A model generated the notes under the pieces. The model was given only the letters and a program-made list of their open reading frames with translations. It did not search any database and had not been told where the DNA came from. Positions 1 through 64,000 of a DNA stretch of 64,000 bases are shown in pieces. The position numbers and the translations under genes were made by a program. The stretch lies in NCBI GenBank assembly GCA_001801305.1, contig MGXH01000061.1, positions 4,371-68,370 on the forward strand, given 5' to 3'. Positions within the stretch are counted from its first letter, which is position 1. Each line of letters begins with the position of its first letter. Source of the stretch: Gammaproteobacteria bacterium GWE2_42_36. Lineage in GTDB: Bacteria; Pseudomonadota; Gammaproteobacteria; UBA12402.

Positions 1-8696: not shown

Positions 8697-11397
8697 TTAA
8701 TCTTCCTCTCGGCAATTTACATAGCTCCAACACAATGAGCGGAATCATCCCAATACCTATCCATGTCAGGCATTGCGTTAACGATACAACCCCTACCCCA
8801 AAAATTTCTTGCAAGAGGGGAACATGATGAATGAGTAATTGAAGGGAAAAGCTAATACTGACAATAAAAAATAAACGGATATTTGAGAAAACCCCTATCT
8901 GCCAAATGGGTTTTGTATTACTGCGCGCACCAAACGATCGTAATAATTCCGCTGTTACCAATACTGAAAAAGCCGCATCTTGTGCTTGCATCAAATTCCC
9001 TTTTCCCAAATACTCATAGGCAAATACCGCGAGCGTTATCAAAGACGTCAAAGATCCAATAAAGATAATTCGCCGAAAAAAATGCGCATCCATGAATGGT
9101 TTTCGAGGATCTCTAGGCGGGCGATTGAGAATATCCGGTTCGGGCACATCGGTTGCTAGTCCGATTGCGGGTAACCCGTCCGTGATTAAATTAATCCATA
9201 ATAATTGAATCGGTAAAAGTGGTAATGGCCATCCTATTAAAAGCGCCACAAAAACCACCGTCAATTCACCGATATTTCCAGCTAACAAATAAGATAACGC
9301 TTTTGCAATATTATTATAAATCGTACGTCCTTCTTCGATCCCGGCGATAATAGAAGCGAAATTATTATCCATGACGATCATATCTGATGCTTCTTTGGTA
9401 ACATCCGTCCCTGTTTTACCCATCGCGATTCCTACAGAAGCTTCTTTTAACGCCGGCGCGTCATTCACACCATCCCCAGTCATCGCAACCACAACTTGAT
9501 GTTCTTTCCATGCCCGAACAATTTTTAATTTATGCTCCGCTGTCACACGAGCATAGACGGTAATTTGCTTTACCGCTTTTATGAATTCTGCTTGGGTCAT
9601 CTTGTCCAAATCACTACCCGTCACCAATCGATCACCTGGGTTAAAAATACCCAGCGCGCGAGCAATCGCGCTCGCCGTCTCAGGATGATCTCCGGTAATC
9701 ATGATCGGTTTAATACCGGCCATTTTGCATCGACGAACCGATGCTTCTGCTTCTGCATGAGGGGGATCTTGCAATCCAATCAATCCTAAAAAAACCAGAT
9801 CATTTTCGATCTTTTCATCGATTGTTTCTGTTGAAGCAACGGTTAACGTGCGTTCTGCTAATGCTAATATCCGTAGCCCTTCGCTCGCCATTAATTGGCA
9901 AGATTGCTGCATGCGCACGAGATCATTCGGCATCATTGCTTTAACTCCTTCTTGCGTCAGAATGTGAGAGCAGCGATCTAAAATAGATTCGGGCGCACCT
10001 TTTACAAAAGCGAGCAATTGATTGTCTTTCTGACATACGACCGTCATCCTCTTTCGCTCAGAATTAAAAGGTAATTCTTTGACGCGAGGATAAGAAGATT
10101 CAAGAGTACTGCTTTCAATATTCCCTTTAGTTGCAGCTATCAATAAAGCGATTTCTGTGGGATCTCCCATCGTAGATAATTGATCGTTTTGCGAAGCGAT
10201 CTTTGCATTGTTACAAAGGACTGCTGCGCGTAATAAGGTTGATAACAAAAGATCTTTAGAAACCGTGACATCATGTTCTCGAGGAGAAAAAGCACCCGTT
10301 AAATTATACCCTTCCCCTTGAATGGTATAAATAGATTCGATTGTCATCAGTTTACGTGCGGTCATTTCCCCGACTGTTAATGTCCCCGTTTTATCCGTAC
10401 AAATAACCTGTAAACATCCTAATGTTTCCACCGCAGATAAACGCCTGACTAGCACGGCGCGCCGCACCATGCGTTGCACGCCTAAAGCTAATGCAATGGT
10501 AACAACCGCTGGCAATCCTTCAGGAATGGCTGCAACCGCTAAGCTAACTGAACTCATGAATAATTTAAACGGTTCAATATGACGAAACAACCCCACGATA
10601 AAAGTAAGCACAACAATTGCAAAACAAATCCATAATATACGTGCGCCAACTTGATTTAACTTTTTTTGTAGTGGCGTTTCAGTTCGAGTGACATTTTCCA
10701 GCATCTCAGCGATATGTCCCATTTCGGTTTTCATACCCGTCGCTGTCACAATGGCTTTGCCAGTTCCATTAACGATAGTAGTACCCATAAAAATCATATT
10801 TTTTCGATCGGCTAAAGGCGTCTCCGCAGGATAGGATTGAATGTTTTTATCAACAGATAATGATTCTCCAGTCAATGGAGCTTCGTTAACTTTAAGAGAA
10901 GCTATCTCAAAAACACGTGCATCAGCGGCAATTAAATCGCCGCTTTTTAATAATAAGATATCACCCGGGATAAGAGAGGATGCTTCAATCACTACAGCCT
11001 GCCCATCGCGTAATACGGTTGCTTTTGGTGCTGCTAACTGCTGCAATGCCAACATCGCGCGATCAGCGCGGTATTCTAAAAAAAATCCAATAACGGCATT
11101 CAAGACCACGATAGCAAAAATCACTATCGCATCCACTTTCTCATTGAATAAAAATGAAACGACGATGGCGCCTAGTAATACCCAAATCATTAAGCTGTTT
11201 AGCTGTAGAAGAAAAATTTTTAAAAGAGAGGTTGCTTTCTTTTTGGTTAAGACATTGAGACCGTATTCTTTTAATCGATCTTGAGCGGCGATTGCGGTTA
11301 ATCCGTAAGATAAATCAACTTGAAGATGGAGCGCGAGGCTTTCTGGTGTTTCTCTATACCCAAGGTATGTCATATGATAAAGATTCCCTTTCAACAT
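8683..11397 (-). CDS. Cation-transporting P-type ATPase, type II (Ca2+-ATPase-like); no CPx heavy-metal motif
   Basis: 904 aa; motifs DKTGTLT, TGDGVNDAPAL, and TM4 IPEGLPAVVT typical of P2A pumps; cation-ATPase N-terminal domain. Confidence 0.8.
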   Translation of the reverse strand: MLKGNLYHMTYLGYRETPESLALHLQVDLSYGLTAIAAQDRLKEYGLNVLTKKKATSLLKIFLLQLNSLMIWVLLGAIVVSFLFNEKVDAIVIFAIVVLNAVIGFFLEYRADRAMLALQQLAAPKATVLRDGQAVVIEASSLIPGDILLLKSGDLIAADARVFEIASLKVNEAPLTGESLSVDKNIQSYPAETPLADRKNMIFMGTTIVNGTGKAIVTATGMKTEMGHIAEMLENVTRTETPLQKKLNQVGARILWICFAIVVLTFIVGLFRHIEPFKLFMSSVSLAVAAIPEGLPAVVTIALALGVQRMVRRAVLVRRLSAVETLGCLQVICTDKTGTLTVGEMTARKLMTIESIYTIQGEGYNLTGAFSPREHDVTVSKDLLLSTLLRAAVLCNNAKIASQNDQLSTMGDPTEIALLIAATKGNIESSTLESSYPRVKELPFNSERKRMTVVCQKDNQLLAFVKGAPESILDRCSHILTQEGVKAMMPNDLVRMQQSCQLMASEGLRILALAERTLTVASTETIDEKIENDLVFLGLIGLQDPPHAEAEASVRRCKMAGIKPIMITGDHPETASAIARALGIFNPGDRLVTGSDLDKMTQAEFIKAVKQITVYARVTAEHKLKIVRAWKEHQVVVAMTGDGVNDAPALKEASVGIAMGKTGTDVTKEASDMIVMDNNFASIIAGIEEGRTIYNNIAKALSYLLAGNIGELTVVFVALLIGWPLPLLPIQLLWINLITDGLPAIGLATDVPEPDILNRPPRDPRKPFMDAHFFRRIIFIGSLTSLITLAVFAYEYLGKGNLMQAQDAAFSVLVTAELLRSFGARSNTKPIWQIGVFSNIRLFFIVSISFSLQLLIHHVPLLQEIFGVGVVSLTQCLTWIGIGMIPLIVLELCKLPRGRLNAIC

Positions 11398-11460
11398 ACA
11401 GCCATTTTATTTTCAACCCATCTGGCAATACCGCATCCTATCCTCATTAGTATTGTTGTG

Positions 11461-11712
11461 CTAATGTTTATCATGATCTCTATGTTTATGTCCATGATGC
11501 ATAAACAGATGCATCAATGGACATAACAATATCAAACCAACGAATAAAATATCAAAAAAACGGCTCATGATGTGTGCTTTATGTTCAAAGAGCAGATACA
11601 CAGCAAACAAAATAATAAGTGTGATCATCACCCACTTCCAACACGATCGTGGCTTTCGCATTTTTTGGGCCTGTTGGATGGGTATTGTTTTTAGATTTTT
11701 ATCCATTAGCAT
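11461..11712 (-). CDS. Small membrane protein with His-rich C-terminal tail (…LMHLFMHHGHKHRDHDKH); putative metal-binding accessory protein
   Basis: 83 aa; one or two TM helices followed by His cluster; position between ATPase and RND2. Confidence 0.4.
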   Translation of the reverse strand: MLMDKNLKTIPIQQAQKMRKPRSCWKWVMITLIILFAVYLLFEHKAHIMSRFFDILFVGLILLCPLMHLFMHHGHKHRDHDKH

Positions 11713-11718
11713 TTACCC

Positions 11719-12099
11719 TTAGGTTTTTTGCTTATTCGGCATCTCCTTTTGCTCCATCATCGGTTTCATTGACGACATGCTTCCACTACCATCTTGCATT
11801 TTTATCATGGGCCTATTTTTCATATCCATATTCGTGTTATCCATCATGCATTTTCCCATCATGCAGCATTTTTTCGTTTGTGGACTAAAATAACCTACCG
11901 ACCCAGATCGCATCGTATAATAACTTGTGCACGCTAATCCTAAAACCGCCAATATCACAGCAAGGTATCCAATAAATTTTGGAAACCCAGTCCCCACATT
12001 AGCATGCGCCTTAGCCCAAACAATTAATGCCGCGGCGAGCACCAAAACAATTAATTCTAATGAAAAAACCACATGAGCATAAAACATAGTAATCATCAC
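11719..12099 (-). CDS. Small membrane protein with Cys/Met-rich tail (CCMMGKCMM…MDMKNRPMIKMQ…SMSSMKPMM); putative Cu/Ag-binding accessory protein
   Basis: 126 aa; two predicted TM helices then Met-rich low-complexity region; immediately downstream of the CusA-like gene. Confidence 0.45.
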   Translation of the reverse strand: MMITMFYAHVVFSLELIVLVLAAALIVWAKAHANVGTGFPKFIGYLAVILAVLGLACTSYYTMRSGSVGYFSPQTKKCCMMGKCMMDNTNMDMKNRPMIKMQDGSGSMSSMKPMMEQKEMPNKQKT

Positions 12100-12158
12100 T
12101 TTCTCCTTTTGTAAAAATCAAAAACCAACATAATATTGCACGATAACGCTATCCTTTT

Positions 12159-15100
12159 TCAACCAACCTGTCTACTTTTTGCGCTTATTTTTAATGCTTT
12201 TTTCTGCAACATCAAATAAATAATAGGCACAATGAATAAAGATAACAAGGGCGCTGTAATCATGCCTCCGATCATCGGGGCCGCAATACGCCGCATAATC
12301 TCAGATCCCGTTCCATGCCCCAGCATGACCGGCAATAACCCCGCAATGATGATTGCAACTGTCATCGTTTTCGGACGTAATCGCTGGACAGCGCCTCGAA
12401 TAATGGCTTGTTGCAAATCTGAATACGTCATTAGCTGTCCTGATTTTTGGGAATCATTGACAGCTTGATCTAAATAAACAAGCATCACCACACCAAATTC
12501 AGTGGCTACACCGGCTAAGGCAATAAACCCAATCGCTACAGCTACAGAAAGATTAAATCCTAATAAATACGTTAACCAAAACCCGCCGATTAAAGAAAAA
12601 GGCAAAGTCACCATAATCAGCAAGGCTTCATTAAAATTACGAAATACTGTAAAAAGAAGCCATAAAATGATGACTAAAGTCAGCGGCACAATAAATTCCA
12701 TTCGCTTAACGGCGCGCTCTAAATATTCATATTGCCCAGACCATTCAATCGAATAACCCGGCGGTAATTGTATTTTCTCAGCGACCAGGCGTTTTGCTTC
12801 TTTGACATAAGTCCCTAAATCTTTTCCACTCATATCGACATAAACCCAATTAGTCAAACGAGCATTTTCACTTTTCAACATAGCAGGACCATCAACAATT
12901 TTTATTTCAGCAACACTGGATAAAGGAATCACAGCACCAGTAGGTGATAAAATGGGAATGTCATTTAATTTTTGCAGTGAATCTCGCCAATCACGATCAA
13001 ATCGCAAATTGATCGGATAGCGTTCTAAGCCTTCAACCGTTTCACTGATATTATCTCCGCCAATCGCCATACGAACCATATCTTGCACATCACTGATATT
13101 TAAAGCATATCGGGCTGCTTGCTCTCGATTGATATGAATATTCATATAACGTCCAGCTAAAGGCCGTTCTGCATAAGCGGAAACCGTCCCAGGAATCGTC
13201 TTAACCAATGTTTCAATTTGTTCACCAATATCTTCTAATACCTCTAAATGAGGCCCACTCACTTTGATACCGACTGGGCTTTTAATACCTGTCGCTAACA
13301 TATCGATACGGTTACGAATCGGTTGCACCCAAACATTCACCAAACCCGGGATGTTGACTGTTTGATTCAACACACGGATCAGTTGATTGATCGTCATCCC
13401 TTTACGCCACGCGGATTGAGGTTTCAATTGAATCGTCGTCTCAAACATTTCTAAAGGGGCTGGATCGGTTGCTGTATCGGCATGACCGGCTTTCCCAAAA
13501 ACACTTTTCACTTCAGGCACTGACGCAATGAGTTTGTCGGTTTGTTGTAAAATTTGTGCGGCTTTACCAATAGCAATGCCCGGAAAAGCCGTTGGCATAT
13601 AAAGCAAATCACCTTCATTGAGCGGCGGCATAAATTCAGAACCTAATTTCATAAAGGGGATGAACGTAAGCGCCAGAAATACTAAGGCTATACTCAGAAT
13701 CAATTTGGGATGATCTAAGGCATACTTTAATGCCGGCTTGTAGCCTTTCATCAAATAATGATTGATCGGATTTTTATTTTCAGCACGAATAGTCCCTCGC
13801 ATTAAATACAACATTAAAACGGGAACCAGCGTGATCGATAATCCTGCAGCAGCGGCCATCGCATAAGTTTTAGTAAAAGCCAATGGGGCAAACAATCGAC
13901 CTTCTTGTGATTGAAGCGTAAAAATCGGCGTGAAACTTAACGTAATAATCAATAAACTAAAAAATAACGCCGGCCCTACTTCGACAGCTGATTGCGTGAT
14001 TAATTCCAACCGTTTCGCAAAAGTTAATGGTTGATTAGGGGAATTTTGTTGATGCCTTTCAAAATGTTTATGGGCATTTTCTATCATCACAATGGCTGCA
14101 TCGACCATCGCGCCAATTGCAATAGCAATACCGCCCAAAGACATAATATTGGCATTGATCCCTTGTTGTTGCATGAGCATTAACGCGACTAAAATACCAA
14201 TGGGCAGTACGATGACTGCTACAAAAGCTGAACGAATATGAAATAAAAAAATCATACACACTAATGCGACAATAATACTTTCTTCAAGCAATTTATCTTT
14301 TAGGGTGGATACCGCCCGCTCTATGACGCCTGACCGATCATACGTGGGAACAATTTCTACCCCTTTTGGCAAACTTCCTTTTAGACTTTGTAATTTTGCC
14401 TTGATTAATTGAATGGTCGTTTCAGCATTTTTTCCATATCGCATTATCAGAACACCACCAACTACTTCTCCTTCTCCATTCAACTCTGCTATGCCGCGCC
14501 GAATTTCTGGACCTAACTGAACATGCGCAACATCTTTCAATAAAATAGGAACGCCATTACTGCCAAGCCCTATGGGAATTGATTCGATATCTTGAATCGA
14601 TTTTAAATAACCATCCGCACGAACCATATATTCCGACTCACCCAACTCAATCACTGATCCGCCTGATTCTTGATTGGCATTTTTAACTGCCTCGACAATT
14701 TTATTAAGTGGAATCCGTAATGCTCTGAGCTGATTTGGGTCTATTACAATTTGATACTGTTTGGTCATCCCTCCAATCGTGGCAACTTCTGCAATACCCG
14801 GAACCGTACGTAATTCATATTTTAAAAACCAATCCTGCAAGCTACGCAATTGCGAAATATCATAGCGCCCTGTTTTATCAATCAATGCATATTCATAAAT
14901 CCAACCTACCCCCGTTGCATCAGGTCCCAATTCAAGCTTAACGTCGCTCGGTAATTTAGCGGCCGCTTGATTGAGATATTCTAATACACGACTGCGCGCC
15001 CAATATAAATCCGTCCCATCTTCAAATAACACATAGACATAAGAATCACCGAAAAAAGAATAGCCCCGCACTGTTTTTGCGCCAGGCACAGACATCATCG

Positions 15101-15314
15101 TAGTAGTTAAAGGGTAAGTGACTTGATCTTCCATAATTTGTGGCGCGCGACCAGGATAACTCGCTTTAATAATCACTTGGACATCTGAAAGATCTGGAAT
15201 GGCATCGATAGGTAATTGTCTTGCTAAATAAATTCCACCAAAAACCAAGATCATCGTTGCGAATAAAATTAAAATGCGATTTCTAAGCGACCATTTAATA
15301 ATAGCGGCAATCAT
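12159..15314 (-). CDS. cusA: Heavy-metal efflux RND transporter, CusA/CzcA family (system 2)
   Basis: 1051 aa; paralog of 3097-6219 with the same conserved blocks; operon with CusB-like MFP. Confidence 0.85.
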
Positions 15315-15318
15315 GTTC

Positions 15319-16779
15319 TTATACCTTCATCACGATGATATGCGTAATCACAAATTCATCGCCCTTAGGGTTTAAATCAAACTGTATTTTATCACCCGGT
15401 TTTAATTGAGAGAGATCAACATCGTTTGTCACAAAAAATGACATTGTCATCGCCGGCCAATTTAACGCGCTGATCGGTTGATGACTCACCGTCAATTGAT
15501 GTTCGGCTAATTGAATCGTTTTAATAATACCTATAGCGGTAGGATCAGATTGATCAGCCGATTTGCTTGTTGCTGTTGAAGCGGACAGGTCCGGTGCTGA
15601 CAAACGATCCAAAGCGCCTTTCAGGTTTGCTTCAGAATCAATTAAAAATTGCGCGGAAGTCACCACACTTTCTCCTGGTTTTAATCCGGAAATAATTTCA
15701 ATACGATCTCCCGATTCCATTCCTGCAACAACAGTACGCGGTTCAAATTGACCCTGCCCCAATGCCATGATGACTCGATCCCCATGTCCTGTTCGAATAA
15801 GCGCTTCTTGCGGAATACTTATCACTTGTTTTCTAGGGGCTGCCAATAGGCTGATATTCGCATACATACCGGGTTTTAATACGTTGTTGGGATTATCAAA
15901 ACACAACCTGACTTTTAACGTTCTGGTAGTGGGATCAACTTGAGGATAGATATAATCGATTTGGCCAACTAAAACTTTCCCGGGCATGGATGATAATTTA
16001 GCTTCTACTTTTTCACCCACAGAAACGCGTTGTGCTTGTGATTCGTAAACTTCCACCATCATCCAAACTTTTTTCAAATCTGCCAAACTCATGATGGTTA
16101 ATTCGGGGGTCACTTGCATGCCTTCACGCACATTCAACTCGGTTATAAATCCATCTTGCGGCGCATTAATATCAATGAGTGGTTCTGATTTTTTGGCAGC
16201 TTTTACCCGTTCTATTTGTTGTGGGGAAACACCTAGGGCAAGAAGCTTTTTATAGGATGCCGCAACCAACTCTTTTTGCGGCATTGTTAATGCAATCAAA
16301 TATTCCTCTTGTGCATTCACTAAATCTGGCGAATAAAGCTGAAATAACAATTGATCTTTCATGACCGGATCACCAACCGCTTTTACGAATAGCTTTTTGA
16401 TCCATCCTGTCGCATAAGTATGAATATGGCTCATCGCATTTTCATCGATATTCACGTAACCAACCGTTTCAATCTGCTGCGACAAATCACCTTGTAACAC
16501 CGGCGCTGTTCGAACGCCTAAATTATCAACAACGGCGGGCGACAGCGTAATGATGGAAGCATTAGCTTGGGTCGTTGTATCATCAGCATAAATCGGAACA
16601 ACATCCATCCCCATTCGAGATTTTCCGGGTTTATCATAATGAACAGTTGGTTCCATCGGATCTATCCAATACAATGGTTTTTTTGCTAAAGCCACATTTC
16701 CATTCGCTATACAAACCGACAATACTCCGCTGATCACGATCAGGCATAACGTCATTAACAGCGTTTTAATCTTCGTCAT
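15319..16779 (-). CDS. cusB: Membrane-fusion protein, CusB-like, with N-terminal Met motif (RMGMD) and fused C-terminal CusF-like periplasmic metal-binding domain
   Basis: 486 aa, ~90 aa longer than MFP1; C-terminal ~90 aa (…[30 protein letters not shown]…) resembles a CusF-like OB fold. Confidence 0.7.
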
Positions 16780-18050
16780 ATCAACACTCCTCTTAGATAA
16801 TTAAGATTTATTTGTGCTTTTCGACAGTCCACTTGAATACGGAGCTGTGCCAATCGTAAATCTAAAATAAGGCGGTTCGCTTGAATCACATTGATAAAAT
16901 CACCCGCTGCGCTTTGATAGGCGAGTAAAGCCGCTTTTGCATTTTGCGCCGCTTTAGGGATGATGCTTTTCTTGTATAACAAAGCACGTTGATTTAATTT
17001 TTGCCACAACGCATATTGCTCAGATAATTGTGCAGATAAATCTCGATAATGAATTTGACGATTCAATTCTGCAGCCACTAATTTATCTTCACTGGCCTTC
17101 AAACGTTTATCCTGGCGGTTCCTTGTGAAAACCGGGAGATCCATCGTTACTTCAGCACTGACAAAATCTGATCGCCGCATACCATGCGATGGGCTTCCTT
17201 GCCGCGCACCATATCCAACACCCACATCAAAACCAGGTTTATACTGTTCCTTATTCCATGCCATCTCTTGTCGCGCCGCTTCAATACGATCGTTATCTCC
17301 CGTCAACAATGGATGTGTAAGCAACCCTTTTTTTAATTCTATTAAAGACGGCGTTGAAAATTCGGGTATCTCCGTGCCCAATGGACGCATGGCCTCATCG
17401 CCGATCCATCGACTTAAAATCGCACGCAACGATTCAATTTGTTGCTGTAATTGAAATTGTTTATCTTCCAGTTCAGATGATTCCAATTGTGTTTGCAAGA
17501 CAATCTGTTGGCTGGTTTTTTCTGTGGCATATTGCGCTTCTGTTGCATGCACAATACTCTTTAATAGCTGCTGCTGTTTTTGAATACTGTCTTTTGCTTG
17601 AACCGCATAATAGAGCTCTAACCAAGTATTACTGACCTGTTGAATCAACGTCAAAGTCATTTCACGTTGACGTTGTTCTGCAGCGAAAGATAATGCCTGC
17701 GTCTGTTTGGATTTATCGCTTAATGCATGTCCTGCTGGAAAATACTGAGAAACACCTATTTCAGTCATCGTCATATCATCATGCGTCAACGTAAAATCAT
17801 CCGTAGGCACATTCGCCACGCCCAAGGTCAATTTCGGATCTGGTAATTGCCCATTCGCAACCGCTTCTTGTGTTAAAGCATCTGCAGATGCCTGTGCTTG
17901 CTGCAACGTAGGTTCGCGCGATATAGCTTCATGAATAGCGGTCGTCAACGTCAGAATAGATGGCTTGGCTTCAGCAAAACTTGCCGAACTCCACAGCGTG
18001 ATGATTAAACATATAATCATCCCTCTTGAAAAGTTAACTATCGCATTCAT
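16776..18050 (-). CDS. cusC: Outer-membrane efflux factor (CusC/TolC family), system 2
   Basis: 424 aa; signal peptide (…SSASFA); ATGA overlap with the MFP gene. Confidence 0.7.
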   Translation of the reverse strand: MNAIVNFSRGMIICLIITLWSSASFAEAKPSILTLTTAIHEAISREPTLQQAQASADALTQEAVANGQLPDPKLTLGVANVPTDDFTLTHDDMTMTEIGVSQYFPAGHALSDKSKQTQALSFAAEQRQREMTLTLIQQVSNTWLELYYAVQAKDSIQKQQQLLKSIVHATEAQYATEKTSQQIVLQTQLESSELEDKQFQLQQQIESLRAILSRWIGDEAMRPLGTEIPEFSTPSLIELKKGLLTHPLLTGDNDRIEAARQEMAWNKEQYKPGFDVGVGYGARQGSPSHGMRRSDFVSAEVTMDLPVFTRNRQDKRLKASEDKLVAAELNRQIHYRDLSAQLSEQYALWQKLNQRALLYKKSIIPKAAQNAKAALLAYQSAAGDFINVIQANRLILDLRLAQLRIQVDCRKAQINLNYLRGVLI

Positions 18051-18117
18051 TCAAAAATTTCATCTTAATTATACTTTTTAGAAATCATTTAAAAGTTTAT
18101 TATCAACTTTCACCTAT

Positions 18118-18170
18118 AGATCAAGGTCAACATAAATTTAATCTTATTAAAAAAGGTTGACCTTGATCTT
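18118..18170. promoter_or_regulatory. Perfect 14-bp inverted repeat agatcaaggtcaac/gttgaccttgatct with 25-bp AT-rich spacer, in the divergent merR-like/cusC-like intergenic region; candidate operator
   Basis: Read directly: 18118-18131 is the exact reverse complement of 18157-18170. Confidence 0.5.
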
Positions 18171-18234
18171 AGGTTTAAGGTTTATCATGCGCCAACAAGA
18201 AGAACAGTTTGTTTTTTAATACGAGGTAGCATCT

Positions 18235-18669
18235 ATGAATCAACTCACCATTGGCAAGCTAAGCACGCTAACGGATGCTAGCACCGTCACTATTCGTTTC
18301 TATGAAAAACGAGGATTGATTAAACCTTCAGGACGCAGCCCGGCAAAATATCGCCTTTATTCACCCGCTATTGTGGATCAAATTGTCTTTATTAAAAACG
18401 CTCAAGACGTTGGATTCACCTTAAGAGAAATAAAATCCCTCATTGATCTACTCAACAGCAAAAAAGCAACTAGCAGAGATATTAGAGAAAATACTTTGAG
18501 CAAAGTCAAAGAAATCCAAGAAAAAATCGTGACTCTAAAAAATATGCAAAAGATTCTCGAACGTTGGGCATCAGCCTGCGATGGGAAAATGCCGATAGAA
18601 GATTGCCCCATATTGAAAAAGCTGTTTCAGCCGACCAAAAGAATCATGAACTCGAAAAAAGAAAAGTAG
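18235..18669 (+). CDS. MerR-family transcriptional regulator (CueR/ZntR-like metal sensor)
   Basis: 144 aa; N-terminal HTH (IGKLSTLTDASTVTIRFYEKRGLI); C-terminal Cys pair C-x8-C (CDGKMPIEDC); divergent from the efflux operon. Confidence 0.75.
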   Translation: MNQLTIGKLSTLTDASTVTIRFYEKRGLIKPSGRSPAKYRLYSPAIVDQIVFIKNAQDVGFTLREIKSLIDLLNSKKATSRDIRENTLSKVKEIQEKIVTLKNMQKILERWASACDGKMPIEDCPILKKLFQPTKRIMNSKKEK

Positions 18670-18674
18670 TTTTT

Positions 18675-18764
18675 ATGCCCAACAAACAAATCACTCTAAA
18701 AATCATCGGCATGCATTGTGCCAGTTGTGAGAAAACAATTGAAAAGGCCTTATTGCACCATTAA
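18675..18764 (+). pseudogene. Truncated heavy-metal-associated (HMA) domain ORF (MPNKQITLKIIGMHCASCEKTIEKALLHH*); remnant of a copA/copZ-type gene
   Basis: GMxCxxC metal-binding motif in the correct context, but only 29 codons; its 3' end is overlapped by the convergent BON gene. Confidence 0.6.
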
Positions 18765-19394
18765 TTTGTCTTTTACATCAGTAACGCCATCCGTATTTTT
18801 TGCGATGTTGATGATGTTCATTCTTTGCTGATCATTCTCTACCCAGCCATATAAATAAACAACGCCTTCATTGATTTCCACATTGACATTCCAATATTCG
18901 ATATCTTTATCGCCAAATAATTTTTCCTGTAAAATTTTTCCTTTGATTTTGCTGGTCATCCAGATATCTTTCATTGGCTGATCGCTTTTTTTAATCTGCA
19001 GTTTTGAGGTGTTGATGTTGTTAACGCCTTCTACTGAGTTAGTCAGCGTGATAGCGCGCTCATATTCCATCTGAGTGTTGATAGTGCCAGACAAGTAAAC
19101 ATTACCATCGCCCTTTGTTGTAACGCCAACTTTAAATGGGCTGACAAGATTATCTTTGACCATTTTAGCTTTTATTTTGGTGGTAATTAAAGCATTATTG
19201 GCGGCTTGGCCCACCGTTTCCATGGTCTCGCTGGTTTTTTCTCCCGCGGTTTTCATGGCTTCGCCTGTTTTTTCCCCTATATTTTGTATCGTTTTTTTTG
19301 CTTTAGTAGGGAGAGAATTATTATTCTGCGCCAAGCCAACGGTAGTCATTGCGAAAAATACGATAAGAAATGTGATAAGATGTTTTCTGTTCAT
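18750..19394 (-). CDS. Periplasmic BON-domain protein (OsmY-like), two BON domains, signal peptide
   Basis: 214 aa; signal peptide (…TVGLAQ); two repeats of the pattern …GxVxLxGxVxxxxxxxxAxxxAxxxxGVxxVxNxL…. Confidence 0.65.
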   Translation of the reverse strand: MNRKHLITFLIVFFAMTTVGLAQNNNSLPTKAKKTIQNIGEKTGEAMKTAGEKTSETMETVGQAANNALITTKIKAKMVKDNLVSPFKVGVTTKGDGNVYLSGTINTQMEYERAITLTNSVEGVNNINTSKLQIKKSDQPMKDIWMTSKIKGKILQEKLFGDKDIEYWNVNVEINEGVVYLYGWVENDQQRMNIINIAKNTDGVTDVKDKLMVQ

Positions 19395-30684: not shown

Positions 30685-31862
30685 CTAATACCTCTTTGTT
30701 TTTTATAGAGCCAGGTCAACATCGCCACAACTAAAAAAGCCGGAACATACATGGATTTTTGACGCATCGCCAAACCTAAATTAGTATTAATTAACCCTAA
30801 AAACATCATGCCGATCAGGAAAAAATAAAAGGCAATCCTAATCAAGGAAAATCGTGACTTTATTATCTTAAACAATCTTCTTTGTCTCCAAAAATCATAT
30901 AACAGCCAGACTAAAAAAACATTTTCAATTGAGGCTAAAATTCCCGACACGTTATTAGAGAAAAAAAACAATGGCATCACTAAATTCATAAAAAAGCTAT
31001 AAGGTAACATCAATAATAAGATATAAGGATTTGATGACAGAATCGAAAAACTTGTTCCGGTATCTAATCGACTTTGTTGCAACACTGCATGCTGAGCTAT
31101 ATTCATTAATTGCAGGTCTTGCAAACCGCCTTGAGTAATCACCACCCATCGCATAACGTATAATACAACTGGAATCAGAATCACAATCCCAACGACACGA
31201 AAAAACGATAATTCCCGAAGCCCTTTGAATGTGGAAAAATAATAAGCGCCTACAAAAATTATCAGCAAATAAGGGCGAATCATCGCCATAAACACAACGC
31301 TTAGCGCTAGCACAGTAAGAGTCACCAAACGATTTTTTCTCTGGTAAAAAAATCGATCCCATAACAATAAGGTCAAGGGAATCAAAAAAAAGCTTAATGA
31401 GTCCTTCCCCATACCCGCAGTAAATAAAAAAAATGATGGCCAACATATGATCACCAAAGCTGGGAAAATTCTTTTTTGATTCTCAATGTTTAAAAATTGA
31501 GAGCACCTTAAAAACAACAAATACCATAATACACTCCCCAAAAAAGCAAATGCTGAAAAAAAGTAAAAAGTGCCCAAAAGAGAATCCCCAGTCAGCCAAT
31601 CTCTAACGTACCAAACTATATTTTCTATAAAATCAGTCCCCACCCCCGAAAAGAAAGGATTAGCGCCAGGAAAAAATTGATCTATTGAGTCACTGGGCAA
31701 GAAAGAATAAAGGTACGTCCCGAAAAAATGACCCACACCAGAAATGAAAATAATAAAAATGATATTTTTATACATGGGTGAATAAGAACGATACAACCAA
31801 AGACTCAGCATAAAGGCAATAAAATAAAATAAAATGCCCCATAAAAAACCAGCGAACAACAT
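30681..31862 (-). CDS. Polytopic membrane protein; candidate O-antigen/capsule polymerase (Wzy-like) or ligase
   Basis: 393 aa; ~10 hydrophobic helices; AT-rich; in the glycan locus. Confidence 0.4.
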   Translation of the reverse strand: MLFAGFLWGILFYFIAFMLSLWLYRSYSPMYKNIIFIIFISGVGHFFGTYLYSFLPSDSIDQFFPGANPFFSGVGTDFIENIVWYVRDWLTGDSLLGTFYFFSAFAFLGSVLWYLLFLRCSQFLNIENQKRIFPALVIICWPSFFLFTAGMGKDSLSFFLIPLTLLLWDRFFYQRKNRLVTLTVLALSVVFMAMIRPYLLIIFVGAYYFSTFKGLRELSFFRVVGIVILIPVVLYVMRWVVITQGGLQDLQLMNIAQHAVLQQSRLDTGTSFSILSSNPYILLLMLPYSFFMNLVMPLFFFSNNVSGILASIENVFLVWLLYDFWRQRRLFKIIKSRFSLIRIAFYFFLIGMMFLGLINTNLGLAMRQKSMYVPAFLVVAMLTWLYKKQRGIR

Positions 31863-31865
31863 GAG

Positions 31866-33767
31866 CTATATCCCCTGCCTTGCCAACCAAGATTGAAACA
31901 TTAAAATATTCCATAAAATCGCTTGCCAATTTCGCTTACCCGATAAATGCTCTCTCCAATAAGCTGCCACTTGTTTTCCATTGAGAAACCCCTGCTGCGC
32001 AATACGAGTAGGACACAATAATTCTTCAGCCCATTGTTTCAACCCACCTCGCAACCATTCCTCACACGGGAACCCAAACCCTTTCTTTGGGCGATCGATT
32101 AATTGTTTAGGCAAATATCGATACAATAACTCCTTCAAAACCACCTTCCCTTTTCCATTACAAATTTTATAATTCATCGGCAAGTGCCATGCAAATTCAA
32201 AAAGTGTATGATCCAACAAAGGCGCGCGCGTTTCCAAGGAAACAGCCATAGAGGCTCTATCCACTTTGACTAAAATACCGTCTTGCAGGCCAGTCTGTGC
32301 ATCTAAAAACATCATCCATTCTCGATAGTTAAAAGTATTCGGACAAATATCAAAATGGGGGCTCTTATACTTTGCAGATAAAACAAGACTATCGATCTTA
32401 CTTTCAGATGAAATCAAGTTAAAGTAAAGACCCCATGGGGAATCAGCGGTTCCTAAAATGGCTGCTAATTTCTTCAGTTTATCCCCTATATTAACCCCAT
32501 TAAATGTTACGCCTGAAGGATACAGCTGTAACATTTTTAATAATAATGGCTTCAACCTATTTGGGATCATGGAAAATTTATCCCACAGGCTCTCTGACTG
32601 TAAATATCTGGGATAGCCACCAAACACTTCATCCCCACCATCCCCAGAAATTGCAACGCTGACATCTCTCTTCGCGATTTCACTCACTAAAAATGTGGGT
32701 AACTGGGAAGAGTCTCCAAAGGGTTCATCATAAATATCCGCCATCTTAGGAACAAGCAGCATCGCTTCAGCCTGTGATAAATATATCTCGGTATGATCGG
32801 TTCTTAAATGTTTCGCTACCTCTTTAGCAAAAGATGCCTCGTTATATTTTTTCTCATGAAACCCAATCGAAAAGGTTTTAACCCGTTGATTCGACATGGA
32901 TTGCATGACTGCAACAACAATAGAAGAATCCACGCCACCTGATAAGAAAGCCCCCACCGGCACATCCGCAATTTCCTGCAGCGTAACAATATCTTGCAAC
33001 TTCTCTTTTAATAAATCGACCGCCTCTGTCAGACTTCCTGCAAATAGATTTTTTTTACTTTCTTCTATTTTTTCTCGCATATTCCAAAAGATTTTATCTA
33101 CAACATGACCTTGATGATCAATAATTAAATAATGCCCACCCTTGAGTTTAAAAATATCTTTAAAAATAGACGCTGGAGCTGGCACATACCCCCATCGAAA
33201 ATAGGCCGCCAGCACAGAATCATCCACTTCAAATCGCCAATCAAAAGCACTACTCATGGGCTTTAATGCGTTTAATTCCGAAGTGAAAGCCAATGTATTA
33301 TTTTGAATACCATAATATAAGGGCTTTTCCCCAAAACGATCTCTAGCTAAATAGAGTTTCTGTTCTGGAATCCGATAAGCAGCAAATGCAAACATACCAA
33401 CACACCGAATAAGCGTTTCTTCAACTCCCCACAAAGCAATGGCATTCACAAGCACTTCAGTATCGCTATCACTACTAAATCTCACAGTAACTTCTTGTAA
33501 AATATCCCGCTTAATTTGTTTGTAATTATAAATTTCTCCATTGAAAACAATTACCCATTTTCGATCGAAAGAAAGCATGGGCTGATGACCAGCCGCACTT
33601 AAATCACGTATCGATAAACGAACATGGCCTAGGGCAATATTTTTTTTATGCCATATTCCTTCATCGTCAGGCCCTCGATGCCTCAGTATGCTCAACATAC
33701 GAGTCAACACATCTTGTGACAAAATATCCTTTTTGAAATTAACTATACCTGCAATCCCACACATCAC
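31866..33767 (-). CDS. Asparagine synthetase (glutamine-hydrolysing) homolog; WbpS-like uronic-acid amidotransferase candidate
   Basis: 633 aa; N-terminal Cys nucleophile MMCGIAG; PP-loop SGGVDSS. Confidence 0.8.
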   Translation of the reverse strand: MMCGIAGIVNFKKDILSQDVLTRMLSILRHRGPDDEGIWHKKNIALGHVRLSIRDLSAAGHQPMLSFDRKWVIVFNGEIYNYKQIKRDILQEVTVRFSSDSDTEVLVNAIALWGVEETLIRCVGMFAFAAYRIPEQKLYLARDRFGEKPLYYGIQNNTLAFTSELNALKPMSSAFDWRFEVDDSVLAAYFRWGYVPAPASIFKDIFKLKGGHYLIIDHQGHVVDKIFWNMREKIEESKKNLFAGSLTEAVDLLKEKLQDIVTLQEIADVPVGAFLSGGVDSSIVVAVMQSMSNQRVKTFSIGFHEKKYNEASFAKEVAKHLRTDHTEIYLSQAEAMLLVPKMADIYDEPFGDSSQLPTFLVSEIAKRDVSVAISGDGGDEVFGGYPRYLQSESLWDKFSMIPNRLKPLLLKMLQLYPSGVTFNGVNIGDKLKKLAAILGTADSPWGLYFNLISSESKIDSLVLSAKYKSPHFDICPNTFNYREWMMFLDAQTGLQDGILVKVDRASMAVSLETRAPLLDHTLFEFAWHLPMNYKICNGKGKVVLKELLYRYLPKQLIDRPKKGFGFPCEEWLRGGLKQWAEELLCPTRIAQQGFLNGKQVAAYWREHLSGKRNWQAILWNILMFQSWLARQGI

Positions 33768-33771
33768 ACCC

Positions 33772-34515
33772 TCAGAATTTGTAATTTTTAAGCATATGCC
33801 TAAAAGATCTTAACGCCAACAAACAACGCTCTATTCCATAAGCCAAGAAATAAGGTGAACATTTTAACTTCAGGGCTTCGTCATAACTAGCGCACCGTGT
33901 TGAGTGGCGAGTCAAAAATGATGCAATTTCTTGAAATCCCTCGTCAGAAATACTGTTACAGTGGATACAAACCGTCAAGCAACCAACAACGCTCTTATAT
34001 GGTCTAGAAATTTGGCAAGGAATAAACTTAAGTCCTTGATAGCTATAAGGATATAAACTGTATCCATCTGTAATATACCGAAACCCTAGATTGGTTAACG
34101 CCGATAATGTGTTTCTATCATAGCTATGCGAAGGAGACATCCAAATATCTGAATCGATTCCCTGCGAAGACAGAAGGGCTTTCCCCTTTTTTATCTTCTC
34201 ATATTGCTCTGCATAAGGCACACCTGCAAACTCACTCTTGTTAGAAACATTTAATATGCCCCCATTTTTAGTGCTCTGCTGATGTGTATATCCATGCTGC
34301 GCAACCAACCAACCTCGCGCGTGTAGCGCACGAATAATATCCCAAAATTCAGGATTATATTTTCCTCGCCTCAATCGATCATCTTGATTATTCGGCACAA
34401 CACCCAACAGAGGGAAAACCTCATAACAACTAAACAATGCCTCAAATCGATTAAACGCCTCCCAATTCATTTCCGGCGTAATATCATCCATTCTGAAGAA
34501 TACTTTTGACATCAA
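33772..34515 (-). CDS. hypothetical protein; possible polysaccharide deacetylase-like (NodB/CE4-type motifs RMDDI…HGYTH)
   Basis: 247 aa; Asp-Asp and His-x3-His-like motifs only; weak. Confidence 0.3.
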   Translation of the reverse strand: MMSKVFFRMDDITPEMNWEAFNRFEALFSCYEVFPLLGVVPNNQDDRLRRGKYNPEFWDIIRALHARGWLVAQHGYTHQQSTKNGGILNVSNKSEFAGVPYAEQYEKIKKGKALLSSQGIDSDIWMSPSHSYDRNTLSALTNLGFRYITDGYSLYPYSYQGLKFIPCQISRPYKSVVGCLTVCIHCNSISDEGFQEIASFLTRHSTRCASYDEALKLKCSPYFLAYGIERCLLALRSFRHMLKNYKF

Positions 34516-34521
34516 TAAAAC

Positions 34522-35178
34522 TCACTTCCTAAGTTTGACAATAGTCTCAGCGCCCTTTATCTCAAATGTAATATAATTAACCGGTAGATTTGAAAATATT
34601 TTTTTTATTCTTTTGTTGTTCATCATAGGGTGTCCAATTTTGAGCCCGAAATGATTGTTTAAAAAGGTAATAATTTTCGAAACGAAATCCTGCTTACCTA
34701 AATATTGGCGTTCGTTATTCAATATCAAATAAGCCTGCCCGTGTTTATTTAACAACGCTATGATGTGATGAGCCAATCGTTTATCATTCATCGCATAATA
34801 AAAACAAACCCGATTAAATATAATATCGAACTTACCCGAACTCTCTTCCAAATAACCGATTTGCGTATTGATATTGGTTACAGCGCCATATTTTTCTATA
34901 AATAAATCATAATAATTTTTTGATATATCGTGCCATGTAACCTGAGCACCTCTAAAAAAAAACTCTTTACAAAAATGCCCCGGTCCTGCACCTAAATCAA
35001 GTATTTTCTTTCCTTTTAGAGAACCACAAAATTGCTCAACTTGATCCACCTCATACCGCACATATTCCTCAGATTCATTAGGCCTATTAAAATAAGACAG
35101 AGCGTACTCATACGGAACCGGATCAAAACCTCGTTCTGGCCTATGGAACCAATAATGGACTCTATTGATCAGCGACAT
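34522..35178 (-). CDS. Class I SAM-dependent methyltransferase
   Basis: 218 aa; motif I ILDLGAGPGHF. Confidence 0.65.
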   Translation of the reverse strand: MSLINRVHYWFHRPERGFDPVPYEYALSYFNRPNESEEYVRYEVDQVEQFCGSLKGKKILDLGAGPGHFCKEFFFRGAQVTWHDISKNYYDLFIEKYGAVTNINTQIGYLEESSGKFDIIFNRVCFYYAMNDKRLAHHIIALLNKHGQAYLILNNERQYLGKQDFVSKIITFLNNHFGLKIGHPMMNNKRIKKIFSNLPVNYITFEIKGAETIVKLRK

Positions 35179-35195
35179 TTAATACCATCCTTTAC

Positions 35196-36320
35196 TCATT
35201 TTTTAACTTTAACATATAATTGCTCATAGTAAGCAACAGTCTTTGAAAGATCATACCGATCAGTCACACTTTGCCGTCTATTTTCTTGAGCACTACCAGC
35301 CTCTTTTAATAAAAAAATAACCTGTTGAGCTAGTTCGTCATACTGCCCAGCGGCAACAGTATATCCATGAGTCGATACAATCATTTTTGTATCCCCCACA
35401 TCTGTCGCAACACAGGGGACACCACATGCCATCGCTTCACCGATGACATTGGGAAACCCTTCAACCCATGAAGTTGATAAATATACATCAAAAGCGGGCA
35501 ATACTTGGATACTCTCGACACTCCCCAATAAAATAAAACGATCTTCCAAATGAGCGTTTTTTATCCATTCGAGTAGTGGCTGGTTATTAATATGACATCC
35601 TTTCCCTGCTAACACAAAGAAAACAGACTCTGAATTGGCGCTATCCGCTATTCTTTTCGCCACTTCAACAAATCCCTGGTGATTCTTATCTGAGTGAAAT
35701 CGCGCAATCATTCCCACAATTTTAGAGCACTCGTTTAAATGATGTTTTACTCTAAATTTTTTATATATCACTTCACTCGGCTTGAATACATTTAAATCAA
35801 ACCCATTAGGAATATAAACGGCATTATCTGCACAAAAGCCAGTCTGTTGATGCTGCATCTGTGACCATTGTGAGTTATATATCACTGCCACAGCCCATGG
35901 GGATAACCACGCGTTAAATTTAAGCGCACAACGCGTTAACCATTTCAAATTGGTTTTATTATCCAAACTACGTCTGATATTAAAAATCACTTGATGCTTA
36001 GACAAAAAAAACCTTGCCATCATCGCAAAGGCATTTGCATGATACATCCATGCTTGAACAATATCTGGATGATGTTTTTTGAGTAGTCGATGATATCTCC
36101 AGATTGCAACGATTGAAGATAGATTTCGTTTCATATTGAGGCAGTAGACTGGAATTCCTAAATGCTCAATCTTTTCAGCAAACACGCCTTTATCGGTCAT
36201 TGAAATCACAATGTTTTCAAATCGATTATTATCCATATTAGACAGTAACCGATATAACATTGTCTCTGCACCACCTTGTCCAAGCCCTGTGATCAAATGA
36301 AGAATTGTTATCTTGTGCAT
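35196..36320 (-). CDS. Glycosyltransferase family 4
   Basis: 374 aa; EGFPNVIGEAMACGVPCVATDVGD (E-x7-E). Confidence 0.75.
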   Translation of the reverse strand: MHKITILHLITGLGQGGAETMLYRLLSNMDNNRFENIVISMTDKGVFAEKIEHLGIPVYCLNMKRNLSSIVAIWRYHRLLKKHHPDIVQAWMYHANAFAMMARFFLSKHQVIFNIRRSLDNKTNLKWLTRCALKFNAWLSPWAVAVIYNSQWSQMQHQQTGFCADNAVYIPNGFDLNVFKPSEVIYKKFRVKHHLNECSKIVGMIARFHSDKNHQGFVEVAKRIADSANSESVFFVLAGKGCHINNQPLLEWIKNAHLEDRFILLGSVESIQVLPAFDVYLSTSWVEGFPNVIGEAMACGVPCVATDVGDTKMIVSTHGYTVAAGQYDELAQQVIFLLKEAGSAQENRRQSVTDRYDLSKTVAYYEQLYVKVKK

Positions 36321-36476
36321 TTACTAACCGTTTCGTTTTAAATGTCAGCCGCTATCCCTATCGCTTCAAAGAAATGTGCAACGAGAAGTTCTTTCATTTT
36401 ATCTTAACGAAGCAAACATATGCTAGCGTTTCCCCAGCAAAAAAAACCTCATACGCAACTCAGGAGCAATAGACTA

Positions 36477-36525
36477 ATTTCATTAGGAATTCCCGCACTA
36501 AACGCGCGGGAATTCCTAATGAAAT
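36477..36525. repeat. Perfect 20-bp-stem palindrome (atttcattaggaattcccgc … gcgggaattcctaatgaaat, 9-nt loop) with two EcoRI sites, in an intra-locus intergenic gap
   Basis: Exact reverse-complement arms read directly from the sequence. Confidence 0.8.
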
Positions 36526-36529
36526 CTCG

Positions 36530-37594
36530 TCAAATTATCGTCTTATACAAGAATTCCACTTGATCCCCCCAATTTGATTGCGAAAATTTCTCACAAATCG
36601 TTTTTTTAGCCATTGCTGACAAACGAGAATAATTTTCTTCATCAAGCCTCCATGCGCGATTTAACGCCAATGCAAAATCTTCAAACGTATGATTGAATAC
36701 AATACCATTATAACCATCTTGGACTATAAGATTTGTCGCTTCAGTTTTAGAAACAATTGGAACGACACCATAAGACATAGCCTCAAGAAGAGAGTGATTT
36801 CCAAAAACAATCCTCGAAGGAAGAATAAAATATTTCGCCATCCAATAGTATTCGATTGGATCAATACACTCAAATATCTGAAACTTTTCGCTCATTTTTA
36901 ACCTAATTAAAGAATCTTTTGCCTCTTTTGAAAGCTGAGCAACATGTTTAGGTAATAACCCCAAAGCAACAACCTGTGCATTGAAGGCACAATTAAGAAA
37001 ATATTGCATAACCCAATCAAATCTTCTTTCTTTTATTATCCGGTTAACCCAAAGAAAATCTATTTTTTTCTCTCCGCACCTAATTACCGGAGAAGCTACA
37101 CTATTCGGAATCATTGAACTATTTTTGACGCCAATTTCTCTTAATAATCCAGCCATATATGGCTCTTTATACCAAACCACATCAGCCAACTGATATACTC
37201 GCCGAATCAGGGCTCGATAAAAAAATGGTATGCTCTTTAAAAACTGCAGATCCCCTCTTTCAACGACAAGAAATTTGATATTGAAGTACTTACAAAGAAT
37301 CACATAAAAATACGAAAATCGTCCAGTAGCATAAATTTCAGCATGGTGAATCGTGTTTTTGCATGAACGCAGATATAAATAAATTTGTAACACTCTTGCA
37401 AAAAAGCCTCGCTTTAATACAAATAAATTATTCAACGCATAAAGTCCCTGCATGTGCAATGAAGGATTGCAAAGGGCCTCCCCAGTAAATACATCAAACC
37501 TAAATCCTCGTTCGTTCAATAATTCAAGCTGATAACGATTTTTCCTTAGAAAAGCATCGATCCCTAAAATAACAACTGTATTCTTTACCATCAT
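36530..37594 (-). CDS. Glycosyltransferase (GT-B fold, GT4-like)
   Basis: 354 aa; C-terminal …LLEAMSYGVVPIVSKTEAT… nucleotide-sugar-binding block. Confidence 0.6.
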   Translation of the reverse strand: MMVKNTVVILGIDAFLRKNRYQLELLNERGFRFDVFTGEALCNPSLHMQGLYALNNLFVLKRGFFARVLQIYLYLRSCKNTIHHAEIYATGRFSYFYVILCKYFNIKFLVVERGDLQFLKSIPFFYRALIRRVYQLADVVWYKEPYMAGLLREIGVKNSSMIPNSVASPVIRCGEKKIDFLWVNRIIKERRFDWVMQYFLNCAFNAQVVALGLLPKHVAQLSKEAKDSLIRLKMSEKFQIFECIDPIEYYWMAKYFILPSRIVFGNHSLLEAMSYGVVPIVSKTEATNLIVQDGYNGIVFNHTFEDFALALNRAWRLDEENYSRLSAMAKKTICEKFSQSNWGDQVEFLYKTII

Positions 37595-37842
37595 TTTAAC
37601 CCGTGATAATTATCACCTTCAAGCGCCACCATCTCAGACAAGTTTTTCAATATTATCTACTCACGTGTAATGATTGTATAATAGGAACACAACTATTATC
37701 AATCCTCCGATCAGATTTAGGCAATTTACAGAAATTATTTTGCACTAACTTCTTTTTTCCTGCTCTAGTAAACATTATTTGAAACTATCATGCTGTTAGG
37801 AGCAACAACAATAAATAAACAATAAGACCAATCAATAGGATA

Positions 37843-39399
37843 TTAAGTAATAGCAAATAAATTACCCGGCATTAATGAAAATTCTATAGAACCCAATAAA
37901 TTATAATAATTCTTATAAAGACTAAACTTCACTATATCACCATATTCGCGATACCTAATTACATATTCAGCACTATATTTACTCATAGTAGCCACAATTT
38001 GGCTCTGACTTACACCCCAAAAATCATCCGAGGAATCAAGGCAATTATTCTTTTCAATAAAATACCAATCAGGAAAAACACAGATATCATATTTATTTGC
38101 CACGTATTCGATTGGCTCAATATACTGCCGAAATCCATCAAATATTTTGCCATATTCGTTATTAGGGTTACTAAATGTCATCAATATCTTAGACCCAGGC
38201 TTAACCTCTCTAAACATGTTAGTAATTTGTTCTAAGCAAAGCTTCATGCTCACTGGTGTTCTTGGTAGAGGAGAAAAAAGCCCTTTATGAAATGGCTTTA
38301 AGCCTATCAAAAAATAAGCTGGATTAATGGAAAAATAAAACATTATTTCTAATATCAAAAAATGCTTGTGATGAGCGCTCAGTATAGCCATAGATGAAAT
38401 AGTCAAAAAAACAATAAAGAGTGATTGAGTGTCAGCAAAGCGCGAAAAAAAAGAATTAAGAGCAAAAAGAAACACAAAGGAAAACATTAAAATGGAATAA
38501 TTATCCAACCCAAAAAACATAAAATACCCGATAGAAAAACTGCCGAATAAAGTCAGCAAATAAATACCGACAAGCGAAACCCCAACATCAGATCGTCTAT
38601 ATTTAGCTCCTGTTTTAATCAAACCTAAAAGGCAAGTCATACCATAAACCCCGGCATGTCGAATTGAAATTAGCATCGGAATAATAAATCGAATCACAGC
38701 TGGAAAAAACGAAACCAACAAATAGATATCTCCGCGCCATAAAACAAAAACAATGACATAAAACCCTAGAAAAAATATAGAAGTGAAGCTCATGAATGAC
38801 ATCAGAAATGAGGCGGCAAAAAATGCATAATAGCTGTGATGCAACATAGAATAGAACGCAAATGGCAATAACATCCAGCCCAAAATATTATAATTTTGCA
38901 AGTCGATAAAATTAGCAAAAAACAATGAACTGGAAATGATGACAAAAATCAATGAAATTTGATGAGTACTCGAGCAATTCGTCAAAAAAGTAACGCTGAA
39001 AAGCCAAACACACATCGCGATAACCAACATACATGTTGTCCCTAAAGACGACATCAGTCGTAAACTTAATGGATTAAGCTGAAATAATTTAGCTAGGCTA
39101 TAGTCACCGCCGGCCAAGAGTTTACTGTTACCAAATCTTCCGAATTTTTGAACATTTAGATCTTGAGTATAATAAAAATAATTATTGATTGCGGTATGCG
39201 CTGTGTTGCCAGAGTAATACTTCCAATCTTTCCCTTTTAATAAAACACAAATAATATTTTTCATTGAGACGATCAATGCATAGAAATTAAAAATCGCGAT
39301 AAAAAAAGGATAAAAAAGCAAAAACCACAGCTGTTTTTTACTGTATTTCTTAAAAAATCGATTGCATTTTTCTTTTATATCAATAACCACACAATACAC
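37843..39399 (-). CDS. Large polytopic membrane protein; candidate Wzy polymerase or GT-C-type glycosyltransferase
   Basis: 518 aa; >10 TM helices; AT-rich (~23-30% GC in sampled lines); adjacent to wzx. Confidence 0.4.
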   Translation of the reverse strand: MYCVVIDIKEKCNRFFKKYSKKQLWFLLFYPFFIAIFNFYALIVSMKNIICVLLKGKDWKYYSGNTAHTAINNYFYYTQDLNVQKFGRFGNSKLLAGGDYSLAKLFQLNPLSLRLMSSLGTTCMLVIAMCVWLFSVTFLTNCSSTHQISLIFVIISSSLFFANFIDLQNYNILGWMLLPFAFYSMLHHSYYAFFAASFLMSFMSFTSIFFLGFYVIVFVLWRGDIYLLVSFFPAVIRFIIPMLISIRHAGVYGMTCLLGLIKTGAKYRRSDVGVSLVGIYLLTLFGSFSIGYFMFFGLDNYSILMFSFVFLFALNSFFSRFADTQSLFIVFLTISSMAILSAHHKHFLILEIMFYFSINPAYFLIGLKPFHKGLFSPLPRTPVSMKLCLEQITNMFREVKPGSKILMTFSNPNNEYGKIFDGFRQYIEPIEYVANKYDICVFPDWYFIEKNNCLDSSDDFWGVSQSQIVATMSKYSAEYVIRYREYGDIVKFSLYKNYYNLLGSIEFSLMPGNLFAIT

Positions 39400-40712
39400 C
39401 CTAAACTAAGTGTCATAAATAAACCATAATATGCCCATTGCCATTTAACGGGGTAATAACGATTACTAATATTCATTGTGATTAAATTCGAAATACCTAT
39501 CGATAAAGCCGTTGCGATAGCTGCGCCCATAATACCCATTAATGGAATTAATATTAAATTTAACGTAATATTAACCGTAACGGATATGATATCAATGAAA
39601 AAATTAAGATAGGTTTTTCTACTCTTAAAAATGCCCATCCCACCAATTAAATAAAAACCATAAAAAATACTAGACCACGCCATAGGTCCAACAACCCTCC
39701 AACCTGAATAGTACGCTGACGGCGCTAGCAATCGAATGAGATAGGGCGATAAAAAAGTAATGAGAACAGCACCTAACGAACCTAACCCGACGTACCATAA
39801 AGCAATTTTTCTAAAAAATTCAGGGCCGTCATCGTGATGAATAGCATCCATTGCAACAGGCCACCATGCTTGACGAAAAATAGTTACTGCCAGTGCGATT
39901 AATGTAGAGATCTGCGCTCCAACCGCATATATGCCTAAGTTTTTAGCTCCCAATATTCGCAAAACAAACCATCGATCTGCACCACTTAATATCCAAATCA
40001 ACAGACCAGAAGGAATAAAAACTGCTCCAAATTGCAAAAAAGGCCTCCAAAGATCCGTTTCTAATGTATACCAATACCGATATTTTCGGGTGGCAAGCCA
40101 ACCATAAAAAGTCACAATAATTGAGGCTATCGCGAACCCAGCAAAATATCCCGTTAAATACCAATGAAATTCTATAATTAGACCAATTGAAATTACTGGT
40201 CCTAATGATGATTGTAAAAAAGATATTAAAATATAGCGCCAAGGCTGATAGATTAAACGAAAAACCTCTATCGATTGACTAATCATGGAAGAAAAAAAAG
40301 TGGTACAAATAACTAACAAAATATATTGGAAAGGCATTATCTGATTAAAAAACAAACGAACAATTAACGGCGAAAAAATGGCACATATAATAGAAACTAT
40401 CAGTCCTAAAATCATACGGAGTTGAAAAATTGAAGTGGTCACTTTTTCAATGGGGCAATTCTTCTTGTTTTTAGCCTCCATAAAAAAAAAAGATTGGGCG
40501 CCATCTAAACCAGCCGTCATAAAAATTGCCAAAATATTGCTTACTGTAGAATACATTGAAATATAGCCATAATCCTGCGGCGAAAATATGCGCGTAAATA
40601 GAGGGATTAATAAAAACGGAATAGCTTTTGCCGTTATTGCACCTAAACCATAGACCATAGAATCTGAGATGAGCTGTTTGTACTTATTCATAAAAAACCA
40701 TAACAACAACAA
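39375..40712 (-). CDS. wzx: Polysaccharide repeat-unit flippase (Wzx, MOP superfamily)
   Basis: 445 aa; ~12 TM helices; N-terminus …MVYGLGAITAKAIPFLLIPLFTRIFSPQDYG typical of Wzx. Confidence 0.7.
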   Translation of the reverse strand: MLLLWFFMNKYKQLISDSMVYGLGAITAKAIPFLLIPLFTRIFSPQDYGYISMYSTVSNILAIFMTAGLDGAQSFFFMEAKNKKNCPIEKVTTSIFQLRMILGLIVSIICAIFSPLIVRLFFNQIMPFQYILLVICTTFFSSMISQSIEVFRLIYQPWRYILISFLQSSLGPVISIGLIIEFHWYLTGYFAGFAIASIIVTFYGWLATRKYRYWYTLETDLWRPFLQFGAVFIPSGLLIWILSGADRWFVLRILGAKNLGIYAVGAQISTLIALAVTIFRQAWWPVAMDAIHHDDGPEFFRKIALWYVGLGSLGAVLITFLSPYLIRLLAPSAYYSGWRVVGPMAWSSIFYGFYLIGGMGIFKSRKTYLNFFIDIISVTVNITLNLILIPLMGIMGAAIATALSIGISNLITMNISNRYYPVKWQWAYYGLFMTLSLGCIVWLLI

Positions 40713-40749
40713 AGAGTGGATTTAAAAATCAGAAAATAGGTTTCATAAT

Positions 40750-41322
40750 TTACTTTTGAGCAAAATTCTTCAATGTTTTTTTCATGCTTCTGGAATATAA
40801 ATCGGCCGGTGAGTTTGATATAACAGCGTTATCTGGCACATCCACCAATACGGATGTCCCTGCAGCTATTACGCAATTTTTACCAATTTTAACACCCGCC
40901 CCAATATAGGAATTAGCACAAATCATCGAATTATTTCCAATAATTACTGGCCTGGAAGAAAGCCCCCTCTTTTGATACATTGTCCCCTTAGGTAAAAAAC
41001 CATGATCCCCTGTAATTATAACAACATGAGGTCCTAATGCAGCTCCTTCACCTATTTCAACCCCCCCAAATGCATCAATATGAACACCCCTATTAATAAA
41101 AACATTTTTTCCTATTTGTAGATTATAGGTGCTTCTCAAATGAACGGATCTTTGCAAAATCACCCCTGGCCCACATTTTTTTGAAAACATTTTTAAATAC
41201 ATGCGCCGTATAAACAGCCCTTCAATACCAGGAATATGTTTACAAATAGACCAAAGATATTCATCAAAAAAAACACAAAGTAGCTGCTTAAACCTATAAT
41301 TTTTTAAAATATTGACAATCAT
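40750..41322 (-). CDS. Hexapeptide-repeat (left-handed beta-helix) acyl/acetyltransferase
   Basis: 190 aa; repeated [LIV]G-x4 hexads; 4-bp overlap with the ACP gene upstream. Confidence 0.65.
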   Translation of the reverse strand: MIVNILKNYRFKQLLCVFFDEYLWSICKHIPGIEGLFIRRMYLKMFSKKCGPGVILQRSVHLRSTYNLQIGKNVFINRGVHIDAFGGVEIGEGAALGPHVVIITGDHGFLPKGTMYQKRGLSSRPVIIGNNSMICANSYIGAGVKIGKNCVIAAGTSVLVDVPDNAVISNSPADLYSRSMKKTLKNFAQK

Positions 41323-41561
41323 TTTTTAGTTAAATTTGATTTTTTTAGTAAAACTTCAAGTACTGCTTTGTAGTCAAACATACGCATAATCTCATCATCA
41401 TCAAATTCTAAAGAAAACTCATCTTCTAATGCTATCATCAACTTCATATGTCTTAATGAATCCCAGTTTTCTATCGTTTCGGACGATGCCCCCTCATCTA
41501 TCTTGCTTATATCAACACTTAATACCGTAGCTATAATTTCTTTAAGTTTTTTTTCCATCAT
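41319..41561 (-). CDS. Acyl carrier protein (stand-alone ACP)
   Basis: 80 aa; acidic; phosphopantetheine attachment context IENWDSLRHMKLMIALEDEF. Confidence 0.7.
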   Translation of the reverse strand: MMEKKLKEIIATVLSVDISKIDEGASSETIENWDSLRHMKLMIALEDEFSLEFDDDEIMRMFDYKAVLEVLLKKSNLTKK

Positions 41562-43284
41562 TTACCTCAATATAATCTAAATAAAATGGCACAAAATCAT
41601 TAATGTTCCTGCAATAGGATATTTCAGAATCCGAATACGATTCTACATTAAAACCCAGCCTATCATATAATTTTTTCACCTGTTCATTTTTTTGAGTTTT
41701 AATATATTTTGATTTAACGCGATCAAATCCCTTTTTCGATAAAAAAGCCATTATGATGTTAAAAAAAGCAAATTCAATATTTCTACCAATAACACGGCAA
41801 CTCATAAGTAGTGTATCAATATTTGCGCACTTGTTATTAAGTTTAACAATACACACTCCGACGATACCATATTCGCCAAACCTATCTTTTGCTGATAATG
41901 AAATAACATCAATTTTTTCATCATCCATATAGTTGGCTATATCTATCTCTGAATACCTTTTGGTCGTAAGGTTAAATTGATTCGTTTTTTGCGCTAATTG
42001 GGAAATTCTGGAAATTTCCTCTTTTTTATTAAAAAATATTTTAATTTGTAATCCTAATGATCGTAAATAATCCTCGAGGTTATTAAATTTATTCCTATGA
42101 ACACTTCTCGCTTCTTCATCTTTATATAGTTTTGTACGACAGAGATCTTCTTCAGATTGAGATGTTCCAATATAGAATAAACTCATATTATCCCGAAATA
42201 CCCCAGGATATTCTCCTTGTACCTTTGGTACCTGCAACACTGTTACTTCAGGTAATTGTTGCCTCACTAAGTTTATCTCAAAATCAGAGTCATCAATAAA
42301 AACCAGGCTATCCATTCCTATATTAAGTTCCTTTGCAATTTCAATCAGATTCGTCACCTTATCCTGCCAATTAACTTTCTTAACACTGATATGTTCGTTT
42401 TTTATTTTCATTCCAGGATGATTAGAAAAAACCTCTTCGACATCCTGAAAATTATTTTTACTACACAAGCCTATGAGCACCCCTTGTCTGTTTAAAGCAA
42501 GCGCATAATGTTGTATTTCCTCGTAAATAACACCCTTTTTTGTATCAGCAATCATCTCAATACCATTGATACCATCCTCGCCAAGAACCCCATGCCATAA
42601 AGTATTATCACAATCAAAGATAATAGCTTTTTTACTTCTCCCAAGCATAGAAAGCAATAATGGTTTGATGTATTCAACGTAAATTTTAAAAAAATTTATC
42701 GTATATAACGCCTTTGAAGAATAAAAGTATCGGAAATCAATGGCGTTATCTATAGGACATTTTATAAAAACATTATCCAAATCAACCAGTTGAAAATTAC
42801 GCGGGGCTTTTTTCTCCAAGTACGCATTCAACTCTTGACAAATCATATCAAAATTACCACGTCTAAGATGATTATGCGTAAAAACTCTTGAATAAAATCT
42901 ATTGAAAACGACTAATGACTTGTTGGTTAATGTCAAAAATATGAAATCCAATTCAGCTTTGACTTTATCTAAAAGGCTATTTATATCACTAGCGCTCATA
43001 AGCTCAATTTTATATTGAAGCCCCTCAATAAAATTAGCAGCTTCCCAAAAAACAACAATATGATTGATATGTTTATATTTTTCACTATCTTGAAGAATAT
43101 TATCATAATCGCCCAAAACAACCTGCACATTGACATTATTAGACCGTAACGCATATTCAAGAATATCACTAATATAATGTACGGTGATATTAGAAAAAAC
43201 AGCCACGCTCACTTGTGCAGCCGATAAAGCATCCCTAAATGATTTATTCTTTTGAAGAATTTCCATATATTTAAGATTTTTCAC
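41542..43284 (-). CDS. FkbH-like protein (HAD-superfamily IIIC phosphatase domain plus C-terminal GNAT-like domain); predicted glyceryl-ACP loader
   Basis: 580 aa; FkbH/HAD signature FDCDNTLWHG; C-terminal acyltransferase-like region; overlaps the ACP gene start. Confidence 0.65.
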   Translation of the reverse strand: MKNLKYMEILQKNKSFRDALSAAQVSVAVFSNITVHYISDILEYALRSNNVNVQVVLGDYDNILQDSEKYKHINHIVVFWEAANFIEGLQYKIELMSASDINSLLDKVKAELDFIFLTLTNKSLVVFNRFYSRVFTHNHLRRGNFDMICQELNAYLEKKAPRNFQLVDLDNVFIKCPIDNAIDFRYFYSSKALYTINFFKIYVEYIKPLLLSMLGRSKKAIIFDCDNTLWHGVLGEDGINGIEMIADTKKGVIYEEIQHYALALNRQGVLIGLCSKNNFQDVEEVFSNHPGMKIKNEHISVKKVNWQDKVTNLIEIAKELNIGMDSLVFIDDSDFEINLVRQQLPEVTVLQVPKVQGEYPGVFRDNMSLFYIGTSQSEEDLCRTKLYKDEEARSVHRNKFNNLEDYLRSLGLQIKIFFNKKEEISRISQLAQKTNQFNLTTKRYSEIDIANYMDDEKIDVISLSAKDRFGEYGIVGVCIVKLNNKCANIDTLLMSCRVIGRNIEFAFFNIIMAFLSKKGFDRVKSKYIKTQKNEQVKKLYDRLGFNVESYSDSEISYCRNINDFVPFYLDYIEVNDGKKT

Positions 43285-43323
43285 TAGTTAGCTCCTTAAC
43301 AATTTTGCTATCTTGCTCACACC

Positions 43324-44769
43324 CTACACTAACTTCAAAGCATTTAACTCTCTTACTGTTTTTAACATAAATTCAAACGCATTCTCTGAAAAATGCCGTG
43401 TTAAAGACTGCGTTTGATCTGTCGCCATACGTGGCAACCTCTTTACTAAAACATAAATCCGTCGATCTATTTTTTGAATTTGTTCGCATAAGATCTCAGC
43501 GGCATATTTTGCTGATATATAATCACCAAAATCAAGCGCTTTCTCATCCAAATAAACCGTTGATGGATAAAAAATTTTAATATCATTATTATAGCGAGTC
43601 CGATACGATTTATATATCTTATAAAAACCATCAACATAATAGCTATTATATAGTTTAAAATTATCCATATTGAAAATACTACTTTTGGCTATCTTTGGTG
43701 TTGCAAAGAAAAATATATAATCTACACCAGATGTGATTTTAGCTAATCTATCCAACATATCATCTGGCCTATTGACATCATAGCTAATGTATTCGCAATC
43801 AAATCCAGCGTCTTTTATTTCATTCCTCACACGCTTAGCATCTTCAACACCCTTATGATAGGTGATTACTACTTTCCCACCACCACCAGCAAAAATTTTC
43901 GCTGTAATTTCCCCAAGACCACGACTTCCACCTAAAACCAAAGATGTTTTCCCACTAAATTCATCTGATTTCACATGCCGTATAACGTCCTTGAAAAATA
44001 GCTGTTGATATGGCATTGGGCGATAAAAAGCTTCTATCTCAGCGAACAAGCTTGAATTTTCCACATTAATTTTAACAAGCTTGAATTTATCGTGTATTTT
44101 AACCACTTTATAAGTTAGGTGTTTATCCTGACTTTTATCTTCATAGTTTTTAAATTTAAGCGCTGAAAAAATAGAACACATACCAGGACAATGCATACCA
44201 ACCAAACGCGTCATAGCAAGAATTTCAGCAAAACAAAATAAATTCAGTATTTGTGTTAGCACTGGGAATTTTTTTTTCGCGACATTTGCTTCGAAAAACA
44301 ACTCCAGAGTCCCTTCTTTATTTCGCAATTGATCAAAAGTCAAATCCATTGGATTTTTATTCTCGCAAATATTTGAACAAATTTTCACCTTCCTCACAGC
44401 TAACCTAGAACAAAATGAAAAATATAATTCCACCAATACTTGCTCAGCCTGTAACAATTGCAAATGAACATTATTTCCTTCCGAACTAATTAATCTTATA
44501 TTCACTACTTTATTGAGGTAAATTGGAGACAGGAATTGAACATCTAAACTTACAATATCAATTAGGTTGTCCCTATTGCTTTTTTGTGCGCCGAAAAAAA
44601 CCTCTAACATCCATACAACTGCATGAATGCCATGAACAACCACATTACCGTATAGCTCTCTTCGTGAACTTATTGGATTAAGATGCATTAAGTTATAGTC
44701 GCCCGATAATCGCGCAAAATATTTCTGATCGGATAAATAAAATTTTCTGGACACTAAAACGTTGTTCAT
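43324..44769 (-). CDS. Fusion protein: N-terminal MaoC-like (R)-hydratase/dehydratase (hot-dog) plus C-terminal short-chain dehydrogenase/reductase
   Basis: 481 aa; MaoC signature GDYNLMHLNP; SDR motifs GGSRGLG and Y-ISA-K. Confidence 0.65.
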   Translation of the reverse strand: MNNVLVSRKFYLSDQKYFARLSGDYNLMHLNPISSRRELYGNVVVHGIHAVVWMLEVFFGAQKSNRDNLIDIVSLDVQFLSPIYLNKVVNIRLISSEGNNVHLQLLQAEQVLVELYFSFCSRLAVRKVKICSNICENKNPMDLTFDQLRNKEGTLELFFEANVAKKKFPVLTQILNLFCFAEILAMTRLVGMHCPGMCSIFSALKFKNYEDKSQDKHLTYKVVKIHDKFKLVKINVENSSLFAEIEAFYRPMPYQQLFFKDVIRHVKSDEFSGKTSLVLGGSRGLGEITAKIFAGGGGKVVITYHKGVEDAKRVRNEIKDAGFDCEYISYDVNRPDDMLDRLAKITSGVDYIFFFATPKIAKSSIFNMDNFKLYNSYYVDGFYKIYKSYRTRYNNDIKIFYPSTVYLDEKALDFGDYISAKYAAEILCEQIQKIDRRIYVLVKRLPRMATDQTQSLTRHFSENAFEFMLKTVRELNALKLV

Positions 44770-44772
44770 ATT

Positions 44773-45693
44773 TCAGCATTTCTCATTCTGAAATTCTGGG
44801 GGATTTTTACTTAATACATAAGCACAATTCATTGGCAACTGTTGTTCTTCCGTTTCTTTAATACTCAATCCTCGATAAGGAATTATCAGCCGCTCATTTA
44901 CATTCAACCCTGAACTTTCAATAAGCTCCTCTAAATCCTTTATTGATTTAAAAAGATAAATATGATCGATCATAGCGGAATTAATACAAGTAGTAATAAA
45001 TATATGGGCGCCATAATGAGATAGCTGGAATAGTTTTTTTAAATATGATAAAGGTTCTTCAACATGTTCCAAAACCTCGCCCATAATAATAAAATCATAT
45101 TCTCGATTTAATTTTAAAAAATCTTGTTGATAAATGTTATAATTTGAAGTCTGCTTAATATAATTATATTTTATAATAATATTTGTGATATTCACACTTG
45201 CGGGGCTGATATCAATTCCTTCAAAAAAATCAAAAGGGCCTAATTGCATTGCTTTTAACATAAAAAGCCCATGGCCCGGACCAATCTCTAAATACCTCTC
45301 CCCTTTTTCATTGATAATGGTTTTTGCGAAAAACCTCATTATCTCTCTATGTTGAGGCCAAAAAAACATCGAAATAGCTAAACCATACATATATTTTGAC
45401 ATGTATTTATCGTTCATATACACAGAAGATGCCACATCCGCATAGTTACAGTATCTATACCGCTTGTTTTTTTCAAAAAAAATCTGCTCTTTAATCGCGT
45501 CATTTACAAGCAAGTTATACGCATCCGCCAAATATTGAATACTCAATCCCATATTTAAGCAGCATTGAATATATACCTCTAAGTTATTCACTTCATCTTG
45601 AAAAAGCTCTTCCCTTTCAGCGTATAGAAATTTCTTATGCGCTTTATTTTTTGACGTAATTTCATCAATTAGGATATTGATACATGAATTCAT
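44773..45693 (-). CDS. Class I SAM-dependent methyltransferase
   Basis: 306 aa; motif I YLEIGPGHGLF. Confidence 0.65.
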   Translation of the reverse strand: MNSCINILIDEITSKNKAHKKFLYAEREELFQDEVNNLEVYIQCCLNMGLSIQYLADAYNLLVNDAIKEQIFFEKNKRYRYCNYADVASSVYMNDKYMSKYMYGLAISMFFWPQHREIMRFFAKTIINEKGERYLEIGPGHGLFMLKAMQLGPFDFFEGIDISPASVNITNIIIKYNYIKQTSNYNIYQQDFLKLNREYDFIIMGEVLEHVEEPLSYLKKLFQLSHYGAHIFITTCINSAMIDHIYLFKSIKDLEELIESSGLNVNERLIIPYRGLSIKETEEQQLPMNCAYVLSKNPPEFQNEKC

Positions 45694-45705
45694 AGGTACA
45701 CCCTC

Positions 45706-46869
45706 TTAATAAAGAAAATTTTTATAATTTGGAAAATTAACTACATGCTCACTATAATATCTCGAGATGGGGTAGTCCTGAAATTTATATTTTTCATATG
45801 CTTGCGTATAGGGGATGACATAGTCAACAATAACGCCCAAATTAATATTTTTTTGTCGAAATTTCTCAATCCACTTTCCGCGATCTGTCACTAAACCAAC
45901 GCAATGACTATACGTTGCTCCATTATCCATCAGTAAAAATGATATTCCATTGTCCTGTTTAAAACGCCTTTGCCATTGGTTAGAGTTTTCACCTTTAAGC
46001 TGTATGATTTTATCGTATTTATTTAGCTGCACCAATCCTATTCTTGCTTCTATTTCTGTGGGCAAGGTATTCCAGTCCTTGGGAAAATCAATACTCGCAT
46101 CGTCATAATATTTCACAAATCGATCCAACAGACCCTTGCCTTCCAGCCAATTCACGAATCCGTAAATATATGCGTTAAATGCCGGATAGATAGCAATCAA
46201 ATAAAAAAATCGCTTTATACTTTTTAGCCAGGTGGATTTTCTAAAAGTCGTTTTTCGATATTCCATAAGAGCATGGTAAGTTTCTTGGCTATTAGTCGTC
46301 ACCATCCCGCCAAAAATTGAATTAATGATTTTACTGATATTTAATCCATAAATGGCTGCATCACCAAACTTCGTCACCAACTCGCCATTCCACCGACAAC
46401 CAAATGAATGAGCACAATCTTGTACCATATAAATTTTATGATTATATTTCTCTTCCGCCTCTTTTATTATTTTTTGAACTGCAACTACGTCCATCGGATA
46501 TCCAAACAAATGCGTCACAATAATTGCTCTAGTTTTCACAGTAATAGCGTTTCTAATACCTTCTAATGACATATTAAAGCTATCTTTTTCACAATCAATA
46601 AACACAGGCGTATTGCCGGATAGAACAATAGCATGGGCCACAACCACGCAAGTGTAGGCAGGACATATAATTTCATCGTTCTTTAAATTCCATATCTTAA
46701 ACAATGAATACAATCCTGCGCGACCATATGAAAACATCACGCCATAATCACATTCGAATTTTTTAGCAAATGCCTTCTCAAACCTTAGGATATTACCTGT
46801 TGAAAAAGCCATTGCTGCCAAAATTTCTTTGAAATTATAAACCGGCTTTAATCGTGATATCAATTTCAT
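45706..46869 (-). CDS. DegT/DnrJ/EryC1-family PLP-dependent aminotransferase
   Basis: 387 aa; DCAHSFG and …NISKIINSIFGGMVTT lysine block. Confidence 0.7.
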   Translation of the reverse strand: MKLISRLKPVYNFKEILAAMAFSTGNILRFEKAFAKKFECDYGVMFSYGRAGLYSLFKIWNLKNDEIICPAYTCVVVAHAIVLSGNTPVFIDCEKDSFNMSLEGIRNAITVKTRAIIVTHLFGYPMDVVAVQKIIKEAEEKYNHKIYMVQDCAHSFGCRWNGELVTKFGDAAIYGLNISKIINSIFGGMVTTNSQETYHALMEYRKTTFRKSTWLKSIKRFFYLIAIYPAFNAYIYGFVNWLEGKGLLDRFVKYYDDASIDFPKDWNTLPTEIEARIGLVQLNKYDKIIQLKGENSNQWQRRFKQDNGISFLLMDNGATYSHCVGLVTDRGKWIEKFRQKNINLGVIVDYVIPYTQAYEKYKFQDYPISRYYSEHVVNFPNYKNFLY

Positions 46870-48419
46870 TTGATTTCCTCAGAATAAAATTCTACCAACC
46901 TTGATTTTATAGGTGCATCTTTTGCCTGAGCTAACCAATAGCCACTGGAAGCCATATGAATCGATTTTACCTGGCCATAATGATCGATACCAACACAACC
47001 GGGTGGCTTATCCCACAGTTCGCTGACTACAATCTTATTATCAGTCAGATAAAATGATCGTTTAACATAACCATTTATTTCCTTCTTCCCTGTCATTAAG
47101 TATTTTACAATGCAATATTTAAACCATTCGCCTAACTTTATTGATCTAAAAATAGTAAGCGATAGAAATCGTAATATAATAAATTTGAAAGGTGAAAGAT
47201 AATCTTCATTAGTCAAATAAAAACGGGATCTAATATCTTTCTGATCAAAATTGACTGTATTGTCATATTGCTGCGTTGAAAAGCGCTTACCATTTTTTAA
47301 GGAGCCAAAAATCCCACCATCTTCAATATCAAGCATTCCTGTTATCTTATCAAACACTTTAATCACACCACCTTTTTTATAATTAATAATAAGGTAGTAT
47401 TGATCAGTTGATTTGATAAACAATCCTGCATCAGGAAACGATTTCTCAAAGCATTCTTGGTATATTGGTTTAGTCTCCAATAATAAATCTGATTGATATA
47501 AAGCAGCAACAGCATAGCTATTAATAAGTGGAATAAAATTTCCTATATCAACCGATGATGGCATAATGTGTTGAGGTGTTTTTTTTGGTTCTAAAAACTT
47601 AGCTAACAACGCAGAGTCATTGTTTTCTTTTGCAAAACCTACAATGCCGCCTGGATAATATACTTCTGTATTTCTAGAGCCATATAATCCTCCAATCGTA
47701 CCATCCGGATGAATAAAATATTTTAAAAAACCAGCGCTCTTATTCAAACTTTCTAAAAGTTTTTTATCCTTCGTAATCTCATAAATACAAAATAAATAAT
47801 AGACGCAAAGCGTTTGGTATCCTGGATCAGCACCTTCATATTCTCGATACCATCCTTCATCCGACTGATGCTGATATATAACCTCTAATAATTGTTGATC
47901 CCGTGGATTATTATCTTGCATCAAATTATTCCATAACGTGATTGCTGCCGCGCCTGTTGCCAAATGATTTGATATCAAGGCATGTGTTTCATTATAGATT
48001 GAAATAAAATGTATAAGCGGCTTCACAATCGACAGATATGTTTTCCTTGTATATCTATCAAGCTTCTCTCCTAAATGTTTAACAGCTGAAAGCACATCAA
48101 AAGCCACTAAAGCGGTCACACAAAACGAATGTTCATTCGGATAGGCTTCAATCATTGATCCATTTTTATGTCTTATTTTCTCTATTGCGCGAATCGCTGA
48201 ATCGATCACATTTAAAATAAATTTTTCGTTATCAATAATTTTCAACTTAACAGAAATCGCCAGCGCGTGAACACCACCTTGCATAGTTCCATTCACAAAA
48301 TCTTTCGTTTTCCAAGCCCAATATTCACGATCGCCATAACCATATGCTCGGGAAAAAGTGTCCAAATTATATAAATTTAATAATTTCGAAAGATTGCTTT
48401 TTACTGTTTGTACGTACAT
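46866..48419 (-). CDS. hypothetical 517-aa protein; possibly an alpha/alpha-toroid glycan-modifying enzyme; function unknown
   Basis: Long ORF with operon-style 4-bp overlaps on both sides; no motif I can name confidently. Confidence 0.3.
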   Translation of the reverse strand: MYVQTVKSNLSKLLNLYNLDTFSRAYGYGDREYWAWKTKDFVNGTMQGGVHALAISVKLKIIDNEKFILNVIDSAIRAIEKIRHKNGSMIEAYPNEHSFCVTALVAFDVLSAVKHLGEKLDRYTRKTYLSIVKPLIHFISIYNETHALISNHLATGAAAITLWNNLMQDNNPRDQQLLEVIYQHQSDEGWYREYEGADPGYQTLCVYYLFCIYEITKDKKLLESLNKSAGFLKYFIHPDGTIGGLYGSRNTEVYYPGGIVGFAKENNDSALLAKFLEPKKTPQHIMPSSVDIGNFIPLINSYAVAALYQSDLLLETKPIYQECFEKSFPDAGLFIKSTDQYYLIINYKKGGVIKVFDKITGMLDIEDGGIFGSLKNGKRFSTQQYDNTVNFDQKDIRSRFYLTNEDYLSPFKFIILRFLSLTIFRSIKLGEWFKYCIVKYLMTGKKEINGYVKRSFYLTDNKIVVSELWDKPPGCVGIDHYGQVKSIHMASSGYWLAQAKDAPIKSRLVEFYSEEIK

Positions 48420-48423
48420 AAAA

Positions 48424-49257
48424 TTATTTTATCTTCCGAAGATTTGCATAGATCATAAAGCCAAAATGCCTATCTAAAAATCGATGAAGCCCTCTTGGAA
48501 TTTTAAAAGGCAAACTTCTCGCCGGGAAAAAGTGCACAAATGTTTCTTCTATTTGAAAATAGGGTTTTAGCATAGATAAAAATTCTTTTTTTGAATATGC
48601 CTTACCAATTGGGTTTTCTTTCCCATCATAGATTCTCACAATCTCGTTAATCTCTTTAACTGAGTATATATTTTCCCTGCCTCGCCCTTTCAATCCACCT
48701 CCTGCCAAACTAATTAATTTTGCAATAGGTCTAAAAACAGGCCATAAACGCAAAAAAATATTCTTATAATAAACACTAATACTCGCTGTTCCATTTTTTT
48801 GTAACACTCTATGAATTTCTTGAATTGTATTATGCGTATTTGGGGTATGGTGAATAACTCCTTGACAATTAACATGGGAAAACATTTCTGAGTCAAAAGT
48901 CATCGATTCTGCATTTTGTTTTGAAAAATCAGCCTTAACACTATAAATTTCACATCTCTTTTTTGATAAACATAAAGCATGATTTGTTAAATCAGCGCCA
49001 ACTAATTCGCCATTAACTCGTGTCGCTAACTCAATTAACCAGAAACCAATGCCACACCCCAAATCCAATACCTTATTACAGCTCAATTCTTTAGGAATGA
49101 TTCTCTCATCAAATCTTCCCGCAAAACAATCATCGATATAGGTGCTTCTATGTTCTTCAAAAAAATCTTTTGACCCAGGTTTGTTTGAGCTTTCCCCTGT
49201 CCATAATGGGTTCATCTCCCAAAAAGCTTCCACATCTTGTATTGTTTTGTTACTCAT
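48424..49257 (-). CDS. Class I SAM-dependent methyltransferase
   Basis: 277 aa; motif I VLDLGCGIGFW. Confidence 0.65.
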   Translation of the reverse strand: MSNKTIQDVEAFWEMNPLWTGESSNKPGSKDFFEEHRSTYIDDCFAGRFDERIIPKELSCNKVLDLGCGIGFWLIELATRVNGELVGADLTNHALCLSKKRCEIYSVKADFSKQNAESMTFDSEMFSHVNCQGVIHHTPNTHNTIQEIHRVLQKNGTASISVYYKNIFLRLWPVFRPIAKLISLAGGGLKGRGRENIYSVKEINEIVRIYDGKENPIGKAYSKKEFLSMLKPYFQIEETFVHFFPARSLPFKIPRGLHRFLDRHFGFMIYANLRKIK

Positions 49258-50015
49258 TTTACATTCCTAAAGATAAACGACCAGCTTAAATTAAAATCCA
49301 TTGGCAAAAAACAAAATGGTTTCTTAATGGACTTGATTGATTCGAAATTTTTATTTAATATCTGCTTGAGCTTGTTCACAAAATTTGGATGTTCCCAGCA
49401 TATTATTTTATCATAGTCGATTGGCATATTTTTTTTTACATAACGTCGACTTGTTAAAAATCGACCAACTCCCCATGCCATTCCCCCCTCAGCAGGCACC
49501 GCACCAACAATCAGTCCGCTAGGCTTTAATACTCGTTTGAGCTCTTGAACATACTGGTCTAATTCATAGATATGCTCTAATTGATGAAAAGTAATCACCA
49601 TGTCAACCGAATCAGTCTCCAATGGCAAATGAGTACCGGTGACTTGTATCATTTTAACTTGATGTATTCCGTATTTTTTCAGCTGCTCCGCTGATTGAGT
49701 TAACATTTCTTTTTTAATGTCCACCAAGAAATAACTTTCGGGTCTGGTATGATTATAGCTAAGATGCTCAATAATTCCTGGGCCCACTTCCAGCACTCTT
49801 TTCCCAGTCAGATCAACGTGACGCATAATCCTGAAACCATAATGATTTACCATAGAACCAATAGTTCCTTTTTGATTATCATGATAAAACTGCATATAAC
49901 AATTCGATGACCACTGTTTGAAATCAGCATCATTCGGATCAGCTTTCAGTCCCCAACGCCTTCGATCCCCGAATAAAGGCTTAAAGAGAAAATAGGGTAA
50001 CCATTTATATATCAT
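49254..50015 (-). CDS. SAM-dependent methyltransferase (type 11-like)
   Basis: 253 aa; RVLEVGPGIIEH motif I; 4-bp overlap with neighbouring genes. Confidence 0.6.
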   Translation of the reverse strand: MIYKWLPYFLFKPLFGDRRRWGLKADPNDADFKQWSSNCYMQFYHDNQKGTIGSMVNHYGFRIMRHVDLTGKRVLEVGPGIIEHLSYNHTRPESYFLVDIKKEMLTQSAEQLKKYGIHQVKMIQVTGTHLPLETDSVDMVITFHQLEHIYELDQYVQELKRVLKPSGLIVGAVPAEGGMAWGVGRFLTSRRYVKKNMPIDYDKIICWEHPNFVNKLKQILNKNFESIKSIKKPFCFLPMDFNLSWSFIFRNVK

Positions 50016-51327
50016 GTAATTTCCTCAATATATGCTCATAAACCTTGTGCCACTGATAATCATCAGAAAAAACTCGCTGATGCCATGAGATTGAAACATA
50101 ACTCGCTTTGAAGACACTCAATTTAGATAATAACTCATACGCTTGTTTTTCCGCCTCATTTTTATCGCACGCATAATCAAAAATATGAGAATCCATCATG
50201 ATTTGTGGAGTTTCAAGATAAACAAAAGGTCGCTGGTTATCATGATCAAATGGCCGATATTGGCTTGCACATCCAGATCGAAACCCCATCTGATCATTCC
50301 ACCCTAGCGTTGAATCATCCTGAAATAACGATTCATGCAAATACGGCGTTATTTTCTCATCATAATTTAACCAATGCTGGCGTGTTTTTTTGATTTTATG
50401 ATTTAATACGCTCTCTAAAATTTGTTTTTCCTTTTTCAACAGGCCTTCTTCTACTGCGCTAAAATAACTGCCATGCAATCCTATTTCAAAACCATCATTC
50501 AAAAGCTCCTTTAATTTATTTTTCAACCGTTCATTTGTACTAACTTCATAAGAAGGATCAATTAACCATGCTTTAAATCTACGCTCTCCTGATTTCGCAT
50601 AGATATAAAAAACAGAACGGATATTATGTTCTTTCTCAAGCACCGCCCAATAGTCAAAACACCAATAAGATGGATTGGTTACAAGAAATCGAACTGTTTT
50701 TTTTATATTCCTCCAACAAACTTTTGGCTGTACGATTGTTTTTAATGATTGATAGCCATGAAAAACAGCATGCTTAATACGTAACTGAAATGTTTTATTG
50801 ATATAATCAACATCGTGAGAACATTGAACAAATGGCTTTCTCTTTTCATGAAATTTTAATTCCGGGAAATACTGCTTAATTAACGCCGCTAATTCATTAA
50901 ACAAAACATTAACAATAGGAATTAGAAATGTGCTTTTATCAAGACGAGGATGTCTTGAACAATAACTTGTGATTTTTATCCCCCTCAAATCAGCCTGATA
51001 TTCTTCTAATCGCGATAAAAATACAAATGCGTTCCAAAACAAATCATAGTTTAAAAAAAAATTTTCCTGGGTCATTGTTTCCGGAAAAACAAACAAGTTA
51101 TCAAACAACCAAACAGTGTGAACGCCAGGATTTGGAGAGTTTGAGCAGTAAATAGAAGCATGAGAGTGACTCAAAATATTGCGCGTGTAATATAAAACAT
51201 TTTCGCTATTAGAATCAGTAACATTTTGAATCCGAATATCAAATGTTGCCAAATTAATACATATAAATTCATCGAGAATATATCGAAGCCAGGCTTGATT
51301 CTGTATGTCAGTTTTAATTGTTAACAT
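50005..51327 (-). CDS. hypothetical 440-aa protein; weak CE4/polysaccharide-deacetylase-like motifs (CSHDVDY, IGLHGSY)
   Basis: Long ORF in the operon; only weak motifs. Confidence 0.3.
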   Translation of the reverse strand: MLTIKTDIQNQAWLRYILDEFICINLATFDIRIQNVTDSNSENVLYYTRNILSHSHASIYCSNSPNPGVHTVWLFDNLFVFPETMTQENFFLNYDLFWNAFVFLSRLEEYQADLRGIKITSYCSRHPRLDKSTFLIPIVNVLFNELAALIKQYFPELKFHEKRKPFVQCSHDVDYINKTFQLRIKHAVFHGYQSLKTIVQPKVCWRNIKKTVRFLVTNPSYWCFDYWAVLEKEHNIRSVFYIYAKSGERRFKAWLIDPSYEVSTNERLKNKLKELLNDGFEIGLHGSYFSAVEEGLLKKEKQILESVLNHKIKKTRQHWLNYDEKITPYLHESLFQDDSTLGWNDQMGFRSGCASQYRPFDHDNQRPFVYLETPQIMMDSHIFDYACDKNEAEKQAYELLSKLSVFKASYVSISWHQRVFSDDYQWHKVYEHILRKLHDI

Positions 51328-53213
51328 TGATCGATAAACGTCCTAAACCAAACTTCAATATTTAATGCGCCCCAAATATCACGACCAAATAAATCATTAC
51401 TTCTAATTTGCTTTTCAAGCCCCGCTACATTAATCATCCCGCGATTTACTGCCGTTTGACCAGTTAGGATATCAAGCACATATTCTTTGAGCGGTCCTGC
51501 GAGCCATTCATTGAATGGTGTTGGAAATCCCATTTTATCTTTTCGATTGAGTATTTCTTGAGGCAAAATATTCTTGCTCGCCTTTAATAACATCGCTTTT
51601 GGTTTACCACCATAAAATTTCAATAATGGCGGCATTGCTGCTGCCAATTCAACAATACGTTTATCCAAAAGTGGGACTCGAGATTCCAACGACATAGCCA
51701 TACTCATACGATCTTCAACATGAAGTAATGTTGGCAGTAACGTCATGCGATCAAAATTAGTCATTTTGTTTAAATAAGATGGCGTTGAAGGTTGATCAAA
51801 TATCTGTAGATATTTATTGAACAAACTCTCTTGATACCCATGGCTTAAAAAATCCTGCCTATAAATATGCTGCAAATTCGGAGACCGATCAATTAAGCGA
51901 AAATAACGACAACCTATATCATCAAATAAACCTTCAGCAAATTGATATTTCAACAATGGCACGTATTGTTTCAGCAACGGTAAATTTTCAGCAATTGTTG
52001 CCCATGTTGCTACATATTGACTTTTGTTCTGTGTTTCAAATATCGCGCCTTTCAAACATTGCTCTAAATAGGCAATAGCATACCGTGCATACCCACCAAA
52101 AATTTCATCTCCACCCTGGCCACCTAATACAACCTTGACATATTTACTGGCTAATTTCGAGACCATATATTGAGGGAAAATTCCAGGGCCCCCGGCAGGC
52201 TCATCCATGTGATAAATCAATGTTTCAAAATGGTTGATAAAATCCAATGCATTCGGATAAATCACATGGTTTTTACAGTGAGAATAGTCGCTTACAATTT
52301 TAGCATATCGTGTTTCATCATATTTTTGATGTTCCTTAAAACCGCCCGTAAAAGTATGTAATTGTAATTCATGATTTTTTGAAGCCAATGCCGTCACAAT
52401 ACTGGAATCCAGTCCACCACTCAAATAAGTACCTACCGGAACATCTGATCGCATTTGATGCTGAATTGTATTTTCTAATAAAGCTAATAATTCATCTGAA
52501 AATTGTTCTACTGATTTCTTTTCATCAACATGATATTTCACTTCCCAATAACATTTTTTTTCAACAATTCTCCCCTTTTTTATTATCATATAAGTCGCGG
52601 GTTCTAACTTGAAAATATTTTTAAATAAAGTGTGTTTCTTTAATATCATCTGAAAAGTCAAATATTCATGTAATGAATGCTCATCAACTCCCGTATAAAC
52701 ATTTGGAAAGGCTAAAATTGACTTGATTTCAGAAGCAAAAATAAACTGCCCTTCGCTAGTTGTATAATAAAAAGGTTTAATGCCAAATTGATCTCTCGCA
52801 ATAAATAAGCTATCATTTTTTTTATCAAAAATCACAAATGCAAACATACCATTTAAATGGTCTAAGCATTTTTCCCCATACTCAATAAATAAATTTAACA
52901 AAACCTCAGTATCTGAGCTTGTTGTAAATTGATGATCTTTCTGAATCAAATCCCGACGTAATTCTAAATAATTATAAATCTCGCCATTAAATGCGATAAC
53001 ATACCGTCCATCATTCGAAATCATAGGTTGAACGCCTTGCTCGAGATCAATAATAGACAACCGCACATGCCCTAACGATAAAGATTGATGAAAAAATTCA
53101 CCCTGGCCATCTGGGCCACGATGAGCAATTTTTTTAAGCATGGTCTTTAAAAGACGTTCGCGGCTATTTTGATTTTTAATTTGATCTGAATAAAACCCAG
53201 ATATCCCACACAT
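51321..53213 (-). CDS. Asparagine synthetase (glutamine-hydrolysing) homolog; second WbpS-like amidotransferase candidate
   Basis: 630 aa; MCGISG nucleophile; SGGLDSS PP-loop. Confidence 0.8.
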   Translation of the reverse strand: MCGISGFYSDQIKNQNSRERLLKTMLKKIAHRGPDGQGEFFHQSLSLGHVRLSIIDLEQGVQPMISNDGRYVIAFNGEIYNYLELRRDLIQKDHQFTTSSDTEVLLNLFIEYGEKCLDHLNGMFAFVIFDKKNDSLFIARDQFGIKPFYYTTSEGQFIFASEIKSILAFPNVYTGVDEHSLHEYLTFQMILKKHTLFKNIFKLEPATYMIIKKGRIVEKKCYWEVKYHVDEKKSVEQFSDELLALLENTIQHQMRSDVPVGTYLSGGLDSSIVTALASKNHELQLHTFTGGFKEHQKYDETRYAKIVSDYSHCKNHVIYPNALDFINHFETLIYHMDEPAGGPGIFPQYMVSKLASKYVKVVLGGQGGDEIFGGYARYAIAYLEQCLKGAIFETQNKSQYVATWATIAENLPLLKQYVPLLKYQFAEGLFDDIGCRYFRLIDRSPNLQHIYRQDFLSHGYQESLFNKYLQIFDQPSTPSYLNKMTNFDRMTLLPTLLHVEDRMSMAMSLESRVPLLDKRIVELAAAMPPLLKFYGGKPKAMLLKASKNILPQEILNRKDKMGFPTPFNEWLAGPLKEYVLDILTGQTAVNRGMINVAGLEKQIRSNDLFGRDIWGALNIEVWFRTFIDQC

Positions 53214-53220
53214 CTCTATG

Positions 53221-54009
53221 TTAATCCCTTAATTTTTCAACATCTCGATACCCTCTACGCCATCCACCCCAGGGCCAATAATATAATAATGCCAGCATCA
53301 AATACCCGAGTGTCGTGATCGATGAAACCATTTTTGATTCACTCTTTTTTTGATCATAATGCAAGATAAAAGGAGATTCTCCAAATCTCGCTCCAATCAT
53401 TTTAAGTTTGACAATTTTTTCCAACGTACATGTAAAGCCAAGCCCTTTTAACTGAATAAAATCATTACCGTAAATTTTTATTGCATGCTTAAGTATCTTG
53501 CCTCGATAAGCACGAAAACCAGAAGAATATTCCTTCAACCCTTTAATAGGAAAAAAACATTTCATGAATAAATTAGCTGATTTAGAAATAAATGCTCGAT
53601 AAGCTGAAAGCCCAGATTGCCCCCCCCCCTCAACAAACCTTGACGCAATAACCACATCAAAGCCTTCATTCAATTTATCAATCAATCCCTTAATAAATTC
53701 AGGTTCATGTGTATCATCACAATCCATTCTGACAATAATATCATTATCATCTGCCATTTCAGTCACTTTCTCAAAAAGATCTCTGATCGTTTCACCTAAG
53801 CCACGATTGATTTTATGTTGAATAATAGTCATCGATAAAACTTTTTGAAAGCTATTTAATTCCCTCAATGTCCCATCTTTACTCCCATCATCACACACAA
53901 TTAAATGGTAATTTTGCTTTAATTTTTCTTTAAAAAATGAATCCAATTTTGGAAGCAAGTAATTAAACGATTTTTCTTCGTTATAGGCAGGTAACAAAAT
54001 ATAAATCAT
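53221..54009 (-). CDS. Glycosyltransferase family 2
   Basis: 262 aa; LLPAYNEE…CDDGSKDGT. Confidence 0.75.
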   Translation of the reverse strand: MIYILLPAYNEEKSFNYLLPKLDSFFKEKLKQNYHLIVCDDGSKDGTLRELNSFQKVLSMTIIQHKINRGLGETIRDLFEKVTEMADDNDIIVRMDCDDTHEPEFIKGLIDKLNEGFDVVIASRFVEGGGQSGLSAYRAFISKSANLFMKCFFPIKGLKEYSSGFRAYRGKILKHAIKIYGNDFIQLKGLGFTCTLEKIVKLKMIGARFGESPFILHYDQKKSESKMVSSITTLGYLMLALLYYWPWGGWRRGYRDVEKLRD

Positions 54010-55085
54010 AACATAACTTCCTTGACTATTTTTTTTGCCGACTGTCCATCCCCATATAAAGAAGCTGCAAAATGATTTTTTTGATTTAATGCACCTTCAT
54101 ATAGCATAATAATCTTATCTGGATCAGCGCCGGCTAACTGATTAAACCCATTTTCAACCAACTCTACCCACTCCGTTTCATCACGCAGTGTGATGCAAAA
54201 TTTATCGAAAAAATAGGCTTCTTTTTGCAATCCACCACTGTCTGTGATAACCAGTTGACAATGTTTTAGTAACTCTAGCATATCAAAATAACCAACTGGA
54301 TCAATAGGCTCGAAATTCAGCTTGATATTTGATTGTTTGATGAAATTCTTTGTTCGTGGATGTAATGGTAATACGATTTTTTTTTCTTTTGAAATATGAT
54401 TTAACGCTTCTATTATTGACTTTAATCTATTCTTAAAATCCACATTTTCCGCCCGATGAATCGTGCATAATATGAAATCATTTAAATTGAGTCGAGAAAT
54501 AATACTGGAATATTTTGCCGAGAATTCGGAATAATACAATACCGCATCATACATTACATCGCCGACATTACTGATTTTCGCTCCAATACTATTAAAACCT
54601 TCTCGCCTTAAATTTTCAATTGCTTTTTCTGTTGGGCAAAACAAATAATCACTTATTCGATCCGTTATAATGCGATTCACTTCTTCTGGCATCTTAATAT
54701 TAAAACTCCGAAGTCCTGCTTCAATATGCGCTATTTTGATGTGGTGTTTTTTAGCCGCCAATGCGCCCGCTAACGTAGTGTTCGTATCTCCGTACACTAA
54801 TACCAAACTAGGCTTTTCTTTTAACAAAACAAATTCTATTTTTTCAAGCATTTGACCTGTCATAGCGCCATGATTTAAACCATTAATATCGAAAAAATAA
54901 TTCGGTTTTGGGATATTCATTTCTTCAAAAAAAACACTGCTCATATTCCAATCATAATGCTGGCCCGTATGAATAATGATTTCTTGAATATCTTTGTATT
55001 TTTTTAGCTCACGACTCACAACAGCAGCCTTGATAAACTGTGGCCTGGCACCAATAACCGTAGCTATTTTTATATAATCACTCAT
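54006..55085 (-). CDS. UDP-N-acetylglucosamine 2-epimerase, non-hydrolysing (WecB/WbpI-like)
   Basis: 359 aa; GARPQFIK and HIEAGLRS motifs. Confidence 0.85.
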   Translation of the reverse strand: MSDYIKIATVIGARPQFIKAAVVSRELKKYKDIQEIIIHTGQHYDWNMSSVFFEEMNIPKPNYFFDINGLNHGAMTGQMLEKIEFVLLKEKPSLVLVYGDTNTTLAGALAAKKHHIKIAHIEAGLRSFNIKMPEEVNRIITDRISDYLFCPTEKAIENLRREGFNSIGAKISNVGDVMYDAVLYYSEFSAKYSSIISRLNLNDFILCTIHRAENVDFKNRLKSIIEALNHISKEKKIVLPLHPRTKNFIKQSNIKLNFEPIDPVGYFDMLELLKHCQLVITDSGGLQKEAYFFDKFCITLRDETEWVELVENGFNQLAGADPDKIIMLYEGALNQKNHFAASLYGDGQSAKKIVKEVML

Positions 55086-55094
55086 GCTATGTAT

Positions 55095-56201
55095 CTATAA
55101 TCTGGTTAATAATTGAACAATCCGGCTTTGATCTTGTTGTTTCAAATAAGGCCCTATCGGTAAACTCACAACGAGCATTGCCGCTGTATCCGCTTTTTCA
55201 CAAATGCAATCCGATTGAAAAGCTGGCTGATGATGTAATGGAATCGGATAATGTATAGCTGTTGGAATATCGCTTTCGGCTAGCTTTTTACGCACAGCAT
55301 CACGATTCTCCACTTGGATCGTATATTGAGCATAAACGCTACTATTCTGCGGCTCAATATGCGGGAGCACAACACCTTTCATTTTTAATAACTCGTTATA
55401 TCGAGCTGCTATTCCCTGACGTAACTCAATCTCTTTAGGGAAAATTTCAAATTTAGCCAGCAAAATTGCCGCTTGTATCGTATCCAATCGACCATTAATA
55501 CCAAGACGTGCATGATGATACCGACGATCCTGGCCATGCACGTGAATTTCTCTCATCGCTTTTGCAAGCGCATCATCATTGGTAAAACAAGCCCCGCCAT
55601 CGCCATAACAACCCAACGGTTTAGAAGGGAAAAAACTGGTACACCCAATGGTCGATAAACTGCAAGATCGTTTCCCTTTATAAGTCGCACCAAAGCTTTG
55701 CGCGCCATCCTCAATCACTACTAGATGATGTTTTTTCGCTATCGTATTAATCGCATCAAAATCAGCACATTGACCGTATAGGCTGACAGGCATAATCGCT
55801 TTTGTTTTCAGCGTAATGGCCGCTTCAATTAAATTAGGATCTAAATTATAAGTTTTAGGATTAATGTCAATAAAAACGGGTTTTGCGCCTAGCAGCAAAA
55901 TGACTTCTGCTGTCGCTGCAAATGAAAAAGGCGTTGTAATCACTTCGTCTCCGACGCCAATACCCAACGCCATGAGCGCAATCAATAACGCATCCGTTCC
56001 ATTGGCAACACCAATACAATGTTTCACACCAACAAATTGGGCCAGTTTTTCTTCGAGCTGAAAAACCTCTGGCCCCATAATGTACTGACCGTGATCTAAA
56101 ACAATTCTAATACGTTGATGAACATCTGCTTCAATTAAGCGGTACTGTCCTTTCAAGTCGATAAATTCCATTTGAATCTTACTCTTTTTTACATTGTCCA
56201 T
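55095..56201 (-). CDS. DegT-family aminotransferase (WbpE-like UDP-3-oxo-sugar aminotransferase)
   Basis: 368 aa; [19 protein letters not shown]-lysine block; adjacent to WbpB/WbpD-like genes. Confidence 0.8.
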
Positions 56202-56745
56202 TTTCTAATAAATAATATTGCCCACTATGCTTGCACTGTGTCCTGCCATTATCTGTTAAAGATAATGATAATTGCTCTCCAAATTCACTCATCCACCCAA
56301 TTTGCCGGGCTGGCAACCCAACAACTAACGCATAAGCAGGAATATCTCTATTCACCACAGCACCAGCACCTACAAAGGCATACTTTCCAATCGTCACGCC
56401 GCATACGATTGTGCAATTAGCCCCTAAAGTAGCGCCCCTTTCTACCAACGTATCTCGATACTCATGTTTTCGCTCAATAGCTGAACGAGGGTTATAAACA
56501 TTTGTAAAAACCATACTCGGCCCACAGAACACATCATCTTCCAACGTAACATTATCGTAAACCGACACATTATTTTGAATTTTAACCCGATCGCCAATAA
56601 TAACTTTATTCCCCACAAAAACATTTTGTCCTAATGAACAGCGCTGTCCAATACGCGCGCCGGCACACACATGTGTCCAGTGCCAAACACAAGTTCCTTC
56701 CCCAATACATGCTCCCATGTCAACAATAGCAGTAGGATGGATCAT
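56179..56745 (-). CDS. Hexapeptide N-acetyltransferase (WbpD/WlbB-like UDP-3-amino-sugar N-acetyltransferase)
   Basis: 188 aa; left-handed beta-helix repeats throughout; gene context. Confidence 0.75.
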
Positions 56746-56767
56746 TTTGACTCTAACCTCAGTAATA

Positions 56768-57820
56768 TTAGTATGTTAATGGTAAATTCACTTCACATCG
56801 ATCTCGCGCTGACAAATAGGCCGCAATCAATAATTCTAAAGACCGGAGACCTTCTCGACCATCAGTTTCTGGCACTGCATTTCCACGCAAAACTTGAATC
56901 ACATTTTCGTAATACAAAGGATGCCCAAAGCCATAAACGGAAGAGGTTTGGTAACTAATGTCTTTAATCAATTTATCTCCTGGTTGATTATCCGCGAATT
57001 CCCAGTGTTGTATTTCATTCACGGCAATACCAGCAATTTTTACAGAGCCCTTTTCTCCTAAAATAGTAATTGATCCCTCTAGGTTTTTTGGATACGTTAA
57101 CATCGTCACGTTCGCAGAACCTAACGCACCTGAACGCCAACGTAAATTCAAAACAGCCGTATCTTCTACCTCAATATGTCGTGCTAATGTTCCGGTCATT
57201 GCATGAACGCTAGCTACTGGGCCAATTAACCAGTCGAGCAAATCAACATAATGGCTCGCCTGATTCATTAAAGCTCCCCCATCAAATTCCCAGGTACCCC
57301 GCCATTTCGCTTGATCATAATAATCTTGTGGTCTTGTCCAAAAAACGTTGATATTAACCATATAAATTCGGCCAAATCTTTTTTGATCAATAGCCTTTTT
57401 TAAAAGCTGCAAAGTAGCATTGCGGCGATTTTGCTTAACAACAAATAAATATACCCCTGCTTTATCACTTTCTTTCACCATACTCAACCCATCTTCCCAA
57501 CGAGTTGCCATTGGTTTTTCAGTCATCACATGTTTTCGTGCTTGGACTACTTGAATAGCTTGTCTAGCGTGAATACCGCTGGGCGTACATAACACAATCA
57601 AATCCGCTTCGGTTTTTTTCAGCATCGCCTCTAATGAAAGAAACCCCTCAACATTATAAGTCGCCTCGGCATTTTTTAAAACAAGCGGATTATGATCACA
57701 AACATTGACAAGCTCTATCTCATCATGATGAACTTGAATCGCGTTGAAATGTGAATTAGAAATTCGGCCACACCCCGCCAAAGCAATCTTGATTTTTCTA
57801 TCCTGAATAACTCGATTCAT
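56768..57820 (-). CDS. Gfo/Idh/MocA-family NAD-dependent oxidoreductase (WbpB-like UDP-GlcNAcA 3-dehydrogenase)
   Basis: 350 aa; [15 protein letters not shown]-terminal Rossmann; context. Confidence 0.75.
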
Positions 57821-57900
57821 CCCACTAATTCCTCATATCATCACAAAACCATTACTGATTAACCCTTGCATACACATCAATGTTATAAGTAGTATCTCAA

Positions 57901-60165
57901 CTACTTTTGCTTCGACCCATAATCATAGTAATAGTAATATCCATAGGCATGTTTTTGTTTTGCAACATTGTTAAAAACCAATCCATGTATCGTCACTTGA
58001 TTTTTCTTTATACGCTTCACTGCATGTGAAATTTCACTTAAAGTTTCTTGGCCTGACCCAATCACCATTAAATTAGTCCCAGCATATTGCATAAGAATTA
58101 CACTGTCAGTAACCGCCAATACAGGCGGGGTATCTATTAACACAATATCGTATCGCGCGGAAACCTCACTTAAAAATTTCTCAATATGATCTTTCATGAG
58201 GAGCTCAGAGGGATTACTAGGATACTTCCCTGTTGAAAGAAAATCGATCTTATCAGAAATGGGCTGCTTTACCTCATCAAAAGATAATTGCCCCTCTAAA
58301 AGATCCGCTAAGCCAGGGGCATGACGTTTTGATAGCTGTTCGTGAATTTTCCCCTTACGCATATCGGAGTCAATGAGCAAAACCGTTTTCCCCGTATCAG
58401 CCAGAAGAAATGCCAGATTGGTTGTCACGAACGATTTTCCAATACTGGGAGAGGCACCCGTAATCGCTAAAATATTATTTTTCGCTTCGGCCACAGCAAA
58501 TTGTAAAGTAGTTCGCAAACTCCTTAAACCCTCCATCGCTAAATCCTTGGGGTGCCGTTTCGCTAATACAAAAGAGTTGATGCCAGGGATTTTCCGGCGT
58601 ATCTCTTTGGCGATTTTTTCTTGCGCTAAGCTATGCGGAATGATCGCATAAATTGAGATACCCAATTGCTCTTCGACATAATCTGGTTCATCCATCTTGC
58701 GAACAAACAGTAGGCGTATGATAATCACCATGATCGATAAAATAAAACCGCCGATAATACCGCCTAACATAATGATCATTTTTTTTGAAGGCATTTCGGT
58801 TGGATAAGTTGCCCAACTCAATACCCTGATATCGCTGACGATACCCGCCTGCGTCACTTCTGCTTGCTGAATATTTGTGAGCAACGCTAAGTACATCTGT
58901 TCTTTCACTCGAATAGTCCGCTCAAAACCAACCAGCTTTTGTTCCGATGCCGGTAACATGCCAACTTTATTATCTAATACCTTTAATTGTGCTGTCAGTT
59001 GACTTTCCTGTTCCGTGATCGCCTGTAGAAGCGGATGTTGTTCTGTATAAGATAGCAACAATTCTGCTTTACGTAATTTCAACTGCTCTAGTGACTGTTG
59101 CAAAGAAGAAACCTGCTGTAATAAAAAAGTCCCCTCCGAACTTAAACTAAGCATTTTCGTTTTTGATCGATATTGATTGATCGACGTTTCAGCTTGATTT
59201 AAATCAGCTGCTGCAATCGGCAACTGTTGATGGAAAAAATTCAATACTTGCTGTGCCGCAGTATTTTTCTGTTCTAAATTTTTTTCAATCGTATCTTGAA
59301 TAATTGTATTCAACATGGCTGAAATTTTATTTTCATCCCCGCCCGAAAGCGCAATAGAAAGCACACCGGTCGGAGCCAGTGAAATTTGTGTTCCATCTGA
59401 TAGCTTCCGAGAACCAATATCTATCATCAGCAAATGACGAGCAAAGGTATCGGCTATAGTAGCAATAGATTGATCAATCAACTCAAACTCTGCCCCCGGA
59501 TGCGCCCTCAGATAATTGACGTGAATTTTATATCGAGGATCCTGCTGAAGAGTAATCATTTGTCCCACCATCCCTGTGAGTAATAAACGTCCATCCGGCA
59601 TATATACGTTGTACTGCTGGTGTCCTCTGGCTTCTATCAAAAAAATCTGCTCTTGCATATCAGGAGGAACTTCAAACTGATCAACAGAAATCGATTCGCC
59701 ATTTCGGACATAAGAAGAAGGAAACAAAAAAGATAACGGTGAATTAATACGCGCAAAAAAAACTCCAATCACAGGAAAATAACGAGGTTTTGCAGTAATA
59801 TTTAAATGATACGCTTCGATCATAGGGCCTAAAATGTAACGCGATTGCATCAAGGCTTTTTCTATGTCTATAGGAGAACTTTGCTGCACACTCCCTTGCT
59901 CAGTAATCCCTTCCAAACTAGAGCCCAATCCCTTTTGTTGATTATCTATTTGAATCAACGCACTCGTCTGATACAATGGAGAAATAGTCAAAGTATAACA
60001 AAACGTCACAATAAAACAGCTGAACGTCACAAAAAATACAAACCATTTTTGTTGATAAAACGCTGATAATAATTCTTGAAAGGTGATTTCATCGGCCAAC
60101 TGATGAGAATCAGAATAACGTCGACTATCTCTCATTTTCTGGCTATTCGACATATCCATTTCCAT
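57901..60165 (-). CDS. wzc: Polysaccharide co-polymerase / BY-kinase (Wzc, PCP-2a) with C-terminal tyrosine cluster
   Basis: 754 aa; Wzz-like N-terminal periplasmic domain; Walker A ITGASPSIGKSFVTTNL; Walker B VLIDTPP; tail YGYYYYYDYG. Confidence 0.85.
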   Translation of the reverse strand: MEMDMSNSQKMRDSRRYSDSHQLADEITFQELLSAFYQQKWFVFFVTFSCFIVTFCYTLTISPLYQTSALIQIDNQQKGLGSSLEGITEQGSVQQSSPIDIEKALMQSRYILGPMIEAYHLNITAKPRYFPVIGVFFARINSPLSFLFPSSYVRNGESISVDQFEVPPDMQEQIFLIEARGHQQYNVYMPDGRLLLTGMVGQMITLQQDPRYKIHVNYLRAHPGAEFELIDQSIATIADTFARHLLMIDIGSRKLSDGTQISLAPTGVLSIALSGGDENKISAMLNTIIQDTIEKNLEQKNTAAQQVLNFFHQQLPIAAADLNQAETSINQYRSKTKMLSLSSEGTFLLQQVSSLQQSLEQLKLRKAELLLSYTEQHPLLQAITEQESQLTAQLKVLDNKVGMLPASEQKLVGFERTIRVKEQMYLALLTNIQQAEVTQAGIVSDIRVLSWATYPTEMPSKKMIIMLGGIIGGFILSIMVIIIRLLFVRKMDEPDYVEEQLGISIYAIIPHSLAQEKIAKEIRRKIPGINSFVLAKRHPKDLAMEGLRSLRTTLQFAVAEAKNNILAITGASPSIGKSFVTTNLAFLLADTGKTVLLIDSDMRKGKIHEQLSKRHAPGLADLLEGQLSFDEVKQPISDKIDFLSTGKYPSNPSELLMKDHIEKFLSEVSARYDIVLIDTPPVLAVTDSVILMQYAGTNLMVIGSGQETLSEISHAVKRIKKNQVTIHGLVFNNVAKQKHAYGYYYYYDYGSKQK

Positions 60166-60212
60166 CTAATAAAACCCTTGTTACAAAAAAATTACGCTCA
60201 TTCGATGACTGG

Positions 60213-61067
60213 TTAATAATCAAGAATTGACTTGGTAAACCAAACAGCTTGTATAGTCGGCCATATTTGACCCAATACTTTGTTCCAGGTTGTTGCCCCT
60301 GACGGTGCGGCATAGATAATATCATTTGGCATTACATAAAAATGTTCGGCGGCAATAAGTGACATCGGATTCTTTCCATTGATCACATACACTTTGAAAC
60401 TCTGTAAATTACCTCGAACCAAATAAATTTGTGTCGTATCAGATGTTTGCGTATTCACCCCGCCCACCATATCCAATGCTTCCATCATAGAAATAGGTTT
60501 CGCTGTTAACTCCACATCTCCCGGCTTGACCACCTCACCAATAAGATGAATCCTCTTGCTTAAATAATTAACCTGGATCGTCACTTGAGGGTGACGAAAA
60601 TATTTTGACAATCGTTCGGCTAATATTTTTTGCGCCTGCTCTGGCGTGCGGCCAACAACTTTAACCGCGCCGGCATAAGGGAAATAAATTTCTCCGGATT
60701 CATTTACTTCGAAACCACCTACCTGATTTGGATTGACCGCAGCAGCCACCATAGTATTTTGATTCGCGGTAACCGCATTTGTTTCAACACTCGCCATTGA
60801 AGACGCATTGGGTGCCGACAACTCGGGATGATCCCAAACAATAATATTTAAAACATCAAAGGGTTCGATCGAATATACCGCAGGAACACTCAAATCAGCT
60901 TTAGATAAAGAGGGATCAATAGGGATAATCTGTGTTCTCAACAAACGTCCTTGTACATCATAATACGATTTTAGATCGGATTTCGTCATGTAAGTACCAG
61001 GCGCTGATGAGCACCCAGCAACAAAAATAAATAAAACTATTCCCGCCCATAACCAAGCACGCTTCAT
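60213..61067 (-). CDS. wza: Outer-membrane polysaccharide export lipoprotein (Wza/KpsD family); start placed at MKRAWLW… with lipobox VAGC
   Basis: Lipoprotein signal; polysaccharide-export-like domain; context between wzb and wzc; shorter (~285 aa) than E. coli Wza. Confidence 0.65.
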   Translation of the reverse strand: MKRAWLWAGIVLFIFVAGCSSAPGTYMTKSDLKSYYDVQGRLLRTQIIPIDPSLSKADLSVPAVYSIEPFDVLNIIVWDHPELSAPNASSMASVETNAVTANQNTMVAAAVNPNQVGGFEVNESGEIYFPYAGAVKVVGRTPEQAQKILAERLSKYFRHPQVTIQVNYLSKRIHLIGEVVKPGDVELTAKPISMMEALDMVGGVNTQTSDTTQIYLVRGNLQSFKVYVINGKNPMSLIAAEHFYVMPNDIIYAAPSGATTWNKVLGQIWPTIQAVWFTKSILDY

Positions 61068-61145
61068 CAAATCATCCTTAAGATTCGCCACATTCAGAAT
61101 GTGATCGATCTTACTAAAAATATCGATCTCTTCCAACAAAAAAAA

Positions 61146-61589
61146 TTATTTTACGAGCTTTGGTCGCCAATCATCCCAGGCTTGTTGAATTAATGAACAG
61201 GTTTGTTCGAAAACAAGGCTCGATTGCCTAAAAGGATCATAAATTTCAAAGTCACTCCAATGCCCCAATAAAAAAACTTTCCCACGCGCAGAAGGACATG
61301 TTTTGTGCAGCGCATTTTTATGCCCCTCCTCCATTGTCAAAATCAAATCAGCGTCGATGAGTAATTGTTCGCTCACTTGCTGTGCACGGTGCGCGCTGAT
61401 ATCAACGCCCTCTTGTCTCATCACTTCTTGGGCCTCTGCCACGGCCGGTTCGCCCACCAAAGCATGCAATCCCGCCGATGCTGTTTTAATCGGTGATTGA
61501 CACTGCTGCAATTGATGTTGGAAAAAACCTTCGGCCATCGGACTTCGACAAACATTCCCAATACAGACAAATAAAATATTTTTGAACAT
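61146..61589 (-). CDS. wzb: Low-molecular-weight protein-tyrosine phosphatase (Wzb)
   Basis: 147 aa; P-loop CIGNVCRSPMAEG. Confidence 0.85.
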   Translation of the reverse strand: MFKNILFVCIGNVCRSPMAEGFFQHQLQQCQSPIKTASAGLHALVGEPAVAEAQEVMRQEGVDISAHRAQQVSEQLLIDADLILTMEEGHKNALHKTCPSARGKVFLLGHWSDFEIYDPFRQSSLVFEQTCSLIQQAWDDWRPKLVK

Positions 61590-61665
61590 GGAAAAATCTC
61601 ACTTGATTGTTTAACTATTTACTCAAAAACATACTACCATTTTTATCGTCGCGTAGCGACTTCCC

Positions 61666-64000: not shown

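Follow-up and report, generated by a model that had tools for sequence, protein, structure and literature searches.

Organization of the locus

The two genes considered here lie on the minus strand of the window (the whole stretch of DNA that was analysed, 64,000 nt) between cusA (12159-15314) and a P-type ATPase gene (8683-11397). ORF1 occupies positions 11719-12099 and ORF2 positions 11461-11712, and the two small open reading frames are thus found where the original prediction had put them, behind a CusA-like gene and ahead of an ATPase. Each has a ribosome-binding site. The same-strand string of genes runs cusC, cusB-cusF, cusA, ORF1, ORF2, P2-ATPase and a second cusCBA set. According to Pfam and NCBIfam matches, the cusCBA-like genes upstream of ORF1 (12159-18050, minus strand) comprise an OEP gene (cusC, 16776-18050), the gene for a CusB protein with an HMBD at its N-terminus and a CusF domain at its C-terminus (15319-16779), and cusA itself. 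The gap between cusA and the start of ORF1 is 60 nt. The ATPase gene begins 63 nt past ORF2 and runs into the beginning of the following cus-like operon; an ATPase is present, as predicted, but it is of the P2 type (SERCA/PMR1-like) and not a heavy-metal P1B ATPase.

A CueR-like merR gene (18235-18669) was identified with Pfam and NCBIfam models, and the cusC/merR intergenic region (18099-18188, no strand assigned) holds, on a consensus reading only, a divergent pair of MerR-type promoters, each with TTGACC, a 19-20-nt spacer and a (T/G)AT.AT box, and with ACCTT..A(A/G)GT dyads within the spacers. In the interval from cusA to the ATPase gene, a promoter and terminator scan returned sites no more numerous than expected by chance and no convincing one, and Rfam and tRNA scans over the region were empty. 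Both RND pumps flanking the pair are CusA-like. Together with the CusB protein carrying CusF and HMBD domains, the CueR-like regulator and the MerR-style promoters, they mark the context as copper-type. Neither an ICMT-like methyltransferase nor a P1B ATPase was detectable anywhere in the 64-kb window. A transposase fragment near the pair points to rearrangement.

ORF1 and its family

ORF1 encodes 126 aa if read from GTG 12099; the 125-aa form starting at ATG 12096, which is also the NCBI call, is favoured because a Shine-Dalgarno sequence, AGGAG (12103-12107, minus strand), lies 6 nt ahead of this ATG. The AAAGGAGAAAGT box of ORF1 is also kept in L001, the closest homologous locus. The protein is predicted to consist of a two-helix membrane hairpin (residues 1-72; 11881-12096, minus strand) and a disordered Met-rich tail (residues 73-125; 11722-11880, minus strand). 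AlphaFold2 places the helices at residues 3-30 and 37-67, and the tail that follows has a pLDDT below 50; the models of ORF1 and ORF2 are low-confidence hairpins (pLDDT 59-65). The original description of a 126-aa protein with two transmembrane helices, a CCMMGKCMM motif and a Met-rich tail was accurate: Met accounts for 13 of the 63 tail residues, whereas its background in the window is 2.9% (binomial p = 2e-8), and the motif, C-x-M-M-x-K-C-M-M, is conserved in the closest homologues.

No Pfam or NCBIfam family matches ORF1, and this includes the models for cupredoxins, MerT/MerF-type and other described small metal proteins; a search for PDB relatives found none. The CusF model (PF11604) matches the C-terminus of the neighbouring CusB, whereas neither ORF1 nor ORF2 matches it at E <= 0.01, and ORF1 does not do so even at E <= 5. 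Homology to the MerT/MerF mercury transporters was considered and dropped, since neither ORF1 nor ORF2 matched a Pfam mercury-transporter model.

A word-seeded search gave only two relatives and made ORF1 look like an orphan gene, a view overturned by an exhaustive profile search and by a search seeded with the hairpin module. The exhaustive profile search with ORF1 retrieved 326 representatives at E <= 1e-3 (clusters at 50% identity), all of them 75-180 aa long and matching from residue 1-4 onwards. In the N-terminal hairpin module, ORF1 aligns to a Legionella plasmid homologue with an hhalign probability of 98.3% (E = 1.3e-14). Members are spread over Legionella, Coxiellaceae, Marinimicrobia and other groups. 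They share a Cys at the end of helix 2 (Cys56, 98%), then an aromatic stretch (Y64, 85%; W65, 73%; G68, 93%) and then a disordered tail rich in Met, Lys, Gln and Gly. Met makes up 18.4% of the tails on average (156 tails), compared with 23.6% in the window. The C-terminal end HxxHH occurs in 31 of 161 members, both closest homologues included. When 83 family members were compared with Pfam and NCBIfam models, none reached a model's cut-off. There is some likeness to DUF4199 (PF13858), to our knowledge a membrane-protein family without a known function: members from Marinimicrobia and the FCB group match the central part of the model weakly (22-29 bits), but all these scores are below the 32.3-bit cut-off and the window ORF1 has no match.

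ORF1 retains the near-invariant Cys56 and the G68-Y-F element (G68, F70) of the family. Y64-W65, however, is replaced by S64-G65, both changes having arisen on the window branch, and the HxxHH end is gone, removed by the stop codons together with a deletion of 84 nt. ORF1 is a truncated representative of a family that has no name and is characterized by a two-helix anchor and a disordered Met-rich tail.

ORF2 and the DUF2933 family

ORF2 is 83 aa long when translated from ATG 11712; other possible starts are ATG 11706 (81 aa, the NCBI choice) and ATG 11661 (66 aa). It scores 46.4 bits against PF11666 (cut-off 21, E = 4.4e-12, model positions 2-51 of 52), and the DUF2933 core comprises residues 31-83 (11464-11622, minus strand). 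All 17 invariant columns of a 19-sequence alignment are kept (E, H, H, then CPLMHLFMHHGH). A single transmembrane segment had been proposed for this protein, but AlphaFold2 predicts a two-helix hairpin (residues 22-46 and 52-73), with E43-H44-x-x-H47 at the presumed outer end of helix 1 and C64-P-L-M-H-L-F-M-H-H-G-H75 running along helix 2 up to the presumed cytoplasmic face. The His-rich tail was correctly noticed, as the C-terminus HHGHKHRDHDKH has 7 His in its final 17 residues (p = 2e-8). Its first part, MHHGH, nonetheless belongs to an invariant family motif, the start of the tail being the CPLMHLFMHHGH of DUF2933.

ORF2 shares with DUF2933 proteins the invariant motifs, the two-helix hairpin and a variable end rich in His, Asp and Lys. 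It represents no new kind of protein but a catalogued family, DUF2933 (PF11666), whose function is not known; in the published accounts considered here, DUF2933 is an entry in a gene table or marks a place on a map, and nothing more. Two features set ORF2 apart. It has a 20-residue N-terminal extension of its own, taken from the upstream gene, and, although gene context is no part of the Pfam definition of DUF2933, it lacks the ICMT gene that usually follows immediately and the P1B Cu-ATPase usually found close by, having a P2-type ATPase downstream instead. A tblastn search of ORF2 against plasmids gave no match, probably because the query is short and a low-complexity filter was applied.

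Remodelling of the boundary between the two genes

ORF1 and ORF2 share one reading frame and are separated by the junction TAA GGG TAA (11713-11721, minus strand), whose two in-frame stops are CAA (Gln) codons in L001. Two CAA-to-TAA changes have thereby shortened ORF1, and the junction is unchanged in loci L119-L121. The possibility that the two TAA codons are recoded or read through was considered and rejected: they are one codon apart, a well-placed start comes next, and the window gives no other sign of sense TAA. The DNA alignment with L001 further reveals an 84-nt in-frame deletion (site at 11656-11658, minus strand), which took the final 16 codons of ORF1 with the HxxHH end, the stop codon, the spacer and the original start of ORF2; in L001 the deleted stretch has A runs at both ends. 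As a result, 20 codons of the former ORF1 tail are now on ORF2. Residues 1-20 of ORF2 (MLMDKNLKTIPIQQAQKMRK; 11653-11712, minus strand) have their homologue in a section of the ORF1 tail of relatives (MPMDKNSKTMPMQQPQKMQK) and are a piece captured from the upstream gene. The C-terminal loss in ORF1 amounts to about 40 residues.

ORF1 has also changed faster here than in its closest relative, with 14 substitutions on the window branch against 4 (p = 0.018), Y64S, W65G and C102D among them, while ORF2 shows no rate excess. Given this rate excess and the loss of Y64/W65 and HxxHH, ORF1 may work differently or poorly in this organism.

Gene neighbourhood across genomes

A conservation and synteny search had been proposed along with the original prediction. 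Both families turned out to be conserved, and in 35 of 45 loci the ORF1-family member adjoins DUF2933 together with an ICMT-like methyltransferase, a Cu-type P1B ATPase, or both. Triads of DUF2933, ICMT and the family member are present at 23 of the 45 loci, and another 12 have a P1B ATPase within the same fetched stretch. A hand-made degenerate DNA pattern, C..YY...YW..GY, gave 36 true loci among 109 matches; among these context-blind hits, taken in reference genomes only, 27 of 36 have the triad, a P1B ATPase or both. The neighbouring ATPases carry copper signatures, either CPC with M[AS]xSS or CPH with MSLST. Five Anoxychlamydiales loci with family members are exceptions: the stretch fetched there contains no gene for DUF2933, ICMT, a P1B ATPase or a multicopper oxidase, and in the single copy examined among them (L063) the tail is rich in Lys and His and not in Met.

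The family member precedes DUF2933 in the window as well as in L001, L008 and L090, whereas at most other loci it comes after ICMT. L001 retains merR-copB-ORF1-DUF2933-ICMT, and its CusA is 83% identical to that of the window. This arrangement resembles the merR-copA-cupredoxin-DUF2933-ICMT island clusters described for Alteromonas and others (PMC8478169). The order in L001 is likewise merR, P1B ATPase, X, DUF2933, ICMT, with the ORF1 homologue in the cupredoxin slot X, and the window keeps X-DUF2933 and the CueR-like merR. There are differences too: X is a Met-tailed hairpin where the published clusters have a cupredoxin, with no Pfam hit to connect these proteins, and the window has neither copA/copB nor ICMT.

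Beside Cu-type P1B ATPases, the ORF1 family and DUF2933 make up a conserved accessory module, to which an ICMT-like methyltransferase usually belongs as well. The pair had been taken for small membrane proteins outside the canonical cus and czc sets, and this is borne out, both being conserved. The proposed link to metal export needs a correction: both families are tied by neighbourhood to copper export, but their usual partners are a P1B Cu-ATPase and an ICMT-like enzyme and not Cus. The position behind cusA is a rearrangement peculiar to the window lineage.

Discussion

Ligand-type residues and gene context suggest that ORF1 and ORF2 most likely handle Cu(I)/Ag(I) at the inner membrane. As an explanation of the whole, we consider a real accessory pair of a copper operon, with a putative role in Cu(I)/Ag(I) handling, to have somewhat better than an even chance of being correct.

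The notion that both are frames open by chance, or annotation artefacts in an AT-rich spacer, deserves practically no credence. It could draw on the shortness of the two ORFs, on the absence of any database family for ORF1 and on pattern scans with the ORF1 clade motif, which were empty in the reference-genome and metagenome collections. However, it is already refuted: ORF2 scores over the cut-off of its Pfam model, the ORF1 profile retrieves hundreds of homologues, synteny is kept in at least 15 Legionella species and several phyla, and both genes are under purifying selection. ORF1 and ORF2 are genuine genes for small inner-membrane proteins, because their dN/dS against L001 is 0.23 and 0.24, respectively, and 691 nt are identical, with zero mismatches, in three other assemblies; the protein's occurrence on 12 contigs was also counted toward their reality. 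A real gene may nevertheless be a relic, and the pair, ORF1 above all, might be the decaying leftover of a rearranged copB-ORF1-DUF2933-ICMT operon with little or no function here. L001 still has that operon with its merR, while the window is missing copB and ICMT; the nearby transposase fragment, the two stops, the loss of the conserved HxxHH end and the 14 versus 4 substitutions, with Y64S, W65G and C102D, would all fit. Yet both frames are intact and equipped with ribosome-binding sites, the pairwise dN/dS is still about 0.23-0.24, ORF2 keeps every invariant family residue with no excess in rate, and ORF1 keeps Cys56, G68-Y-F and CxMMxKCMM. Moreover, a short ORF1 tail is normal, because about three quarters of the family are also without an HxxHH or HH end. 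We therefore regard decay as unlikely.

Small membrane proteins that regulate pumps are well established, and one or both hairpins might similarly regulate or stabilise the P-type ATPase or CusA, as do KdpF, MgtS/MgtR, AcrZ or phospholamban/sarcolipin, and carry no metal. Such tiny hairpins are indeed encoded directly beside pumps, family members adjoin P1B ATPases, and in the window only 63 nt separate ORF2 from the SERCA-like ATPase gene and 60 nt separate cusA from ORF1. On the other hand, the conserved residues are of metal-ligand types (His, Cys, Met, Glu) and do not form a plain packing surface, and the Met-rich tail is long and disordered. The pair has also outlasted a switch of neighbouring pumps from P1B to RND and P2, which argues against a strict partnership with one pump. 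A purely regulatory role thus seems improbable to us, though regulation and metal handling are not mutually exclusive.

For metal handling by the pair, topology matters, and it was assigned to both proteins from charge counts, the single criterion used. In the ORF1 family, the mean number of Lys and Arg residues is 0.05 at the N-end, 2.71 in the loop and 1.84 after helix 2, so that both ends of ORF1 would be outside the cell membrane, with the Met/Cys tail in the periplasm. The tails are Lys-rich overall (about 6.5 Lys and Arg per tail), and the tail might therefore be cytoplasmic instead. In DUF2933 the corresponding means are 2.47 before helix 1 and 0.95 in the loop, which would put both ends of ORF2 in the cytoplasm; this distribution speaks against a periplasmic location of its His-rich end. 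In the periplasm, the ORF1 tail would bind Cu(I)/Ag(I), which CusB would then receive through its CusF domain and CusA after it, and would act as a tethered CusF or SilE or in the manner of the Ctr1 Met motifs. Against this, Cys residues in the periplasm might be oxidised. In ORF2, His, Cys and Met ligands would form a ladder that starts at the outer end of helix 1 and reaches the cytoplasmic face, and metal would be bound or relayed there, on the membrane or inside it.

CusF and PcoE/SilE are periplasmic components of Cu/Ag efflux operons with Met-rich or His/Met-rich, partly disordered metal-binding sequence. ORF1 resembles them in having a Met-rich, putatively metal-binding stretch encoded with pumps. 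However, they are soluble, have a signal peptide and their own folds or motifs, whereas ORF1 is tethered by a predicted hairpin and matches neither family; besides, CusF is already here as a domain of CusB. In Ctr1, the eukaryotic Cu(I) importer, extracellular MxM, MM and MxxM motifs are considered to trap Cu(I) on the surface of the membrane. It likewise has a flexible Met-rich segment on a membrane domain, but it is a trimeric three-helix importer with the opposite direction of transport, and no homology was seen. A part in copper tolerance has been ascribed to CopI, a cupredoxin-like periplasmic protein that contains several regions rich in His and Met (PMC13308877). Its cupredoxin fold and solubility have no counterpart in ORF1. 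By these comparisons, ORF1 is a hitherto undescribed variation on the theme of Met-rich copper binding, its metal binding being putative.

A bolder proposal, which we consider very doubtful, is that DUF2933, the ICMT-like methyltransferase and the Met-tailed hairpin form one undescribed three-part copper machine of the membrane. The methyltransferase could modify one of the small proteins, for example by carboxyl methylation, and so tune metal binding; alternatively, both hairpins could form a relay or conduit for Cu(I) across the inner membrane alongside the P1B ATPase. If this were true, the window would contain a reduced form of the machine, with two parts that are now connected to CusCBA.

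By itself the window gives a modest result, namely two accessory copper-operon genes, one already catalogued and the other, ORF1, a reduced copy. The remodelled boundary offers a clear-cut case, provided by nature, in which a coding segment has passed to a neighbouring gene. The path of Cu(I) from inner-membrane exporters to periplasmic partners has been worked out for only a few model systems. Against this background, a sizeable family unnamed in Pfam and NCBIfam emerges as a steady neighbour of Cu-ATPases, DUF2933 and an ICMT-like enzyme. DUF2933 thereby gains a defined genetic partner, and the three small proteins may provide testable candidates for missing steps in Cu(I) handling.

Two small genes between cusA and an ATPase gene

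Two small ORFs had been predicted between a CusA-like gene and an ATPase gene, and both are present there on the minus strand. ORF1 (11719-12099) begins 60 nt after cusA (12159-15314, minus strand) and is divided from ORF2 (11461-11712) by TAA GGG TAA alone; 63 nt past ORF2 comes the gene of a 904-aa P-type ATPase (8683-11397, minus strand). Since a Shine-Dalgarno-like AGGAG box can be read 6 nt ahead of the ATG at 12096, ORF1 is most likely 125 aa long, in agreement with the NCBI call, and ORF2 may start at ATG 11712, 11706 (NCBI, 81 aa) or 11661. The source is a groundwater MAG (Gammaproteobacteria bacterium GWE2_42_36). The same 691 nt are present, with zero mismatches, in three other assemblies and the protein is carried by 12 contigs, so the stop codons between ORF1 and ORF2 are not a one-off assembly error. 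Scans of this region revealed no Rfam families or tRNA genes and no excess of promoter- or terminator-like sites. The ORF1 tail has 13 Met in 63 residues against a background of 2.9% (p = 2e-8) and the ORF2 end has 7 His in its last 17 residues (p = 2e-8), both far beyond chance. A chance-frame reading of the two ORFs is refuted, and we are highly confident that the genes are real and, at the same time, correctly assigned to their families.

The surroundings are two CusCBA-like operons. Upstream of ORF1, domain matches on the minus strand give an outer-membrane factor, CusB and CusA; a second OEP-MFP-RND set, likewise on the minus strand, follows the ATPase gene, and its outer-membrane factor gene starts within the 3' end of the ATPase gene (overlap 8683-8696). 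The two RND proteins score 1377 and 1125 bits against E. coli CusA, compared with 545 and 530 bits against ZneA. The CusB-like adaptor (15319-16779, minus strand) carries an HMBD at its N-terminus and a CusF domain at its C-terminus; therefore, the periplasmic chaperone is fused to the adaptor rather than separately encoded. The ATPase, with Cation_ATPase_N and Cation_ATPase_C domains, is P2-type rather than a heavy-metal P1B pump; its best NCBIfam models, PMR1- and SERCA-type, both score under the cut-off. A Ca/Mn-type pump is embedded inside a copper operon. A CueR-like MerR regulator (18235-18669) is divergent from cusC, and the spacer (18099-18188) holds a 33-nt imperfect inverted repeat that reads, by consensus, as two mirror-image MerR-type promoters, each combining TTGACC with a -10-like box and carrying an ACCTT..AAGGT-type dyad in the 19-20-nt spacer between the two. 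Such a reading is not proof of regulation.

Farther out, a 43-aa ORF just downstream of the second RND gene (2899-3030, minus strand) resembles the C-terminal end of a transposase, ISL3-like by eye, and may be a trace of former mobile-element activity. Matches to sugar-modification families come from epimerase/dehydratase and DegT-type aminotransferase genes at 23-26 kb, which are followed by a long same-strand gene run to about 56000; the G+C content drops to 33-35% at about 36-54 kb (metal region: about 41%). The run from about 23000 to 56000 may be a surface-polysaccharide cluster.

ORF1 represents an unnamed family of Met-rich hairpin proteins

ORF1 matches no Pfam or NCBIfam model, and word seeding brought up just P0002 (66% identity) and P0003 (38%) as relatives. 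A weak tblastn match (E = 0.01) led to plasmid pH3-D-14 of Legionella pneumophila and a hypothetical protein there in which the ORF1 hairpin module is duplicated in tandem. Its gene comes directly after genes for a DUF2933 protein and an ICMT-like methyltransferase (ICMT); profile comparison of this protein with ORF1 gives 98.3% probability and E = 1.3e-14. An exhaustive profile search collected 326 cluster representatives (clustering at 50% identity) with E <= 1e-3, and for 84 of these E was <= 1e-10. Among the matches listed, members are 73-180 aa long and nearly all align from their first few residues. The consensus MMFxxxxAFALxLIALxxGxxLLxW...AKxxGY...LCTSYYxxxYWxxGYFxxP, with Cys56 in 98% and G68 in 93% of members, is followed by a tail rich in Met (n=156: M 18.4%, K 9.8%, G 9.3%, Q 8.7%, P 7.4%, H 5.0%, C 1.9%). 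C-x-M-M occurs in 42 tails, and 31 of 161 members, both closest homologues included, end in HxxHH. The two helices and Met-rich tail originally proposed for ORF1 agree with its AlphaFold2 model (helices 3-30 and 37-67, tail disordered). Mean K+R counts in the family (0.05 at the N-end, 2.71 in the loop, 1.84 just past helix 2) favor an N-end out, loop in, tail out topology. This orientation, which would place the Met-rich tail in the periplasm, is the probable one.

None of 83 members compared with Pfam and NCBIfam reaches a cut-off. Sub-threshold matches to DUF4199 (22-29 bits, cut-off 32.3) in Marinimicrobia and FCB-group members (loci L083, L087, L048, L118 and L050) suggest that the hairpin module may be distantly related to that family, which is likewise of unknown function. 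No relative was found in the PDB. In several Legionella species the module is tandemly duplicated (L003, the pH3-D-14 locus, 7929-8429, plus strand; also L022, L043, L071, L075, L106 and L111); the resulting protein of 166 aa has four helices and a short tail of the MHMTMPH type.

ORF2 belongs to DUF2933

ORF2 is a member of DUF2933 (PF11666; 46.4 bits, cut-off 21), a known family of unknown function. It had been described as a single transmembrane segment with a His-rich tail; the His enrichment holds, whereas AlphaFold2 predicts a hairpin of two helices (22-46 and 52-73; mean pLDDT 65). Columns that never vary among 19 aligned sequences are L40, E43, H44 and H47 (helix 1), L62, and the stretch C64-P-L-M-H-L-F-M-H-H-G-H75 along helix 2, so the tail opens with a fixed motif of the family, and variation is confined to the few residues at its very end. 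Family K+R means (2.47 before helix 1, 0.95 in the loop) suggest, by the positive-inside rule, that both ends, including the His-rich one, are cytoplasmic. In the literature searched, DUF2933 is a rare name (five papers), which some of these papers give only as a gene-table entry or map landmark, and a PDB search found no related structure. A merR-copA-cupredoxin-DUF2933-ICMT cluster recurs in islands of Alteromonas, Vibrio, Pseudoalteromonas and others (PMC8478169).

The ORF1 family neighbors copper exporters

Searching reference genomes with a DNA pattern for C..YY...YW..GY, blind to gene context, gave 36 true ORF1-family loci: 14 Legionella species, L. pneumophila via its plasmid, Coxiellaceae and other Legionellales MAGs, Anoxychlamydiales, Marinimicrobia, Lentisphaeria, Myxococcota and an FCB-group MAG. 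With metagenomic loci added, the total is 45. A triad of DUF2933, ICMT and ORF1-family genes, usually in that order and often with overlapping stops and starts, is present in 23 of these; 12 have a P1B ATPase but no DUF2933 within the fetched stretch, and 10, several cut by locus edges, have neither. Among the pattern-derived loci alone, 27/36 show one or both contexts. The neighboring ATPases are copper-type (CPC with M[AS]xSS in 11 loci, CPH with MSLST in four), apart from a lone ZntA-like CPCALV ATPase 4.5 kb from the family member, and about 10 loci have multicopper oxidase genes within the fetched stretch. Gene neighborhood, with one or both contexts in 35 of the 45 loci, makes it likely that the family is tied to copper export, which supports the original prediction in part.

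The stretches fetched for Anoxychlamydiales members (L054, L063, L064, L069 and L101) contain neither DUF2933 nor ICMT, and likewise no gene for a P1B ATPase or a multicopper oxidase. At L063, the one locus inspected, the gene lies among housekeeping genes, adjoins a superoxide-dismutase-like gene and encodes a Lys/His-rich rather than Met-rich tail. This suggests a different role in that group.

Two further observations concern the neighbors. A 102-aa protein at L003 (6462-6770, minus strand), with a signal-peptide-like N-end, dense His/Trp repeats (HWxxH-like) and no Pfam match, adjoins the DUF2933 gene. MBL-fold/beta-CASP and thymidine-phosphorylase-like genes recur beside the triad in L004, L006 and L008, with universal stress proteins.

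Rearrangement and reduction of the window copy

L001, the closest homologous locus, belongs to a near relative whose CusA is 83% identical, and has the order merR-copB(CPH, His-rich N-end)-ORF1-DUF2933-ICMT, divergent from cusCBA; compared with the published clusters, ORF1 takes the cupredoxin slot. The window has no copB or ICMT, and its ORF1-DUF2933 pair stands behind cusA. L001 also has, between cusC and merR, a 126-aa ORF (5364-5744, minus strand) with an internal Met-rich patch, EDEMMMGMGH, no Pfam match and no window counterpart.

ORF1 and ORF2 share a reading frame. Aligned with L001, the window DNA has two CAA->TAA changes, which produce the TAA GGG TAA junction (11713-11721, minus strand), and an 84-nt in-frame deletion, whose ends in L001 lie in A runs. 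The deletion cost ORF1 its stop and its last 16 codons, among them those of the HxxHH end, and it also took away the spacer and the start that ORF2 originally had. Because of these changes, the first 20 residues of ORF2 (MLMDKNLKTIPIQQAQKMRK, 11653-11712, minus strand) correspond by homology to an internal stretch of the tail that ORF1 has in relatives (MPMDKNSKTMPMQQPQKMQK). In other words, the alignment indicates that a boundary change shifted 20 codons of the ORF1 tail onto the ORF2 N-terminus; should the predicted topologies be correct, this transfer would have brought the segment from the periplasmic side to the cytoplasmic one.

Such remodeling raises the question of whether ORF1 is a decaying relic. 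Its relative-rate test (outgroup P0003) counts 14 window-specific against 4 P0002-specific substitutions (p = 0.018), including Y64S, W65G and C102D at conserved positions, which could reflect either relaxed constraint or adaptation to a new setting. Pairwise dN/dS is low for ORF1 (0.23), the ORF2 core (0.24) and the transferred segment (0.14, over just 20 codons), and we consider the relic unlikely. ORF2 looks fully maintained, as its rate tests show no asymmetry (5 v 3, 4 v 5, 6 v 5). Another explanation, drawn by analogy with KdpF, MgtS, AcrZ and sarcolipin, is that the hairpins are regulatory micro-subunits of pumps; we regard it as more doubtful still, and it could coexist with metal binding.

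Possible roles in copper handling

Both proteins are conserved hairpins, rich in metal-ligand residues and genetically coupled to Cu(I) exporters. On the most likely reading, the flexible tail of the ORF1 family, with its Met plus Cys and His, would face the periplasm, catch Cu(I)/Ag(I) exiting the inner-membrane exporter and pass the metal on; in the window, the natural acceptor would be the CusF domain fused to CusB, and then CusA. DUF2933, which has Glu/His where helix 1 ends on the outer side, Cys-Pro mid-helix and Met/His toward the cytoplasm, would bind metal or pass it along, either at the membrane or inside it. These specific hand-off roles are put forward tentatively. Met-rich copper-handling accessories are a known kind of protein, whereas the architecture and family of ORF1 are undescribed. 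By analogy, ORF1 would work most like CusF, SilE/PcoE, the His/Met regions of CopI (PMC13308877) or Ctr1's Met motifs in tethered form, although it is a member of none of these.

The window's own copy is a reduced derivative with a putative copper role. The synteny of the family nonetheless offers candidates for periplasmic Cu(I) hand-off as well as for the function of DUF2933 and ICMT-like enzymes.

Follow-up and report, generated by a model that had tools for sequence, protein, structure and literature searches.

A cassette of ten genes that Gammaproteobacteria bacterium GWE2_42_36, an uncultured organism, carries in its capsule locus on balance probably encodes an acyl carrier protein (ACP)-linked line that assembles a small glycerate-derived acyl substituent and transfers it to an amino sugar of the capsule, by means of two coupled modules. 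The ten open reading frames occupy positions 40750-51327 of the 64,000-nucleotide stretch that was analysed (the window), all on the minus strand, and their family assignments agree with those of a preliminary description of this DNA. They are packed closely; the overlaps of 4-20 bp given there for the junctions are found between the overlapping pairs, while the other genes are separated by gaps of 3-39 bp. The capsule setting proposed earlier is borne out by the surrounding genes for Wza, Wzb, Wzc, Wzx and a PglC-like phosphoglycosyltransferase, and by TviB/TviC-like and Wbp-like genes in the same locus, which is taken here as one for a capsule or exopolysaccharide.

FkbH580 (41542..43284, minus strand), a protein of 580 residues with a GTG start, matches the FkbH model TIGR01686 at 274.6 bits (cut-off 146.65) and the HAD-IIIC model TIGR01681 at 55.3 bits (cut-off 35.75). 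It consists of an N-terminal domain (residues 1-215), a HAD-IIIC phosphatase domain (216-370) and a GNAT-fold transferase domain (about 410-580). The HAD-IIIC signature pointed out before, FDCDNTLW, lies at residues 223-230, and all four HAD motifs are kept; PDB entry 3slr matches at 1.3e-34. The C-terminal domain, earlier called GNAT-like, was predicted to have a GNAT fold (pLDDT 83.5), for which Foldseek returned RimI, SpeG and similar proteins with a probability of 1.0. The HAD motifs, including D224 and D226, as well as NQFNLTT.R and S-C496-R, are invariant across 20 FkbH homologues. D224, D226, T228, S275-K276-N277, K309, D332, NQFNLTT.R and S495-C496-R497 are also common to FkbH580 and the FkbH of a Streptomyces tetronate operon, 30% identical over residues 27-547. 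This homologue is plasmid-borne, and its operon, with FabH-like, FkbH, ACP, E2-like acyltransferase and alpha/beta hydrolase genes, corresponds in layout to the operon for glycerate utilisation in tetronate synthesis presented in PMC7489565. Further HAD and GNAT matches, of 33-39% identity, sit within proteins of 2.5-5.7 kaa, presumably megasynthases. FkbH580 is thus a predicted glyceryl-ACP synthase. The adjoining ACP80 (41319..41561, minus strand), a stand-alone carrier protein as suggested earlier, has a PP-binding match of 21.7 bits (cut-off 20.8), with NCBIfam ACP models matching below their cut-offs; its modifiable serine in the DSL site is Ser35, located within WDSLRHM. No phosphopantetheinyl transferase gene was found in the cassette.

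The tailoring gene upstream, MaoC-SDR481 (43324..44769, minus strand), encodes the fusion of a hot-dog (R)-hydratase/dehydratase with a short-chain reductase that had been recognised before, both domains being matched (MaoC_dehydratas, 34 bits; adh_short, 31.7 bits). Its GDYNLMH motif retains the Asp/His spacing of hydratase 2, and GGSRGLG and YISAK are present in the reductase part. The protein belongs to a distinct subfamily of about 1000 proteins of approximately 480 aa, which adjoins FkbH/ACP genes also in Bradyrhizobium and in three other loci (L019, L069 and L080), and differs strongly from the fusion that commonly accompanies FkbH (25-45 bits); a BLAST comparison with the Aliarcobacter gene at the equivalent position gave no match. 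It is a predicted tailoring enzyme for the ACP-bound acyl group, as MT306 (44773..45693, minus strand), a class-I SAM methyltransferase of the Methyltransf_23 type (65.3 bits), is its predicted O-methyltransferase. At the other end of the cassette LbH190 (40750..41322, minus strand), a left-handed beta-helix hexapeptide acyltransferase of the WcaF/WbbJ-like kind (Hexapep, 50.7 bits), overlaps the stop codon of ACP80 by 4 bp and, as noted earlier, adjoins wzx; the flippase gene (39375..40712, minus strand; MOP flippase and Polysacc_synt matches) lies directly downstream of the cassette. LbH190, 51% identical to the Aliarcobacter gene at the same position, is the candidate enzyme for acyl transfer from the ACP to the sugar.

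Read together, the genes at 40750-45693 would form an acyl-donor line. FkbH580 would take 1,3-bisphosphoglycerate, its HAD-IIIC domain stripping the 3-phosphate, and the glyceryl unit would be held on Cys496 of the GNAT-fold domain before being handed to the Ser35-bound phosphopantetheine of ACP80. MaoC-SDR481 may then rework C2/C3 of the bound unit; in the favoured course the beta-hydroxy thioester would be dehydrated to pyruvoyl-ACP, which would then be reduced to lactyl-ACP. O-methylation by MT306 would give a 2-methoxypropanoyl-type or methylated glyceroyl group, and LbH190, translationally coupled to the ACP, would move it onto the sugar, the acceptor being the amine made by DegT387. Gene content, motifs, folds and synteny are what was observed; the substrate, the acyl group, the acceptor position and the transferase of this scheme are inferred from them.

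The genes at 45706-55085 would constitute the second module, devoted to acceptor synthesis. DegT387 (45706..46869, minus strand) is the PLP-dependent sugar aminotransferase of the preliminary description, with a DegT_DnrJ_EryC1 match of 155.9 bits, DCAHS and the S-K lysine, and is the predicted source of the acyl-accepting amine. The two large proteins of 517 and 440 aa, previously described as of unknown function, have recognisable relatives. U517 (46866..48419, minus strand), a cytoplasmic protein without a match in Pfam, is predicted to fold into an (alpha/alpha)6 barrel with a beta-sandwich (pTM 0.87), an architecture also seen in dermatan-sulfate epimerase and in uronate lyases; probably it works on sugars beside a carboxyl or carbonyl group, as an epimerase, isomerase or lyase-type enzyme. 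U440 (50005..51327, minus strand) is a DUF7033 (33.9 bits) and CE4-type, VimE-like protein that aligns over its full length with the VimE model NF053580, at 64.4 bits and below the cut-off of 440; SHDxD, GxHxS, RQH, DST and MDS are invariant, its gene always adjoins asnB, and it is a putative N-deacetylase of a 2,3-diacetamido uronic acid. Between them lie MT277 (48424..49257, minus strand; Methyltransf_25, _31 and _11 at 60-66 bits), whose position is taken in L082-L086 by a methyltransferase or a B12-radical-SAM enzyme, and MT253 (49254..50015, minus strand; Methyltransf_11, 60.8 bits), to which a 200-aa Aliarcobacter methyltransferase at the equivalent position is 59% identical.

Three further minus-strand genes complete the block. 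AsnB630 (51321..53213), a WbpS-like glutamine-dependent amidotransferase (TIGR01536, 517 bits; TIGR03108, 476 bits, below cut-off), is predicted to convert a uronic acid to the uronamide, a role for which WbpS provides the precedent (PMC7468200). GT2_262 (53221..54009; Glycos_transf_2, 75 bits), with weak best matches to ArnC, PgfS, PpgS and AglJ and an Aliarcobacter counterpart of 74% identity, possibly synthesises a polyprenyl-phosphate sugar. The low-GC cassette begins with the gene for a WecB/WbpI-type non-hydrolysing UDP-sugar 2-epimerase (54006..55085; TIGR00236, 328 bits against 210). Beyond it lie the resident Wbp-type genes, also on the minus strand: a WbpE-like aminotransferase of higher GC (55095..56201; DegT-family NCBIfam matches, PseC model 229 bits), 42% identical to the product of an L083 gene placed after a WbpB/WbpD fusion; a WbpD-like N-acetyltransferase (56179..56745; NeuD/PglB/VioB family, 85 bits), which shares 57% identity with the hexapeptide part of the GFO_IDH_MocA-Hexapep fusion of L083; and a WbpB-like Gfo/Idh/MocA oxidoreductase (56768..57820; UDP-GlcNAc 3-dehydrogenase model, 93.7 bits, below cut-off), a possible source of a 3-keto sugar. 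No dehydrogenase making the keto substrate of DegT387 was found in the cassette, unless this step falls to the resident WbpB. Farther away, a TviB/WbpA-like UDP-GlcNAc 6-dehydrogenase (27642..28928, minus strand; NF011729, 516 bits against a cut-off of 592; TIGR03026, 383 against 190) is the predicted supplier of uronic acid. In the proposed scheme this enzyme and the Wbp enzymes would supply a UDP-2,3-diacetamido uronic acid, to which the cassette would add the actions of the 2-epimerase, AsnB (uronamide), the VimE-like deacetylase, U517, two methyltransferases and DegT387.

The second module is conserved as a block in the order epimerase-GT2-AsnB-deacetylase-517aa-DegT. The order AsnB-U440-(methyltransferase)-U517-DegT is kept in six loci from different phyla, and in L082 and L083 DegT387 is 57-65%, AsnB630 50-59% and the 2-epimerase 57-62% identical. 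The DegT387-type gene always follows the 517-aa gene, and the variable N-acyl donor comes next: the FkbH set in the window and in two Aliarcobacter loci, a formyltransferase (Nitrospirae) or a GNAT protein in others, and in L085 a FemAB-like acyltransferase one gene further on. Since these replace the FkbH set behind a conserved block, the acyl donor looks swappable, to judge from gene order. MT277, MT253, U517, U440 and DegT387 thus make up a separate conserved sugar-tailoring block that exists without FkbH too, DegT387 co-varying with U517 and not with FkbH.

The ACP/FkbH/MaoC segment had been singled out as the most AT-rich part of the window. Its sampled 60-nt lines (42001, 43561 and 44101) do have a GC content of 20.0, 23.3 and 25.0%, against the 22-25% given before, and the lowest-GC 1-kb window is 41001-42000 (31.1%); low GC (33-35%), however, spans approximately 36.5-55.1 kb, well beyond this segment. 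At 55085/55095 the value changes abruptly from 34.4% to 41.3%, and an Aliarcobacter cassette has the same gene order, with 50-74% identity to the window genes. On these two grounds the low-GC block is regarded as horizontally acquired.

Modules of the FkbH type are present in thousands of genomes. The next gene after FkbH encodes an ACP in 77 of 81 loci, and upstream there is usually either a fusion of MaoC with SDR or a protein of the glyoxalase fold (VOC), together with an MT306-type methyltransferase. The fusion occurs in 54 of 80 loci (a version of about 396 aa directly upstream of FkbH in 46) and the VOC protein in 14, the two being found together only once; the hot-dog motif GD.N..H is kept in 48 of 71. 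This near-mutual exclusion could equally mean that both proteins only invert C2. All three methyltransferases of the window are class-I SAM enzymes, as had been stated, but only MT306 co-varies with FkbH, with homologues in 43 of 80 loci, mostly one or two genes upstream. Acyltransferase genes accompany FkbH in 52 of the 80 loci, DegT genes in 39, and LbH genes no more than 7 kb away in 21; the N-acyltransferase types encountered are GNAT, AAC(3)-like and FemAB-like. FabH, AMP-ligase and a second ACP are added in many loci; clearly, then, the loci do not all end in the same acyl group.

Among known systems, the polyketide FkbH/ACP systems, namely methoxymalonyl-ACP synthesis (FkbG-K of FK520) and the tetronate operons (e.g. 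Mad7/Mad8/Mad16-18), share with the window the three-part FkbH with its HAD motifs and S-C-R, a stand-alone adjoining ACP and a SAM O-methyltransferase. The window differs in lacking FkbK-/FkbI-type dehydrogenases, a FabH-like tetronate synthase and a PKS, in its tailoring by a MaoC-SDR fusion (a VOC protein in other loci), and in the presumed acceptor, a sugar instead of a polyketide chain. The closest glycan precedent comes from Campylobacter jejuni NCTC 11168, whose flagellin glycan contains 5-N-(2,3-di-O-methylglyceroyl)-pseudaminic acid, with the genes located around cj1295-cj1302; strains that have naturally lost cj1302, which encodes an FkbH domain, or cj1301 do not have this sugar, and a deacetylate-then-reacylate logic was proposed for Cj1295 (Hitchen et al.). 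Both loci thus place an FkbH-domain gene among glycan genes, and the C. jejuni glycan has a methylated glycerate amide, although its acceptor is a CMP-nonulosonic acid destined for flagellin and the one presumed for the window a capsule uronic acid. With cj1301 annotated as an epimerase, the C. jejuni genes look like a set of the methyltransferase-'epimerase'-FkbH type, whereas the window has a MaoC-SDR, so the acyl groups probably differ. The neighbours of cj1302 are presumably the ACP genes cj1299 and cj1304, the methyltransferase gene cj1300 and the FabH2 gene cj1303; no in vitro characterisation of the enzymes of this set was found in the searchable literature.

On the acceptor side, Porphyromonas gingivalis and Tannerella forsythia use WbpA/B/E/D, VimE, VimA and WbpS; the Wbp enzymes lead to a 2,3-diacetamido uronic acid, and according to a published proposal the CE4-type VimE frees one of the amines for later re-acylation (PMC7468200). 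The window has homologues for each of these steps, from the diacetamido uronic acid through deacetylation to AsnB-type amidation, with U440 far below the VimE cut-off. The donor differs, an amino acid added by the FemAB-like VimA as against an ACP-bound acyl group, and U517, DegT387 and two methyltransferases of the window have no Vim counterpart. The Arn (L-Ara4N) pathway comprises the ArnB aminotransferase, the ArnA formyltransferase, the GT2 ArnC and the CE4 deformylase ArnD. It has in common with the window a DegT protein followed by an N-acyl donor (formyl in Arn), a CE4-type deacylase and a small GT2, the latter having ArnC as its best, though weak, match; the LPG_synthase_TM and GT-C (PMT_2, YfhO) proteins encoded in related loci are a further point of agreement. 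The window has no ArnA-type decarboxylating dehydrogenase, and a carrier-lipid route is hinted at by the weak GT2 matches only, unlike in Arn. Also unlike in Arn, the acyl group predicted for the window is elaborate, and so is probably kept in the product. The Bordetella O-antigen ends in a 2,3,4-triamino-galacturonamide with formyl and 2-methoxypropionyl groups, which we take to be a Wbp-type diamino uronic acid, amidated, with an extra amino group and a formyl or methoxy-C3 acyl substituent. If so, the gene set of the window would suit exactly such chemistry, which is offered as a lead; no Bordetella locus was among the homologue matches.

Counting against acylation of the DegT387 amine by this line are the absence from the cassette of a phosphopantetheinyl transferase and, the resident WbpB apart, of a keto-forming dehydrogenase, the divergence of MaoC-SDR481, the co-variation of DegT387 with U517, the C2-inversion reading of the MaoC-SDR and VOC proteins, and the similarity of LbH190 to O-acetyltransferases. 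Several other explanations were weighed against it. It is possible, though not probable, that the same donor line acylates an amine freed by U440 from the N-acetyl of the Wbp product, the DegT387 amine being left free or N-methylated by MT277/MT253. The full-length VimE alignment with its CE4-type Asp/His motifs, the Wbp/Vim scheme of deacetylation and re-acylation, and the equivalent scheme put forward by Hitchen et al. for the dimethylglyceroyl group of C. jejuni agree with this, as do an Acaryochloris locus (L073) grouping Wbp, MT306-type, FkbH, ACP and U440-like genes, and DUF4910/DUF2172 proteins, of the aminopeptidase-like type reported for Cj1295, beside FkbH in six loci. The variable donor nevertheless follows DegT in all six core loci (directly in five) while U440 adjoins AsnB, most FkbH loci have a DegT gene and no U440 homologue, and the cassette holds a single candidate transferase for two possible amines. 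An ester on a sugar hydroxyl, of the glycerate-derived group or just of acetate, with LbH190 as the O-acyltransferase, is rather unlikely. N-acyltransferase models match LbH190 weakly, and its best families are the O-acetyltransferases WcaF, WbbJ and HpsU and those for maltose (MAT) and galactosides; being closer to these, it may form an ester or add plain acetate, although all such matches fall far short of the cut-off (82 against 192 bits). An FkbH-ACP pair on S. meliloti pSymB also sits with an MBOAT protein in a Dlt-like layout typical of extracytoplasmic O-acylation, and an MBOAT gene lies inside the A. butzleri cassette. FkbH loci are, however, rich in aminotransferases and N-acyltransferase types, and the glycerate-type glycan groups known from the literature consulted, Pse5(di-O-Me-glyceroyl) and Pse7Gra, are amides.

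Two explanations depart from the glycerate-to-sugar scheme itself. FkbH580 might load a different acyl phosphate, or be a fusion of a sugar-phosphate phosphatase and an N-acetyltransferase, the ACP serving another enzyme. Its acyl-phosphate substrate cannot be fixed from sequence, which counts against the preferred explanation too, the family, with its 13,557 clusters at 50% identity, is very large and varied, and the added FabH, AMP-ligase and second ACP elsewhere go with differing end products; yet the tight FkbH-ACP pairing, the invariant Cys shared with the tetronate-operon protein, the model score above cut-off and the correlation of cj1302 with a glycerate-derived glycan group make this improbable. 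It is very improbable indeed that ACP, FkbH and MaoC-SDR form a small polyketide, tetronate or lipid pathway merely located in the capsule locus. Methoxymalonyl-ACP and tetronate biosynthesis are the settings in which FkbH-ACP pairs are most familiar, and a plasmid-borne Streptomyces example was recovered here, but the cassette has no ketosynthase, FabH, acyl-CoA dehydrogenase, 3-hydroxyacyl-CoA dehydrogenase or thioesterase, it is translationally coupled to sugar-tailoring genes and Wzx, and Aliarcobacter glycan loci repeat its gene order.

The earlier proposal of an ACP-dependent C3 acyl group for an amino sugar therefore stands as regards the FkbH motifs, the FkbH-ACP pairing, the donor position behind DegT and the C. 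jejuni parallel; it is modified as regards the genes counted in the donor line, several of which belong to the separate block, and the linkage, which may be an ester. The accompanying statement that the products of FkbH-like genes in glycan loci are essentially uncharacterised is correct as far as the searchable literature goes, in which no experiment on any such FkbH was found, although the cj1302 link precedes it, and the idea of an FkbH-derived glycan acyl group is consequently not wholly new.

All ten ORFs proposed for the cassette at 40750-51327 were found on the minus strand where the preliminary description had placed them, and at the junctions neighbouring ORFs either overlap by 4-20 bp or are separated by 3-39 bp. 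Pfam and NCBIfam searches recognise, on this strand, a hexapeptide acyltransferase (LbH190, 40750-41322), an ACP of 80 aa with a W-D-S35-L motif (ACP80, 41319-41561), an FkbH-domain protein (FkbH580, 41542-43284) and a MaoC hot-dog/SDR fusion (MaoC-SDR481, 43324-44769), together with three class-I methyltransferases and a DegT aminotransferase. FkbH580 scores 274.6 bits against TIGR01686 (cut-off 146.65), in an alignment that spans positions 3-322 of the 323 in the profile, and 55.3 bits against the HAD-IIIC model (cut-off 35.75). Among 20 aligned homologues the HAD motifs D224-C-D226-N-T228, S275, K309, and D331-D332 are fully or almost fully conserved, and they are common to the Streptomyces and Sinorhizobium meliloti homologues; S275-K276-N277 and two C-terminal motifs, QKTNQFNLTTKRY and S495-C496-R497, are invariant in all 20. 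In OzmB the acyl-enzyme site is reportedly a cysteine. The AlphaFold model of FkbH580 (pLDDT 83.5) comprises three domains, of which the first two match PDB entry 3slr and the last has a GNAT fold, as found by Foldseek on the predicted structure. The ACP80 gene overlaps that of FkbH580 by 20 bp, and its product carries a modifiable serine (WDS35L). Loss of the HAD aspartate motif or of the ACP serine had been named as an argument against an FkbH/ACP function; both residues are present.

The FkbH family is large, with more than 7,850 proteins at E<1e-10, most of them about 580 aa long, with roughly 50% identity even across phyla. An exhaustive search gave 13,557 clusters at 50% identity and included HAD plus GNAT matches within proteins of 2.5-5.7 kaa, presumably megasynthases. 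A full-text literature search returned no paper characterising an FkbH-like protein of a glycan locus or giving its biochemical role.

Two known systems were compared with the locus. A Streptomyces FkbH gene (L087), recovered by tblastn of plasmids, is surrounded by genes for a FabH-like protein, an ACP, an E2-like acyltransferase, and an alpha/beta hydrolase, the gene set of the tetronate 'glycerate utilisation' operon described in PMC7489565. Its product is 30% identical to FkbH580 over residues 27-547 and retains all of the FkbH580 motifs, Cys496 included, but the FabH-like tetronate synthase, the E2-like acyltransferase, and the alpha/beta-hydrolase dehydratase that define the tetronate operon are all missing from the window in Pfam and NCBIfam searches. 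The methoxymalonyl-ACP pathway (FkbG-K type; PMC7489565) differs as well, as it places an FkbK-type 3-hydroxyacyl-CoA dehydrogenase and an FkbI-type acyl-CoA dehydrogenase beside FkbH and the ACP, and neither type has a Pfam or NCBIfam match among the ten cassette proteins. The locus can be placed in a widespread, putative variant of the FkbH/ACP glycerate system, which in this case is joined to another conserved module, for sugar tailoring. Yet another arrangement is present on a pSymB-type plasmid of S. meliloti (CP050512.1, 815-5849), where capsule genes lie close to a group encoding an MBOAT protein, an ACP, and an FkbH-like protein of 628 aa; the layout is Dlt-like and suggests that a polysaccharide is O-acylated outside the cytoplasm with a group derived from FkbH.

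The distribution of the acyl-donor genes was followed in 80 species genomes, fetched by two exact peptide motifs that matched at least 592 species genomes. An ACP lies directly after FkbH in 77 of 81 loci. Clustering of the neighbours gave 54 loci of the 80 with a MaoC-SDR fusion, 14 with a VOC protein of the glyoxalase fold, and a single one with both; the gene directly upstream of FkbH encodes a MaoC-SDR in 46 loci and a VOC protein in 13. The two occupy one slot upstream of FkbH, and the pattern suggests that they are alternative C2 processing routes for the ACP-bound acyl group. The Asp/His hydratase motif of the hot-dog domain is retained in 48 of 71 MaoC-SDR fusions. A methyltransferase of the MT306 type is encoded in 43 of the 80 loci, an acyltransferase (LbH, GNAT, or AAC(3)-like) in 52, and DegT in 39. 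Four operon types recur: FabH-MT-MaoC/SDR-FkbH-ACP-AMP ligase-GNAT, (LbH)-MT-VOC-FkbH-ACP, GT2-MaoC/SDR-FkbH-ACP-GNAT, and MT-MaoC/SDR-FkbH-ACP-LbH, the last being that of the window. Full-length close FkbH homologues (34-48% identity) are also encoded in archaeal MAGs of Woesearchaeota (L007) and Methanomicrobiales (L028) and in the marine cyanobacteria Prochlorococcus (L027) and Acaryochloris (L073); an ACP gene adjoins FkbH in L007, L027, and L073, and there is none on the 1.6-kb L028 contig. The FkbH module reaches beyond the glycan loci of classical pathogens.

The second module is best seen downstream of the aminotransferase. In five further loci (L082-L086), two from Aliarcobacter, one from Nitrospirae, and two on metagenomic contigs, the genes are again arranged as AsnB-DUF7033 protein-(methyltransferase or radical SAM)-517aa-DegT, usually with a small GT2 and an epimerase of the WecB type upstream; the window counterpart extends over 45706-55085. 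The block recurs in Gammaproteobacteria, Campylobacterota, Nitrospirae, and metagenomic contigs. The proteins of the window block are 44-74% identical to their counterparts in L082 and L083. What follows DegT varies. In the window and both Aliarcobacter loci it is the MT-MaoC/SDR-FkbH-ACP-LbH set, in the Nitrospirae locus a formyltransferase, in L086 a GNAT, and in L085 one 496-aa gene and then a FemAB-like acetyltransferase. Of the comparative evidence, this variation speaks most strongly for the FkbH line as N-acyl donor to the amine made by DegT387, the cassette aminotransferase; behind one such enzyme, the FkbH set appears to be exchangeable for donors of the formyl, acetyl, and FemAB types. 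The preliminary description had the outline of the cassette largely right and some gene assignments wrong: because the donor behind the conserved order varies, two of the methyltransferases (MT277 and MT253), the 517-aa protein U517, the 440-aa protein U440, and DegT387 are to be read as sugar-tailoring genes instead. The epimerase-GT2-AsnB-DUF7033-U517-DegT block could be linked to no described pathway, and it is this sugar module with its swappable donor, rather than the FkbH genes, that is most novel here.

Within the otherwise syntenic window and Aliarcobacter cassettes MaoC-SDR is the single poorly conserved member. MaoC-SDR481 represents a separate subfamily of about 480 aa, linked to FkbH elsewhere too, e.g., in Bradyrhizobium erythrophlei, and has no BLAST match at 1e-5 to the 396-aa Aliarcobacter MaoC-SDR encoded at the same position (L082, 9633-10823). 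Judged by sequence, the two are of different subfamilies, and their lack of a match at one position implies that the gene was swapped by non-orthologous replacement within a syntenic cassette.

U440 had been described as a protein of unknown function, which can no longer be maintained: it has a DUF7033 match, and its alignment with the VimE model NF053580 is end to end (residues 85-438 against 79-430 of 431), at 64.4 bits and so far below the equivalog cut-off of 440. It is evidently homologous to VimE but a different enzyme. H171-D172-x-D174, H285, and H318 are invariant in seven homologues, and Asp/His motifs of this kind are typical of CE4; there is no match to Pfam Polysacc_deac_1. In the Wbp/Vim pathway VimE is the proposed 2-N-deacetylase, and the AsnB homologue WbpS makes a uronamide (PMC7468200). 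U517 has about 1,500 relatives at 55-60% identity in many phyla, no family match, and no match in a profile-based sequence search of the PDB; its predicted structure is an (alpha/alpha)6 barrel with a beta-sandwich. The fold of uronate C5-epimerases and polysaccharide lyases (dermatan-sulfate epimerase, PL12/15/17/33) consists of an (alpha/alpha) barrel and a C-terminal beta-sandwich, with Asn-His and Tyr as catalytic residues, and its enzymes abstract a proton beside the carbonyl or carboxyl group of a sugar. That U517 is a uronate dehydratase supplying the keto group for DegT387 was considered and rejected on chemical grounds, since the 4,5-ene is an enol ether, hydration of which would break the glycosidic bond. 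The sole candidate in the window for the source of the keto-sugar is the resident WbpB-like oxidoreductase. Amination of pyruvoyl-ACP to alanyl-ACP by DegT387 was likewise rejected, because homologues of DegT387 occur in loci without FkbH.

The cassette belongs to a group-1-like Wza/Wzb/Wzc-Wzx capsule or EPS locus, in which Wza (the polysaccharide export protein), Wzb (119 bits), Wzc (498 bits; its eps_fam domain exceeds the cut-off), the Wzx flippase, and the initiating phosphoglycosyltransferase (Bac_transf, 203 bits) were all found; no Wzy polymerase was identified with confidence within the locus. The initiating transferase is PglC-like and is accompanied by a PglD/PglE-like acetyltransferase-aminotransferase pair beside a 514-aa protein of the NAD epimerase/dehydratase family. 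The locus also encodes a TviB-like UDP-GlcNAc 6-dehydrogenase, a TviC-like 4-epimerase, WbpB-, WbpE-, and WbpD-like proteins, and two AsnB-type amidotransferases. The five Wbp steps leading to UDP-2,3-diacetamido-2,3-dideoxy uronic acid (6-dehydrogenase, 3-oxidoreductase, 3-aminotransferase, 3-N-acetyltransferase, and 2-epimerase) all have homologues, as family-level matches: TviB-like (516 bits), Gfo/Idh/MocA, DegT, NeuD-family LbH, and WecB (328 bits). With these Tvi- and Wbp-like genes and two AsnB proteins in the locus, 2,3-diacetamido uronic acids and uronamides are very probable constituents of the polymer.

The AT-rich lines sampled earlier do have 20-25% GC; the low-GC tract itself, extending from about 36.5 kb to 55085, is far larger than the ACP/FkbH/MaoC segment. 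At 55085/55095 the GC content steps from 34.4% (the epimerase gene) to 41.3% (the WbpE-like gene), exactly at the start of the block common to Aliarcobacter, which suggests that the 36.5-55.1 kb stretch was acquired horizontally. A tRNA scan and a repeat search for integration scars around the low-GC block gave no tRNAs, and repeats at chance level only. A promoter and terminator scan gave fewer promoter-like sites than in shuffled sequence, with matches at coding coordinates, and is at most compatible with one operon. The sole sizeable gap of the block, 209 bp between two glycosyltransferase genes (36320/36530), contains an inverted repeat (36477-36525) of two perfectly matched 20-nt arms around a 9-nt loop, possibly a hairpin that terminates transcription or has a regulatory role. 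Two membrane proteins without a family are encoded in the window, one at 30681-31862 and the other, of 518 aa, at 37843-39399. The latter is polytopic, with a soluble C-terminal region; it is similar to a 519-aa protein encoded downstream of the sugar block in L085 (158 bits), shows no similarity to the 653-aa proteins of the Aliarcobacter loci, and could be a GT-C transferase or the Wzy polymerase. At 31866-35178 lies another set of modification genes, for an AsnB of 633 aa, a deacetylase of 247 aa (DUF2334/Polysacc_deac_1), and a 218-aa methyltransferase, reminiscent of the AsnB-deacetylase-methyltransferase trio in the main cassette.

On the basis of family knowledge, a route for the acyl group can be proposed. 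FkbH580 would convert 1,3-bisphosphoglycerate through a glyceryl-S-enzyme to glyceryl-S-ACP80; MaoC-SDR481 would then dehydrate the beta-hydroxy thioester to pyruvoyl-ACP and reduce it to lactyl-ACP or, alternatively, would reset C2, a role that may also fall to the VOC protein, with which MaoC-SDR is mutually exclusive. The product would be O-methylated by MT306, and LbH190 would transfer the acyl group to an acceptor, presumably a Wbp-derived diamino uronic acid, which the cassette would also epimerise, amidate, partly deacetylate, methylate, and aminate. Related groups are present on known glycans. Campylobacter jejuni 11168 bears 5-N-(2,3-di-O-methylglyceroyl)-pseudaminic acid, and in two C. 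jejuni strains without this flagellar glycan cj1302 (FkbH-domain) is a pseudogene in one and cj1301 is missing in the other; Cj1295, also required, is proposed to remove the N-acetyl group first. For this group the literature found offers gene-glycan correlations only. Tannerella forsythia bears N-glyceroyl pseudaminic acid, the basis of which its authors call 'a major challenge'. The 2-methoxypropionyl and triamino-uronamide chemistry of Bordetella is a lead only.

The GT2 of the block (53221-54009) has as its best matches, all weak, the polyprenyl-phosphate sugar synthases ArnC, PgfS, PpgS, and AglJ, and proteins of the LPG_synthase_TM and GT-C types (PMT_2, YfhO) occur in related loci (L082, 13347-16261; L084, 18477-21392; L086, 13326-14354 and 18984-20426; L085, 1-657). 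This hints at an addition of the special sugar outside the cytoplasm, with a lipid carrier as the possible donor. A joint reading, tentative and on the whole rather unlikely in its entirety, is that the block is an undescribed, new amino-uronamide pathway with a plug-in acyl donor, a new family in U517, and lipid-carrier delivery. Its last nitrogen would take a formyl, acetyl, or aminoacyl group or a glycerate-derived group from FkbH/ACP; U517 would found a new family of cytoplasmic C5-epimerases of nucleotide-sugar or lipid-linked uronates, or of keto-generating isomerases; and the GT2, taken with the LPG_synthase_TM and GT-C proteins of related loci, could mean that a polyprenyl-phosphate carrier delivers the sugar for addition outside the cytoplasm.

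Aliarcobacter butzleri and A. cryaerophilus, both culturable, share the same cassette (assemblies GCA_035065355.1 and GCA_006503605.1), and the idea is therefore testable although the organism of the window is uncultured. Small N-acyl groups on surface sugars determine antigenicity, phage and lectin recognition, and serotype, and the FkbH-ACP pair is a very common module of glycan loci in bacteria and archaea that sorts into a few stereotyped operon types. If the proposed mechanism is true, it would link glycolysis, through 1,3-bisphosphoglycerate, directly to the decoration of surface glycans and would provide a portable enzyme set for glyco-engineering.
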